A stretch of DNA of 64,000 nt from an uncultured Desulfosarcina sp. (GCA_963674945.2 CAXXWQ010000003.1:416001-480000); one strand, 5' to 3'; counted from the stretch's first letter, positions 1-64,000 are shown. The notes: a model not told the origin generated them from the letters alone. A program made the numbers and translations.

Positions 1-1050
1 CCCGAGGTTACCGTAGTCAACTGCCATGCCCTCTCTACGGCCGAGCGTTTCGTCGATGGCCAGTGACTTCTGGTACATCTCTTCCGCTCGATCAAGCTCT
101 CCGCGGATCTTATAAACGTTCCCGAGGTTGCTTAGGGCTTCCGCAGTTTCTATAGTCTTATTCTCAGCGCCACTTAGACTTATCCATTTTTCAAGAACCA
201 TAGCCGCAGAATCCAAATCGCCGGTACGGTAAAAAAATTCATACCCGAGAGACAATATCCGTATATCCGTAGTCTCTGAAACAAGCTTCGTCAGCTTTTC
301 TCTTGCAAACTCGATTTTGCCTTCCTTTGAAAATTTCGCAGCATCTTCAGCAATCTGTAGCTGCGTGGTTTCCAATTCTAAACGAACCTTTTCTGCAGCA
401 TCATTCGCTTTCTTTGCTTCCTCAGTTTTCTGAGAAGCTATCTTTTTAGCTTTCTCTACCTCCTCTAAAGCGGCTATTGGAAGTACAATCATATCAAAAC
501 ATTGGTCGGCCTTCGGCAACGCATCTTTGGCATAGGCCCTGAGATGACGATCAACTTCGTCCAGGAAAGATTGAGGGGAATCGAAATAGTGGTATAGTAT
601 TTGTCTTGTTTTTTCCAAGTGCATCCTGAAGTCCATCACTTTGCGCAACTGAGGCCCCGGATCACCCTCAGATTCAGCATCCACTCGCTTGAAGAAAACG
701 AAAATTTCAGGCGCGCGACTGTTCCTCCAGCGCTCTAATGCCCTATGAAACTCCTCTTCGGTGTAGGAGGAATACGGTTTAGCGTCCGGAGCGGGTTGCC
801 CCCAGCGCCTATGCATCGCCAAAATAAAGACGTCGCAACTGTCGATTTCTTCATTGATTACACTTTGGTTTCGCCGGCCGGTAGATGCCAGTGTGTCTTC
901 CCAACCCAAAGGCTCATATTCCACATTGGCTCCATCACCGAACCCTACATTGAGCTGATTAATCGCTTTCCTGAATATCCTACGCTCTTCCGCCAGATCA
1001 CCTGGCGAAGCGATAAAGACTCTGATTTTTCTTTTCACAGTTTCACTCAT
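1..1050 (-). CDS. DUF4062-domain + TPR protein (3' end runs off window)
   Basis: Not in ORF track; manual translation from ATG at 1050: MSETVKRKIRVFIASPGDLAEER...SYTEEEF (DUF4062-like), then TPR-like ALSNLGNVYKIRGELDRAEEMYQKSLAI. Confidence 0.8.
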   Translation of the reverse strand, partial: MSETVKRKIRVFIASPGDLAEERRIFRKAINQLNVGFGDGANVEYEPLGWEDTLASTGRRNQSVINEEIDSCDVFILAMHRRWGQPAPDAKPYSSYTEEEFHRALERWRNSRAPEIFVFFKRVDAESEGDPGPQLRKVMDFRMHLEKTRQILYHYFDSPQSFLDEVDRHLRAYAKDALPKADQCFDMIVLPIAALEEVEKAKKIASQKTEEAKKANDAAEKVRLELETTQLQIAEDAAKFSKEGKIEFAREKLTKLVSETTDIRILSLGYEFFYRTGDLDSAAMVLEKWISLSGAENKTIETAEALSNLGNVYKIRGELDRAEEMYQKSLAIDETLGRREGMAVDYGNLG

Positions 1051-1106
1051 TTCCGGTTTTTGAGGAGCCTCAAATCGTCGAACGATCTATCAGACATAAA
1101 AACGAT

Positions 1107-1580
1107 TTAATCAAAGGTCTGGCCCTTCGGGACCGCTGAATTTTCAGGTTGGATTTTTTTTCGTCTTCTGAAATTTCGCCATTCATTTTTGTCCAAGTAA
1201 GCAAATGATTGCGGTGCATTTGCCAAGGTTTTGCATTCATTCAAAGGTATCGCTTTATTGAACGACTTAGGATTATCAAGCAAATAGCATTTGCCAATCT
1301 CATATCCATAATAATATTTTGAAAAGTCCTGGTAGTTGATGAACCCTAAACTTCCAAACTCTTTCCATAATTTTTCAGGTGAATCGATAATGCATTCTTT
1401 TACATCACAGTAGCCTAATATTTCTTGGTCTGGTTTCGTTGAATAGATAACGATCTTTTGAATGTTGGACGGTACTCCATTGCGCCTGAATTCGACTGTT
1501 TTCTTGCCAGACAATATTGCTCGCGCATATATTGGATTTATTGATAAAATAATTATATGCTTAGTCTTGTTTTGATCCAA
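1107..1580 (-). CDS. ASCH/PUA-like domain protein
   Basis: ILSINPIYARAILSGKKTVEFRR motif and C-terminal APQSFAY. Confidence 0.85.
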   Translation of the reverse strand: MDQNKTKHIIILSINPIYARAILSGKKTVEFRRNGVPSNIQKIVIYSTKPDQEILGYCDVKECIIDSPEKLWKEFGSLGFINYQDFSKYYYGYEIGKCYLLDNPKSFNKAIPLNECKTLANAPQSFAYLDKNEWRNFRRRKKIQPENSAVPKGQTFD

Positions 1581-2927
1581 TTTACACCCTCTTGTTTTAG
1601 CTTCATAATTGATTGTGGGGCACCCTTTACAACCCCAGATCGTTTTAGCTCTTTTAACCCTAAAGGTGTCGTTAACCCTTTTACATATCGGAACCTAATA
1701 GCTAAAGTCGGTTTGATGCAAAACTCGGCTATGCTATTATAACTATATACAGTTCGTGAGCCAACATGTCTGGCTATTTCATTAGGATTTGTAGTACGTA
1801 TAAAATCTTCGACGGATCCTATTGCAGTAATTCCTTTAACATCTTCAGATCTATAGAAAAAAATGTTGTCACCAGTCTTAATTTGTTTATTGAGGGAATG
1901 GCATAGATATGCTTTTTTAATGCTATTTCCACAAGGACGAGTCTCGTTGAATATCTGGATTTGTGATTCCAGCTCAGGAAAGAGAGCTGAATGAAATATT
2001 GGTTTAATAGGAATTAAAAACGTATTGTTTCCTTTAAATAGAACACGCCTAGGACCATATTTGATATGGAATTCAAGAGGCGACATATCTTCAATATCTT
2101 GAGATGAATAAGTAAGTTTTTTATAAACGATTAATTCCCCGTTTTTACATTGTTTATTAAATACGCTGAATCCGAATGATTCTGAAAATGCGATTAAGTC
2201 ATCGTATTTTGGAAACGTTGTGAAATAGATATAGTCATAATTATTGTTGTCAGCATAGTCGAACACCGCCTTGAATAAAAGCTCGCCAAATCGCTTTCCA
2301 AATTCCATTTCGGATATCTTAAAGGTGCATAATTTTAAAGTCCGGCCTCTATCACCAGTTGGAACTTCTTCTTCGCTTTTAATTATACAAATTCCTGATA
2401 AACGAACCATTCCATCACTACATATCACATACGCTTCTCGATGATCTCTCTTGCATTTCGTCAACCACTTGTCAAACTTGGGGGAATAGTCTTGGCGTAA
2501 TGAGTTAAAAATTGGATCATTTTCATTCAGCTCGTATATATAAACTTTTTTAACGGATGGCGGTGGTGGCGGCGATTTATCAAAAAGATCAAGTAAAAGA
2601 GCTATCGCATCTTTAAGAAAGAACACTCTCGATTCAATACCTGATCGGTGGGCTTTACGGTGTAGCTTTTTATCTTCCGTGATTAGAAAATCAACTGCGT
2701 CACCTTTTACCGATGCCAGAAGGCAATTATCTACATAATCGTTACTGCCCAAGACAGGCTCGCCAACTATGTCTGGATCTAAAAGAGATAATGGAGGTGG
2801 GGATTCTATTCTTTCATATTTTTTTATAAGCCTTTTTCTTAACGTAGACCTTTCAGTATTCCTATCCCGATCTAAATCAAATCCGACAGCAGGATGAACA
2901 TAAATAGTGTTTCCTGACTTTTGAATT

Positions 2928-4493
2928 GTACGCATTCACAGGGTAACACCCATTGGATTAAATCCAGGAAAGGTTTGGCTCTAAATTTCGAAAATAGGAA
3001 GTAATGCACTCCACGAGAAAAGGAAAAGTCTGCTTTGCTTGTAAGCGACAGGTTTCTTTCAGTGACAATATCCGCTCAACCCAACGGTTTCCTTTCTCGC
3101 TTTGGGTGCCAAGGCTTCGTTTCCGCCACAATACACCAAAGCGTAGCGCTCTTTCGGCACGATTGTTTGTGGGATCGACGCCCTTGTGATCCATAAACAC
3201 CCATAGGTTGTTCATTTCCCGGATGATCTGCCGAGCGAGTTTTCCTGCATCCGTTTTATCGGGTTCCCAAAGGGACACGGTAAACAAGAAGAATGTATAA
3301 AAATCCGACCATTGCTTTGGGTCGGGTGGCTCTTTGGCAAACGATACCAGTTGTCTCAACCAAGCGGCGACGATTTCTCCGAAGCGACGTAAATCCGGCT
3401 TCTTTCTCTCCGCCAGAGAATCGGCCTTACGGATTAGATGAGCCAGGCACGTCTGGCGGTGAACCCATTTTTGATACAGGCCGTAACCGTCGCTGACCAG
3501 AATGCCGTTCCAGTCCTGGATGAGTGCTTCGAAAGCCACCTTGGAGCGATGCGGGTCTATGCGATAGAAAGCAACCCGCTCGTTGACCATGGCCCACAGC
3601 CAGTGCAGATCGTTTTCTGTAAACCAGGAGGTCTCATCGATATAATTGCACCAGAAACTTCTGGCGATACCCCCGATACGTTCATACACAGGCAAAATCG
3701 CCATTGAAGTGCGGTCAACGATTTTTTGGATCGTCCCCGTAGCAATGGGAATGTCTAACACAGAGTCGCATAACTGCTTTACGTCCATTCGGCTCATCCC
3801 TTTAATACCGCTTAATTCACCAACAAATGCGGTAAATCGGGGACCGTATCCGCTCGACAGGGCAGATGGCAGCTTGGCTTTGACAACCTTCCCGCAATTG
3901 GGGCAATCGCACTTGTGCAGAATATAGTGGCTGACTTCCATTTCGATTTTGGGAAGTTCGATCTGTTGATGGGTGTAAAAAGGCTTCATCTTTTCCTGAT
4001 CGAACACCGAATGACCACAACTGCAGCATTTTGGCATCAACGAATGTTGCTTTGTCGGCTCGAGCAGTTGTTGCTGGTGCGGTTTGTGTCCTTTTTGTCC
4101 GCCTTTGGATCGCTTGCTCTTTTTCTGTTTTCTTTTCTGCTTGCTAAAAGGCGGATCGGATGAGGGCGGTTTACTGGAATTACGAGAATTCATTTTGGTC
4201 TGGACTTCAAGTTTCTCTATGCGTTTTTCATGGGTCTCAACCCATTTTTGCATATCATGAAGCGCCTGTTCCAGATATAGGATGTAATTTCTCACCGCCT
4301 CTGGTGTCAGTTGCCAATCGAGTTCTGAAAATGGTCTTTTGAGTGCCATGAAAAGCACTCTAACATAGTTAAAAGAAAAAATCTAGATTTATTTTAAATT
4401 ATTTCAGGCAGTTACGGTGCACACAATTTATGCTTTGTTTTCAATGGGTTAAAGGCCATGATGTCAGCCCTAAAATGCCCCGTGAACGGTTAC
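2928..4493 (-). mobile_element. IS66-family element, single-ORF (ISBst12-like) type, 1566 bp
   Basis: Termini GTAACCGTTCAC / GTGAATGCGTAC; 8-bp TSD TTTGAATT at 2920-2927 and 4494-4501. Confidence 0.95.
2958..4358 (-). CDS. IS66 transposase (TnpC-like)
   Basis: NSSKPPSSD, zinc finger, DETSW, SDGY, CLAHLIR and TNNRAERALR motifs. Confidence 0.95.
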   Translation of the reverse strand: MLFMALKRPFSELDWQLTPEAVRNYILYLEQALHDMQKWVETHEKRIEKLEVQTKMNSRNSSKPPSSDPPFSKQKRKQKKSKRSKGGQKGHKPHQQQLLEPTKQHSLMPKCCSCGHSVFDQEKMKPFYTHQQIELPKIEMEVSHYILHKCDCPNCGKVVKAKLPSALSSGYGPRFTAFVGELSGIKGMSRMDVKQLCDSVLDIPIATGTIQKIVDRTSMAILPVYERIGGIARSFWCNYIDETSWFTENDLHWLWAMVNERVAFYRIDPHRSKVAFEALIQDWNGILVSDGYGLYQKWVHRQTCLAHLIRKADSLAERKKPDLRRFGEIVAAWLRQLVSFAKEPPDPKQWSDFYTFFLFTVSLWEPDKTDAGKLARQIIREMNNLWVFMDHKGVDPTNNRAERALRFGVLWRKRSLGTQSEKGNRWVERILSLKETCRLQAKQTFPFLVECITSYFRNLEPNLSWI

Positions 4494-4694
4494 TTTGAAT
4501 TAACCTATGAAACTCCAGGGCATGATCCGTGTTAATTCCAAAATCGGAAATTGTCCCTGGTTCTAATGGGACAATGATGTTTGTATCAATTAAGAATTTC
4601 ATTGGTCATATTAATTCAAGGCCAGCACTCTGGCTCTTAGGTAAGGGCCTCTTTTTATATATAATTCTTGAGTAGCCGATTGTTTGGCATTCAT

Positions 4695-5483
4695 TCAAAT
4701 ATATAGCGGACTCTTATAGCTGTTTTTTGTTAACCATTTCTCATATCCATCTATCTCTGGACCACCGAGATTCATTGCATATTCAACACCAAAGATTGCA
4801 AAAACAACAAAGAACTCACTGTCAGAGGTGACAAGGATTTTAAACTCATGAAGAACCTCGTATGGTTCCCCGCCAGGCTCGCAAAACAGAAAATCGCTTG
4901 GGTATATCCGTCGGACGCTTATAGGCCAGTCGTTATGCCCGCAGTTCCATCTGACAAAGTTACGCAGATCACTTAGCTCTGGTTTGAAGGCAATATCATA
5001 ATTTGCACCAGCCACATTAAGCGCACGGTGAGCAAGCACCTCAAGCCCAACCTTACCAATGAACCGTGCAAGTGAAGGACAGGGTTCTGGCATCGGTGTG
5101 TGGGGCAGTAAAAGAGTCCCGAAAGTGTTCTTTGTATAAGATTGAATCCAACGTGAAGGATCTTCATCTCTCGCTGCACCAACTGCAAGCCCTTCTCCGT
5201 TAGGTAAGTGGAAAGCCTCAATTTTTGTGCGAGATTGGACATGGAATCCCGTGATATATGGGATTCTTCCCCGTTTATTTGGGACGGCCATTTGAAAACG
5301 GGCCTCTGTAAGGTGCAGAGATTCTAAAAAGGGTTTTTCGATCTTAATCGAAAAATAATGGTTGCATTTGTCGCATACCCAACCACGTGGAAGAACATGG
5401 TCAGTGTTTCCAAGAGACTCAGGGATGATATGCTCCACAGACTTTGACGAATTAGATACTGATTGGCAAAAAATGCAGTTCAT
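4695..5483 (-). CDS. HNH endonuclease
   Basis: CIFC...EHIIPESLGN...VCDKCN. Confidence 0.85.
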   Translation of the reverse strand: MNCIFCQSVSNSSKSVEHIIPESLGNTDHVLPRGWVCDKCNHYFSIKIEKPFLESLHLTEARFQMAVPNKRGRIPYITGFHVQSRTKIEAFHLPNGEGLAVGAARDEDPSRWIQSYTKNTFGTLLLPHTPMPEPCPSLARFIGKVGLEVLAHRALNVAGANYDIAFKPELSDLRNFVRWNCGHNDWPISVRRIYPSDFLFCEPGGEPYEVLHEFKILVTSDSEFFVVFAIFGVEYAMNLGGPEIDGYEKWLTKNSYKSPLYI

Positions 5484-5493
5484 TGTCTAAGTT

Positions 5494-5610
5494 GCCGAAC
5501 GCTGCTGTTCACCAGGCGGGCGGCGCCAAAGGAAAGCCGCCATAAAGCGAAAAAAAATACTTAAAAAAACGCCGAGGTAGCCCGCTCAGTGTGCAACAGC
5601 CTTGTTATGG
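5494..5610 (-). other. attC-like integron cassette site (117 bp)
   Basis: Minus strand CCATAAC-aagGCTGTTGCAC...GTGAACAGC-agc-GTTCGGC: AAC/GTT cores, imperfect inverted repeat with extrahelical base, located between the kinase stop and HNH start. Confidence 0.75.
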
Positions 5611-5624
5611 TTTTTTAACTTTGG

Positions 5625-6791
5625 TTAATTCAGTGTTTCAATGTTTTGAAAGGCTTGGTTCAATTCATCAACGTTTTTAAATCTTATATCGTTGTCTTTG
5701 TGAAGACCTTTTTCAATAAAGTCTTTTAGGTTTGGCCTAACTTTATCAAAGTTAGTTTTCCCTGTTAGTACGAAGTAAAGGATACGAGTTAAGGCGTATG
5801 TCTCGTGTAAAATATTATAATTGTTAAACCCTTCAACTAATAAATTGGGGTCATTCAAATATCCTTTAAACTCAGTACTTAGCGACGTAAGGCTACTATT
5901 GGGTATTCTAACCAGACCAAAGTCAGCAATTTTAACAACAGGAACATCATCATATAGCTTCAGTAATATATTTTTCGGGCTGATATCTCTGTGTAATAAT
6001 TTTTTTGAGTGTATATACCTGAAAGCTTGGATAATTTGATTTCCGAGTTTCTTTTTCTCTTGAAACGAAAGCTTTGTGTTATTTGCGATTATATAATCCT
6101 TCAAAGAAATATCCATAAAATCCATAATATATTCTTGTTTCTTGTCGTTATAACTGAAAACTTCGAGAATATAAGGAGAATTTAGAGAGTTCATTTGCTC
6201 AAACTCCCTCTTGAACCTTTCTATTTCTTTGTCATTCAAATCTTTTTTTGCTCTTTTAAGTGCAAAAGTTTTTTGGTAAAAATCGTCAAAATATTTAAAG
6301 ACTAGAGCATAAGAACCTTCGCCTATCAATTTTAAATTTTTTACAGTCTTTTGATTTTCAATAACAATTGATTTTTGAGGAATGAAAATCGGTATTGTAT
6401 AATATAGTTCAATTTTATCTGTATTTGGTGGAATTTCACTACCACCACTTCTACTTAAAAAAGACTTACATAAAGATATTATTTTTTGATAATTTTCATC
6501 AATTGTGAACGCAAGTTGTGAATGTTTAAGAGACCTTTCCAATGCTTCGATTATTGAAATAATATTAATTAATTCACGACTTGGATCTGCCCAGAAATGA
6601 GCCATACTACCATCGCTTGTTGGTAACCTCTCATTCATTGTGTCAAATAGGTCAATCAACTTAGCGTGAAGTGTCGAAAACAATTTTTTAAGCTTTTCGT
6701 TGCTGAATGACTCGTATAAATCTTCGTATTCATTGCTTAACGAGTCTATCAGCTTTCTATAATGAGATTCAATTGAGTTTTGAGTTTTCAT
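5625..6791 (-). CDS. Ser/Thr protein kinase with uncharacterised N-terminal domain
   Basis: IGEGSYALV, ALKR, HRDISPKNIL, DFGL motifs. Confidence 0.9.
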   Translation of the reverse strand: MKTQNSIESHYRKLIDSLSNEYEDLYESFSNEKLKKLFSTLHAKLIDLFDTMNERLPTSDGSMAHFWADPSRELINIISIIEALERSLKHSQLAFTIDENYQKIISLCKSFLSRSGGSEIPPNTDKIELYYTIPIFIPQKSIVIENQKTVKNLKLIGEGSYALVFKYFDDFYQKTFALKRAKKDLNDKEIERFKREFEQMNSLNSPYILEVFSYNDKKQEYIMDFMDISLKDYIIANNTKLSFQEKKKLGNQIIQAFRYIHSKKLLHRDISPKNILLKLYDDVPVVKIADFGLVRIPNSSLTSLSTEFKGYLNDPNLLVEGFNNYNILHETYALTRILYFVLTGKTNFDKVRPNLKDFIEKGLHKDNDIRFKNVDELNQAFQNIETLN

Positions 6792-6836
6792 ATTTCATAA
6801 CAACACTTCATTTAAACCGTTTGAGTTACTTCCAAA

Positions 6837-6902
6837 CCAGAACGTGCAGGTAACTTGCCGGGCGCGTCGTTTTGCCCGGTCAAGTTCACTTGCTGGTTAT
6901 GA
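6837..6902 (-). other. attC-like integron cassette site (66 bp)
   Basis: Minus strand TCATAAC-cagcaaGTGAACTTGACCGGGC...GCCCGGCAAGTTAC-ctgcac-GTTCTGG. Confidence 0.8.
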
Positions 6903-6912
6903 AATTTTGTTG

Positions 6913-7401
6913 CTATTCATATAGTGGTTGATGAAAATAATGTTTCACTTTGTCATCTATTTCCATCAGTTCACATAAAATCAGTATTGAGTGTTTTATT
7001 AGCTTCGTATCCCGAGAAATTTCTTTTGAAGAACCATGTTCAAATTTTCCACCATGAAAAAGATTGTTACGAATACGACAAATCATTGTTACCAAAAAAT
7101 GTATTGTTGGAGTATTTTTATCTAATGGGAAATCCTGCCATTCTAAATGACCATCCACAATAGCTTGTTTTTTAGGTGGAGACTTTTTTATATACTCAAC
7201 GGCCTGTTTGAAAGCATCAGATTTATTTTCATTAAAATCAGGACGAATTTTTTTTGCAAATTTTTGCCAATTGGCCGATACATAATCCTTATTTTCTAGA
7301 AATCCAGATGCTTTCAATGCATACTCAGATCTTGAAAAGATGTAAAAAAACTGTTCCGCATATGTTTTCTTCACTTTTAAGCAATCTGTGATTGTTTTCA
7401 T
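6913..7401 (-). CDS. HEPN-domain protein (putative RNase)
   Basis: RNNLFH (RxxxxH) motif in a small helical protein. Confidence 0.7.
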   Translation of the reverse strand: MKTITDCLKVKKTYAEQFFYIFSRSEYALKASGFLENKDYVSANWQKFAKKIRPDFNENKSDAFKQAVEYIKKSPPKKQAIVDGHLEWQDFPLDKNTPTIHFLVTMICRIRNNLFHGGKFEHGSSKEISRDTKLIKHSILILCELMEIDDKVKHYFHQPLYE

Positions 7402-7630
7402 ATTTTGTCTTTCATAACATTAATATTCTATAGGACTTAAAATAGATGATTTCATACTACCACGTATTTAGAACCAGTTCTTTATCAGGAAATTGGAAAT
7501 GTAGATGGACAGAATATCCAAAGATATTAAATATGTCAATTACAGGCTGGTATGGTTTCGAACGCGCAGAATTTGGTAGGTAAGCACCCTTGCCCAAGGG
7601 TTGCCACGAGTATCATCGTTTTTCCTATTA

Positions 7631-9286
7631 CCTGTTTCCGTGGCACAAAACCTGATTAAAACACTATAACCAATTGATAAAACATATATATTATGGTAAT
7701 ATTAGGGCACTAAACGCTCACTTCGGAGGTGAAATCAATGCGGCGTCCGATCACCATAAAACACGAGATGGAAAAACTTGCCAGTCATAGCGGATTGATC
7801 AATATCGGCGCATTACTTGATGCGATAAATTTCAGGTTCCGTTTCGAAAAGATCAACGGCGTCCATTGTGTAGACCCGAAAATTTCTCATGGTGACATTT
7901 TAGCTTCGATGATTGCTCTCATGAGTATTGGTAAACCTGATTACGATGCGATCGAGATTTTTCGTGAGAAGCAAGAATTTTTCAACAAGGCCATTGGCAA
8001 TCGTGCATGCCCGTCAAGCCCGACATTGCGTCAGCGAATCGATTTGATCGGCAACCAAGCCGATAAGCTGATTAAGGATGCAGGCGTTGATTTGGTTCGA
8101 TCCTGCGCTCCGGCGATTTCACCCATCCAAACCAGTGCGGGTGATTTCCTTCCTTTGGATATGGATGTGAGTCCGTTTGACAACTCAAAGACTCAAAAGG
8201 AAGGCGTTTCCAGAACCTACAAAGGCACGGATGGCTTCGCTCCGATCTTTGCCTACCTGGGCACCGAGGGGTATCTGGTGAATCTTGAGTTCAGAGAAGG
8301 AAAACAACACTGCCAGAAAAACACCCCCGAATTTATCAACGCCACCTTGGATTATGCCAGGCAAATTACCGATCAGCCTATTTTGATGAGGTTGGATTCA
8401 GGAAACGACAGTCAAGACAACTTTCCTGACGATTCACGAAAGAATGTCCACTTTATCATCAAACGCAATTTGCGTAGAGAATCTGTTCAAAAGTGGGTTG
8501 ATCTGGCAAAAAAATCCGGCAAGCAACAGCATTGCCGCTCAGGAAAATGTGTATGGATCGGAAAGACGATTGAAGACATCAACGGCAATCCATTGCGCTA
8601 CCCAATCATCTTTGAGGTTACCGAAAGGCATACCAAAAAGGGCCAAGTACTGCTGTTCCCCGAGTATCAGATCGATACCTATTGGTGCAGCCTCGCACAG
8701 TTGCCACCGGATGAGGTGATTCGACTTTATCACGATCACGGTACCAGCGAGCAGTTTCACTCCGAACTCAAATCCGACATGGGCCTGGAGCGCTTGCCGA
8801 GCGGTCATTTTTCCACCAATAGCTTGATTCTTCATTTGGCGATGCTGACGTACAACATGCTACGGATTATCGGACAAATCAGCATCGAAGAGAGTGATCC
8901 GACTGAATTGCCCGGTATACGCCGGAAGAAAGTTACCCGGCGTCGAATCCGGACAGTCATGCAGGACTTGATGTATATGGCCGGTCGATTAGTAACCAGA
9001 AGTAGAAAATGGTACATATCCTTTGGCCAACTCAATCCATTTTCCAAACTGATGGATCGGATTTATCTTCGTCTGAATTTGCTTTCCGCTATGAAGTAGC
9101 TATAATTTTTAAAAGAACAATTTTACAGGCATTTGCTTGGTGATTTGCTATGGCTAAAGAATGAGAAACAGGAGCAAAATTCCTTCGAAATTTGAAAATA
9201 GTGAGAAAAATTATCAACAAATGATGGTGTGTGAGGCAATCGCCCCGCGCCAATCCTAACAGCAAAAATTAGGCCACTGATTCAGG
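7631..9286 (+). mobile_element. IS1380-family element, 1656 bp
   Basis: Imperfect IRs CCTGTTTCCGTGGC / GCCACTGATTCAGG (11/14); 5-bp TSD TATTA at 7626-7630 and 9287-9291. Confidence 0.9.
7729..9099 (+). CDS. IS1380-family DDE transposase
   Basis: LDMDVSPFDNS, RLDSGND, YHDHGTSEQFHSELKSD. Confidence 0.9.
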   Translation: MKSMRRPITIKHEMEKLASHSGLINIGALLDAINFRFRFEKINGVHCVDPKISHGDILASMIALMSIGKPDYDAIEIFREKQEFFNKAIGNRACPSSPTLRQRIDLIGNQADKLIKDAGVDLVRSCAPAISPIQTSAGDFLPLDMDVSPFDNSKTQKEGVSRTYKGTDGFAPIFAYLGTEGYLVNLEFREGKQHCQKNTPEFINATLDYARQITDQPILMRLDSGNDSQDNFPDDSRKNVHFIIKRNLRRESVQKWVDLAKKSGKQQHCRSGKCVWIGKTIEDINGNPLRYPIIFEVTERHTKKGQVLLFPEYQIDTYWCSLAQLPPDEVIRLYHDHGTSEQFHSELKSDMGLERLPSGHFSTNSLILHLAMLTYNMLRIIGQISIEESDPTELPGIRRKKVTRRRIRTVMQDLMYMAGRLVTRSRKWYISFGQLNPFSKLMDRIYLRLNLLSAMK

Positions 9287-9371
9287 TATTAACTATAGGC
9301 TCCCCGCTCTCAGTTCCAAGCTAAACCCCTCATCACTCATAACGCATCACACATCACCGCCGCAAAGCGGC

Positions 9372-9989
9372 CTAAAGTACCGCAATATCCAACGCCACCG
9401 GAGCCCATCGATCATCCGGAGAAACACGCTCGTATATCCTCAAATAGCTTTTGGATCCGACAACCTGCATACTGTCGCTGATCGCATTCATGGCCCGAAG
9501 CCATTTTTCGTCATCAATGGCCAGGCGACGAAGCCCAAGAATACGGCTGGTATTCAAACGCCCCTCCTTGTCAACCTGGAATGCATCCATGATGATGGTC
9601 TTGATTTCGTCCCGGCTGCCGTCCGCCCACTCCGTTATGCATTCGTCCACAAGCGCTTTTGCCGCCTTTAGTCGTTCGTCGAATGTCAGATGTTCGCTGA
9701 TGGCGATCTGGACCTTTGTTTTTCCGTCGAATGATACGAGTGACGTGTTCCCCTTGCGCCCCCCGAGAATGACGTCATATTTCTCGGCGGATAGCTCGAC
9801 GAACGCCTGGACATCCCCCATCGCCCTCGCCTTGAAATCGGCGATCTTCAGTTGAAGGGATTTCGCCGCATCCGCGATCTCGCATACCAGTTTATGGCGT
9901 TCCTGGTCGATCTCCGGGATCATGGACTTGGGTACCAGGCGGCCATGGGCGTCTCTCATGTAATCGTTCAGGTTCAGTTCTTCAGACAT
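9372..9989 (-). CDS. DUF3164 family Mu-like phage protein
   Basis: GGRKGNTSLVSFDG...FDERL..AKALVDECI...AFQVDKEG. Confidence 0.85.
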   Translation of the reverse strand: MSEELNLNDYMRDAHGRLVPKSMIPEIDQERHKLVCEIADAAKSLQLKIADFKARAMGDVQAFVELSAEKYDVILGGRKGNTSLVSFDGKTKVQIAISEHLTFDERLKAAKALVDECITEWADGSRDEIKTIIMDAFQVDKEGRLNTSRILGLRRLAIDDEKWLRAMNAISDSMQVVGSKSYLRIYERVSPDDRWAPVALDIAVL

Positions 9990-10002
9990 CGTTTATCCTC
10001 CT

Positions 10003-10215
10003 TTAAATTTCGTCACAGGCTTTCTTTTTCTCGATATGCGAATCCTCGACAAGGTCGTCGGTCCTGCATTTTAAAATGTAGCCGGCCAGCGCCGATTTCA
10101 GGCACTCCGCTAGGAAAAACAGGTTTTTTACGGCTTTCGGTGAAAGTGAACCGTTCAAGGATTCCCCCTGCCGTCCGATCACCTCCACAATCTCCTTCAC
10201 CTTCCGATACCCCAT
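10003..10215 (-). CDS. small hypothetical phage protein
   Basis: Tightly packed in the early operon; GGAGG upstream. Confidence 0.45.
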   Translation of the reverse strand: MGYRKVKEIVEVIGRQGESLNGSLSPKAVKNLFFLAECLKSALAGYILKCRTDDLVEDSHIEKKKACDEI

Positions 10216-10243
10216 CGTAATCCTCCACGCTCCATGCTCTCAG

Positions 10244-10516
10244 CTATGAGCTCTCAACTCTCAGCTTTTCCTCATACAGTTTCCGGCTCAGTACGCTCAC
10301 CGCCTTCTGGTCGATATGATCGATGGAGATGATCACATCCATGTCCGGGTGCCAGTACAGGGCCAGGCGCCGGTACTCCTCGCCGTTTTTCAGGCGAAAC
10401 GACTTGCAGCTTTGCACCCGAACGCTTCGCCGGATGATTTCCCGGATCAATAGCTCCGTCGGGGCGCCCCCGACGCGCTGTCGCCAGTTATCGATGAAAT
10501 GCCAGGAAAACTTCAT
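10244..10516 (-). CDS. hypothetical phage protein
   Basis: ATGA overlap with gemA stop. Confidence 0.55.
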   Translation of the reverse strand: MKFSWHFIDNWRQRVGGAPTELLIREIIRRSVRVQSCKSFRLKNGEEYRRLALYWHPDMDVIISIDHIDQKAVSVLSRKLYEEKLRVESS

Positions 10517-10932
10517 CGTGCGCTCACCTTCCTCTTACCGCGTGCCCGCCTCTGGTGGTACGTCAACGCGGCAACGATCTTCCGCAAGCCATCCGGATCG
10601 CACCACTCCACCATATCCGCCCCGCACATCCGCTGGGCCATGCTGTCCACATAGGATCGTGGCAGGTTCATGTCCAGGCACATGGCGTTGATCTTGGACA
10701 TCAGCCGCTTTTTATACTCCGTAACGGAATTGAATCCACGCAGCCTTTTCCTCTTTTTAAAACCAAGGTGCTCGAAATGTTCGAGCACGCTTGAAAAGGT
10801 CCTGTCGTTCAGATCCCTGCTGCTCCTGGCGCCATTGCCGTGGGCGGCCAGGATGTCCTGGTACTCGGCATCACTCAATCCGAGCTGAGACTTCGCCACA
10901 TGGATGAGCGCTTTCTTCCCGTTGCTGATCAT
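10513..10932 (-). CDS. gemA: GemA / DUF1018 (Mu gp16-like) regulatory protein
   Basis: ALIHVAKSQLGLSDAEYQDIL...SSRDL; start re-called at ATG 10932. Confidence 0.8.
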   Translation of the reverse strand: MISNGKKALIHVAKSQLGLSDAEYQDILAAHGNGARSSRDLNDRTFSSVLEHFEHLGFKKRKRLRGFNSVTEYKKRLMSKINAMCLDMNLPRSYVDSMAQRMCGADMVEWCDPDGLRKIVAALTYHQRRARGKRKVSAR

Positions 10933-11110
10933 GTCCCCTCCACGGTTGCAGTTTGTTGAGAACAGCCCTGGGCATGACCCACGTGGAAATCGGCCACACG
11001 CTGATGGATCCGCAGACCGGGCACGTGCTGTCATCACGGCGGTCCTTCGCGTCGAAAACCATGTCGCAATTGGCGCAGAAACAGGCGCTCTCGATCCGAA
11101 ATGCGTTCAT
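10871..11110 (-). CDS. small Zn-ribbon phage protein
   Basis: CANC...CPVCG; AGGAGG before ATG 11110. Confidence 0.45.
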   Translation of the reverse strand: MNAFRIESACFCANCDMVFDAKDRRDDSTCPVCGSISVWPISTWVMPRAVLNKLQPWRGHDQQREESAHPCGEVSARIE

Positions 11111-11138
11111 ACAGCCTCCTTTAAATCCTTTCCGATCG

Positions 11139-11708
11139 TTATTCATCGATCGCCTCCACCACGGCCACGGCAACGTCCAGGCTTTCCTGGATCGCGTGCA
11201 GGGCCTCTCTTGCAGTCTTTTTTAATTCCCGGATCTGTCGCATCTTCTCCGCGTTCTCATCGTTTCGTACCAGGTTCGGCCCGGGGTCATCGATCATCCG
11301 GTATTTGGACGGCTGATTGTCCGGCATCTTGATCATTCGCATCACACCCCGCCGGACCAGCATCTGCAGATACTCCTTGGCAGTGTTCTCCTCCACCTTG
11401 CAGTTGGCCATCAGGTCGGTAACGGAAATGGTGTTCCGCCGGTTCGCCCGGATCAAACGGTACATGCATCTGGTTTTCGTGGCCGGATGGGGATCGTACC
11501 GCTTGCCCGTGTACCGGATCACGCCGGGACTGATCCGGACAACCTCATCACGCTTGATGAAATCCCGCATGGCGTTGTAGAGACGCTGCTTCTCTTTGTC
11601 CTCGATCATGTCCAGCCGCTCTGCGATTTCCTGATATGTAATCTGGTCCCGGTCCTTGAAATCGATGCGCATGATGTCTCGGATGCGTTGGGCGAAAGAT
11701 ACGGTCAT
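11139..11708 (-). CDS. winged-HTH phage protein
   Basis: Two wHTH-like segments (TYQEIAERL; SVTDLMANC...AKEYLQML); GGAGG before ATG 11708. Confidence 0.6.
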   Translation of the reverse strand: MTVSFAQRIRDIMRIDFKDRDQITYQEIAERLDMIEDKEKQRLYNAMRDFIKRDEVVRISPGVIRYTGKRYDPHPATKTRCMYRLIRANRRNTISVTDLMANCKVEENTAKEYLQMLVRRGVMRMIKMPDNQPSKYRMIDDPGPNLVRNDENAEKMRQIRELKKTAREALHAIQESLDVAVAVVEAIDE

Positions 11709-11724
11709 GGAGACCTCCTGATGT

Positions 11725-11821
11725 TGATGACCTCGTAAAAAGCTGCTGTTCGGACGGATTCGTAAAAAGCCCGAGATCAAGGATTGCGAGTCTCGAGGTC
11801 GGGCTTTTTACGAATCCGTCA
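11725..11821. repeat. MITE-like palindromic element (TGACGGATTCGTAAAAAG family)
   Basis: Terminal IRs TGATGACCTCGTAAAAAG / CTTTTTACGAATCCGTCA flanked by ATGT; related end at about 22466. Confidence 0.6.
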
Positions 11822-12574
11822 ATGTTTGGCCCAGCGGATGGCCGCCTTGATGCCGTCCGTTGCGATATCCGGCGTGATTTCCTCGATATTTTTTGCGTTG
11901 GCGTACTGAACGCAGTAATGCAGGGCGCGCTTTACCAGACGGAAATTGCCGTCGGTGGTATACTTTGTGGCGGTTTTATGCAGGATGGCCGCGACATCCG
12001 CAGTGATCTGAACACCGATGGCTTCTTTTGCGAAAATGATCACGTCGCTCTGTTTCATGGGGGAGAATTTCACAGGACTGAAGGTGCGCGTCTGGATTCC
12101 GTCTTTGCCTCCTTGTTTAAGGAGGTTCATCAGATTATGCTCACCGATCAACACAATCGGGCACGTGGTCACGCGTGTTATATCGCGCATCAACTCGAGG
12201 TGGCCCGGTTTCAGCCTGCCTGCCTCATCGATAAAGATTATCGTATCCTGGTGATCGAACAGATAATCGTTTATGTCGTTGAAACATCTTCCTTTGCGGC
12301 TGGCAACGTTTTCGATTCCCAACTCGAAGCAAAAATCCCGCAGAAATTCCAGCTCGCTTGAAATCCATATTGCCGTTGATTCGAGATATATCGTGTTGTT
12401 GTGATTGGCGTGGTACCATTTGATGGTTTCGGATTTACCGAGTCCGGCCTTTCCGTATACGACACCGAATTTTCCCTCTCCGACATCCATTCCGAGATCG
12501 TCCATCATGATGACAACATCCCGGACGTTCTTTGTCTGAATGAAAACCGAATGAGATATACTCAATTTCGTCAT
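11819..12574 (-). CDS. MuB/TnsC-like AAA+ transposition ATPase
   Basis: GKAGLGKS Walker A, IIFIDEA Walker B; directly downstream of the transposase. Confidence 0.85.
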   Translation of the reverse strand: MTKLSISHSVFIQTKNVRDVVIMMDDLGMDVGEGKFGVVYGKAGLGKSETIKWYHANHNNTIYLESTAIWISSELEFLRDFCFELGIENVASRKGRCFNDINDYLFDHQDTIIFIDEAGRLKPGHLELMRDITRVTTCPIVLIGEHNLMNLLKQGGKDGIQTRTFSPVKFSPMKQSDVIIFAKEAIGVQITADVAAILHKTATKYTTDGNFRLVKRALHYCVQYANAKNIEEITPDIATDGIKAAIRWAKH

Positions 12575-12617
12575 ATGAACACTCCCTCCAATAAACGGTT
12601 AACCCCTTTCAGATTTG

Positions 12618-14750
12618 TCACGTCGTCCCCGTCATCACCGACGCGCAAACGCGGGCCTGCTCCCAATACCCGCTCTTTGCAAGCGTCTTGTATTTCGGGG
12701 TCTGCTCGAAATACCGCATGAAGGTGAGCCACTGTTTCGGGATCATCACGCCGCTCGCCGCCAGGTGGACAAGCGTTTCATACCGGTCCGGTTCATCCAT
12801 GCCGTCGAGCTCGGCGAAAACGTTGGGCTCTTCTTTCTCGTGGTTTTCGAAATACGCCGCGGCCTCCGCCTCGATCTGCTTTTCGTCGGCTGCGGTGAGA
12901 TGCTTTGGAGCGGATTCTCGATCGATTATCACTGGGCCGGTAGGCGTTACACCCTCACGCAGTAGTTGCCGGCGGTGGGCCGGCAGCACCTCTTTTTCCA
13001 ACAGCAGCTTGGACAGGCCGCTGGCCAGCTTGTACTGGTGGTTTTTGATCGCGAGCTGTCGGTCCAGTTGATCCACATCCTCTTCGGTGCCAAGCGGTCT
13101 TGCTGCCGGGTGGGTCTTCTCCTGTTCAAAGGCGAGGCAGACGAATTCATCCTCTTCAAACACCGCGATATAGCTCGGGTCCTGCAGATCGTACCGCACC
13201 TCGACGCTATGGTGGCGGCCGCACAGTTTGTCATGGTAGTAGTAGCTGCCCATATGAGAGATCCGGCTGGCGCGGACCACCGCGTCCTTTCGGGCCCACA
13301 TCAAAGCGGTCAGTTTCGCCGGATCGATTCCCTTGCCGCGGCCCGGTTCGAAAAGATCCATCGGCGCCCAGCCCTTCAGGTACTTGCTGCGCGGTTGCGG
13401 ACGGTGGGCGTATTCGTCGAACCATTCGGCCACCATTTGGTGGGCCATTTCCATCGTCACATACTCGCCGCCCATCACCTTTTCATAGACCTTCCTGTGC
13501 AGCTTCTCCCCCCGGTTCATGCGCGGCGGCTTCTTGGCGATGCTGGTTCCGGTGTAGCTCGGCGATTTTCTCTCCATCTCCGCCATCGTTCCGAAAAATC
13601 GCTCCACGGTCTTGCTCTGCCCGTGATACCCCCACGCGAATATCGTCTGGATGCCGAGCTGGTCGTACAGGCCCTTGAGCCCGGCCTGCGAAAGATCGGT
13701 GTTCTGGAAATAGTTGGCCTTGAACGCCTTGCCGTTGTCCAGGTAGACGACGCGAGGGATCTTGCCCAAAAATAGGATGGCCCTGCGAAGTGCGGAGGAA
13801 ATTGCCACGGTGTTTTCCGTCGGCATGATCTCCCATCCGCACGGCATGCTCGATCGCATGTCGTAGAAAGTGATCAGCGTCATCCGCTTTGGTTTGCCGG
13901 TCCACGGATTCAGGATGTTGAAATTGAGCTTGTGCCCGTCCGCCACCAGCACATCGCCGACATTGATCAGTTCCGGGTTCCGCTCGATGGACAGGCAGCA
14001 CTCGTCGTTCCACCGCTTCTTGCCGCCACGCTGAAAACACCAGATATCATAATTGTGCTCTTTGAAATCCATAATCCACCGGCGGTACGTGGATGGGTTG
14101 TGGCCGTTGGGGATGCCCACCGCCGACATCCGTTTTTTCGCCTCCCGGATCACCTCCGAAATGAGCAGAGCGTTGGGATGAAGTGCCACCTGGAGAATGA
14201 TCGCGGCCTGTTTTGCCGTGATGATCCGCTTCCCTTTTCGCGCCTTGCCCCGCCGGTCCGCCAGGTTCCCGCCGTCCCGCACCGTCCGCTTCCATCCCTC
14301 GATGGTCTGCCAGGACACCGGCCCGAGGATTTCGTGGATCTGTTGATAGATGAGCCCGTTGTTGTAGGCCGTCATGAAGTTGTCCCGGGCCACCGCCTTC
14401 TTACCGTGACCGGCGGCGGATATGGTCCTTACATAATGACCGAGAAGATCGGCCTTGGCGCCGAACGTTCGCCGCTGCGCATCGCTCATCTCCTCCACCG
14501 GCGTCTTTTTCGCCGGAAGATGGGATGAGGATTCTGCGGGCAGGTTGGAAAGCCGGTCCTTATTATAAAGGACGCGGATATCCTCCGGCAGATTGTCGAC
14601 CGGGTACCGCCGGATCTTCCCCCCGCGCCCCTTGCCCGGCATCTCCATGAAATGCCACCCCTCCTTCGATGCGCGTGCCTGGAGGGACCGCACGCCGACA
14701 CCGGCGAATTCGTGGATCTGCTGAATGGAAAGGGTCGTCTCGCCAGTCAT
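12618..14750 (-). CDS. MuA-like DDE transposase
   Basis: N-terminal Mu DNA-binding-like region, VADGH / YLDNG / TVERFF catalytic triad, VEVRYD C-terminal domain; start re-called at ATG 14750. Confidence 0.9.
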   Translation of the reverse strand: MTGETTLSIQQIHEFAGVGVRSLQARASKEGWHFMEMPGKGRGGKIRRYPVDNLPEDIRVLYNKDRLSNLPAESSSHLPAKKTPVEEMSDAQRRTFGAKADLLGHYVRTISAAGHGKKAVARDNFMTAYNNGLIYQQIHEILGPVSWQTIEGWKRTVRDGGNLADRRGKARKGKRIITAKQAAIILQVALHPNALLISEVIREAKKRMSAVGIPNGHNPSTYRRWIMDFKEHNYDIWCFQRGGKKRWNDECCLSIERNPELINVGDVLVADGHKLNFNILNPWTGKPKRMTLITFYDMRSSMPCGWEIMPTENTVAISSALRRAILFLGKIPRVVYLDNGKAFKANYFQNTDLSQAGLKGLYDQLGIQTIFAWGYHGQSKTVERFFGTMAEMERKSPSYTGTSIAKKPPRMNRGEKLHRKVYEKVMGGEYVTMEMAHQMVAEWFDEYAHRPQPRSKYLKGWAPMDLFEPGRGKGIDPAKLTALMWARKDAVVRASRISHMGSYYYHDKLCGRHHSVEVRYDLQDPSYIAVFEEDEFVCLAFEQEKTHPAARPLGTEEDVDQLDRQLAIKNHQYKLASGLSKLLLEKEVLPAHRRQLLREGVTPTGPVIIDRESAPKHLTAADEKQIEAEAAAYFENHEKEEPNVFAELDGMDEPDRYETLVHLAASGVMIPKQWLTFMRYFEQTPKYKTLAKSGYWEQARVCASVMTGTT

Positions 14751-14752
14751 TT

Positions 14753-15358
14753 TTATCCCTCGAGCAATCGTTTCAGGCCGTCGATGATCTTGATCATCTT
14801 TTTCCGGTCGACTCCCTCGAACCTGTTTTTTCTCGCATCCCGAATACTCTGAATCAGATCCTCGAACGCTTTTTTGAAGATGTCGGGGAGCGTTCCGATG
14901 GAATTCTCGATCATATTCCTCGTTCGTGGCTGCGGGTTTCCACGCAGAAGGTCCACCGCCCACACCACATGCTTGGACATCACCACGTCCGCGCCGGACT
15001 CCTTCGCCCGGTTGATGGCCATGTCCCAGGCCTTTGCCTGCTCTTCCGGTTCCAGCTTCGCAAGCGGCCGTGCCAGTGACTCTTTTTCGGGCAGCACCGG
15101 ACAGGTTTTGTCCGCATTGCGGACATTTTCGATCACCTCAACACCGGTGATCAGTTGGTAGGCCGTCGACCTGGCGCAGTCGAATCGCTCCTTGGTGTAC
15201 TGCTCGAAAGTCGCGTGGGACATCCGGTACAGCTTCCGGTCCCGGATCTCCCGCAACGCAAACCCGACCTTCATCCACGACACCATGTTGTCCTCGACAA
15301 CCCTCTCAAGCCGGTCCAGGTCGTTGATTTCGTTCATTGATAGTTGTGTTTTGTCCAT
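14753..15358 (-). CDS. hypothetical phage DNA-binding protein
   Basis: GFALREIRDRKLYR...TFEQY..ERF motif; AAGGAG RBS. Confidence 0.65.
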   Translation of the reverse strand: MDKTQLSMNEINDLDRLERVVEDNMVSWMKVGFALREIRDRKLYRMSHATFEQYTKERFDCARSTAYQLITGVEVIENVRNADKTCPVLPEKESLARPLAKLEPEEQAKAWDMAINRAKESGADVVMSKHVVWAVDLLRGNPQPRTRNMIENSIGTLPDIFKKAFEDLIQSIRDARKNRFEGVDRKKMIKIIDGLKRLLEG

Positions 15359-15430
15359 CTTATCTCCTTTGTAACTTTTTTGATTTCCTGTTATGTTTAA
15401 TTCATTGACAATTCATCTATCCCGGAGGTT

Positions 15431-15841
15431 GTGGTGTCGAAAAAACAGAAAAAGATGGAATACAGCTCAGACCAGTCTCTTGGTATGCTTGCAGGTTGCC
15501 CGTTTAGTGGATTTGGACCATGCCAGGCAGAAAAGTGCGTTTTTTTCGTAGCCGTTCCACCTGACTTAAAAGAAAGAGCGTGCGTCATTACTGCGTCCTA
15601 CGTTTTTCAATCCATGAAGGATGTACTTGAGACAACGGTATTTTTGGAAAGGACGTTAGAAAAAGACGGCATCCTTCCCAAGAGTCATGTAGCCGCTCAA
15701 GTTGCCGAATCTCTTGTTGGATGTTTGGATCGTCTTGACGGTATCTACGGTCATCCAAAGACTGACGAATCATTGAAAGAATTGATTCGCACATTGAAAG
15801 GCCAAATTCGGTACCGCCTAGAAACCTTTGCTGAATCATGA
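15431..15841 (+). CDS. hypothetical Cys-containing protein, antisense to the early operon
   Basis: GGAGG RBS, CPF...C...C; competes with the overlapping minus ORF 15588-15887. Confidence 0.4.
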   Translation: MVSKKQKKMEYSSDQSLGMLAGCPFSGFGPCQAEKCVFFVAVPPDLKERACVITASYVFQSMKDVLETTVFLERTLEKDGILPKSHVAAQVAESLVGCLDRLDGIYGHPKTDESLKELIRTLKGQIRYRLETFAES

Positions 15842-15883
15842 TGCTGCTCCTTTTCGTTTTCGTTATTCCAAGAGGATTCGTCA

Positions 15884-16141
15884 TCATGCCGCGTCCTGCT
15901 CCCAGAAACGTTCACCCAGACGCGATTCGATAAATTCTCGTATCTCCTTTGCCTTTCGCCGCCCGTTCACCACCTGGGAGATGTATTGGGGGGACACGTT
16001 AAGATGGTCCGCCCATTCCGCCATCTTTTCCCCTTTCCGGATGGCCGTCGCCCGGATCCGACGGGCGATGATCTTCCGCCCGACGGCCTTCCGGTCGTCC
16101 TTCTCGTCAACAAAAATCGTGAATGTCACTTTCCGCTTCAT
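15884..16141 (-). CDS. Ner/Cro-like HTH regulator
   Basis: MAEWADHLNVSPQYISQVVNGRR; start re-called at 16141. Confidence 0.7.
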   Translation of the reverse strand: MKRKVTFTIFVDEKDDRKAVGRKIIARRIRATAIRKGEKMAEWADHLNVSPQYISQVVNGRRKAKEIREFIESRLGERFWEQDAA

Positions 16142-16569
16142 TACAGCTCCGCCTCGATTTTCCGGACAAGCCGGTTTTTCTCCTTGATGGCCAGCTTGGC
16201 CTCGGCCAGCCTGATGAGTTTCTGCTCCCGCTCGCCGACAACTCTCAGATGCAGCGGCTGGGCGATGGCGTCGAGAACGGAGCACCGCCCCACCGCCGCA
16301 CAGAAAATCGGAACCGCCTTGAAAGGGATGTTCCTCGTCGGCTCGTTCAGGTTCAGCCATTTTTCAAACGTGTCGATGGTCAACTGCTTGCCACTGCCGT
16401 TGACCAGGCCGACACTGTAGCTCACAGCCAGATCGTTCATCTTGTCCACGATCTGCTCACGGGAAAGTCCGCAGGCGCGGACATCTTCGTTCATGGCCCT
16501 TTTGACGGGCCGGACAACATTTAAGGTGGGTCGATTAAAGAGGTTCAGTTGGATGGGTTTGTTCGTCAT
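16141..16569 (-). CDS. phage regulatory protein (CII-like, tentative)
   Basis: First gene of the early operon, AGGAAGG RBS, LSREQIVDKM helix. Confidence 0.55.
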   Translation of the reverse strand: MTNKPIQLNLFNRPTLNVVRPVKRAMNEDVRACGLSREQIVDKMNDLAVSYSVGLVNGSGKQLTIDTFEKWLNLNEPTRNIPFKAVPIFCAAVGRCSVLDAIAQPLHLRVVGEREQKLIRLAEAKLAIKEKNRLVRKIEAEL

Positions 16570-16723
16570 GTCCGCCTTCCTGGCGTCCGCTGTCCGAAAT
16601 TAGGGATCATTCGGACATTGACAGTTTTTACCCTTCGGGATAGGGTAAATTTGCGCGTTAACTTGTAAAGCAAGATACTACCCTTTAAGTCTGTCGTCAA
16701 GCAAAAAGTGCGTAAAAAGGCAG

Positions 16724-16832
16724 TTCGTTAGTCGAAATGCCAATTGTACGTATAAGTGTTTAAAAAATTAGAAGAAAATGACTAACGAAATAGATTCGTT
16801 AGTCATTCGTTAGTCGAGATATGACAAACGAA
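16724..16832. promoter_or_regulatory. operator-like repeats TTCGTTAGTC
   Basis: Copies at 16724, 16780 (inverted), 16795, 16806 and a 1-mismatch inverted copy at 16823, between the divergent repressor and early genes. Confidence 0.6.
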
Positions 16833-17300
16833 TTAGAAAAATTAGATTTCCCAGCCAGACTTGAAGCCCTTATAGACCACACAGGACTACCTAAAAAGGT
16901 ATTCGCAAAAAATTGCGGGATAAAAGAAAAACAACTGTTCGTTTATCTAAGAGGTGAAGCTGAGCCGGGTATGAAGGCTTTGCGTGGCATAAAAGAATAT
17001 TATCCAAACGTAAGTATCGACTGGCTAATATCAGGCATCGGTCCATCTTACCTTGAACAAAAAAAACCGGCGCCTTCAACTGTGCAGGATATTAAGTATG
17101 AAAGTGTCCTCAATGAATTTGAGGACAAGGATTTCGCGATAAAGGTCAATCAAGCACTGGCGGCCATAGAAAAGTTGTCGATGAAGGTTTTCTATGAGGT
17201 GGGTGGATATATAAAGAGAGCCGCTCAGGAAGCAAAGCAGGAAGATCAAGCCTTCGATGAAGATCGATTGACTGGCACGGATGACAATTCAAAAAAATAG
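16821..17300 (+). CDS. CI-like XRE HTH repressor
   Basis: RLEALI...KVFAKNCGI...YLRGEAEP...VSIDWLISGIG. Confidence 0.85.
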   Translation: MTNELEKLDFPARLEALIDHTGLPKKVFAKNCGIKEKQLFVYLRGEAEPGMKALRGIKEYYPNVSIDWLISGIGPSYLEQKKPAPSTVQDIKYESVLNEFEDKDFAIKVNQALAAIEKLSMKVFYEVGGYIKRAAQEAKQEDQAFDEDRLTGTDDNSKK

Positions 17301-17398
17301 ATGCTGACGAGCCTTCCCTGTTCAAGCAGAGAGAAAAAGATGATTCCCGTTGTGATCCGCCCGTCAGCATAATCGATTTTCACAGCGGCCATGTAGAA

Positions 17399-17722
17399 AT
17401 GATCCTGAACACCTCTGGCTACATCATCACCGCCAGGGCCTATGGCACCATCGAGAATGCGGCGAGCCATGAACTTTGGTACGCCAGAGGTCGTTATCTC
17501 CAGGATTTTAAGTACCACATCGATGAAATAGATCTAATCATCACCACGATCCAAAAAGCCGCAAATGAATTGCTTGAAACTCCGTTCAATTTTGGATGGA
17601 GAGGGGTCACAAGAGTCGGCCTTGTCACGCCGATAAATGACAGATTCGTTGTCCTGCGGTTATACGCTCCACGTGAAAAGCTGGAAGATACGACTTCGGA
17701 ATTTGATAAAGCAGGAGGGTAG
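17399..17722 (+). CDS. hypothetical protein
   Basis: ORF only. Confidence 0.4.
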   Translation: MILNTSGYIITARAYGTIENAASHELWYARGRYLQDFKYHIDEIDLIITTIQKAANELLETPFNFGWRGVTRVGLVTPINDRFVVLRLYAPREKLEDTTSEFDKAGG

Positions 17723-17894
17723 CGCCATGAATGTTTTCAGCACTTAACCACCGTATTTCCCGGGATATCTCCAACGCACCTATAATCCCACATCTCCAAA
17801 TAAAGAATTAGCTCCAAAACGATCATAGACTGAAACCGTCTATAGAATGTCAATGTTTTAAGCCTACTAAAAATATTAAATTAGGGAGGAAAGA

Positions 17895-18479
17895 ATGACC
17901 GCTAAAGGTGAAAAAGATGCAATTTTGTTTGCATTAGCTGAGTTGTTTGCAGCTTTAAAAGGAAACATGAATGCTAATGCGGTTCGTTTTGATGAGGATA
18001 AAATTCCAACCTATGGGCTCCGTGTTGCTGAGCAGTCTTTTGGAACGGCCTATCAGTTAGTTAACGAACAGTCGATTCCATTACCCAAACCCATCACCAT
18101 CGTTATTGAGGCTGCTATTAAGGGAGCTGGTATTGGAATAAAAGCATGGGCACAATCTATGAAAGATGATTGGGGAATGATAGCTCCGAAATGCGGCGCA
18201 CATTGTAAATTGTGCAATTCGAGAAGTACAGCTCTATACTTTAACGCTATTTCAAAAATATTTGATTATAGTATAAAAAGTAAATCAAAATGGGACAAAA
18301 AAGACGCTCAAAAAGTTTCAACAATAAGCGAAAGTGTCAATAAGTCTTTGGTTGACTATGCTGATGAGGTTGTTAAAACGAGTTCTTTCGCTAATGCCTG
18401 GACTGCATGGGACGCCTTTGGTGATAATCTATTTTCTCTTGCGGAACCATTAGCAAAGCTTCTATCAACTGATTATTAA
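17895..18479 (+). CDS. hypothetical protein (AT-rich cargo)
   Basis: Strong GGGAGG RBS, 194 aa. Confidence 0.7.
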   Translation: MTAKGEKDAILFALAELFAALKGNMNANAVRFDEDKIPTYGLRVAEQSFGTAYQLVNEQSIPLPKPITIVIEAAIKGAGIGIKAWAQSMKDDWGMIAPKCGAHCKLCNSRSTALYFNAISKIFDYSIKSKSKWDKKDAQKVSTISESVNKSLVDYADEVVKTSSFANAWTAWDAFGDNLFSLAEPLAKLLSTDY

Positions 18480-18572
18480 AACATACTGTGGCTTATAATA
18501 GTATTAAGTGCGACGGCAAAAAGCCGTCGCACCTTATGCCGAGCTTCGTTAGAAAAAACAGAGGAACAAAAT

Positions 18573-20021
18573 ATGATTACTGATTTGCTATCCCCCCAAC
18601 TTTTCGGGAATGAGGCAGGTGAAGATGAAGATCTATGTCTTCTGAGCTCATACTTTGTCGACAAACCTCTCTTCAAACCTTTTTATAGTGATCAAAACAA
18701 ACTCATGATTGCTCGTGCCAGAAAAGGGATTGGCAAATCGGCACTTTTAAGGAAGACATTTGCTGGAGTATGTGATTCAGATACAGATATTGCTATTTAT
18801 TTAAAAGGTTCAGACCTAATAGCGTTGCAACAAATTGACTCCGATACACCTCACCACTTGATATTTGGATGGCAACAACGTATTTGCTCCAGAATAACTC
18901 TAGAAATTGGAAAGAGACTGAAACTGGCTTTGTCTGATGATACAATAACACTTGTAGAAAGTGCTGAACTGGCAGGATTTAAAGGTAGGAATGTTATTGG
19001 ATCCCTATTAGATCGTCTCAAACTTAAGTTGTCGAATGCAGAAATAGAATTGTCAAAAATAACCCCTGCTGATACAACCCAACTCCTAAATCGATACTTA
19101 GAAAATAAAAAAATTAAAGTTTGGGTTTTTATTGATGATATTGATGCAACATTTATCAACACAGCAGACCAAAAACTTCTGATCTCAACATTTTTTTCAG
19201 CCTGTAGATATTTGGTAAATGATGTTGATGGCCTCATGATCCGTTCATCAATACGGTCTGATGTATGGTCTGTAATTTGCGATGACGAAGCAATGGATAA
19301 ATGCGAGCAATATATGGTTGACATCACTTGGTCAACTCGTGAAACAGGCGACATTTTGAAGAAAAAAATACTCAGCTATTTTCTTACGAAATACCCCAAT
19401 AGCAAAAAATACCAGGAAATGAGAATCTCTAAGAACAAGGGCATCCCTGTCTACAATCTTGTTTTCAAAACTCCATTTCCCTGGGGTAAAAAAATGCTGC
19501 CACCCGACAAACCTATTCATATCATGAGTGCGGGAAGACCAAGATGGGCGGCACAACTGTGTAAGTTAGCAGGCAAGCATGCCGCCACTAAAAATCACTC
19601 TCTCATTCGAATAACGGATGTATCTAAAGTAATGGATGTTTACGGAAGATCAAGGTTAAGCGACTTGTACAAAGAACATGCGCATCAATGCAGTAAACTT
19701 GTTGATATAATTGAATCATTCTCTGGGTGCCAACGCCGATACGCAACAGTAGATTTGTTAACTCACATCACGAACCGAATCATTAAGCGATTCGGCTTAC
19801 CTAAAATTGATGGAATCGAACAAGGTCGAGATAGTTTATATATTTCACACTTCTTGTTCAGAGTTGGATTTATTTATGGTCGAAACGATACAGGTGATGC
19901 GCCACTATCATTTGTAAACTATGATGAAAGGCCTGACCTTCTGGTTTCGACAGCAAATCTTGATGATGGGTTAACTTGGGAGATCCATCCAAGTTACAGG
20001 CAAGCATTAAAAATAAAATAG
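18573..20021 (+). CDS. P-loop ATPase, Sll1717/FunZ-like
   Basis: FGNEAGEDE, RKGIGKS Walker A, VFIDDID Walker B, RPR motif, C-terminal IHPSYR. Confidence 0.75.
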   Translation: MITDLLSPQLFGNEAGEDEDLCLLSSYFVDKPLFKPFYSDQNKLMIARARKGIGKSALLRKTFAGVCDSDTDIAIYLKGSDLIALQQIDSDTPHHLIFGWQQRICSRITLEIGKRLKLALSDDTITLVESAELAGFKGRNVIGSLLDRLKLKLSNAEIELSKITPADTTQLLNRYLENKKIKVWVFIDDIDATFINTADQKLLISTFFSACRYLVNDVDGLMIRSSIRSDVWSVICDDEAMDKCEQYMVDITWSTRETGDILKKKILSYFLTKYPNSKKYQEMRISKNKGIPVYNLVFKTPFPWGKKMLPPDKPIHIMSAGRPRWAAQLCKLAGKHAATKNHSLIRITDVSKVMDVYGRSRLSDLYKEHAHQCSKLVDIIESFSGCQRRYATVDLLTHITNRIIKRFGLPKIDGIEQGRDSLYISHFLFRVGFIYGRNDTGDAPLSFVNYDERPDLLVSTANLDDGLTWEIHPSYRQALKIK

Positions 20022-20070
20022 ACCGAACTCCATTTCTTAATAGACATCAAAAACTGGCGCCAGAGGTCGG

Positions 20071-20141
20071 AAGGGGTCAAGTCTGCTCTTGGCTCATATA
20101 GAGATTGTGGATTGAATTTGCCCTCAATGGTCTTTAAATAG
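20071..20141 (+). repeat. 71-bp direct repeat, copy 1
   Basis: AAGGGGTCAAGTCTGCTCTTG...TTTAAATAG; 65/71 identical to 21078-21148. Confidence 0.9.
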
Positions 20142-20232
20142 AGCAAGCTTGGATCGGCGATTTTTATCCCTATTTGGGATGTTATTAAGGCGTCCATAGA
20201 ATATCAATAATAGTCACAATAAAGGAAAAAAA

Positions 20233-20778
20233 TTGGACTCTTTTGAATCAATTGTGAGAACGATTTTTGAGAGTAAAGGTTACTGGGTGAAGACCTGTTT
20301 CAAAGTTGATCTTACAAAGGAAGAAAAGCGAAAAATTGGCCGCTCATCATCTCCGAGGTGGGAATTAGATGTGGTGGCTTATAAAGGAGGTAACAAAGAA
20401 ATATTAGTCATTGAATGTAAATCCTATCTCGATAGTTTAGGCGTCAAAGCTGAGAGCTTGCAAAATGGAAAATCAAAAGAAAGATACAAGCTATTCAATG
20501 AGGAAACACTTCGAAACGTTGTTTTCGAGCGTCTTATAAAACAATTGGTTGGCTCTGGGGCATGTTCCGAAGACACAAAAGTAAAACTTTGTCTTGCTTC
20601 TGGAAAAGTCTATTCAAAGGAAGATAGAGAACAATTATCAAGATATTTCGAGAAAATGGGATGGGAATTTTTTTCAGATGAATGGATTAAAAACGAATTA
20701 ATTAACTTGGCAGATTCAGGGTACGAAAACGAAGTGGCAACAGTCGCAACAAAAATCATATCAAGAAACAACGGCTGA
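20233..20778 (+). CDS. PD-(D/E)XK restriction-endonuclease-like protein
   Basis: FE...ELDVVAY...VIECKSY. Confidence 0.75.
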   Translation: MDSFESIVRTIFESKGYWVKTCFKVDLTKEEKRKIGRSSSPRWELDVVAYKGGNKEILVIECKSYLDSLGVKAESLQNGKSKERYKLFNEETLRNVVFERLIKQLVGSGACSEDTKVKLCLASGKVYSKEDREQLSRYFEKMGWEFFSDEWIKNELINLADSGYENEVATVATKIISRNNG

Positions 20779-20803
20779 TGAAAAACAAAAGTAGGAACAT
20801 GCC

Positions 20804-21058
20804 ATGAAGATATTGATCGAAGCAGTGGCAGAAGATCCGAAGGCGGACATCAAGGAAAACACGCGTCGACAGAGAGTTATTGATGCTAATGCGATTCTTG
20901 AGGCACTACTTCTTGAATATGGCGTCGATGCAGCTCTTGAGGCTGTAGTCAATCAAGGATTCAGTGCGGGAGGCAATTATAGCACAATCGCAAAACAACT
21001 GTACGACTTTGCACTGGAACGAAAGGCCGCAAGGATGGGGAAGACGAAGTCGGCGTGA
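20804..21058 (+). CDS. small hypothetical protein
   Basis: AGGA RBS, follows the nuclease gene. Confidence 0.5.
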   Translation: MKILIEAVAEDPKADIKENTRRQRVIDANAILEALLLEYGVDAALEAVVNQGFSAGGNYSTIAKQLYDFALERKAARMGKTKSA

Positions 21059-21077
21059 AATTATGGGGGTGAATGGA

Positions 21078-21148
21078 AAGGGGTCAAGTCTGCTCTTGAC
21101 TCATATAGAGATTGTGGGTTGAATTTGTGCTCAATTTTCTTTAAATAG
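21078..21148 (+). repeat. 71-bp direct repeat, copy 2
   Basis: See copy 1. Confidence 0.9.
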
Positions 21149-21169
21149 TACAGATTTAAATCATTTAAT

Positions 21170-21736
21170 TTGTTACTATTTGGGATGTTGAGCCTGATGC
21201 AAAATAAGTTCAAAAAAAATAGGATTAAGAAGGTCTGCGCTTGTTGCGGAAAATATATGGGCCGTGTCACTTCGAAAAATGGTTCCGAAAATGAGATCAC
21301 TCATGGCATTTGCGGCAAATGTAAAGATAATCTGTTATTCCAGAAGGGTGTCGGTGCTAGCCTTGGTGTGTTCCTTGACAACCTGAAACGACCTATCCTT
21401 GCAGTTGATCGAGAAGGAATAATTGTCATCGCAAACGATAAAGCAAAGACGTTACTTCAAAATGGATTATCAAAAATTGAAGGGCACAATGGTTGCGAGT
21501 TGTTTGAGTGTATCTATGCGCGACTGCCTGAGGGATTTGGGAATACGGTATACTGTTCCGGTTGCACTATCAAAAGGACATTAATGGAGACATACGTGAC
21601 AGGAAGGAGTTTCCTGAAGATTCCGGTCTCACTCAATCGTGACACTTCAAAAGATCCGGATAAAATAAATTTTTTGATCTCCACCGTAAAAAACAATGAT
21701 CTGGTTTTTGTGAGGATCGATCATATGACTGCATAG
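21170..21736 (+). CDS. Zn-finger + PAS-like domain protein (start uncertain)
   Basis: CACC...HGICGKC then PILAVDREGIIVIANDKA. Confidence 0.6.
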   Translation: MLLFGMLSLMQNKFKKNRIKKVCACCGKYMGRVTSKNGSENEITHGICGKCKDNLLFQKGVGASLGVFLDNLKRPILAVDREGIIVIANDKAKTLLQNGLSKIEGHNGCELFECIYARLPEGFGNTVYCSGCTIKRTLMETYVTGRSFLKIPVSLNRDTSKDPDKINFLISTVKNNDLVFVRIDHMTA

Positions 21737-21918
21737 CCTAAACACTGAGTTCGGCCGATAAGTTTTTGCACCAATTTAGTGATGACAAATTTCTGAGTCT
21801 ATCTGCAAATCGTTAGACATCCCTAACAGAATCCAGCCAAATTTCTTATTTTTAAATATCCTGCGCCCAGCCGCCGGAATCGTACACAACAAATACCATC
21901 AACGCGCCATAACCTTTT

Positions 21919-22120
21919 GTTATCACGTCATTCCCGACCCACACAAGTTTCACAAAAGGTCCACAAAAGTGCCATCAAATCCCCAATTCAATATTTCTGA
22001 GATAGTCTGCTCCCCCATAGTTATCACGTCATTCCCGACCCACACAAGTTTCACAAAAGGTCCACAAAAGTGCCATCAAATCCCCAATTCAATATTTCTG
22101 AGATAGTCTGCTCCCCCATA
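21919..22120. repeat. exact 101-bp tandem duplication containing the candidate transposon end
   Basis: 21919-22019 = 22020-22120, each ending ATTTCTGAGATAGTCTGCTCCCCCATA. Confidence 0.95.
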
Positions 22121-22159
22121 TTCCTTGGAGCCCCTGGCCGTATGCGCAAAGGGGGCTAC

Positions 22160-22197
22160 AAAAAAACAGGGAGAAGCTGTGAAATCGCCTCTCCCTG
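22160..22197 (-). terminator. intrinsic terminator of the tRNA operon
   Basis: CAGGGAGAGGC..GCTTCTCCCTG followed by T7 on the minus strand. Confidence 0.7.
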
Positions 22198-22209
22198 ATC
22201 ATTTTTATC

Positions 22210-22286
<77 letters not shown>

Positions 22287-22335
22287 GCAAGCGGTAAAGG
22301 CCATTGCGGTCGGGGCAATGGCCTTTTTTGGTTAA

Positions 22336-22412
22336 TGGGGTGAGTGATGGGACTTGAACCCACGACCCTCAGGGCCACAACCTGATGCTCTGCCAACTGA
22401 GCTACACCCACC
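22336..22412 (-). tRNA. tRNA-His(GUG), with encoded G-1
   Basis: G-GTGGGTGTAGCTCAGTTGGCAGAGC...TT-GTG-GC...GGTTCAAGTCCC...CACCCCA. Confidence 0.95.
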
Positions 22413-22603
22413 ATAATAAAAGAGTTCAACTAACAGATCGTATGTCCCATTTCAACCATTAATTTTGACGGATTCGTAAAAAGTCCGATATCGGCGTTAC
22501 GCTTCATCCTTCGTCTTTTATCTTTCGTCTTCAACCGCCCTCCCCGCCCCCACCTTTCCAGCAGCTATTGACCATAGAAAACGAATCATATACCCTTGCG
22601 AAA

Positions 22604-22757
22604 TGCCAACCCAGAAATGGCCAATTCAATTGTAGCTTGGGCCGATATCGGCGTTGCTTGAAACATTTAATTCTCGGAACATCAACTATATCCTTCCGGT
22701 AAAATTTTTCGGGCGCTTTGATCTCGAACAAGTTTTCCCATTTCTGGATGGACATTT
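22604..22757. repeat. about 150-bp MITE-like repeat, copy 1
   Basis: CCAGAAATGG...GATATCGGCGTTGC...CCGGTAAAATTTTTCG...TTTCTGGATGGACA; similar to 31112-31256. Confidence 0.7.
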
Positions 22758-22834
22758 GCTTTGGTTTAGGGCTATTTCAAACTGAAACCGAAGCTTGATA
22801 TGATGAATTCAACCAAAGAAGAAAAGGCAGCCGC

Positions 22835-23008
22835 TTGAACGCATTTTATATCTTCATTATCCGGGCCATTTTGGGAGCCGGTTTCGCAGTGATCCTGACA
22901 CGCATGTTTTACCCCGATACGAACATTCTCTACGTCGCCGGATTGGGGGTCATCCTCGTGGGCCTGGCGTATTTCGCAGAATATTTACGCAACCGCAAAA
23001 AACAATAA
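22835..23008 (+). CDS. small two-TM membrane protein (57 aa)
   Basis: TTG start: [27 protein letters not shown]...[21 protein letters not shown]; below the ORF-track cutoff. Confidence 0.6.
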
Positions 23009-23036
23009 TTCGGCCATTTTTTGGAGCAGACAGATC

Positions 23037-24950
23037 GTGAAACAGATTATTCTCGGAACCGCAGGACACATCGACCACGGCAAGACCAGCCTCATCAAGG
23101 CAATCACCGGGACCAACACCGATCGCTTGAAAGAGGAACAAAAGCGGGGAATCACCATCGAGCTGGGGTTCGCCGCCCTGGATCTTCCCAGCGGCCGACA
23201 TCTGGGCATCGTCGACGTTCCCGGCCATGAAAAGTTTGTCAAGAACATGGTCGCCGGTGCCACCGGCATCGACATCGTCACCATGGTGATCGCGGCGGAC
23301 GAAGGGGTCATGCCCCAAACCCGCGAACACATGGAGATCTGCACCCTCTTGGGCGTCAAGCACGGCATGGTGGTATTGACAAAGATCGACATGGTGGATG
23401 AAGAGTGGCTCGAGCTGGTCACCGATGACATCATGGAGTTCACCATGGGCACCTTTCTCGAAGAATCGCCCATCGTACCGGTCTCATCGTTCACCGGAGA
23501 GGGCATCCCCAAATTCATCGAGGTGCTCGACGAACTTTGTCAGGATGTGCCCGAACACACCAACAGCGGCCTCTTCCGCCTTCCCGTGGACCGGGTTTTC
23601 ACCATGAAAGGTTTCGGCACCGTAATCACCGGCACGCTGATTTCCGGCCAGATCGCTGTGGGTGATTCCATCATGATCTATCCCGGCAAGATCACCTCCA
23701 AAGTCAGGGGCATCCAGGTACACAACGAGGGGCGGGAAACCGCCGCGGCCGGCATGCGAACCGCGATCAATTTTCAGGGGTTGGAGAGGGCATCCATCAA
23801 CAGGGGAGACATCCTCGCACGCGAGAACACCTTGATACCCAGCTACATGGTGGACCTGGAATTCCACTTTCTCTCCAGCAACAAAAAACCCCTTAAAAAC
23901 CGGACCCAGGTGCGCTTTCATACGGGCACCAGCGAAACCATGGGAAACATCATCCTACTGGACAGAGAAGAGATCAACCCGGGGGAGACCTGCGCGGCCC
24001 AGATTCGTCTGGATGAACCGGTTTCCCTGATACGGGACGATCGATTCGTGGTCAGAAGCTATTCACCGGTTCGGACCATCGGTGGCGGAAAAGTGCTCAA
24101 TCCCATTCCATCCAAGCACAAACGGTTTCAGAAGGATATCATCGATGGGCTCCAGGCCCTCGTGGATGCGGACACCGAGGGCATCATCGATCATCACTGC
24201 AAGATGGCAGGCCCCGCCGGGGTCACTTTCTCTCAACTGCTGCTGATGACCAACCTGCCGGCCAAGGCCCTCGATTCGGCCATCACCAGCCTCTTAAACA
24301 GTCAGAACCTCCTGTTGGCGGACAAGGAGAGCCGCGCTTACATTCACCAGGAGACGTTCAATCAACTCAAGGATCGAAGTCACACGGTGCTGGAACAGTT
24401 CCACCGGGAAAACCCCCTCAAGCCAGGCATTTCCAAGGAGGAACTGAAATCGAAATTTCCCAAGGGCGCAAGTGCAAAACTCTTTACCCTGGTGCTAAAC
24501 CGGATGATCAAAGACAACCAACTGGCGTTGGAGGACGATACGGTCCGTCTCGCCGCGCACACCGTCACGCTTCAGGTGGACGAGCAGGAACTCAAGCAGA
24601 AAATTTTGACCATCTATAAAGAGAGCAAACTGACGCCCCCCTATTTTCGTGAGATCGTCAGGAATCTGGATGTGGACGCCAAAACCGCCAAGGGGGTCCT
24701 GGAACTTCTAGTCGCCGAAAAATCACTGGTCAAGGTCAAGGAAGACCTCTATTACGATCGAAATGTCATAGATAATTTGAAGCAAGAGATTGTCGCACAT
24801 ATCGTGGCGCATGGTGAGATCTCGACGCCCACGTTCAAGGATATGATTGGAATTTCCAGGAAATATGTGATACCGTTAATCGAGCATTTTGATGCAACCA
24901 ACGTCACGATCCGCATCGGAGATATTCGAAAGCTCAGAAAGGGTCAATAA
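23037..24950 (+). CDS. selB: selenocysteine-specific elongation factor
   Basis: [20 protein letters not shown]-terminal [13 protein letters not shown] winged helix. Confidence 0.97.
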
Positions 24951-25004
24951 TCGCGCCACCGGTGATAAAACAGCCAGCCGGTCATTACGGAAAACGGAGT
25001 TGTC

Positions 25005-26342
25005 ATGGGAAACGACGAAAGCAGCCCGAAGGGCGCCGATTTCAAGAAGTTCGCGACGCCACGCATCATCGGTGGAATCGCCATTGCGATCATTGTGCTG
25101 TGGGCACTTTCCCTCATCTTCGGATCAACAGACGATACCCCATCGAAAAATGAGCAGAGGGCTTCCCACGACACCCGGGAAGCGGCACCCCATGCAGCCG
25201 GTGATGAGGAGGGGGACCATGGGGATACGTCCATTGGCGATGAAAACACCGACGACCATGTTGCCACCGACGGCCATGTGGATTCCGAGACCGTTGATAC
25301 CGCGACCTCCCATGACGCGAGCGCCGGCCAAGTTTCGACCGATCGGCAGCACACTGCCGCATCCCATGACGCTGCCGAAGATGAGAAAACAGGGCATGAC
25401 GCCTCTGCCGAACGCGAGGCCGATTCCCACGCAGCCACCAAGGCCGTAAAAAAGGAGACCGCCCACAAAGCCACCTCCCATACATCGAAAAGCGATGCCA
25501 CCGATCACATTGCATCGAAGGATGCCAAACACGACGAAGTTGCCGGGCATCCCTTGCCCGAGACCGTTATGACACCGGCACACAAGCCCACCCCCAAAGG
25601 GGTCGCCTTCGTGGAGGCGTCCATCGCGCCCTTGCGCTACGAACTGGAAGAACGCTGGTGGGGTTGGCGGCCCAATGACCTCATCAGAGTTACGGACAAT
25701 GTCAACAACTTCCAGATGGGTGTACTGGAAGTATCCCGCCGCACCGTCGTGGCCCTTGCCGAACGGATATCGCGGACCGGCACCACCGATGCGTATGACG
25801 AAAATCTCGAACAGGCCATGAACTGGCTCATGGTCAAGGCCAGCAGTTACTGGTTCCCCTCTGCCGAATCCAAATACAAAGAAGCCCTGGAAGAGATGGA
25901 AGTCTATTTGGAGAAATTAAAAAATGGAGGGGCGACGTTCTATACGCGTACGGATAACCTGATCCCCCTCTTGGCCTCGTTCGAGGACCTGCTGGGAAGC
26001 TGTGACGAAAACCTGGTAAAGACGTTTAACGAAGATGGAACACCGGTGAGCTTCTTCGCCGTGGATAACTATTTTTACTACACCCAGGGTGTGGCCAGTT
26101 CCATGGCGACCATACTGGAAGCCGTTCACCACGATTTTCTCCTGACTCTGGAGTCCCGGCACGGCACCGAATTGCTGCACCATGCCATCGTCTCCTGCCA
26201 ACGGGCAGCGGAGATAGAGCCGTGGATCATCCTGGACCGGAAATATAGCAGCATTTTCGCCAACCACCGGGCCAACATGGCCGCGCCCATCAGCCACGCC
26301 CGGTTTTATCTGGGGCAACTGATCAAGACATTGTCTACATAA
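25005..26342 (+). CDS. DUF2333 family membrane-anchored protein with His/Asp-rich linker
   Basis: TM helix, low-complexity linker, WRPND...DNVNNFQMGV...DNYFYY..G domain. Confidence 0.75.
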   Translation: MGNDESSPKGADFKKFATPRIIGGIAIAIIVLWALSLIFGSTDDTPSKNEQRASHDTREAAPHAAGDEEGDHGDTSIGDENTDDHVATDGHVDSETVDTATSHDASAGQVSTDRQHTAASHDAAEDEKTGHDASAEREADSHAATKAVKKETAHKATSHTSKSDATDHIASKDAKHDEVAGHPLPETVMTPAHKPTPKGVAFVEASIAPLRYELEERWWGWRPNDLIRVTDNVNNFQMGVLEVSRRTVVALAERISRTGTTDAYDENLEQAMNWLMVKASSYWFPSAESKYKEALEEMEVYLEKLKNGGATFYTRTDNLIPLLASFEDLLGSCDENLVKTFNEDGTPVSFFAVDNYFYYTQGVASSMATILEAVHHDFLLTLESRHGTELLHHAIVSCQRAAEIEPWIILDRKYSSIFANHRANMAAPISHARFYLGQLIKTLST

Positions 26343-26411
26343 TTTGGTTCGGAGTAATATCTTTCGTCTTGGCTTTCCCTGAAAGGCGTGACGCGCAACG
26401 ATTGCTGAAAT

Positions 26412-26537
26412 CCACAGGAGTCAGAAGCCAGAATTCAGGAGCCAGAATGAATCTGATATCGCTTTGCTCCGTCTATTGGATTAGATGGATCGAGCCGAAG
26501 GCGAATACCTGATTCTGGATTCATAATTCTCGTATGA
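26412..26537 (+). repeat. GGAGTCAGAAGCCAGAAT heptad palindromic repeat, copy 1
   Basis: Homologous to 33038-33157 (reverse) and 37297-37419. Confidence 0.75.
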
Positions 26538-26696
26538 AACTACGCCAAAATGGCATTGTTTCAGTTGTCGTTCAAACCGGCCAAAGGTCGGCGGCGGCGC
26601 TGACTTCTGTCTTCTTGTAAAATCATTCGGCAGTGCCATTTACCTTTTTAACCTGGCCCTGATGACCAAGTTTTATTTATTGAATACACTTACCAT

Positions 26697-27920
26697 CTAC
26701 AATGGACAGCACTCAATCAACTGCCCGGCCACACTTTCCAGAAAGCGCATCCCCCGTTCGGTCAGCCAGACGCACCTTCGATCGCTTTCAAGCAGCCCAT
26801 CTCCCATCAATCGAGACAAAACGGGATCGAAACGTTTGGAGAAATCGTCTTGAAACCGCCGGGTGTAATTTTTCCTATCGATCCCTTCCCTCTTTCTCAG
26901 TCCAAGATAGACGAACTCCATGATCTGCTGACCCCGTGTCAACACTTCACCGCCGGCGGTCGGCGCATCACCGGCTTTCAGCGCCTTCAGGTACCGGTCC
27001 AACGAACGGTGATTCCACCATCGCCGATTTTCCATACAGCTGTGGGCAGCCGGCCCGAATCCCAGGTACGGCAAAAGGTCCCAGTATTTGCTGTTGTGGC
27101 GGGATCGATAGTCGACGTTTTCGTTATCCGTATGCCGGGCGAAATTGGAAATCTCATAGCGAGGATAGCCTTTTTGTCCCAAGACCTCACCGGTCATGGA
27201 GAAAAGGGTCGCGGCCAGCGATTCCGACACGGGAAGAACCCGCCCCTCTTTCACCCATCCGGCCAGCGGGGTCCCCGCCTCCCATGTGAGTGAATAGCAG
27301 GAGAGATGTTCCGGCGCCAGGTCAACGACACGGGCCAATTGATCCTCCCAGCCTTTTTTCGTCTGACCGGGAACGGCGAACATCAGGTCCAGCCCCACGT
27401 TATCCAATCCGGCCGCCCTCGCATCCGAAAAAGCGTCGATTCCCTGCCGGGCCGTATGGATCCTTCCCAGAAACGTCAGGATGTGATCGTCCATAGATTG
27501 AAGGCCGAGGTTGAGACGATTGATACCGACGTTCCGGTATTGCGCCAAACGCTGTCGATCCACCGTACCCGGATTGGCCTCGAGTGTCACCTCCGCATGG
27601 GAGTCCACGGCAAATCGACGGCAAAGGGCGTCGATGATCCGGGCGATGTGTTCCGGCTGCAGCAACGAAGGCGTTCCGCCACCAAAATAGACCGTATCCG
27701 CATGAATCCCTTGGTGATGGTCCCGCTCGATTTCGTCGATGACGGCTGCAACGTAAGAAGAGATGAGATCGTGTCGTGTGGTGGAGAAAAAATCGCAATA
27801 GGGGCACTTGGCCCTGCAAAACGGCACGTGGATGTAAAGGCCGACGGTTGTGATGGAAGAAGAAACGGTCTTCGCAGATGCCGGATGAAAACCGGCAGGC
27901 ATCGGATTTGAATGATCCAT
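26697..27920 (-). CDS. hemW: radical SAM heme chaperone (HemN-like)
   Basis: YIHVPFCRAKCPYCDF, YEISNF, HNSKYW. Confidence 0.9.
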   Translation of the reverse strand: MDHSNPMPAGFHPASAKTVSSSITTVGLYIHVPFCRAKCPYCDFFSTTRHDLISSYVAAVIDEIERDHHQGIHADTVYFGGGTPSLLQPEHIARIIDALCRRFAVDSHAEVTLEANPGTVDRQRLAQYRNVGINRLNLGLQSMDDHILTFLGRIHTARQGIDAFSDARAAGLDNVGLDLMFAVPGQTKKGWEDQLARVVDLAPEHLSCYSLTWEAGTPLAGWVKEGRVLPVSESLAATLFSMTGEVLGQKGYPRYEISNFARHTDNENVDYRSRHNSKYWDLLPYLGFGPAAHSCMENRRWWNHRSLDRYLKALKAGDAPTAGGEVLTRGQQIMEFVYLGLRKREGIDRKNYTRRFQDDFSKRFDPVLSRLMGDGLLESDRRCVWLTERGMRFLESVAGQLIECCPL

Positions 27921-28007
27921 GTTATCGCATTGTGGCCCGCATCAGTCTTACGACGCAACCCATGATCTTGAAGACGAAACGGTTTTTAATCCCCGGCATC
28001 ACGCCGG

Positions 28008-28556
28008 TCATGCTTCGGATCGGGCCAATTCCAGACCCAACTCCAGCGCCTTGCGGTTCAGGTCGATGAAGCCTGGAGGAATGCGGGTATCCAACACTTT
28101 CATGATGGACTCCGGCTTTACGATCTGGGTCATTCCCACCACCACACCAAGCATGCAGATGTTGAACACGATGGGCTTTTTCACCTTTTCCATGACGCTC
28201 TCGTACATGGGAAACTCTCGCTGGCGGGCATCCACCTTGAGATGGGTCTGGACGAAACGGGGATCTGTGATAAGAAGGCCGCCGGGTCGAATGATATCGA
28301 AGAATGTATTGTAGGCCTCCTGGGTGAGACACACCAGCACATTCGGCTGGATCACCTTGGGGAAATTGATCTTTGCATCGGAGATAATCACGTCAGAACG
28401 CGTGGCCCCGCCCCTGGCCGCCGCACCATAGGCCTGGGTCTGTACGGCCTCCAGATTCTCGTGAAGTACCGCCGATTCGGCCAGGATAATCGCCGCCGTA
28501 ATCACCCCCTGGCCCCCGGAACCCGAAAAAACCATTCTGAGTCTGGATCGTTCCAT
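28008..28556 (-). CDS. korC: 2-oxoacid:ferredoxin oxidoreductase gamma subunit
   Basis: SGSGGQGVITA, YGAAARGG. Confidence 0.9.
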   Translation of the reverse strand: MERSRLRMVFSGSGGQGVITAAIILAESAVLHENLEAVQTQAYGAAARGGATRSDVIISDAKINFPKVIQPNVLVCLTQEAYNTFFDIIRPGGLLITDPRFVQTHLKVDARQREFPMYESVMEKVKKPIVFNICMLGVVVGMTQIVKPESIMKVLDTRIPPGFIDLNRKALELGLELARSEA

Positions 28557-29363
28557 CTACTTGTTTCCTCCCATGGCCCGTTCGATGATGCGGTTGTACT
28601 CGGCGCAGTACTCGGGCCTTTCTTCCTGTATGAAGATGCCCCGCTCGATCAGCTCCGGATTTTCCTGTTTCTTCTTCGAACCGACGGGAACCGTCATCTC
28701 CTTCATTTGCTTCATCATCTGTACCGCACTGCCCTGCTTGTTCTTTCGACCGAAATAGGTGGGACACTGGGTCATCACCTCCAGCACCGAAAATCCTTCG
28801 TGAAGAACGGCATCGCGGATCAAATCTGCCATCTGCTGGACATGGTAGGTGGTTGTGCGGGCGACGAAGGTGGCCCCGGCCGCCTTGGCCATCTCCACCA
28901 CGTCGAAGCCCTGGTCGATGTTTGAATAGGGCGCCGTGGTGGCCATCATTCCCGGTCCGGTGAGGGGTGAGAACTGTCCGCCGGTCATTCCGTAAATGCG
29001 GTTGTTCATCACGATTGCCGTGATGTCGATGTTTCTCCGGGCCGCGTGAATAAAGTGGTTGCCGCCGATGGAGAGCGCGTCGCCGTCTCCCATGGGGACG
29101 ATCACGTTCAGTTCCGGCTGGCTCAGCTTCACCCCCGTAGCAAAGGCAAGGGCACGGCCGTGGATGGTGTGAAGGGTGTGAAAGTCCACATAGCCGGAGA
29201 TGCGCGAAGAGCAGCCGATGCCCGATACCATCACGATTTCGTTGCGGCTCAGACCCAGTTTCTCAACGGCCCGGATCATGGCGTTGAGCACGATCCCGTG
29301 GCCGCATCCGGCACACCACATGTGAGGAAAAAACCGCTGGCGGATGTAATCCTGTACGGCCAT
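28557..29363 (-). CDS. korB: 2-oxoacid:ferredoxin oxidoreductase beta subunit
   Basis: WCAGCG, GDGD...NN TPP motif. Confidence 0.92.
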   Translation of the reverse strand: MAVQDYIRQRFFPHMWCAGCGHGIVLNAMIRAVEKLGLSRNEIVMVSGIGCSSRISGYVDFHTLHTIHGRALAFATGVKLSQPELNVIVPMGDGDALSIGGNHFIHAARRNIDITAIVMNNRIYGMTGGQFSPLTGPGMMATTAPYSNIDQGFDVVEMAKAAGATFVARTTTYHVQQMADLIRDAVLHEGFSVLEVMTQCPTYFGRKNKQGSAVQMMKQMKEMTVPVGSKKKQENPELIERGIFIQEERPEYCAEYNRIIERAMGGNK

Positions 29364-29364
29364 C

Positions 29365-30513
29365 TTACACCCCCCTTCCCTTGATCAGGCGCAGTATCTG
29401 TTTAATGTCCGTGGGCGAGATGAAAACCCCGTCGATACGGTTGGCCAGAAACACCCGCTCCGGATTTTTCACGGTCGTCTTGACCATCTGGCAGACCTGA
29501 CCCATGTTCATCTCCACCACCACCGTGTAATGGGCATCGTCGCAATATTTCCGCACGATGTCCGCCGGAAAGGGCCAGAGGGTTTGCAGTTCCAGAAGAC
29601 CGATCTTCTCTCCCCGGGTCCGCAGGCTCTGGGCGATGTGCAGGGCGCTGCGGGCCGCCGACCCGAAAGAGACCAGCACCGTATCCGCATCCTCTATGTG
29701 ATAGGTCTTGTAGTGGGCCATCAGGTTGGCCCTGTTTTCGATCTTGTCCACCAGGTGACGCAAAAGCCCGTGGACGACCTTGGGATTGTCCGAGGGAAAT
29801 CCCCACATGTCGTGAACCAGTCCGGTCACGTTGTATCGGTGAACCCCGCCGAAATCGCTCATGGGCAACCGGCCGTCCTCCCGCGGCAGATAGGGATGGT
29901 AGTCCACTCCTTCACGAACGGATGTCCGAAGGCGCTCCACCAAAGGGATTTCCCCCGGCTCGGGAATCTCCAGCCGTTCACGCATGTGCCCCACCACCTC
30001 GTCGAAGAGAAGAATCACCGGCGTCCGATAGGTTTCTGCAATATTGAAGGCCTCGACGGTCATGGCGAAGACGTCCTGGTGATTGGAAGCCGTCAGGGTC
30101 ACGATGCTGTGATCACCGTGGGTGCCCCACCTGGCCTGCATCACGTCCCCCTGGCTCACGTGGGTGGGAACGCCCGTGGACGGCCCGCCCCGTTGTACGT
30201 TGACGATCACGCAGGGAATTTCGGCCATCACCGCATACCCCAGCGCCTCCTGTTTCAGGGAAAATCCGGGACCCGAGGTGGCGGTGAGCACCTTGTGCCC
30301 CGTCAGGGAAGCCCCGATGATGGCGCACATGGAGGCGATCTCGTCTTCCATCTGGATAAACTTGCCCCCCCTGGCCGGCAGCCTTTTGGCCAAATGCTCC
30401 GCAATCTCCGTGGATGGCGTGATGGGATAACCGGCGAAAAAATCGAGACCGGCGTAAAGGGCTCCTTCCACACATGCTTCGTTGCCCTGGATAAATTTGA
30501 TCTGCTTTGTCAT
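29365..30513 (-). CDS. korA: 2-oxoacid:ferredoxin oxidoreductase alpha subunit
   Basis: GYPITP, QMEDE, TATSGPG, QRGGPSTG. Confidence 0.92.
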   Translation of the reverse strand: MTKQIKFIQGNEACVEGALYAGLDFFAGYPITPSTEIAEHLAKRLPARGGKFIQMEDEIASMCAIIGASLTGHKVLTATSGPGFSLKQEALGYAVMAEIPCVIVNVQRGGPSTGVPTHVSQGDVMQARWGTHGDHSIVTLTASNHQDVFAMTVEAFNIAETYRTPVILLFDEVVGHMRERLEIPEPGEIPLVERLRTSVREGVDYHPYLPREDGRLPMSDFGGVHRYNVTGLVHDMWGFPSDNPKVVHGLLRHLVDKIENRANLMAHYKTYHIEDADTVLVSFGSAARSALHIAQSLRTRGEKIGLLELQTLWPFPADIVRKYCDDAHYTVVVEMNMGQVCQMVKTTVKNPERVFLANRIDGVFISPTDIKQILRLIKGRGV

Positions 30514-30539
30514 TTGTCGCCTACCAATCGGGGTTTTGA

Positions 30540-30788
30540 TTATCCTTGGTCCTCATCCTTGACTTCTTTTTCCCCTTCCGTCCGCTCTTCTGTCACCACT
30601 TCGATGGCCAGATCCGGACACCGAAGTTCACACATCCGACAAGCGATGCAATCTTCCAGTCGCACGGCGACGGCCTTGTCCTGTCTATCCAGCTCGAGTA
30701 CGTTCTTTGGACAAAATTCCACACATATCCCGCACCCCTTGCACCACTCTCGATTGATCCGGTGTTCCTTGAGCTTTGTCTTGGCCAT
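30540..30788 (-). CDS. korD: 2x[4Fe-4S] ferredoxin, delta subunit
   Basis: CKGCGICVEFCP and CIACRMCELRCP; start re-called at 30788. Confidence 0.9.
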   Translation of the reverse strand: MAKTKLKEHRINREWCKGCGICVEFCPKNVLELDRQDKAVAVRLEDCIACRMCELRCPDLAIEVVTEERTEGEKEVKDEDQG

Positions 30789-31111
30789 GATGCTCCCTCG
30801 CCATGATGCTTCCAAAAAGTTATCCAGGCCATATGCGGCCAAACGGTCATACAAAAAAATTGTTTTGCCGCTGGCAAAGATGGGGAAACGTTTTTAATGG
30901 AAATCTTTTTATGTGAACGATGGTATGATGCTACAACCATTTTCCATGAAATTACAAGCCTGTCTGAAAATTTAAGGGGATAAATGGCAAAATCTGCAGG
31001 ACGGTGGGGGGTGACAACGCCCCCTCGAAGGGGGCTAAAATCCAGACGATCGAATGTCTCGCCGGACCGGTCCGAATCTGTACTGGTCGCTGAGGCAGAG
31101 CCCGAGGTTTA

Positions 31112-31256
31112 ACTAGACATCCGAAAATGGCCAATCTGCCCGATATCGGCGTTGCACGAAAAATTATATCCCCGGAATATCAACCATATGCCTCCGGTAA
31201 AATTTTTCGTGCGCCTTGATCTCGACCAATTTTCCTATTTTTGGATAGACACTAAC
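31112..31256. repeat. about 150-bp MITE-like repeat, copy 2
   Basis: See 22604-22757. Confidence 0.7.
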
Positions 31257-31261
31257 TGCAA

Positions 31262-31666
31262 CTACCCCGCCTGCACCTGAATTCGCCGGGGCTGGGCCTT
31301 TTCCACCTTGGGCAGCGTAAGACGCAAGACGCCGTCGTTGAGCTTTGCATCGATCCTGTCCTGGGCGATCACCTCGGAAAGGGAAAACTGACGGTAGTAC
31401 CGCCCGCTTTCATATTCCGTATGAACACGCTCACCCGGCGTCGAAAGGTCGGCGCGAACTTCGCCCGTCAGGGTCAGTATGTCATCGCGCAAATCCACAT
31501 TCAGGTCTTCGGCATCCACACCGGGCATGTCCACCAGCAAGGTGATTGCCTGCTCGCTTTCGAAAATATCGACGCTGGGGGTAAACACGAGTCCGGGTTT
31601 GGTTTGCTCGGCCGGTGTCGACAGAGCCTGTTTTTCCCTCACCTTCAGTTCTTTCGTATCCGACAT
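31262..31666 (-). CDS. Hsp20 small heat-shock protein
   Basis: PSVDIFE...DMPGV...DGVLRLTLPK. Confidence 0.92.
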   Translation of the reverse strand: MSDTKELKVREKQALSTPAEQTKPGLVFTPSVDIFESEQAITLLVDMPGVDAEDLNVDLRDDILTLTGEVRADLSTPGERVHTEYESGRYYRQFSLSEVIAQDRIDAKLNDGVLRLTLPKVEKAQPRRIQVQAG

Positions 31667-31692
31667 GGTCGTGCCCTCCTTTCTCTGGCCGA

Positions 31693-32151
31693 CTATTGAA
31701 TGGAAATCTGTTTTGGCTTTGCCCTCTCTGCCTTGGGTACGGTAACGGTAAGCACACCGCTGACCAACTTGGCCTTGGTGTTCTCCGCATCGATGTCACC
31801 CGGCAGTGCAATGGCCCGCGAGAACTTTCCGGCCTCCCTCTCCCGGCGATGATACCGCACATCCGCCGCTTCTTTCGATATTTTCCGTTCGCCGGCAATG
31901 GTGATCTGGTTTGCGGTCACATTGAGATCCAGGTCCGGTGATTGCACGCCTGGAAGTTCCGCGCTGATGTAGTAGGCGTTCGAGTCCTCGGTAATGTTGA
32001 CAGCCGGATACACACCGGCGCTTTCTTGCTCTGCCCCACGATCGCCATACTGTTCCATCAACCGTTCCATTCGACGCCGCATGTTGGCCATCTCATCCAG
32101 GGGGGGGCGAAAACGACGATTGGGGGAACCGAAAAGAGTCCTGTAAATCAT
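31693..32151 (-). CDS. Hsp20 small heat-shock protein
   Basis: YPAVNI...ELPGV...GVLTVTVPK; start re-called after GGGAGG. Confidence 0.92.
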   Translation of the reverse strand: MIYRTLFGSPNRRFRPPLDEMANMRRRMERLMEQYGDRGAEQESAGVYPAVNITEDSNAYYISAELPGVQSPDLDLNVTANQITIAGERKISKEAADVRYHRREREAGKFSRAIALPGDIDAENTKAKLVSGVLTVTVPKAERAKPKQISIQ

Positions 32152-32327
32152 GTCCAAACCTCCCGTTTTTTTAATCATTGCATTGAAGATGATGATTGCT
32201 GCCCGCTCTTTTACCGAAACAGTATGAATGGATTTTGCATTGTCAACATTCTACAAATCGTTTTTCCTTGCATTATTTTTTTCCACATACAATAAAAGAT
32301 AATATACCAAATGATTCGCGAGCGGAG

Positions 32328-32966
32328 ATGTCCATGGATAGGAATAATACGAAAAAGCAGTCGGGTTCACTGATGCTCATAACGAGTTCCGGTCTTCGCG
32401 GAAGGCAATCCGTACGGGCCACTTTCAAGCTGTCATCGAGTTGTATCGATGCGATCAGTATCGTTGCCGCGCAATTGGGCATAAAGCAAAAGTCCCTGTT
32501 CGACCACCTGGCCCAAGATAGCGACTTTCTCAACACCATTGCAAGAGAGGTGCAAAACGCACGCATCCCACCGGAAAACAGGGTACAAAAAACCTACGTG
32601 ATCAGCAGAAGTTCCCTTACTTTGTTGGATGAAATTTCCAAGGCCTTCAATGCGCCCCGCGACGCGCTGGTGGAGTATTCGGTTCGCCGCCTATTGCCCG
32701 TGATCGACAGGGAACAAAAAAAGTATGAACTGCGCAAAACCGCATACGAAAAAATCGAAAATCACCTGGAAAACGGGTTGCGCCTGCTGAGTGAAACCAT
32801 CGAGCAGTTGAGTGAGGATGATCCGGTTGTGATCAAACTGGCCTCGGCACTGGACAATTACGCCTCGGCCAGGGATACAATCGCTACCTTTTTGAAACGA
32901 ACCCAGGGAATCGAAGATTTCGATCCGGATGACCTCAACCGGTTCGAAGTTCAGTTTGACCGGTAG
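32328..32966 (+). CDS. hypothetical protein, possible tandem ribbon-helix-helix
   Basis: VRATFKLSSSCIDAI...QKSLFDHL and VQKTYVISRSSLTLL...RDALVEYSV. Confidence 0.6.
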   Translation: MSMDRNNTKKQSGSLMLITSSGLRGRQSVRATFKLSSSCIDAISIVAAQLGIKQKSLFDHLAQDSDFLNTIAREVQNARIPPENRVQKTYVISRSSLTLLDEISKAFNAPRDALVEYSVRRLLPVIDREQKKYELRKTAYEKIENHLENGLRLLSETIEQLSEDDPVVIKLASALDNYASARDTIATFLKRTQGIEDFDPDDLNRFEVQFDR

Positions 32967-33037
32967 TGGCTTGGTGTGGCATAGTCGTAAACGGCAATAT
33001 TCAGTTCAAAAGGCTGATATCTCTGCCGTGGTATTGC

Positions 33038-33157
33038 TACAAGAATCCAGAAGTCATACGAGAATCCAGCATTCAGAATCGGTTATTCGCCTTTCGACAG
33101 AGCGAAGCGACATCAAATTTATTCTGGCTCCTCGATTCTGGCTTCCGGCTCCTGTGG
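33038..33157 (-). repeat. heptad palindromic repeat, copy 2
   Basis: Reverse complement CCACAGGAGCCGGAAGCCAGAAT...GATGTCGCTTCGCTC. Confidence 0.7.
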
Positions 33158-33270
33158 TAGCATGTATTCGCAATGCATTCCCCTTATAAAAAAGCCTAAA
33201 CCGGGCTATCTGTGCCCAGATTTTTACTTGTTTGCCGTTTTCACTTCCCCTTTTCCAGGAGATTGATCCC

Positions 33271-35760
33271 ATGGCCAAGATACTTACTCAGGAGAAAGAC
33301 GATGGAAGGGCGGATGCAAACATCGCCGGTTCGTTGAAGGATCAGATCAAGCGGCACATCCGGTTCACCATGGGAAGGGATCCGGAAAAGCCGAATCGCC
33401 ATGCCTGCTTCATGGGATTGGCCCACAGCGTTCGCGACCGTCTCATCGACCGCTGGATCCAAACACAGCGTTCCCATTACAACACCCTTGCCAAGCGCGT
33501 CTATTTTCTTTCCCTCGAATTTCTGCCGGGCCGGCTTTTGAAAAATTACCTGACAAACCTGCAGATGCAGGACGAGGCCCGGAAAGCGGTCCTGGAGCTG
33601 GGGTTTGATCTGGATGAACTGGAAGAGGAAGAGTGGGATGTCGGGCTGGGAAACGGCGGATTGGGGCGCCTTGCCTCGTGCTACATGGACTCTTTGGCCT
33701 GCCTGCATTTCCCCGGCTATGGATACGGCATCCGATACAATTACGGCATCTTCTTCCAGACCATCGAAAACGGATGGCAGCGGGAACAATGCGACAACTG
33801 GGCCCGCCGGGGAACCCCTTGGGAGATTCGCCGTGGTGAGTACCTCATCCCGGTACAATTTTACGGCCACACGGAACCCTACACCGATGCCGCTGGAAGA
33901 AAATGCTACCGCTGGGTGGGCGGCGAGACGGTCATGGCCATGGCATGCGATATTCTCGTTCCCGATGTAGGAGGCGATTTCGTTACCAACATGAGACTGT
34001 GGCAGGCCCAGAGCAGCAGGGAATTCAACCTGGATGAATTCAATCAGGGAGACTACATCGGTGCCGTCGAGGCAAAAGTGCTCAGCGAAAACATCTCCGG
34101 CGTTCTCTACCCCAGCGACGAGATGGAACAGGGACGGGAACTGCGGTTGAAGCAGCAATATTTCTTCGTGGCGGCGACCCTTGCCGACATCCTTCGCCGC
34201 TTTAAGAAACTCGACCGACCCTTTTCGGATCTTCCCGATTTCGTGGCCATTCAGCTCAACGACACGCATCCTTCCATTGCCATACCGGAGCTGATGCGTA
34301 TTCTCGTCGACATCGAAGGACTGCAGTGGGACAATGCATGGTCGGTGTGTCAACAAACATTTGCATATACCAATCACACCGTACTTCCCGAAGCATTGGA
34401 AACATGGCCCGTTGATCTCGTACGCAATCTTTTGCCCCGTCACATGGAGATCATCTTCGAAATCAATCGCCGTTTTCTGGACGATGTTCGTCTTCGATGC
34501 AAAGACGACACTTCTTTGCAAGAACGCGTCTCCTTGCTGGCGGAAGGCAATCAGAAGCGAATCCGCATGGCAAACCTTGCCATCGTGGGAAGCCATACCG
34601 TAAACGGCGTGGCCGAGCTTCACAGCAACATTCTCAAAAAAACACTATTCAAAGACTTCCACAACCTCTTTCCCCAACGCTTCACAAACGTCACCAACGG
34701 TGTCACACCGCGCCAATGGCTGGCCCAGGCCAATCCGACCCTTTCGGGCTTGATCACCGAAGTCATCGGCCCGGATTGGATCACCGACTTGCAGCAATTA
34801 CAGAATCTGGAATCATTTGCCGATGATGCCGATTTTCGCCGGCGGTGGTTCGAGGCCAGGCGAGACAACAAAAAACGGCTGGCGCGCTATATCCAAAAAA
34901 AAGTCGGAATGGGCGTGGATCCGAAAACCTTGTTTTCCGTCCAGGTCAAGCGGATCCATGAGTATAAGCGTCAACTTTTAAACGCGCTCTTCATCATTAC
35001 CTTGTATCACCGAATCAAGGCCGATCCCACCATCTCCATGGTACCTCGAACGGTGATCTTCGCCGGGAAGGCGGCACCTGCCTATCACCGTGCCAAACTG
35101 ATCATCAAGCTCATCAACGCGATCGCCGAAAAGACAAACAATGATCCCGATGTGCGGGAGAAATTGCGCGTCCTTTTCCTTCCCAATTACTGCGTCTCCC
35201 AGGCCGAAAAAATCGTCCCCGCCGCGGATCTGTCCGAACAGATCTCCACGGCCGGCATGGAGGCCTCGGGGACCGGTAACATGAAGATGTCACTCAACGG
35301 TGCACTGACCATCGGCACACTCGATGGTGCCAATGTCGAAATCATGGAGCAGGTAGGTCGTGAGAATATCTTCATCTTCGGTCTGACGGCCGACGAGGTG
35401 GTCTCCCTGCGAAGAAGCGGTTACGATCCGCGTTCCTATTACGATAGGGACGGTGAACTGCGATTGACATTGGATAGCATCAGCAGGGGAGACTTTTCGC
35501 CGGAGGATCCATATCTTTTCTCACCCATCATCGAGTCGCTGCTTCATCAAGGCGACTTCTACATGGTGCTGGCCGATTTCAGGCCGTATATAGAGGCGCA
35601 GCAGGCGGTCTCCGCCCTGTTTCTGGACAGGGAGGCCTGGTCCCGAAAATCGATCCTCAACACGGCCCGAATGGGAAAATTTTCCAGTGATCGATCGGTC
35701 ATGGAGTATGCAAAAAATATTTGGCACCTTACGCCTTCGGAAACGATCAAAAGCCGATAA
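33271..35760 (+). CDS. glgP: glycogen phosphorylase
   Basis: LGNGGLGRLA, QLNDTHP, KRIHEYKRQ, EASGTGNMK. Confidence 0.97.
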   Translation: MAKILTQEKDDGRADANIAGSLKDQIKRHIRFTMGRDPEKPNRHACFMGLAHSVRDRLIDRWIQTQRSHYNTLAKRVYFLSLEFLPGRLLKNYLTNLQMQDEARKAVLELGFDLDELEEEEWDVGLGNGGLGRLASCYMDSLACLHFPGYGYGIRYNYGIFFQTIENGWQREQCDNWARRGTPWEIRRGEYLIPVQFYGHTEPYTDAAGRKCYRWVGGETVMAMACDILVPDVGGDFVTNMRLWQAQSSREFNLDEFNQGDYIGAVEAKVLSENISGVLYPSDEMEQGRELRLKQQYFFVAATLADILRRFKKLDRPFSDLPDFVAIQLNDTHPSIAIPELMRILVDIEGLQWDNAWSVCQQTFAYTNHTVLPEALETWPVDLVRNLLPRHMEIIFEINRRFLDDVRLRCKDDTSLQERVSLLAEGNQKRIRMANLAIVGSHTVNGVAELHSNILKKTLFKDFHNLFPQRFTNVTNGVTPRQWLAQANPTLSGLITEVIGPDWITDLQQLQNLESFADDADFRRRWFEARRDNKKRLARYIQKKVGMGVDPKTLFSVQVKRIHEYKRQLLNALFIITLYHRIKADPTISMVPRTVIFAGKAAPAYHRAKLIIKLINAIAEKTNNDPDVREKLRVLFLPNYCVSQAEKIVPAADLSEQISTAGMEASGTGNMKMSLNGALTIGTLDGANVEIMEQVGRENIFIFGLTADEVVSLRRSGYDPRSYYDRDGELRLTLDSISRGDFSPEDPYLFSPIIESLLHQGDFYMVLADFRPYIEAQQAVSALFLDREAWSRKSILNTARMGKFSSDRSVMEYAKNIWHLTPSETIKSR

Positions 35761-35925
35761 AGCGTAACCTTACTTCCTGATGATACATTCCCCTTTTGCC
35801 TTTTACCGTCTGTCTATGGTAGGGATGATCCGCGTCGACAACAAAGATTCCCGTCTGCTTGCGATGGAAGGTAGAGGGAAAGTGGCAGGCATGGGGACAT
35901 ATCATGGGATCGAGGTGTCATCTTT

Positions 35926-37227
35926 ATGTTTCGAAAAAAAACGCGTATGTCATCGGGTGTCAGCCAGCTGGATCGACAGCTGGGTGGATTGTACATTGGA
36001 GACAACGTCGTCTGGTATGACGACGCCGGAAGCCTGGCATCGATCTTCAGCCTCAATTTCATCCAGGAATCCCTGAACCGAGAAAAACCCCTCATCTACA
36101 TCTCTTTCGACCGTTCGCCCAAGACCCTCATCGAAAATTTGGGGCCCCTTGCCGAAAGCCAGTACCTGTCCATTTTGGACTGTTTTACTCACGGAAAAGG
36201 CGATGGCAGCGAGGTATTTAGCAAATTCTATGAAAAGGACGGGGCCCATTGGCCCTTTCAGATCGTCCGGATCAACGATGCGGCCAATCCGGATGTTGTG
36301 GCAGACGCCATTTATCGTCTCCATGCAACCATGAAGGGGGACGTTCGGTTCGTATTCGACTCCCTTACCGGAATGCAGGAGCTGTGGGGCGGGGAAGAGG
36401 CCATCTTGAAGTTTTACTCCCGTGCCTGTCCCCGATTGTATGAACTGGACACGATCGCATACTGGATCATGGAGAAAGGGGCGCACTCCGAACGGCTTCG
36501 GGCCAGTATCAACCAGATCGCCCAGGTGGCCATCGAATTGTCCATCAGCCGTGGCAAGTCGGCCCTGACCATTTTAAAGGCGGACAAGCGAAAGCCGGAC
36601 GCCTTGAATGTTCCACTGATCTACTGGAACGAAGGCATGGATGTGGCCTTTGAAATGGAGACGGGCAAGGGAGGCAACATCGATATCGGGGGTCGGGTGA
36701 AACAGATCCGCAACCGTCAGGGAATGTCCCAGAAGAATCTGGCGGCCTCGGTGGGTGTTTCCCCCAGCACCATATCCCAGATCGAAAGCGGTACCATCTA
36801 CCCATCGATACCGGCAATCTGTAAAATCGCCAATGTGCTGAATGTGGATGTGGCCGGCTTCTTCAAAGGGCAGACAGAGGTTGCCGAACGCCTGGTTTTT
36901 TCCGGGGGTGGCATCCCCACCAGCCTATCCGACCTTCCCCGACAGGACGTGAATGGCTATCGCCTTTCGCCCCCCGATTTCGATGCCGCTGCACAACCGT
37001 ACATCATCGAAATTCCGGCCGGCAGAAAGCTTGCCTCCCATTTCTTCGTCCACAAGGGAGAAGAGATGGGCTATGTGCTCAGCGGAAGTCTGGAGTTGAA
37101 GGTGGGCAATCGCCTGCACCGGGCTGACGAAGGGGACGTGGTCTACCTGGTATCGGACCTGCCTTCCCAGTGGAAAAATATCGGTGGAAAGATGGCCAGG
37201 TTGCTCTGGATCAAAATAAAGAAGTAA
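35926..37227 (+). CDS. degenerate RecA/KaiC-like domain + XRE HTH + cupin regulator
   Basis: SSGVSQLD..LGGL; MSQKNLAASVGVSPSTISQIESG; HKGEEMGYVLSG. Confidence 0.8.
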   Translation: MFRKKTRMSSGVSQLDRQLGGLYIGDNVVWYDDAGSLASIFSLNFIQESLNREKPLIYISFDRSPKTLIENLGPLAESQYLSILDCFTHGKGDGSEVFSKFYEKDGAHWPFQIVRINDAANPDVVADAIYRLHATMKGDVRFVFDSLTGMQELWGGEEAILKFYSRACPRLYELDTIAYWIMEKGAHSERLRASINQIAQVAIELSISRGKSALTILKADKRKPDALNVPLIYWNEGMDVAFEMETGKGGNIDIGGRVKQIRNRQGMSQKNLAASVGVSPSTISQIESGTIYPSIPAICKIANVLNVDVAGFFKGQTEVAERLVFSGGGIPTSLSDLPRQDVNGYRLSPPDFDAAAQPYIIEIPAGRKLASHFFVHKGEEMGYVLSGSLELKVGNRLHRADEGDVVYLVSDLPSQWKNIGGKMARLLWIKIKK

Positions 37228-37296
37228 AAATCCGGGTACAGAGTGCCCGTATTTGGACTATCCTTGGAAAGGAAGATGCACTGCGATCACTGAAAA

Positions 37297-37419
37297 CCAC
37301 AGGAGTCAGAAGCCAGAATTCAGGAGCCAGAATGAATCTGATGTCGCTTCGCTCCATCGATCTCATAATATGGATCGAGACCTGATTCTGGATTCTGACT
37401 CCTGGATTCTTGTATTCTA
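37297..37419 (+). repeat. heptad palindromic repeat, copy 3
   Basis: CCACAGGAGTCAGAAGCCAGAATTCAGGAGCCAGAATGAATCTGAT...ATTCTGGATTCTGACTCCTGG. Confidence 0.75.
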
Positions 37420-37525
37420 CGTACTTTTTAAAACGCTTTTCCCTCTTTTCCGTCTATCGGCAAAAAAAATAATAACGAGTTTCTTTTATGCGATTGTTTG
37501 GCCATAAATAGCCTGGAAAAGCTTT

Positions 37526-39187
37526 TTATGAGTTGAGTATCTTTCTGGCACTCTCGTCATTTGCATCGGCCATGTGGCGGATTCCTGTCTCTCTTGCCGT
37601 TTCCCGGTTGCCGGCAAAAATGTCGTCCCGGGTCAGTTGGGTGACGGAGAACTTTCGGGAGCCGGCAAGAAGTTGCTGCATGCCGCAGTAAAGTTTGTCG
37701 GCCAGGGTGTAAAAGGCGATCGCCCCATAGGGAATGCGCTTCATTTCGTCCTTGCCCACGATCTTTTCTACGTCGAAGTAGCAGGCAAAGATCTCCTTGG
37801 CCGTGGAGCCCACTTCGAGGACCGATTTGGGCAGCTCGTTCCAATTCCCGTTCAGGTCTCCCCGCTTTTCCGGAAAGAGCGCACCTTCGATGTTGGTCCC
37901 CACGAAGCCGGGAATCATGATGCCGCGGCCCATGCAGATCAACTTGGTAAACGGTGCACCCAGGGCCAGCCCCTTGTATATGCTGTCTTCCAGGGCAAAT
38001 CCGCCGGCAAAGGACATATCCACGACCTTGAGTCCCTTTGCCGCAAGGATACTGGCGTACTCGTACGCCTTGCTGTGCAGGGTGATGGAGGGCACACCCC
38101 AGCTTTGCATCATGTTCCACGGACTCATACCTGTTCCGCCACCCGAACCGTCGATGGTGAGCAGGTCCAGTCCCGCATCGGTGGCGAACTTGATTGCCAT
38201 GGCCAGCTCTTCCATGCCGTAAGATCCGGTTTTCAGGGTAATGCGGGAAAAGCCGATGCTTCGCAGGTATTCCACGCTGCTCATGAAATCCTCTCGCACC
38301 TGGCCCACGGATTTCAGATTGGTAGCGCCCAGGCGGCTGTGGCGGGCGAAGGATTTGATGGAACCGTTCTCAAACGCCTCTTGCACTTCGGGGATGGTGG
38401 GATCCGGATCGACCACGTAGCCCCGCTCTTTGAGGAAAATCGCATAGTCGAGACTCGTCACCTGGATCTCGCCGCCGATGTCTTTGGCGCCCTGGCCCCA
38501 TTTTAGTTCGATGATCACCTTGTCGCCGTATTTGTCGGCCACAAATTCGGCCACACCGTTTCTCGTGTCTTCCACGTTGAGTTGGACGATGATGGCGCCG
38601 TAACCGTTGTAATAACGGAAATAGCTCTCGATGCGCCTCTCCAGTTCGGGAGCCTTCTTGATCTTTCCTTTGCGCTCGGGGCCCGTGGCGATTTCCGATT
38701 CCCGATCCACACCGACCACATTCTCGCCGATGACAACGGGAATCCCGATCAGAGCACCGCCGATGGCAAAAGAGTCCCAATACTTCGCGGCGATAAAGGT
38801 GGACCCCAGGGCGCCGGTCATGAGCGGTATGCGTGACTTGGTTTTCACTTTGTTGCCGAATTCTGTCTCCAGCGTGACGTTGGGAAAAATACAATCGTCG
38901 GCATTGTCGGTCAATCCGCCGGCCATGCCCTGGGCACCGTATGCATATCCCTGGATACGAAGAGAATTATAGGAAACCCCGACGTGGGTCGTGTTGTCGG
39001 CGCCGGCGGTAACAAATCCGAAGCTCCTGGGGTAGAGCAGTTTGCGTCCCACAAGGCTGGAAAGCCAGGTCTCGCATTTGCCCGTACAGTCGGCGCGGCA
39101 CAGGGTGCACAGGCTGGATTCGGTTGGATTGCCACGGTTAGCGGTTCCCAGGGCATCATTTTTCTTGGAAAATCTCATCGATAGCAT
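37526..39187 (-). CDS. FMN-binding glutamate synthase family protein (GltB domain 2-like)
   Basis: ELKWGQGAK, TIDGSGGGTGMSP, N-terminal Cys cluster. Confidence 0.85.
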   Translation of the reverse strand: MLSMRFSKKNDALGTANRGNPTESSLCTLCRADCTGKCETWLSSLVGRKLLYPRSFGFVTAGADNTTHVGVSYNSLRIQGYAYGAQGMAGGLTDNADDCIFPNVTLETEFGNKVKTKSRIPLMTGALGSTFIAAKYWDSFAIGGALIGIPVVIGENVVGVDRESEIATGPERKGKIKKAPELERRIESYFRYYNGYGAIIVQLNVEDTRNGVAEFVADKYGDKVIIELKWGQGAKDIGGEIQVTSLDYAIFLKERGYVVDPDPTIPEVQEAFENGSIKSFARHSRLGATNLKSVGQVREDFMSSVEYLRSIGFSRITLKTGSYGMEELAMAIKFATDAGLDLLTIDGSGGGTGMSPWNMMQSWGVPSITLHSKAYEYASILAAKGLKVVDMSFAGGFALEDSIYKGLALGAPFTKLICMGRGIMIPGFVGTNIEGALFPEKRGDLNGNWNELPKSVLEVGSTAKEIFACYFDVEKIVGKDEMKRIPYGAIAFYTLADKLYCGMQQLLAGSRKFSVTQLTRDDIFAGNRETARETGIRHMADANDESARKILNS

Positions 39188-39257
39188 GGTTCGGCTTCCT
39201 TTCTTCGTGTAGTTGATGTTCCGTTTCCGGCGGTACGTACGATTCTTTTTCCTTTAC

Positions 39258-39455
39258 AAAAAAACAAAACGGCGCCGCATCGGTGGGCTGTTGCCGACCG
39301 ATGCCAGACGCCGTTGTCTACGAGTCCGGTTACCCCAATACCCCTTTTCCCACGAACCGTGCGCCAATCGTTTGCTAATAACCCGAACTGACGAAAGATC
39401 GTGGGAAAGGCGTACGTCTGTTAACCGTCCAACCGCCGCTCACGCCGTTGTGAGC
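39258..39455 (-). promoter_or_regulatory. ANTAR-type antitermination leader (two AACGGC hexaloop hairpins + terminator)
   Basis: GCTCAC-AACGGC-GTGAGC (39455-39438) and AGAC-AACGGC-GTCT (39319-39306); the second overlaps a terminator ending GCCGTT-TTGTTTTTTT. Confidence 0.8.
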
Positions 39456-39623
39456 AGTCGGATAATTGGATCCACACTTGTACGAAACGCCCCTGAAAAA
39501 CAGGAGAAGCATATCTATAGTTTTACTTAATTTTTGTCAACTGATTTTATATCGAATTCTTCAGTTTTAATTAACACGTGGCCCTACGAACCCAATTTCT
39601 GGACAGGGCAGATGGAAGGCAAC

Positions 39624-40346
39624 CTATCGATCCAAGGAGATGTCCTCGGAGAGAATGACCGCTTCGGCAATATACCGAAGTGGCTTTCTGGAGTCCATGC
39701 TGCGCTTTTGGAGCCACCGAAAGGCATCCTCTCCTTTCATCTGGCGGCGATTCATCAGAATCTCCTTAGCGCGATCCACCATCTTGCGTGTCTCCAGCTC
39801 TTCTTGAATCACCTTGGCCTTGACCATGAGTTCCGCGTTCAGGATGGCAAGGGCCGCCTGATTGGCGACGGCGGTAAACATATTGATTTCCGCGTCGGAA
39901 AATGCGTGCGGCGCGGCCGTGAAACAGTTGAGCACACCGATGATGCGATCCTCCTTGACCGTCATCGGAATTCCGACCATGGACACCACCCCTAGCTTCC
40001 TGGCCATCTCTTTTTCCTTGAAGCGGGGGTTCTTCAGCACGTCGCTGATGGCGATGGGTCGCTTGTGGGTTACCACGTAGCCCACCACCCCTTCGTTCAA
40101 GGCCAGGGATCGATCCTTTACATATTCCGGATCGATGGATTGGGTCGCCTTCAAGCGGATCTGGGGCGGCTTCGATTGTTCATCGACGAGCCAGAGGGAG
40201 CAGATTTCCACACCGGTAACCTTGGCCGTAACCATGACGATCAGCTTGAGCAGGTCCTCCAGAAAATAGTCCGATGCAATGGCCTGGCTGATGTCTGTAA
40301 GAGCCTTGAGATAGGCATCATAAGTGGCTTGATCGAGCTTTTCCAT
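39624..40346 (-). CDS. GAF + ANTAR RNA-binding regulator
   Basis: GAF (EGVVGYV...IGVLN) then LETRKMVDRAKEILM...AFRWLQKRSMD. Confidence 0.92.
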   Translation of the reverse strand: MEKLDQATYDAYLKALTDISQAIASDYFLEDLLKLIVMVTAKVTGVEICSLWLVDEQSKPPQIRLKATQSIDPEYVKDRSLALNEGVVGYVVTHKRPIAISDVLKNPRFKEKEMARKLGVVSMVGIPMTVKEDRIIGVLNCFTAAPHAFSDAEINMFTAVANQAALAILNAELMVKAKVIQEELETRKMVDRAKEILMNRRQMKGEDAFRWLQKRSMDSRKPLRYIAEAVILSEDISLDR

Positions 40347-40517
40347 GATTGCGGATGGTACAACGATTGCTATTTATTTTCAATAATTTGTTTTGGTTAA
40401 TCCTTATTGACACAATTTTTATTGACTTTTAGTTATACTAAACTTAAATCGAAATAATTCATTTTAAATGCACTTGTATTCTCCTACTGTTGTTCCTATG
40501 GATAAATGAGGTAAATC

Positions 40518-41645
40518 ATGTGCCGTTTACTCGCCATCACGAGCAAGGAGTATGTTTCACCGCAAACTGCCGTAGAGGGACTTGCCGCCATGGGGGAAGG
40601 TTACGACGGGTCCGGTGTGGGTCTTCTGCTTCGCGATCTGGGCGGTCCATTTGCCCAAATGACGGATATTCCCATACTAAGCGGCATATTTTCCTCAAAA
40701 GGGCTCAAGCGACTGGACCGGTTCATGATGGACAAGGGGTTTACCACGAAATACAAGATCACCTTCAAGCCACGGCAACCGGTGCCGCCGTCTGTTCCCA
40801 AAAGGGACGTTTACCTCGTTCGGGCCTATGACTATCCCACGCAATGGGAAGAGATGGCGAACCAGGAGCGGCTCGATCGACTGGCGCCCATTCGACTCTG
40901 CCTGCGCGAAATGGGCGAGGCGGAGAAAGACATGATGGTCTTCTCGTTATGGCCGGATACGATTATGATCAAGGAGGTCGGTGATCCGGCGGCGGTCGCC
41001 GACTATCTGCAACTGGATCGAAACGATCTGATGGCCCGCGTGATCATGCTTCAGGGACGGCAGAACACCAATCATGAGATCGACCTGTACGCCTGCCATC
41101 CCTTCTTTTTGGAAGGTTTTTCCACCATGACCAACGGTGAGAACACGGCATTTTCCCAGAACCGTGATTTTCTCATGTCGAGAGGCATCTCGGGATACCA
41201 GGGCTATCTGTCGGATTCGGAGGTGTTCACCCACAGCCTTCATTACATCATCGGCCAGCTGGGATTGGGGCTGGGTTTCTATAAACACGGAATCACGCCG
41301 TTGTCCGACGAGGACATTCGAACGCATCCGGACGGTTCATTTCTCCAACAATTGAAATACTCCTGCCGTAATCTGATCATCGACGGCCCTAATTGCATCA
41401 TCGGCTGCCTTCCGGATACCACCTTATTCATGGTTCAGGATCGCAAAAAACTCAGACCCGGTGTCATCGGCAGTAACAATGGCACATTCGTCTTTTCATC
41501 GGAAATATGTGGCCTTGATGCCATCCTTCCACAAAGGGACAAGTCGAAAGACTTTCAGCCCATGCACCTGGACACCGCCATCGTCGGCCCGTTTCGCAAG
41601 CGGGTCGATATCTTGCAGCAGACTGACCCTGTCTTGGCAAACTAA
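40518..41645 (+). CDS. class II glutamine amidotransferase (glutamate synthase domain 1-like)
   Basis: N-terminal MCRL nucleophile, RQNTN, HPF, NGEN, DSEV, DRKKLRP. Confidence 0.85.
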   Translation: MCRLLAITSKEYVSPQTAVEGLAAMGEGYDGSGVGLLLRDLGGPFAQMTDIPILSGIFSSKGLKRLDRFMMDKGFTTKYKITFKPRQPVPPSVPKRDVYLVRAYDYPTQWEEMANQERLDRLAPIRLCLREMGEAEKDMMVFSLWPDTIMIKEVGDPAAVADYLQLDRNDLMARVIMLQGRQNTNHEIDLYACHPFFLEGFSTMTNGENTAFSQNRDFLMSRGISGYQGYLSDSEVFTHSLHYIIGQLGLGLGFYKHGITPLSDEDIRTHPDGSFLQQLKYSCRNLIIDGPNCIIGCLPDTTLFMVQDRKKLRPGVIGSNNGTFVFSSEICGLDAILPQRDKSKDFQPMHLDTAIVGPFRKRVDILQQTDPVLAN

Positions 41646-42061
41646 GTCCTTAGCCGGACGGCATTTCCTGCCTTAGATCATCTCCCGGCAAAGGCTTTAA
41701 TTGTCCTTCCGGATTCTTTGCCCACTCGACTGTTGTCCTGTTCATCGGCTTTTGGGCCTTTGCTTGTCATACTTTTTCATTCGCACTAAAATAGTACAAC
41801 ACTCTTTCGGCTTTGCGTCAATATTGTCAAAGTTTCATTCAGGCAACCGTATTTGGCGCGATTTTATATTTTTCGCGGGCATTGCCCGCTCCTGACTACA
41901 CCAACTAATAATTGGTTATTCGCTATACAATTTTTATTAAAAAGATACCTTTATGATAGCCTGAAAGGGCGGCCGGATTTAGTGATTAAAAGAAAGATTA
42001 GATGAAATAATAGTAGATGCTTTTATAATCCGTTAGAATCTTGATTTCCATTATACCTTTT

Positions 42062-43627
42062 GTAACCGTTCACGGGGCATTTTAGGGCTGACATCATGGC
42101 CTTTAACCCATTGAAAACAAAGCATAAATTGTGTGCACCGTAACTGCCTGAAATAATTTAAAATAAATCTAGATTTTTTCTTTTAACTATGTTAGAGTGC
42201 TTTTCATGGCACTCAAAAGACCATTTTCAGAACTCGATTGGCAACTGACACCAGAGGCGGTGAGAAATTACATCCTATATCTGGAACAGGCGCTTCATGA
42301 TATGCAAAAATGGGTTGAGACCCATGAAAAACGCATAGAGAAACTTGAAGTCCAGACCAAAATGAATTCTCGTAATTCCAGTAAACCGCCCTCATCCGAT
42401 CCGCCTTTTAGCAAGCAGAAAAGAAAACAGAAAAAGAGCAAGCGATCCAAAGGCGGACAAAAAGGACACAAACCGCACCAGCAACAACTGCTCGAGCCGA
42501 CAAAGCAACATTCGTTGATGCCAAAATGCTGCAGTTGTGGTCATTCGGTGTTCGATCAGGAAAAGATGAAGCCTTTTTACACCCATCAACAGATCGAACT
42601 TCCCAAAATCGAAATGGAAGTCAGCCACTATATTCTGCACAAGTGCGATTGCCCCAATTGCGGGAAGGTTGTCAAAGCCAAGCTGCCATCTGCCCTGTCG
42701 AGCGGATACGGTCCCCGATTTACCGCATTTGTTGGTGAATTAAGCGGTATTAAAGGGATGAGCCGAATGGACGTAAAGCAGTTATGCGACTCTGTGTTAG
42801 ACATTCCCATTGCTACGGGGACGATCCAAAAAATCGTTGACCGCACTTCAATGGCGATTTTGCCTGTGTATGAACGTATCGGGGGTATCGCCAGAAGTTT
42901 CTGGTGCAATTATATCGATGAGACCTCCTGGTTTACAGAAAACGATCTGCACTGGCTGTGGGCCATGGTCAACGAGCGGGTTGCTTTCTATCGCATAGAC
43001 CCGCATCGCTCCAAGGTGGCTTTCGAAGCACTCATCCAGGACTGGAACGGCATTCTGGTCAGCGACGGTTACGGCCTGTATCAAAAATGGGTTCACCGCC
43101 AGACGTGCCTGGCTCATCTAATCCGTAAGGCCGATTCTCTGGCGGAGAGAAAGAAGCCGGATTTACGTCGCTTCGGAGAAATCGTCGCCGCTTGGTTGAG
43201 ACAACTGGTATCGTTTGCCAAAGAGCCACCCGACCCAAAGCAATGGTCGGATTTTTATACATTCTTCTTGTTTACCGTGTCCCTTTGGGAACCCGATAAA
43301 ACGGATGCAGGAAAACTCGCTCGGCAGATCATCCGGGAAATGAACAACCTATGGGTGTTTATGGATCACAAGGGCGTCGATCCCACAAACAATCGTGCCG
43401 AAAGAGCGCTACGCTTTGGTGTATTGTGGCGGAAACGAAGCCTTGGCACCCAAAGCGAGAAAGGAAACCGTTGGGTTGAGCGGATATTGTCACTGAAAGA
43501 AACCTGTCGCTTACAAGCAAAGCAGACTTTTCCTTTTCTCGTGGAGTGCATTACTTCCTATTTTCGAAATTTAGAGCCAAACCTTTCCTGGATTTAATCC
43601 AATGGGTGTTACCCTGTGAATGCGTAC
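42062..43627 (+). mobile_element. IS66-family element, second copy (1566 bp)
   Basis: Same termini as 2928-4493; 8-bp TSD TACCTTTT at 42054-42061 and 43628-43635. Confidence 0.95.
42197..43597 (+). CDS. IS66 transposase (TnpC-like)
   Basis: Protein identical to 2958-4358 in the ORF track. Confidence 0.95.
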   Translation: MLFMALKRPFSELDWQLTPEAVRNYILYLEQALHDMQKWVETHEKRIEKLEVQTKMNSRNSSKPPSSDPPFSKQKRKQKKSKRSKGGQKGHKPHQQQLLEPTKQHSLMPKCCSCGHSVFDQEKMKPFYTHQQIELPKIEMEVSHYILHKCDCPNCGKVVKAKLPSALSSGYGPRFTAFVGELSGIKGMSRMDVKQLCDSVLDIPIATGTIQKIVDRTSMAILPVYERIGGIARSFWCNYIDETSWFTENDLHWLWAMVNERVAFYRIDPHRSKVAFEALIQDWNGILVSDGYGLYQKWVHRQTCLAHLIRKADSLAERKKPDLRRFGEIVAAWLRQLVSFAKEPPDPKQWSDFYTFFLFTVSLWEPDKTDAGKLARQIIREMNNLWVFMDHKGVDPTNNRAERALRFGVLWRKRSLGTQSEKGNRWVERILSLKETCRLQAKQTFPFLVECITSYFRNLEPNLSWI

Positions 43628-45057
43628 TACCTTTTTAATCGGTGGCGTAACGTATTTCGACTAATCCCGAGCATCCGGGCGGCTTTGACCTGATTATTAC
43701 CGCATTCTTCAAGGACTTTCAGAATGATGGTCTTTTCCACGGTCTCAATGATATTGGTATGAATGCCTTCTTTGAATAGCTGGATTACTTCCGGTAGAAT
43801 ATTTTGAATCTTGTCTTTTAAACGACTCATCACCTGCTGTCGGTTTAAGGTCTGAGCACAGAGCTCTTTTTGTTTGTCCAGAAGCTCGATATGCTCTTCC
43901 ATTATAACGTCTCCGGCACAGAGGATAACAGCCCGCCGCAGGCAGTTTTCCAACTCGCGAATATTTCCAGGCCAGGAATAGGTTGTAAAATGATGTAAGA
44001 CCTCTTCCGACACACGACGGATCGGTTTGCTGTATTCGGCCCCGAACCGGCCGATAAAATAATCCATCAGTTCCGGGATATCTTCGGATCTTTTTCTTAA
44101 CGGCGGAAGGTCAATGGCAATGACTTTCAGCCGCCAATATAGATCTTCTCTAAACAATCCTTCCTGAACTGCTATGGAGAGGTCCTTGTTGGTTGCCGCA
44201 ATAATACGGACATCGACTTTGATGGTTTTTACGCCCCCTAACCTTTCAATCTCGCCTTCCTGCAAAACACGAAGCAATTTGGCCTGTAAGGCCATGGATA
44301 TGTCCCCAATTTCATCCAAAAAACAGGTCCCCCCGTTTGCTCGCTCGATTTTACCGATTTTGGTGCGAGAGGCACCGGTAAATGCACCGGGTTCATAGCC
44401 GAACAACTCACTTTCGAAAAGTTGCTCCGGTATGGCGGCGCAATTAATGGCAAGAAACGGTTTTTCCTTTCGTCGGCTGTGGTGATAAATGGCTTTTGCC
44501 GCCAGTTCTTTTCCGGTACCACTTTCACCGGTGAGCAGCACCGCCACGTTTTTTTCTGCAATCTGGCCGATGGTTTTATAGACCGATTGCATAGTTTTGC
44601 TCCGTCCTACCATTTTCAACGTCTTATCCAAAGAAGCCATTTCAAATGGAGAAACCGCATCGGGAATCAAGACAACTTCCTTCATTCGGCGGTTCAATTC
44701 CAAGGCCTCGCTGACAATACGGCTAAGCTCCTTTCTTTCAAATGGTTTGCTTAAATAATCATAAGCCCCCCGTTTTATGGTTTCGATGGCCGTATCGGTG
44801 CTGCCGTATGCGGTCATGATGATAATCGGAGTTTTAACCTGCGCATCTTTGATTCTTTTTAACGTGTCCAGCCCGTTAAGTCCCGGCATCTTATAATCCA
44901 ACAGAATCAGATCGAAACTTTCATCGTTGATTTTCCTGATGGCGTCTTCACCGCTGAGACAAGTGGTCACGTCATACCCTTTTCTCTTGAAAAACCGGTT
45001 GAGAAAATGGTTTAAACCTTCGTCATCGTCAATGAGTAATATTTTTTCCATTTGCAT
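43627..45057 (-). CDS. sigma54-dependent response regulator (NtrC family), last 10 codons displaced by IS66
   Basis: REC, GESGTGKE, GAFTGA, Fis HTH. Confidence 0.93.
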   Translation of the reverse strand: MQMEKILLIDDDEGLNHFLNRFFKRKGYDVTTCLSGEDAIRKINDESFDLILLDYKMPGLNGLDTLKRIKDAQVKTPIIIMTAYGSTDTAIETIKRGAYDYLSKPFERKELSRIVSEALELNRRMKEVVLIPDAVSPFEMASLDKTLKMVGRSKTMQSVYKTIGQIAEKNVAVLLTGESGTGKELAAKAIYHHSRRKEKPFLAINCAAIPEQLFESELFGYEPGAFTGASRTKIGKIERANGGTCFLDEIGDISMALQAKLLRVLQEGEIERLGGVKTIKVDVRIIAATNKDLSIAVQEGLFREDLYWRLKVIAIDLPPLRKRSEDIPELMDYFIGRFGAEYSKPIRRVSEEVLHHFTTYSWPGNIRELENCLRRAVILCAGDVIMEEHIELLDKQKELCAQTLNRQQVMSRLKDKIQNILPEVIQLFKEGIHTNIIETVEKTIILKVLEECGNNQVKAARMLGISRNTLRHRLKR

Positions 45058-46900
45058 AGGGTTCTTCAGATGTTATCGGGAGAATAAGGGAAATGACGGC
45101 ACCGCCTTTTTCCTGGTTGTTTACATGGATTTCTCCATTATGGCTTTTTATAGTGTTAAATACCATGGGCAGCCCAAGGCCCGTTCCTGCTGATTTAGTA
45201 GTAAAAAAAGGGTCAAAAATAAAATCAATGTTTTCCAGGGAAATCCCTGGCCCCGAATCCATAATATCGATGCGGATAACAGGAACCGGAAATTTGCCGG
45301 CCCCTGTTATTTTCATGGTTTCCGGTTTTACGGTTATCTGGATCATCCCATTCTCCTGCATGGCTTCCAAGGCATTGATAAAAAGATTGATCAACGCCTC
45401 TTCAAGCAATTTCTTGTCCCCGGTTATTTCGGGCAAATTTTGCGCCACATGGGTTTTGACCACACTTTCCTGTTTGTTGGCCAGAGGTCGAATCAGTGAA
45501 ACAACGTCCGCAATCAGTTGCGCCATAGAAATTTTCGAAAAAACCATTTCCTTTGGCTTGGTATAATCCAACAATCGGTTAATAGCAGCTTCGATACGAG
45601 ATATCTGCCCCATACCAATGATAAAATCTTCTGCATATTCCTGTGAAATTTCGATTTCGCCCTGGATGGATTCCAAAAATAGCTTGAGAGAAGTCAAGGG
45701 GGTGCGGATTTCATGAGCAACGGCGGCACCCAAGCGCCCCAAGGCGGCAAATTTCTCCGACCGTTCGGCGATGAGTTTAAATTGTTTCAGCGTCTGATCG
45801 GTTTCTTTAAGTTCCGCGGCTTTCAGGTTGAATTGATGTTCAAGCGTGTTTTGCCTATACTGAATCTTCTGAGCCATGTCTGCAAAAGCACGGCATAAAA
45901 CCCCGATTTCATCCCGACGTTGGGTCTGAAAGATTTCGGTATTGAAATCGGCTACGGCAAGGAATTTCGCTGATCGGCTAAGGTTCCGGACCGGCCTGAT
46001 AACATGGTATGAAAAGACCCAAGTCAGCATGAATGCGCTACTAATGGCCAGAACAATCATAATATAGACGAGGCGTTTCAAACTGTCCATGCTTTGAAAC
46101 GCCTCATCCCTATCCTGTTCAACCACGATGTACCAATCCGTCCCTCCAACCTGACGGGAGGTTCCTAACACCTCGATGTTGCGATAATCCAGATAAGTTT
46201 TTTTTGGCCCCCTGCTCCCGAAAAGGTTTTTAAAGCTTTCCGATTGAGAGATATTTTCCGTTAAAATACGTCCAGGTTCCTTATGAGCGAGAAAGGTCCC
46301 ATTCTTATCTACAAGATAGCATTCACCGGTTTCTCCAAGAGCCACCTGCAAAATAATGGTGATGATATTATTGGTTCCCACAGTACCAAAAACGGTGCCG
46401 ATACGATCGCCGTTGTCAAAAATCGGTGCAGTAATTCGAAAAGTTGATTCCCTTTCCTTTGGGAGATAGGTAATGGGAGAAAGAACAAGGGGTTTGGTAG
46501 AACAGCCGGATAGGTGAGCAGTATCAAATTTTGGATACGTTTCGTTTGTACTCAAAACGAAATCATTTTGAGCAGACAGCACCGAGATATCGTTGTACAC
46601 CCCGTAATGGATTTGTATCAGCTTGAGATATGGGGCAATCAATGCCGGGTCCAACGATTTTAATAGTGATGTACCGGCAATCACCTGCATATCCTGTTTG
46701 CGTTCCTCCAGCCACCGCTCCAGTATGGCAGCCTTGTCTGTGGCAATGTTTTCAAGTTGACGCAATACCAGATTTTCAATTAGCGATTCGGTAGTATTGA
46801 TGGAAAATACGCCAACCACGGCTAAAGGAAAAAGTGCAAGCACCAAAAACAGGAGCACCAGCTTGGTTTTAAGTGCAAAAAACTTTTTAAAGAACCTCAA
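45029..46900 (-). CDS. Cache/HAMP sensor histidine kinase
   Basis: Two TM helices, HEIRTPL, DSGPGI, GTGLGL. Confidence 0.92.
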   Translation of the reverse strand: MRFFKKFFALKTKLVLLFLVLALFPLAVVGVFSINTTESLIENLVLRQLENIATDKAAILERWLEERKQDMQVIAGTSLLKSLDPALIAPYLKLIQIHYGVYNDISVLSAQNDFVLSTNETYPKFDTAHLSGCSTKPLVLSPITYLPKERESTFRITAPIFDNGDRIGTVFGTVGTNNIITIILQVALGETGECYLVDKNGTFLAHKEPGRILTENISQSESFKNLFGSRGPKKTYLDYRNIEVLGTSRQVGGTDWYIVVEQDRDEAFQSMDSLKRLVYIMIVLAISSAFMLTWVFSYHVIRPVRNLSRSAKFLAVADFNTEIFQTQRRDEIGVLCRAFADMAQKIQYRQNTLEHQFNLKAAELKETDQTLKQFKLIAERSEKFAALGRLGAAVAHEIRTPLTSLKLFLESIQGEIEISQEYAEDFIIGMGQISRIEAAINRLLDYTKPKEMVFSKISMAQLIADVVSLIRPLANKQESVVKTHVAQNLPEITGDKKLLEEALINLFINALEAMQENGMIQITVKPETMKITGAGKFPVPVIRIDIMDSGPGISLENIDFIFDPFFTTKSAGTGLGLPMVFNTIKSHNGEIHVNNQEKGGAVISLILPITSEEPYANGKNITH

Positions 46901-46941
46901 TATGCAAATGCCTCGCTTTTACCTTCAAAATATTTTTCCTG

Positions 46942-49542
46942 TTATATCCAGCAACACACAAGTTCCTGCGTAACCACATCCGACTTGATGACCAATTCCC
47001 GGTTTTTTAAATCATAGACCTTTACCACATGGGCAAATCCCTCATCCTGGGGACGAATTTGAGAAAGCATGTTGGGCAATTCGGAAAGCAATTCCGGCCG
47101 GAACACGACATCCGTATTTTCCGGATAAATCGCAGCATAAAAAATACGTGTCTCGGTAAGATCATGAAAAAAATGGGTGCCGAAGGAGAGGTCTGGAATC
47201 ATGCTGCCGGGCTGATAGCTGATTTCCATCAGGGCGGTAACGTGATTAATTTCGGAAAATTTTACCGGCACACCCATGGCCGGGGTCTGCGTTCCCCAGC
47301 GACCCGGCCCCATGATCATGGTGGGATTTTTTTTCGGGTCCACGATTTCCCTGTTGAGCTTTCCGATGAGGCGGGCCACGCTGTACTTTTCCGATAATGA
47401 TGTGCTTGCGTAGTTTTCCGGTTCCACCCAGATCAGGCTGGTGATGGGAAACGAGACATTGCCCCCCATGAAATTCCCTTCCATCCGTATAAAGACCTTT
47501 TTCGGATCAATTTTTTGCGGAACGGGTATATCGGTGGTGTTGTAAATGGTCTGGAACGGACGGCATTGCAACAGGTTGACCTGGATATCACCCGCTGAAT
47601 TATGGTTAATTGTGAATTCTATTTCAACCGGCGTGGCATAGGCGCGCTCAATGGTTTTAAGCATTCGTCCCATGATGTCGACAAAAGGTGTGTGGGTCAA
47701 AAAATCATCAAAGGTCAATATCCATTGTGCTTCCAGAGATTTATTCATGCCGTAGCTTTTGGCTTTGTCGTCCCGGACGGCAATGGCCGACATATCGATG
47801 TCCCGGACTTTTCTGGCCAGTTCCCATAGTGAAATTGTTTTTACGATGTTTTCCCTAAGATCCAGATAATCCACGTAATGCTGCGAGTATTTTTTGATGT
47901 CCCGCATGCCGGCAAGGGGTTTGATTATGGGATCATCCATCGCCACAATTCGTGGATAGTCATTTTCAACCCGATTCACGGCACGGGTTCCAAGCCCCAT
48001 GACCAGCCTCAGCATTCCGGCCCCGGGGTCCATGTTTTTTTTCCAGACATAGGGGTTATGGGACAACCCTACACCGGCGAGTTCCGGAAAAAAATAGTTA
48101 TGATGATCAGACCCGGACACCCGCTGCACCATGATGGCCATTTGCTCATCCATTTGGTCCAGCCCCCTCTGGCGCCTGTAGGCAAGCGCGTCTTCACTCA
48201 TTGTTCCTGCAAAGATGCGCTTTACCGCATCCTCAAACGCTTCATAGCGTTTTTCCGGAGAAGCCTGATTGACGCAGAAGAAACTGTCATACCGCCCGGC
48301 GAATGCACTGCCGAAGGCGTCTTCCAACAGACTGCTGGAACGAACGATAATGGGAGACTGCCCAAAATAATCCAGCATGAGTCGAAACCGCTCCCGGATG
48401 GATTCGGGGAAAGTCCCTGAAAAAATTTTACGTTCCAGTTCAGCGGCTCTCGAGAAATACCCTTCCGGGGTTTTTTGGGCCATGAAAAGTTTCCACCACC
48501 CATTTTGGACGATATAGGAGTAGAACACATCGGAACCAATATAAAACGAATCATGTGGCTCCAAGGTACGCAGCCAGTCGTATCCCGGATCTTTGAGTAT
48601 TATCTTTCTCGAAAGCACCATGCCAAGCGCCTTACCCCCGACAAATCCCGTACCGATTAATCTCTCCTTGATGAAAAGCAGATCATCGAGGGACAAAAAC
48701 CGTCGAATCAATCCCAAAATCCTTTTATTACGGCTTAACAACAGGCGGCTGAGCTGTTCCACCTTGTCTTCTTTTTCCCTTGGATCTGCGTTGGATACCA
48801 GAAGGTTTTGGGCCTGTATAAAAAGATGGTCCCAGTAATCCAGAATCCGCTGCGCATTTGCGGCTTTTTCCCGCTGAAGATGGGAAAACAGACGTGTGGC
48901 TTCTACACTGTTGATCACCGGAACCAGAGTGGATTTTTCCTTGATATGGGGGAAAAACATGGTAGAGGCATAACGGCCCTGAATCTTGATAGGATGAATA
49001 CAGAGTTTGCGTTCGTAGCTATAGATATCAATGAGGACTTGGGTGGTTTCCCTGATGCCGGCAATGGCTTTGAAGGAATGGCGATTTCGCAAAATCGCGA
49101 AATAGGCAATGGTATTCAGTTCGAAGAGATAAGGACAAGTGACGAAAAAGAAGTTGACGATCATCAGATCCGTGGCCCATTCGTGGAGAAGGTCCGACAG
49201 GGAATCAAACACATAAAATATGTCTTTGCCTTCCCGGGTGATGATGCCGTGAACTTGTGTGGTAAACGATTCAAAGCCCGCTGTTACATCCAAATCATAT
49301 ATCCGGATATTCCGGCGTGGAGCCAAAATCGGGGCATGCCGGGCAAAACGCATATATACCACTCGCTCGTTGGTGGCCACGGCATTGTTTACAAAATATG
49401 ATACTAATTTGCGATAGGCATCAATATCATCCACCTGCCAAACCACATTGTCTCCCCTGCGAAGATGGTCGATGATATTGTCCAGACTTTCCCAACCCGT
49501 ACTGACATGTGAGTAGTATGCCATGCTTTCTTTCCCATGCAC
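46942..49542 (-). CDS. PEP/pyruvate-binding (PEP synthase-like ATP-grasp) protein with degenerate RecA/KaiC-like N-terminus
   Basis: VGGKALG, IVRSSSLLED..FAG, GLGTRAV, LLQCRP, GPGRWG, GTHFF. Confidence 0.8.
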   Translation of the reverse strand: MHGKESMAYYSHVSTGWESLDNIIDHLRRGDNVVWQVDDIDAYRKLVSYFVNNAVATNERVVYMRFARHAPILAPRRNIRIYDLDVTAGFESFTTQVHGIITREGKDIFYVFDSLSDLLHEWATDLMIVNFFFVTCPYLFELNTIAYFAILRNRHSFKAIAGIRETTQVLIDIYSYERKLCIHPIKIQGRYASTMFFPHIKEKSTLVPVINSVEATRLFSHLQREKAANAQRILDYWDHLFIQAQNLLVSNADPREKEDKVEQLSRLLLSRNKRILGLIRRFLSLDDLLFIKERLIGTGFVGGKALGMVLSRKIILKDPGYDWLRTLEPHDSFYIGSDVFYSYIVQNGWWKLFMAQKTPEGYFSRAAELERKIFSGTFPESIRERFRLMLDYFGQSPIIVRSSSLLEDAFGSAFAGRYDSFFCVNQASPEKRYEAFEDAVKRIFAGTMSEDALAYRRQRGLDQMDEQMAIMVQRVSGSDHHNYFFPELAGVGLSHNPYVWKKNMDPGAGMLRLVMGLGTRAVNRVENDYPRIVAMDDPIIKPLAGMRDIKKYSQHYVDYLDLRENIVKTISLWELARKVRDIDMSAIAVRDDKAKSYGMNKSLEAQWILTFDDFLTHTPFVDIMGRMLKTIERAYATPVEIEFTINHNSAGDIQVNLLQCRPFQTIYNTTDIPVPQKIDPKKVFIRMEGNFMGGNVSFPITSLIWVEPENYASTSLSEKYSVARLIGKLNREIVDPKKNPTMIMGPGRWGTQTPAMGVPVKFSEINHVTALMEISYQPGSMIPDLSFGTHFFHDLTETRIFYAAIYPENTDVVFRPELLSELPNMLSQIRPQDEGFAHVVKVYDLKNRELVIKSDVVTQELVCCWI

Positions 49543-49555
49543 CCACCAACATTCA

Positions 49556-49598
49556 AAAGGATGATTTGAAGGGATAAAATCCCCTCAAATCATCCTTT
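49556..49598 (-). terminator. hairpin/terminator downstream of gdhA
   Basis: AAAGGATGATTTGAAGGGA-TAAAA-TCCCCTCAAATCATCCTTT. Confidence 0.6.
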
Positions 49599-49622
49599 GT
49601 ACTGGTTTGGCCGGGGTTGGAT

Positions 49623-50996
<1,374 letters not shown>

Positions 50997-51539
50997 TTAA
51001 TTTGCATATTTATATTCAAAAACATCATAGTTTCCATCATCTTTAATAGTGTAAATTTTTGCGGTTTTTTGTCTTTGCCAAACCGGCCGTTTCAATTTGT
51101 AATAAGTGACATCATCAGCAGTAAGGCCGTCAATGCCGACAAATTCTCTTTTCAGTTCTGCGAGGCTGTCAAAACCACTTCCGAAAAACGGCAGCTTTGA
51201 AAAATAGGGGCGGGGACTTTGCATGTCCGTTGCGACTGCAAAATGAGTTGGAAATATGGGATCACCAAACACCAGCAGATAACGGTCCGAAGATGTTGCG
51301 ATATGATAGTCGGAGGGGATATCATCTTTCTCAATTTCGTCATAATACTCTTTTAAAATAGCCCCGGCTTCAACATTATCCACATCGTCAACAGCCATAA
51401 GATCGGTGGATGAGAAGTAACCTAAAACATAAAGAGCAATGCTGAAAGAACTGATCTGCTCATAAATGGGCTGTTCTCTATCACAAATCATTATGATTTC
51501 ATCGATTCTTTCTCTGACGAGAATTCCCTCTGCGTCCAT
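50997..51539 (-). CDS. hypothetical protein upstream of gdhA
   Basis: AAGAGG RBS before ATG 51539. Confidence 0.65.
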   Translation of the reverse strand: MDAEGILVRERIDEIIMICDREQPIYEQISSFSIALYVLGYFSSTDLMAVDDVDNVEAGAILKEYYDEIEKDDIPSDYHIATSSDRYLLVFGDPIFPTHFAVATDMQSPRPYFSKLPFFGSGFDSLAELKREFVGIDGLTADDVTYYKLKRPVWQRQKTAKIYTIKDDGNYDVFEYKYAN

Positions 51540-51598
51540 AATGCACCTCTTGCTAAGCAAAAAGAAAAACCGTTTTTGTGACATTTGGACTATATCTT

Positions 51599-51615
51599 GT
51601 CAAAAGATATGCCAA
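51599..51615 (-). promoter_or_regulatory. possible sigma54 promoter of the gdh operon
   Basis: TTGGCATATCTTTTGAC: good -24, non-canonical -12 (GA). Confidence 0.35.
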
Positions 51616-51962
51616 AATAGAGAATGCCTTAAATATTTTTTAAATCTTGATTTAATTAGATAATATAAAGTAACGAGGGGAAACGGAAAATTCAGGGGTG
51701 GTGAAATATCAACTGATGTTCTCGTTGAGAAGAAGAATTGTCCTTCGAAAGGGTTGTGGATATCAAGACCAAAGCGGAAAATACATTAAAATGTTCAAAA
51801 CTTGAACAAAGATGGTGGAAAACAATCAAATGATACACCGCTCTTTCGGCTCTGCGTTAATAGGGGGCAGATTTTATTGTAACGAAACGAAAATGTGTGT
51901 CTCCTAAAGAATATCGAAAAAATGGGCTACGACCAATCAACTCAGCGGTGATGGACATGACC

Positions 51963-52790
51963 ATGCGAAAAATCACATCTTTGACGGCAGCCTTGTCGTT
52001 TATCGTCACTATCGTTACGAGCGTTATTCTCTATATCGTTCCCCAGGGTCGTGTCGCCTACTGGGCGGACTGGCGATTGTGGGGCTTATCCAAAGAACAG
52101 TGGGGCAACGTCCACATCAACGTGGGCCTTCTCTTTCTTCTCGCCCTGGGACTGCACATCTATTACAACTGGCGGCCGCTCATGGCCTATCTCAAGAATC
52201 GCTCCCGGCAGATGAGGGTGTTCACCCCCTCCTTCAACGTTGCCCTGGCCATTTGCCTGGCAACGGTATTCGGAACGCTTCTCGTGGCCCCACCCTTTTC
52301 TTGGGTACTGGACCTGAACATTGCCTTCAAGGATTCGGGGGCACGAAAATATGGCGAACCCCCATACGGCCACGCCGAACTTTCCTCCCTGCGTACATTC
52401 GCCAAAAAAGTGGAGCTGGATACGCAGGTTGCCATCCAACGGCTGAAGGATTCCGGTTTTCGTGTTACCGATGGAAATCAAACCTTACAGGAACTGGCTG
52501 GTCTCAACAAAACCACGCCCAAGGCCCTGTTCGAGGCGATGAAAGCCGGTGCGCCACGCGCCACCGAAGAGAAGCGGCTACCCGGCACTCCGCCACCGGG
52601 CACCGGGCGGTTGAGCATTGCCGAACTTTGCACCACCTACGGTCTGGATCCCAATGCGTTGGTTGCTGCCCTGAAAGCCCGTGGAATTGACGCCGCCCCC
52701 ACCGATGCACTGCGCACCATTGCCGAAAACCATAAAATGGGGACGGTCGACCTGTACGAACTGATAAAAACAACAACCGAAAACAAATAA
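51963..52790 (+). CDS. DUF4405-domain membrane protein
   Basis: PQGRVAYWADW..WGLSKEQWGNVH...HIYYNW; PPYGHAE. Confidence 0.75.
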   Translation: MRKITSLTAALSFIVTIVTSVILYIVPQGRVAYWADWRLWGLSKEQWGNVHINVGLLFLLALGLHIYYNWRPLMAYLKNRSRQMRVFTPSFNVALAICLATVFGTLLVAPPFSWVLDLNIAFKDSGARKYGEPPYGHAELSSLRTFAKKVELDTQVAIQRLKDSGFRVTDGNQTLQELAGLNKTTPKALFEAMKAGAPRATEEKRLPGTPPPGTGRLSIAELCTTYGLDPNALVAALKARGIDAAPTDALRTIAENHKMGTVDLYELIKTTTENK

Positions 52791-52806
52791 GAAAACCATT
52801 GCCACC

Positions 52807-53001
52807 ATGCCCACGACCGAATGCCGCTGTGACCATTGCGGCCATACCTTTCACCAACTGACCTTCAGCGACGATCCCATCGATCCGGTATGTCCGCGCT
52901 GCAGGCAAAAGAAGGTCGCCGCAAAAAAAGAACCGGACAGATTCATGTCCGGTTCCGGTATGGGCTCCAGATTGGCCGGCATCCCCAAGGGGCCATCCTG
53001 A
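52807..53001 (+). CDS. FmdB-like zinc-ribbon protein
   Basis: MPT.ECRCDHCGHTF...CPRC. Confidence 0.75.
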   Translation: MPTTECRCDHCGHTFHQLTFSDDPIDPVCPRCRQKKVAAKKEPDRFMSGSGMGSRLAGIPKGPS

Positions 53002-53158
53002 GCCCAATGAGCCGGTGACGGTCGGTCGCCGCCTGAGCAACACGCCCAAAGCATCCCTGTAAGATCTTATTCGTTGGAACGGATAGACACCATAGACGGA
53101 AGATCGTCGATTTCATGGCAGCACCGGCCGTGGTGCTGCCATTTTCGTAATTATCCGT

Positions 53159-53929
53159 CTACTTCTTCCCCTGCCTTCCATTCACCTGCTCCAGACACAT
53201 CAAGGAATGGGCGAAGGCGATAAAACGCTCCAGGTACGCCGGCGAGAGGTCCTCCATGGCTTCGAGGCAGCACGTGGAGATCATCTGACCGTTGAGGTGT
53301 CCGGGATTCTCCGGAAGATTTCGGACGGCGTCCGCAACAATCTTTTTTGCGCCTTGCCTCGCCAGGGTCCGCCGGAAAACCGCAAAGGAACGAAGCCTGC
53401 CGGGATGCCAATCCCCTGAGGCGCTTCCTTTTCGAATAAAGTCGTCAAAGGCGCCGATGATCCGGGCCTCCTGATCTTTGAGCAGGTGGTCCAGAAACAG
53501 GCGATTGTCATCCAGGCTCGCGTTCTCTCCCACCTTTTTCAACTCTTGGATCAAGCCCGGGAGAAAACCCTGGTCCGTATGATTTGATGACGTCCGGACG
53601 GCCTTTTTCAGGGCCTGGAAATCACCCTTTTCCAGAAGTCGATGTATCTTTCTGGCCGATTCCGGGTCTTTCGACCGGATCCGCTCCATGTCCGCCCGCA
53701 CCGCCTCTTGGGCCGCATCCAGCCGTTTCGAAAGAGCGTCCAGCAGATATTTTGCTCTCTCCTCGATTTTCCGGCGAATGGATGGACGCATTTTCGCAGA
53801 CCGCCGGACCAGGGAGGTGACATGGCGGAACCGGACCGGTTCGAATCCATCGGCACCTCGCTCCTGCAAAGCCCGAAGGCGCGATTCCATCGTTCCGGTG
53901 GTTTCCATGGTCAGCGATTCTTTGTCCAT
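53159..53929 (-). CDS. DUF2894 protein (Zorya III accessory-like)
   Basis: GADGFEPVRF; PENPGHLN...LSPAYLERF. Confidence 0.75.
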   Translation of the reverse strand: MDKESLTMETTGTMESRLRALQERGADGFEPVRFRHVTSLVRRSAKMRPSIRRKIEERAKYLLDALSKRLDAAQEAVRADMERIRSKDPESARKIHRLLEKGDFQALKKAVRTSSNHTDQGFLPGLIQELKKVGENASLDDNRLFLDHLLKDQEARIIGAFDDFIRKGSASGDWHPGRLRSFAVFRRTLARQGAKKIVADAVRNLPENPGHLNGQMISTCCLEAMEDLSPAYLERFIAFAHSLMCLEQVNGRQGKK

Positions 53930-53936
53930 GTTCGAA

Positions 53937-54572
53937 TCATCGGGCTGACCCACGCCTGTTTTTCGGGACAGGCGCGATTTCCACCCGGCGATTTTTGCTG
54001 CGCCCCGGTTCATCGAGATTGTCGGCGACGGGATGGTTCTCGCCAAAGGCGGCGGCGAAGACCAGTTCACCGGGCATTCCCTCTTCGATCAATGCCCGGG
54101 TGACGGTGAGCGCCCGCTGGGCGGACAGCTCCCAGTTGTCATGAAACAGGGGATTGTCTCCATGAATCGGCAAATCATCGGTAAACCCGCTGACCATCAA
54201 TAGTTCATCCCGGTCGCCGAGATAGGCGCAAAGGGGACGGACCAGGGTTTGAAGCAGTTCCCGTCCTTCGGCCTGGAGCCGATCTGAATTGAGCGCGAAC
54301 AGGACACTTCCACTGATGCCGATTCGGCCATCTTCCAGGGTGATCCTGCCCGTCGCCAGCGGGTCGGCCAAAGCGTTTTCCAGAAGCATGCGGCGCTCCT
54401 GTTCCACCTTTCGTCTCTGCACCTCTGACTTGAGCGACTGTGACAATTCCACCTGGAATCCCATCGTCCAGACGAGCAGCAGGACGAAGACGCCCACCAG
54501 TCCCGACATGAGATCGCCGAAAATCGCCCAGATGGGCGGGTTATCAGAAGGGACGGACGCTAACGGTTCCAT
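53937..54572 (-). CDS. zorB: OmpA/MotB-family protein, ZorB-like
   Basis: WAIFGDLMSGL TM with conserved Asp; GFTDD, NWELSAQRA, NRRVEI. Confidence 0.75.
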   Translation of the reverse strand: MEPLASVPSDNPPIWAIFGDLMSGLVGVFVLLLVWTMGFQVELSQSLKSEVQRRKVEQERRMLLENALADPLATGRITLEDGRIGISGSVLFALNSDRLQAEGRELLQTLVRPLCAYLGDRDELLMVSGFTDDLPIHGDNPLFHDNWELSAQRALTVTRALIEEGMPGELVFAAAFGENHPVADNLDEPGRSKNRRVEIAPVPKNRRGSAR

Positions 54573-56845
54573 TGTTCCCCCCCGGTCTCTTCTCCGTTTC
54601 GTCCGTCGAATCGACCCAGGACGGTTAACATCTCCTGCTGGGAGAGCATGCAGTGGTCGATGATCTCACGTGCCTGGGCCACGTAGTACCCCATCTGTTC
54701 GTCGCTCCGCATCGCCGTCTTGTCGAGGGAGGCCTCGATTCGGGAAAGGTTCTCCATGAGATTGGCGTTGGATGCGTCGAACCGCTCCACGGCGGCAGAA
54801 AAGGCATCCCCGAGACTGGCCAGTTCTACCGCACCGGCGGCAAACGCGTCTGTGACATCGGAAAAATGGTCGGCCTTGCCATCCACCCGTTGGGCGAACC
54901 GGGCGCCGATCTCTTCCAGCATCTGTTCGGACGTTTCCACCATTTGTGCGATGGTCCCGTGGGTATCGGCGCTTGTTTGCACCAGGGCGGCGGAGAGGTT
55001 CGCGAACTCTGTGGCCAGTTGCTTCTGGGCCTGGAAAAGACCGGCGTCTTGCTCCATGCGATGAGCGGACGCCTCTGCGATACGGGCGATGAGGTCCATG
55101 GCTGCCTTCGGGGCTTCCGACGCCGTTTCCACCAATTTCACCATGGGTGAAGCGATTTCCTCTCCCAGGGTGGAAAGATGATCGGCCACCTCGGCTTCCA
55201 GCCGGGTGAGTCGTGTGACCGTGTCCCGGCCCCGAACTGCCTCTTCATCCCGAATCTCGTCCATTGCCGTGGCGAGGGTCCGGATAAGGTCCGCCATTCG
55301 CTCCTGATGCCCGTTGTACCATGCCTCTTCCATTTTCTCGCGCGATTCGATCAGATCTTGTGATGTCTTCACGACCCGTGCCGTCTCTCCTTGTATTTGA
55401 GTTCCGGCCTTCCTGACGATTCCGGTCAGTTCACCGATGTTTTGTTTCAGGGCGTCGCAATGGTCCAATTGCCGATTGAGCGCCTCTCTTTCCGCGGTTG
55501 TCCATGCATCGGCAACGGTTTCGGACGCGGCGAGCAGCTTTCCCGTGGCCGAGGCCATCACCTCATTGTGCATTGTGACGGCCCGATACAAATCATCGAC
55601 ATGGGCCTTCGTGCGTTCATCATACAGCCTGGTGCCCTCTTCCCTGGCCTTGTCCAATGCGTCGATCCACAATTGGAGACGCTGTTGGTCGCTGGTTTGT
55701 TGGTCGGCAATCCATGATTCGGTTCCTTTGGAGAATGCCGACGCCACGGACCGGACCATGGCACTCCACATCTCTTCCAGTCGGGCAAGGGCCGCTTCTG
55801 ATTTTTCAACCAGCCGTGCATTGGAACGATTATGCTCCGAAATACCGTCCTGCCAGGATTTGACAACCGTTTTCGAATGATCCGCCAACAGACGAGAAAT
55901 CGACGACCAACTCTCTTGGTTGGTTTGGGTCAGATGCGTGTGAACCTTGTGTGTCTCTTTTGCGATGCCGGTCATGGCCTTTGCGACGACGGGCTCGATG
56001 GTATCGGACAATCTCGCAATGTTCTCTTCCAGGTATTGTTTGAGGGACCGATCCAAAGATTCCGCAAGGGTTGCAAAACGCTTTTCGGCGGCCAGGTGAA
56101 AGGATTCTTGATGTTGCACCATATTCCCGGCCAAATCCGTCAATCGATCCGCCATTGCCGATAGCCGGCTCGCCACGAGGGGCAGCGCCTCGGTTTGCAC
56201 CTGAAGCGATCGAAACGTTTCCCGTTGGCGATAGGTCCAGGAAAATTGTCTGAAAACCGTGGGAATAAAAGCATCCAGTCTCCGGACGGCAACGATTCGA
56301 TCCCGTCGGCTCAAGGTGGACATGAGTCCCAGCATGGCGGACGTCGCCACGCCGGCAACGGAGGTACCGAAGGCCTGACGCAGCCCATCCATGGGCGCCA
56401 CCAGGCCCTCACGGATCGCCTGGAGTTCCGTGGTTCCCGAAAGGGCGGATACGGCGCCTTTCAATGTGTCGACCATCCCGACGAAAGTACCCAAAATGCC
56501 CAACATGATCAGCAATCCGACCAGATAGGGCGTCAATACCGGTGCGGGAAGGCCGACGCGCTCGCCTTCGACCCGGAGCCGGACTTCGGTTCGCAAAGAC
56601 GGATGGAGGCGTCCGAGCCAGGGTTCAAGGTCTTCGGCGATCCCATCCGTATTGTCCAAGGCAAGGCAAAGCGTCGTGGTCCCGCGCCGGAAAGCAACGA
56701 GTTCGTAAATGCCCACGAGGTAAACACACCCGGTGATCAGGGTGATGGAAAATGCCAACGCATCGGTCTGCAAAAATACCGCACCCATGCCGATGACGGC
56801 CGTGGCACCCAAAAAAAGTGCTGAACCGAATAATACTCTATCCAC
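54560..56845 (-). CDS. zorA: DUF802 / ZorA-like MotA-type membrane protein with long helical tail
   Basis: LGILGTFVG and AFGTSVAG TM motifs, long helical tail, RSDEQMGYYVAQAREIID end. Confidence 0.7.
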   Translation of the reverse strand: MDRVLFGSALFLGATAVIGMGAVFLQTDALAFSITLITGCVYLVGIYELVAFRRGTTTLCLALDNTDGIAEDLEPWLGRLHPSLRTEVRLRVEGERVGLPAPVLTPYLVGLLIMLGILGTFVGMVDTLKGAVSALSGTTELQAIREGLVAPMDGLRQAFGTSVAGVATSAMLGLMSTLSRRDRIVAVRRLDAFIPTVFRQFSWTYRQRETFRSLQVQTEALPLVASRLSAMADRLTDLAGNMVQHQESFHLAAEKRFATLAESLDRSLKQYLEENIARLSDTIEPVVAKAMTGIAKETHKVHTHLTQTNQESWSSISRLLADHSKTVVKSWQDGISEHNRSNARLVEKSEAALARLEEMWSAMVRSVASAFSKGTESWIADQQTSDQQRLQLWIDALDKAREEGTRLYDERTKAHVDDLYRAVTMHNEVMASATGKLLAASETVADAWTTAEREALNRQLDHCDALKQNIGELTGIVRKAGTQIQGETARVVKTSQDLIESREKMEEAWYNGHQERMADLIRTLATAMDEIRDEEAVRGRDTVTRLTRLEAEVADHLSTLGEEIASPMVKLVETASEAPKAAMDLIARIAEASAHRMEQDAGLFQAQKQLATEFANLSAALVQTSADTHGTIAQMVETSEQMLEEIGARFAQRVDGKADHFSDVTDAFAAGAVELASLGDAFSAAVERFDASNANLMENLSRIEASLDKTAMRSDEQMGYYVAQAREIIDHCMLSQQEMLTVLGRFDGRNGEETGGEQWNR

Positions 56846-57012
56846 AATGGTATCTCTTTTGTTCTTGTGTCCGGTGCCGGTTTGAACCGGTACCGGGTAT
56901 GGATTCGTTGTATTCGAACCGGGTGACGTACACCCGGAACCAACCCGAATGATGGAAGTGCTGACGTGCTTTTGGATGTCCGGCCGATGGACCGAATATC
57001 CAAGCCACCCGC

Positions 57013-57810
57013 TTAGCGGGTGTTCGTTGACTCGATGAGTCCCAGCACCGGTTGGAGTCTTGTATCGAGTTCGGCCAAAAGCAGATCACGCATCTTGACG
57101 GTGAACCCGCAAATCCATCCCCCCGTTGCCATCCAGTTGGCAAGGTCGCGGGCAACCGGCTCGTCGGGCAGTTCATGCCAGTGGGCCTCGAGTTGCCGTC
57201 GAAAGTCCGACGCCAGAAGCATTGAAATTCCATCGAAAACACCTATGGATCGGTTGGTAAGCGCCGATTGGATCCCGCGATCCAGGGTTGCAAGCCTGGC
57301 AAGTGCTGGTGAAAGGCCGCACATGGCGTCTCGGATGCGGTCCTGGAGACCTTCGATACGGGCTGCAATCCGGGTCTGTCGGTCGAGGTAAAAGCGTCCG
57401 AACGGTTCGAATGCCGCCTGGTGGTTTTCGGGAAACGCCGAACGTGTTTTCCCGTATACACCGGAAAACCGCAAATGGGCATGATATTCCGCGGCAGAGG
57501 GCAGCCTGTTCTTTGTTTTGGTCCCACCGGCGCCGGAGGCGAAGCCCTGGGCGATGAAGCGCAACAATGCCTCTCGTTCGCGGAAAAAGGCCTTTTCGAT
57601 GACAGATGGTGTTTGCTGTGCCGGTTTCGCGGTTGTCGAGGATAGGTTGTCGAGCATCTTCGACAGGGTAACGCGGCCGGAGAGGTCCAACAGGCTTCCC
57701 AGGCTTTCGTCAAAACGCCCCGCCGGTTCCCGTATATCCAACGCCGCGAATTCCTGCAGGACCGCCATCAGTCGGGAGTCATGGTAAAAGTCAATTGTCT
57801 TTTTCGTCAT
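57013..57810 (-). CDS. DUF3348 protein (Zorya III accessory-like)
   Basis: SPALARLATLD; LLLAELDTRLQPVLGLIE. Confidence 0.75.
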   Translation of the reverse strand: MTKKTIDFYHDSRLMAVLQEFAALDIREPAGRFDESLGSLLDLSGRVTLSKMLDNLSSTTAKPAQQTPSVIEKAFFREREALLRFIAQGFASGAGGTKTKNRLPSAAEYHAHLRFSGVYGKTRSAFPENHQAAFEPFGRFYLDRQTRIAARIEGLQDRIRDAMCGLSPALARLATLDRGIQSALTNRSIGVFDGISMLLASDFRRQLEAHWHELPDEPVARDLANWMATGGWICGFTVKMRDLLLAELDTRLQPVLGLIESTNTR

Positions 57811-57994
57811 ACGTGCACATTGCCAGGCACAGGACAGAGAACGGGAGTGTCATCGCCCCTACATATTGAGTCTCGACCGATCAATATACAATATATAGTG
57901 CTCAGGCGATATCATACCGATGGTGCCTTTTCAATGGAAAATCATGTTGAGAAGATGGTGAAGAAAGTTTTCGGCAGTGAACGGATACCCGTAC

Positions 57995-58026
57995 AAAAAA
58001 AATGGCGGGGAGCGTCTCCCCGCCAT
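57995..58026 (-). terminator. intrinsic terminator after dsrP
   Basis: ATGGCGGGGAG..CTCCCCGCCAT followed by a T-tract on the minus strand. Confidence 0.75.
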
Positions 58027-58054
58027 CATCTCTTCTTATCGTCGGCAATGATGA

Positions 58055-59218
58055 TTAGCCGTGAACTTCTTCCTTTACCCCGACGGCCATTTTGTAAAGA
58101 AGTGTCAGTACGAGGGCGCCGACGGCATAAACACCCACGGTGATACCGATCTCCGGCATGGTGGGTGCGTATTCGGTAACCTCATGCAACGGGTTGGGAA
58201 CGAATCCACCGGAAATCATGCCCAGTCCCTTGTCGATCCAGGTTCCCAGGATAATCACCGCGCAGGCGATGGCCAGGCTGGTCTCGTTTTTTCGGGTCGC
58301 CGGCGTAACGGTCATGATGATACCGGCCGCCATCAGGATCATGGATGCCCACATCCAGGGCACCAGCGCACCGTGGCCGTGCACCCCGGCGAACAGGTAT
58401 TGGATATGGATTTTATGTCCGGGGATGTTGCTGTAAAATCCGACGAACACTTCACAAATAAAGAGGAACATGTTGATGCAGATGGCGTAAGCAACGGTTT
58501 TTGCAAGGCTCTGGATCTGCGCCTTGCCCGGATCGAAATTGGTGAATTTTCGGATGAAAAGGCAAAGCAGGATCAGAAGGGCCGGACCGGCTGCGAAGGC
58601 AGATGCGAGAAACCGCGGCGCCAGAACGGCGGTAAGCCAGAAATGGCGACCCGGAAGGCCACAATACAGGTACGCTGTCACCGTATGAATACTCACTGCC
58701 CAGGGGATGGAAATGTAAATCAGCGGTTTGAGCCATCCCTGATAGTGAATGCCGTTTCGCTCTGCTTCCAGCACGTTCCACCCGATGACCAAGTTCAAAA
58801 AGAGGTACCCGTTGAGCACGATCATGTCCCAGAAGAGCACCGAGTTGGGTGTCGGGTAGAGGGGCACGTTGAACAGTCGCATGGGCTGCCCAAGGTCGAC
58901 GACGATAAACAAAAGGCACATGACAATGGAGGCAATGGCCAAAAACTCACCCAGTATGGTAATTTTGCCGTAGGCCTTGTAATCATGCAGGTAGTACGGC
59001 AATACCACCATCACCCCTCCGGCGGCCACACCGACCAGATAAGTAAAGTTGGCGATATAAAATCCCCAGGAGACATCCCGGCTCATACCGGTAATACCGA
59101 GACCGAGCTTGAGCTGCATCATATAGAGCCCGAACGCGGCACCGATCACACCCAATAGGACGACCAACCATCCCCAGTACCATTTATTTCCTTTTACGGC
59201 TAATTCAAGCATGCTCAC
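58055..59218 (-). CDS. dsrP: DsrP (NrfD-family membrane subunit)
   Basis: TGMSRDVSWG, DLGQP, IHTVTA; operon position. Confidence 0.93.
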   Translation of the reverse strand: MSMLELAVKGNKWYWGWLVVLLGVIGAAFGLYMMQLKLGLGITGMSRDVSWGFYIANFTYLVGVAAGGVMVVLPYYLHDYKAYGKITILGEFLAIASIVMCLLFIVVDLGQPMRLFNVPLYPTPNSVLFWDMIVLNGYLFLNLVIGWNVLEAERNGIHYQGWLKPLIYISIPWAVSIHTVTAYLYCGLPGRHFWLTAVLAPRFLASAFAAGPALLILLCLFIRKFTNFDPGKAQIQSLAKTVAYAICINMFLFICEVFVGFYSNIPGHKIHIQYLFAGVHGHGALVPWMWASMILMAAGIIMTVTPATRKNETSLAIACAVIILGTWIDKGLGMISGGFVPNPLHEVTEYAPTMPEIGITVGVYAVGALVLTLLYKMAVGVKEEVHG

Positions 59219-59219
59219 C

Positions 59220-60008
59220 TCACACGATGTAGTAGACGGACGGCTCCGTTCCCAAAACCTGTTTCCGCCTGATGGTGTAGTTTTCCTTCAACAGTTCCCT
59301 CACATGGGAATGTTCGTCGTATAGATCGCCGAATGCAATGGCACCGTTGGAGGCCTCAACACAGGCGGGCATCTTGCCAACAGCCAATCGCTCTGCGCAG
59401 AAGTTACATTTTTCGACCACACCCTTCATCCGGGTGGGAAATTCTTTATTTTCTTCCTCGATGAAGGGGCGTGGATCCCTGAAGTTAAAGCTTCGGGCGC
59501 CGAACGGGCAGGCGGCCATGCAAAACCGGCATCCGATACACCGGTGAAAGTCCATCAGCACGATGCCGTCACTCTCCCGTTTGAAGGTGGCCTTGGTGGG
59601 GCAGGCCCGGCAGCATGGGGGATTTTCACAATGGTTGCACAAAGCCAAGAAGGGTTGATGCTCCACCTCTTCGTTGAGGAACTTGTTGACCTTGTCGGTG
59701 AAGGCGTTGTGGTAGTGCGTTTCCCAGATCCATTTGATCTCGTGGTTCTTTTCCGGAATGGCCGTGGGAATGTTGTGGATCTTGTTGCATGCCTCGATGA
59801 TCGGCTCCAGATCCGCAGACGTTTTTAACTTTCGGGTGTCGATGACCATGGCCCACTGTTTGGCCGTCAGCGCATCCTTCCCCTTGGCAATATGGTAGCC
59901 GGGCCCCTTTCCACCTTCCGAAGCGAAGGCATCGAGCACGGGTTTTGCCCCAAGACCCAGCGCGGAAACGCCAGCGATCTGAAGAAAGCGTCTTCTGCTG
60001 TTTTTCAT
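59220..60008 (-). CDS. dsrO: DsrO (Tat-exported Fe-S protein)
   Basis: SRRRFL Tat signal, CNHCENPPC, CIGCRFC, KCNFC. Confidence 0.93.
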   Translation of the reverse strand: MKNSRRRFLQIAGVSALGLGAKPVLDAFASEGGKGPGYHIAKGKDALTAKQWAMVIDTRKLKTSADLEPIIEACNKIHNIPTAIPEKNHEIKWIWETHYHNAFTDKVNKFLNEEVEHQPFLALCNHCENPPCCRACPTKATFKRESDGIVLMDFHRCIGCRFCMAACPFGARSFNFRDPRPFIEEENKEFPTRMKGVVEKCNFCAERLAVGKMPACVEASNGAIAFGDLYDEHSHVRELLKENYTIRRKQVLGTEPSVYYIV

Positions 60009-60011
60009 TCC

Positions 60012-60398
60012 TTATTCTCCTTTTGGATTATCGATGTGGCAATCCCAGCAATAGGGCCTTACGGATGCGTAGTTGTGGCAACGGTCGCAGAAATTCGCCT
60101 TGTTGGAATGGCAGTCCAAACAGGTGTTGGAAAGACTCATGGTAAATTCCTTGCCTTCGGCATTTACAAACTGGCGCTTTGCCCCGCGGACGACGTTGTG
60201 TCGCCAGGTATCGAGCAGCTGCATATGATTGGCGGTCATGTACGCGGTGTCCATGACGCAGGTCTTTGCGGCTTTGGCCTTCGCGGTCAATTCGAGTTCC
60301 GGCGCAGGTGCGGCTTTGCCCATGTTGAACCAGAAGGGCAAAGTGATGATGGCAATAAAAATGACCAGCCCTGCGAGAATTTTGTTTTTATCCTTCAT
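60012..60398 (-). CDS. dsrJ: DsrJ triheme cytochrome c
   Basis: CLDCH, CDRCH, CWDCH. Confidence 0.95.
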   Translation of the reverse strand: MKDKNKILAGLVIFIAIITLPFWFNMGKAAPAPELELTAKAKAAKTCVMDTAYMTANHMQLLDTWRHNVVRGAKRQFVNAEGKEFTMSLSNTCLDCHSNKANFCDRCHNYASVRPYCWDCHIDNPKGE

Positions 60399-60401
60399 CG
60401 G

Positions 60402-62024
60402 TTACTCCTCCATTCCCGGTAGCGGTTCACCGCGCAAGTCCGTTTCTCTTTCCTTTTCACCGGGTAGAATCAGGGCGTTTGCCACAAGCTCATGCAGGCC
60501 CGTTACCTCGACTTCCGGCACCCAGTATCCCATTGACGCGGGCAGTGCCGCGCGATCGATGGCGCAAACGCAGGCGAGCATATTCACGCCGAACTTCTCG
60601 TGAACATGTTTTACCGCATTTGCCCTCGGAAAACCGCCGGCCATACGAAGTTCCATGTTCTCCCCGGCGTTGAGGCCGGCGCCGCTGCCACAGCAAAAGG
60701 TCTGTTCCCGGATGGTATTGGCCGGCATTTCGTAAAAGTTATTGGCGACATTCTGAATCACGTAACGCGGCTCGTCGAGCATCCCCATTCCACGGGAAGG
60801 GTTACATGAGTCGTGGAAGGTAATGATCTTGTTGTCGTTTCTCGACGGATCCAGCTCCAGCTTGCCGTGACGGATCAGGTCGGCGGTGAACTCGGCGATG
60901 TGCACCATCTTCGTCGATTTGGCGTTTTCGAACTTGGTGCCGGTGATGGGGTTGACCGGTTCTTCGAGAAAGTCCGCAGGCCCGTTCATGGTATCCATAT
61001 ACTGGTGGATGACCCGCCACATGTGCCCGCATTCGCCGCCCAATATCCACTTGACCCCCAGCCGTTTGGCCTCGGCGTACATCTTCGCATTGAGCCGTTT
61101 CATGGTCTCGTGGGAAGTGAAGAAACCGAAGTTGCCGCCTTCGGAAGCGTAGGTGCTCCAGGTGATCTTCAGCCCGTATTTCTCTTTGAGGTAGTGAAAC
61201 AGTATCATGTACCCCATACAGGTATAGGTTCCCGGATCGGCGAAGACGTCACCCGACGGGGTAACAAAGAGGATATCGGCATCCTTTTCCATATAAGCCG
61301 GTTTCACCAGGACACCGGTGATCTCTTCGATGTCTTCGACGAAGAAGTCCAGCATGTCTTTGAAGGCATGGGGCTGGATGCCCAGATGGTTTCCGGTCAT
61401 GTAACAATTGGAAACCGGCGTGGCGATCCAGTCGATATTCAGACCCAGCAGGTTTAAAAGTTCACGGCCCATGATGGTGATCTCGGCCGTGTCGATACCG
61501 TAAGGGCAGAAAACCGAGCAGCGGCGACACTCGGTGCACTGGAACATGTAGTACCACCACTCCTTGAGCACGTCCAATGTCATGGGACGGGCGCCCCCCA
61601 GTTTCCCCAGAATCTTTCCCGCCGTGGTAAAATCGTTCCGATAGACGCTTCGAAGCAATTCGGCGCGAAGCACGGGCATGTTTTTGGGATCACCGGTGCC
61701 GATGAAGAAGTGGCACTTATCGGCGCAGGCGCCGCAGCGAACGCAGATGTCCATGAATATCTTGAAAGAACGAAACTTTTCCAGACGCTCACGGAACCCC
61801 TCGTGCACGATCTGCTGCCAATTTTCCGGCAGCTTCCAGTCCTCGTCCAGGGGATTCCAGGCCCGTGCATTGGGAAGGCCCAGGGTCTCGACGCTTTTTG
61901 GATTGGATGCGTAGCAGTACATCCCTTTGCGAATGTCCACCGGCGTGTCCATCCAACCGGCGCCGGACGGACGATGATCTATCTTTGACAATAGTTCATC
62001 GGGTTTGATCAACTCGTCTGCCAT
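60402..62024 (-). CDS. dsrK: DsrK (HdrD-like Fe-S subunit)
   Basis: CVRCGACADKC, CTECRRC, GECGH, HDSC, CCGSG. Confidence 0.95.
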   Translation of the reverse strand: MADELIKPDELLSKIDHRPSGAGWMDTPVDIRKGMYCYASNPKSVETLGLPNARAWNPLDEDWKLPENWQQIVHEGFRERLEKFRSFKIFMDICVRCGACADKCHFFIGTGDPKNMPVLRAELLRSVYRNDFTTAGKILGKLGGARPMTLDVLKEWWYYMFQCTECRRCSVFCPYGIDTAEITIMGRELLNLLGLNIDWIATPVSNCYMTGNHLGIQPHAFKDMLDFFVEDIEEITGVLVKPAYMEKDADILFVTPSGDVFADPGTYTCMGYMILFHYLKEKYGLKITWSTYASEGGNFGFFTSHETMKRLNAKMYAEAKRLGVKWILGGECGHMWRVIHQYMDTMNGPADFLEEPVNPITGTKFENAKSTKMVHIAEFTADLIRHGKLELDPSRNDNKIITFHDSCNPSRGMGMLDEPRYVIQNVANNFYEMPANTIREQTFCCGSGAGLNAGENMELRMAGGFPRANAVKHVHEKFGVNMLACVCAIDRAALPASMGYWVPEVEVTGLHELVANALILPGEKERETDLRGEPLPGMEE

Positions 62025-62040
62025 TATCAGCTCCTTTGTC

Positions 62041-63081
62041 TTAGGCCTGTTCTTCGGGCATTTTAACGACCGGCAGGCCGGCTTCTACCATTTTCTCTCT
62101 AAAATCATCTTCATATTCATCATAGGTGTGGACCTTGACCGGATAATTCCAGGGGTTCACGTGCCTAACCTGTCGAGAATTGCCCGTCATGTTGCGGGTT
62201 GGGCTCAGGAAAATTCCGCCCAAGTGCATCAATTTGCTAAAGGGGAAGTAGGCCAGAAGAACGCTGACCAGAAAAATGTGCGCGTAGAAAAGCGCATGGA
62301 CGCCCTCGGGAATCGTGGGATGAAAAGTAACCAATCCCATTGCCAGTTCCTTGATGGCAGTAATGTCCACCTTGGAGACATAACGCATGAAGATACCTGT
62401 GAGAGCGATGGCGATAATCAAGAACAGGGGAAAGAAATCGTTGGCCAGGGAGATGTACCGGACCTGTGGAATGAATACCCGGCGAAGAAACAGGTAAATG
62501 ACGGCAACGAGAAGTACCAGCCCGGACAGGTACACGCCGGGCAGGCCGGCCTGCACGGCGTCATAGAGAACTTCCAGGCGAAAAAACCCGTCTACGTTCT
62601 CCAGTGCCGTGACGAAAAAGGGAACGGGTTCGGTGAAGAAACGAAGGTGCCGCACGATCACGACGAAAAAAGCATAGTGAAAGGCCAGGGCGCCTATCCA
62701 CAGGAAAAGCTCCAGCTGATGGGTCATCTTGCCTTTGGTCAGGTTCATTCGCGTGTTGCGAAACAAGGAGCGAAAGCAGACGATTTCCAGTAGCATCCGC
62801 ACGATGACACCGAAGGTGGTCGATGGATTGTCGATTTTGGCCTGTTTGAAGCCGGGCAGAGATGGCTGCTGACCGCAGGTGGTGGTGATTCGGAACGGAA
62901 CCGCCGATCGCGCCCAGCTCATGACGCGACGGACAAAGCCGACAACGAATAGGATGATTGCCAGATAGGGAACAATAATTCCGAAGACCATCTGCAGGCC
63001 TGCCCCCTGTTGCCCGCCCACATATGCGACCAGAAACAGCACGAGAACCGCTATGAGGCTAACCATGTAATTTTTATTCAT
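62041..63081 (-). CDS. dsrM: DsrM (NarI-like cytochrome b)
   Basis: TTCGQQ, FRSLFRNT, FPFSKLMH, VNPWN. Confidence 0.95.
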   Translation of the reverse strand: MNKNYMVSLIAVLVLFLVAYVGGQQGAGLQMVFGIIVPYLAIILFVVGFVRRVMSWARSAVPFRITTTCGQQPSLPGFKQAKIDNPSTTFGVIVRMLLEIVCFRSLFRNTRMNLTKGKMTHQLELFLWIGALAFHYAFFVVIVRHLRFFTEPVPFFVTALENVDGFFRLEVLYDAVQAGLPGVYLSGLVLLVAVIYLFLRRVFIPQVRYISLANDFFPLFLIIAIALTGIFMRYVSKVDITAIKELAMGLVTFHPTIPEGVHALFYAHIFLVSVLLAYFPFSKLMHLGGIFLSPTRNMTGNSRQVRHVNPWNYPVKVHTYDEYEDDFREKMVEAGLPVVKMPEEQA

Positions 63082-63246
63082 CGAACCTCACCTCACTCCT
63101 CGGCGCCCGGCGGATTTCGATGGTACGCGAACACTTCTCTCCCAGAACCTGAGGCGACGGGAAGTCACCAGCGAAAAATCTGAAAAAAACGCGTTCCCTT
63201 GCAACCGCTGCCGGATGCCTAAATCAGATATAGTAATAAGGAACCA

Positions 63247-63762
63247 TCAGAGACCGGACCCATCTGCCTCGGTCTCAACAATCAATCCTGCTCGCTTCAA
63301 TGAACCGAAAAACTGTTTTCTGGATTCCGTCGCCTTAAGCTCGAACACCTTTTCCCGGCAGGCCACGTAGATATCGAAGGCGACCAAGGCCATCTCGTCG
63401 ATTCTTTGATCCAGGCCACCCATCTCTTCCTTACGGCCCTTCCCCGGAGAGTGATCCCGGATGATTCGCTTTAACGCAAATACGAAACGAGTTGCTTGGG
63501 AAGGAGACATGGTTTGCACCGCCCTTATCCGCATGATCGGATCGAGAGCGGTCGCCATGGTATCATGCCCTGCCTCGCTGATCAGTGCTTCCACCAATTT
63601 CTCGAGACTCTGGAAGGTAGTCTGCCCCACTGGATTGGCGAAGGGATCTTTTTGGCTTTTGAGGAACCGGGCCGTATCGGCAGGGTAAGTGTCAACAGTA
63701 GCCTGAAACCAGCTTTTGAGAATCTCCTGCTTCTTGGCCGCCAATTGTTGTGATGAACTCAT
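63247..63762 (-). CDS. dsrT: DsrT / RsbRD N-terminal domain protein
   Basis: DPFANPVG, IMRIRAVQ..PSQA; immediately upstream of dsrM. Confidence 0.8.
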   Translation of the reverse strand: MSSSQQLAAKKQEILKSWFQATVDTYPADTARFLKSQKDPFANPVGQTTFQSLEKLVEALISEAGHDTMATALDPIMRIRAVQTMSPSQATRFVFALKRIIRDHSPGKGRKEEMGGLDQRIDEMALVAFDIYVACREKVFELKATESRKQFFGSLKRAGLIVETEADGSGL

Positions 63763-64000
63763 CTACGGTTTCACTTTGGTGGCACCCGCGTGAAAACGGC
63801 GGAAGCCACAAATCGACTTCAGTTTATCGGTTCGGATTTCAACGGTGAATACACAGTGCAATGGCCGGAAACCAGCCGATTTCAAACTCGGACCTATAAT
63901 CAAATTGGCCATTTCTGTCAAGGACAAATAAGTCAGGTCCTTACGTCCCTATGGGCGATTTGCGGTACATTCTTTTCCACGGAGCGCGCAAATTCTCCCT

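Follow-up and report, generated by a model that had tools for sequence, protein, structure and literature searches.

Clusters of attC sites without an integrase (CALINs; Cury et al. 2016, PMC4889954) have been described, of which 95% have no intI pseudogene nearby and whose origin is left open in that account. The array reported here resembles them in having at least 2 attC sites, co-oriented genes, no nearby intI, and an intI elsewhere in the genome, but, whereas the CALIN definition as worded there is silent on a leader, this array starts at a conserved module common to many loci, hereafter called the pad. The CALIN of the Shewanella prophage M16-3 (Qi et al. 2023, PMC9892861) likewise begins with an attI, lacks an integrase, and is surrounded by structural genes of the phage. 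According to that report, however, M16-3 uses the ordinary attI of its genus and holds a complete integron in the same prophage, whereas the pad is unlike the intI-adjacent attI of its genus, was not found beside intI, and is multicopy. SALIN/attG insertions (Loot et al., 10.1101/2022.09.11.507474) share with our locus cassettes that lie outside an integron platform and are expressed (here by prediction) from a nearby promoter, but the sites reported there are many and unlike attI, whereas the pad is one recurring sequence family. Small HEPN-like and HNH-like cassettes similar to 2 of ours, likened by domain type alone, occur among the integron anti-phage cassettes of 2 reports (10.1101/2024.07.02.601686; 10.1101/2024.07.02.601719), and no kinase cassette appears among those that the text of these reports describes. 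The kinases Stk2 and PD-T4-6 are also stand-alone Hanks kinases on mobile DNA, but the N-terminal domain found here is unmatched in them, and the C-terminal part of Stk2 is absent here. CALINs, and a prophage CALIN with its own attI, are therefore already known from these sources, and what is new is a pad family that stands beside intI in no sampled copy. No description of this family was found in the literature searched; a similar site could be present among the 30 marine attI families aligned in a figure of PMC3146285.

We analyzed a stretch of 64,000 nt (the window; C3:416001-480000 of the source genome, an uncultured Desulfosarcina sp.), in which an array of 3 ORFs and 2 hairpins lies on the minus strand. 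A first-pass annotation, made from the sequence, had listed the ORFs, the hairpins, and the pairs of core and R'' sites, and all of these coordinates check on that strand. Its interpretation of the array as integrase-less, single-gene attC cassettes in a Mu-like element stands, but it missed the pad leader, an intI elsewhere in the genome, and a deleted piece within the array. On balance, we consider it probable that these are 3 integron cassettes behind a stand-alone promoter-plus-attI-like pad in a Mu-like prophage, likely inserted successively by an IntI from elsewhere. The features, in window coordinates, are as follows.

9372..17300, minus strand: Mu-like early region (DUF3164, GemA, B, A, repressor)
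7631..9286, plus strand: IS1380-like element with a 5-nt target duplication, ~90 nt upstream of the predicted -35 box
7419..7551, minus strand: leader ("attX"), made up of a promoter region and an attI-like site; 62 nt present in full copies are deleted from its interior
7511..7539, minus strand: predicted cassette promoter TTGACA-17-TATTCT (10/12 match), 93 nt before the crossover
7412..7418, minus strand: crossover core GTTATGA of cassette 1, 7/7 with TCATAAC
6913..7401, minus strand: cassette 1 gene, encoding a 162-aa predicted HEPN-type RNase
6837..6902, minus strand: attC1, canonical, with 2 extrahelical bases (from fold, covariance models, and register scan)
6801..6842, minus strand: 42-nt piece between the attC1 core and the kinase core (from sequence)
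5625..6791, minus strand: cassette 2 gene, encoding a 388-aa Hanks-type Ser/Thr kinase
5494..5610, minus strand: attC2, with a long terminal loop and 3 extrahelical bases (from register scan and covariance model R3)
4695..5483, minus strand: cassette 3 gene, encoding a 262-aa protein with an N-terminal HNH_5 domain
4682..4688, minus strand: R'' box of the truncated attC3, 6/7 with GTTCGGC

As in integron cassettes, the core in front of each gene complements the R'' behind it: GTTATGA (7418-7412) and TCATAAC (6902-6896) agree at 7/7 positions in cassette 1 (HEPN), GTTATGA (6801-6795) and CCATAAC (5610-5604) at 6/7 in cassette 2 (kinase), and GTTCGGC (5500-5494) and GCCAAAC (4688-4682) at 6/7 in cassette 3 (HNH). 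The third attC is truncated, ending ~8 nt past R'', and keeps R'' alone. Both hairpins, previously called attC-like, are attC sites. Folding of the bottom strands, which the first-pass annotation had proposed, gave a canonical hairpin for attC1 (MFE equal to the centroid, z -4.79, 0 of 200 shuffles as stable), and the attC2 MFE structure retained the R box, the L box, and the bulges, with stability at the level of shuffles (z 0.18; z -0.07 with wider limits). All attC sites used to train our three covariance models (R1, R2, and R3) lay outside the window; the models were built in-house, give approximate E-values, and differ from the one that IntegronFinder uses. Among the short-site models, R1 ranked attC1 first (6837-6902, 17.1 bits, E 0.14) and R2 scored it at 21.6 bits (E 0.011), and neither matched attC2 (5494-5610). 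R3, built from 11 long attC sites and searched on window 1-40000, recovered attC1 and attC2 at their exact limits as its top 2 matches (25.2 and 24.7 bits, E ~0.003; next best 8.4). A strict register scan of the entire genome (7.08 Mb), with registers (three-bulge for attC2) picked with the window sites already in view, identified 6 sites including attC1 and attC2 (14/15 and 15/16 pairs), and 0 sites were identified in a block-shuffled 2.62-Mb contig. Two earlier attC heuristics performed less well, one missing both window sites and the other missing attC2. By our own models and the register scan, at least 2 attC sites thus lie in one cluster with no intI nearby, as CALINs are defined. Rfam identified 2 tRNAs in the window and nothing else.

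At the border between cassettes 1 and 2, both cores lie where they had first been placed, but the kinase core proved to be separate from attC1: a 42-nt piece (6842-6801) lies between it and attC1's own core, so that the kinase core stands outside attC1. This piece is likely the leftover of an internally deleted cassette. No cassette-skipping joint was seen in contigs of 4 sequencing runs, contigs of a kind unable to show absence. The attC1 sequence (window 6840-6889) recurs with different flanks in other organisms' contigs from public runs, as expected of a common attC family.

Sequence comparison identifies the crossover at 7418 as the end of a recurring, predicted promoter-plus-attI-like leader and not as a chance site, and the leader accounts for where the cassettes went in. 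Positions 7439-7551 (113 nt) are 80.5% identical to a copy at C4:1342834, and 18/18 positions agree at the core end; that copy (C4:1341-1343 kb) heads a second intI-less array of 2 cassettes. The TTGACA-17-TATTCT hexamers are kept in the window and C4 copies, and the promoter motif count in the leader region is not above chance by itself (11 matches vs. 11.2 expected). When aligned with full copies, the window pad lacks 62 nt of the repeat block, and it keeps only 15 nt of the conserved end beside the crossover (consensus ...AGACGTCTATWGAATATCAAT|GTT). With these 62 nt gone, and one and a half attC sites as well, this copy is probably on its way to becoming fixed cargo and may be frozen.

A profile built from other genomes only matched 12 places in the source genome (E<0.01), among them window 7512-7432 (E 6.7e-5), and none in the reversed genome; the window copy was missed by a shorter pad profile. 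Of 41 related genomes, 12 contained the pad pattern, as did 10 of 401 at the order level, and reversed-pattern controls gave 0. The pattern was also present in 49 metagenome loci and in 13 genome-contig loci, mostly of Desulfosarcina, Desulfobacteraceae, or deltaproteobacterial MAGs, with 0 exact matches among viral contigs. Other genomes and metagenomes together hold 71 distinct sites of the family outside the source genome. Similarity between copies fades 100-250 nt upstream, with a ragged course and no sharp edge. A likeness of the pad to dif sites was considered and dropped.

Further pad copies were noted within the source genome. A second set lies beyond the prophage repressor at window 17396-21736 (plus strand), where a core GTTTTAA at 17855 matches TTAAAAC just past the first gene at 7/7; the set includes a strong non-canonical hairpin (z -4.4) and a gene for a Sll1717-family ATPase, and eroded leaders lie near 20147-20247 and 21078-21189. 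At C4:1340-1348 kb (L011:10311-18015), a satellite-like element with integrase, excisionase, and primase genes carries a full-length pad and 2 cassettes; the first of them contains an HNH gene, and its core matches at 7/7.

The insertion point was analyzed across 31 sites, from which 5 without a co-oriented first ORF and 8 without a GTT core were left out. A perfect 7/7 R'' near the stop of the first gene was identified at 11 of the remaining 18 sites, 3 of these 11 in the source genome, whereas permutations that shuffled the cores gave a mean of 0.77 and reached 11 in 0 of 10,000. Among the 49 metagenome loci, 32 distinct loci had a complete first ORF, and 12 of them matched at 7/7 (permutation mean 1.0, maximum 6 in 5,000). 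A perfect match was absent at 7 of the 18 and 20 of the 32 sites, several of which had no visible attC. Two orthologous pad loci differ by a 197-nt indel that begins at the core, the indel itself having no clear attC. Like an attI, the pad therefore presents a fixed G|TT insertion point for different cassettes. Many of the first cassettes at other pads look metabolic rather than defensive, judged from translations alone.

Under our preferred reading, an integron integrase supplied from elsewhere would insert cassettes one after another at the pad, by recombination between the double-stranded pad and the attC of a circular cassette, the latter taking part as a folded bottom strand. The pad promoter would then transcribe the promoterless cassette genes, and the loaded pad would pass from host to host with the prophage.

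No intI lies in the window, as had been noted at the outset. The genome search for intI proposed in the first-pass annotation revealed an intact one that it had missed: the sole full intI of the source genome lies 1.78 Mb from the array and encodes an IntI 470 bits over the cut-off, with catalytic residues present and its own cassette array. Among genomes of the genus, several of them incomplete, intI was carried by 5 of 10 with the pad and 6 of 14 without it; because these frequencies are alike, co-occurrence neither backs use in trans nor names a partner. A GAAC-N4-GTTC palindrome precedes the host intI (C3; L014:18121-18208), with variants in several relatives, and resembles a Firmicutes-type LexA box. 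Three more copies of the intI-type attI/promoter region, all without intI, were observed at C1:366316, C4:2962822-2963082, and C3:1937227. At C1:366316, a pad end lies inside the array at the position where an attC would be, and an attC region at that locus shares 92% identity over 172 nt with one of the main integron.

The pad might instead be the ordinary attI-Pc of an integron class in which intI was deleted from every copy sampled, and the array what decay has left of a complete integron after its arrival in the prophage. In the account of PMC4889954, CALINs are recognized to arise by loss of intI, and the ragged 5' edge of the pad is like that left after deletions; by eye, short words and paired palindromes are common to the pad and the intI-adjacent attI of the genus, and the source genome also has intI-less copies of an intI-type attI. 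On sequence, the leader nevertheless differs from that intI-adjacent attI. In the complete integrons of the genus, attI lies at most about 500 nt from intI, yet no IntI, nor a recognizable piece of its gene, was found upstream at the 58 pad sites with at least 500 bp of upstream sequence (50 with at least 1 kb) among the 71. The reverse search agreed: the pad adjoined intI at 0 of 29 intI loci, where the pad profile had no match (best E 0.38), a result that points to no cognate integrase. The ~12 copies in one genome also have unrelated neighbors. With this evidence, we regard decay from a complete integron as rather unlikely. That the crossover is a generic secondary (attG) site that happens to lie behind a promoter, its upstream likeness being incidental, is in our view very improbable. 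In its favor, IntI inserts cassettes at very many genomic sites (10.1101/2022.09.11.507474), and just 15 nt of the conserved end remain beside the crossover in the window copy. However, attG sites are highly varied and unlike attI in the data reported there, whereas the target here is not short and non-recurring but a module of 100-250 nt that recurs at 71 sites and takes cassettes at the same base, and the permutation tests largely refute an attG origin.

A non-IntI tyrosine recombinase, such as a phage or satellite integrase, that targets the pad and also accepts attC circles seems to us scarcely credible. Recombinase matches were found at 4 of the 71 sites, 2 of them weak (24-33%) and 1.5-2.7 kb upstream and 2 downstream; the 2 upstream genes, of generic recombinase type, together with the recombinase gene beside the C4 copy and the partly palindromic pad end, fit such an enzyme. 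The upstream neighbors of the pads, however, share no common recombinase family, nor any common family save for one orthologous pair and a few common domains, and recognition of a folded attC requires the insertion specific to IntI, as stated in PMC4889954. Successive capture at the pad by an IntI from elsewhere is the reading we prefer.

The first-pass annotation had assigned HEPN, kinase, and HNH genes to the 3 cassettes. For cassette 1, the HEPN call holds through the RxxxxH motif characteristic of HEPN domains (here RNNLFH), invariant in 66 of 66 aligned sequences, with weak support from the fold. Its structure model (pLDDT 90.5) gave a weak fold comparison (Z <=5.6) with HEPN-bearing chains (Cas13, AbiA, and HEPN-toxin) among the top rows, no significant Foldseek match, and unnamed clusters only in the Atlas search. 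The protein itself had no match in Pfam, PADLOC, or NCBIfam, and 3 of the 66 family members matched HEPN_Apea (best E 0.005). Cassette 1 likely encodes an RNase.

Pfam bears out the other 2 calls, Hanks kinase for cassette 2 (PF00069, E 4e-32) and HNH_5 for cassette 3 (PF14279, E 1.4e-10, with 1218 homologues). The catalytic motifs of the kinase are invariant across 39 sequences, and its model aligns with PknB over 228 residues (Z 21.4, rmsd 3.0); cassette 2 is predicted to encode an intact Hanks kinase. Its N-terminal domain (~140 aa) had no Pfam name in 39 homologues and no usable match in the Atlas, and the PADLOC matches to Stk2 and PD-T4-6 cover the kinase domain only (residues about 149-385), not the full length. 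Relatives of the kinase were found neither in viral contigs nor in 400 phylum genomes at E 1e-60, and homologues are present on 89 plasmid records, the gene standing alone in the one record examined. The family includes 62 Campylobacter and 20 Lactococcus plasmid records at 41-48% identity, with the N-terminal domain conserved. Identity of the kinase with a known lactococcal Abi system was considered and finds no support in the text of PMC13064643.

Each of the 3 genes has >1,200 homologues, and at none of the 5 homologue loci examined did a gene adjoin the other 2; homologues stood as attC cassettes at 2 of 3 HEPN loci and 0 of 2 HNH loci. A fixed operon is rejected by the homologue loci that lack the other genes and by the HEPN loci that are attC cassettes. 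Neither of the outcomes that the first-pass annotation had set against its own reading, an absence of covariance-model hits and a fixed operon without hairpins, came about. No cassette protein matches a validated defense system over its full length in PADLOC or NCBIfam. Since HEPN-like and HNH-like integron cassettes have been reported to defend against phages (10.1101/2024.07.02.601686; 10.1101/2024.07.02.601719), defense is the likeliest role for the cargo, and we lean slightly toward the RNase-like, kinase, and nuclease-like products protecting the lysogen against other phages, judged only by domain type and position.

The array had been placed in a Mu-like element and indeed lies within a whole transposable prophage (~C3:389-433 kb), in which genes for transposase A and B, GemA, head, tail, and a terminal methyltransferase form one block; the prophage ends were looked for and not found. 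Downstream of the array are an IS66-split PDC-M11A-like gene with its ASCH partner, a TPR-repeat gene, and genes for terminase, head, tail, and the terminal methyltransferase, with late genes extending past the window start. With early genes upstream and late genes downstream, the array is located at the early-late junction. Related prophages carry other cargo at this position and lack the leader, and pad profiles had 0 matches in 15 related Mu-like prophage stretches, at least 9 of which span the junction and the rest of which are short; the pad is thus not a regular part of the phage. It is likely that the phage brings with it a portable pad for gene capture, which at this locus is filled with predicted anti-phage genes.

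Because integrase-less arrays in dozens of independent loci begin at a defined sequence that can be searched for, it becomes testable whether these arrays are still live and capture cassettes with an integrase acting in trans, or are dead remnants. The source genome has one pad copy within a Mu-like prophage and one within a satellite-like element, and phages could in this way gain access to the pool of integron cassettes. The pad also leads to first cassettes that would escape attC-based tools, in addition to 3 candidate defense genes. More tentatively, and less probably than not, the family may represent lineage-wide non-autonomous integrons, that is, an integrase-less promoter-plus-attI module that multiplies in genomes, borrows any IntI present, and rides prophages and phage satellites to capture and swap defense cassettes.

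Further Mu-like prophage regions were identified in the same genome at C3:1.965-2.007 Mb, C1:0.41-0.43 Mb, and C4:1.77-1.81 Mb. Window 1097-4602 (minus strand) holds a candidate defense pair resembling PDC-M11A/B (GNAT-EVE and ASCH), the first gene of which is split by an IS66 at 2928-4493 with an 8-nt duplication. Behind this pair, a weak attC-like site at 1097-1154 (15.9 bits, without a fold) suggests that the pair may be a fourth cassette. Window 21919-22120 contains an exact 101-nt tandem duplication just before 2 tRNA genes, and short repeats at 11714-11820 and 22455-22760, with >100 dispersed matches in the genome, are REP/MITE-like.
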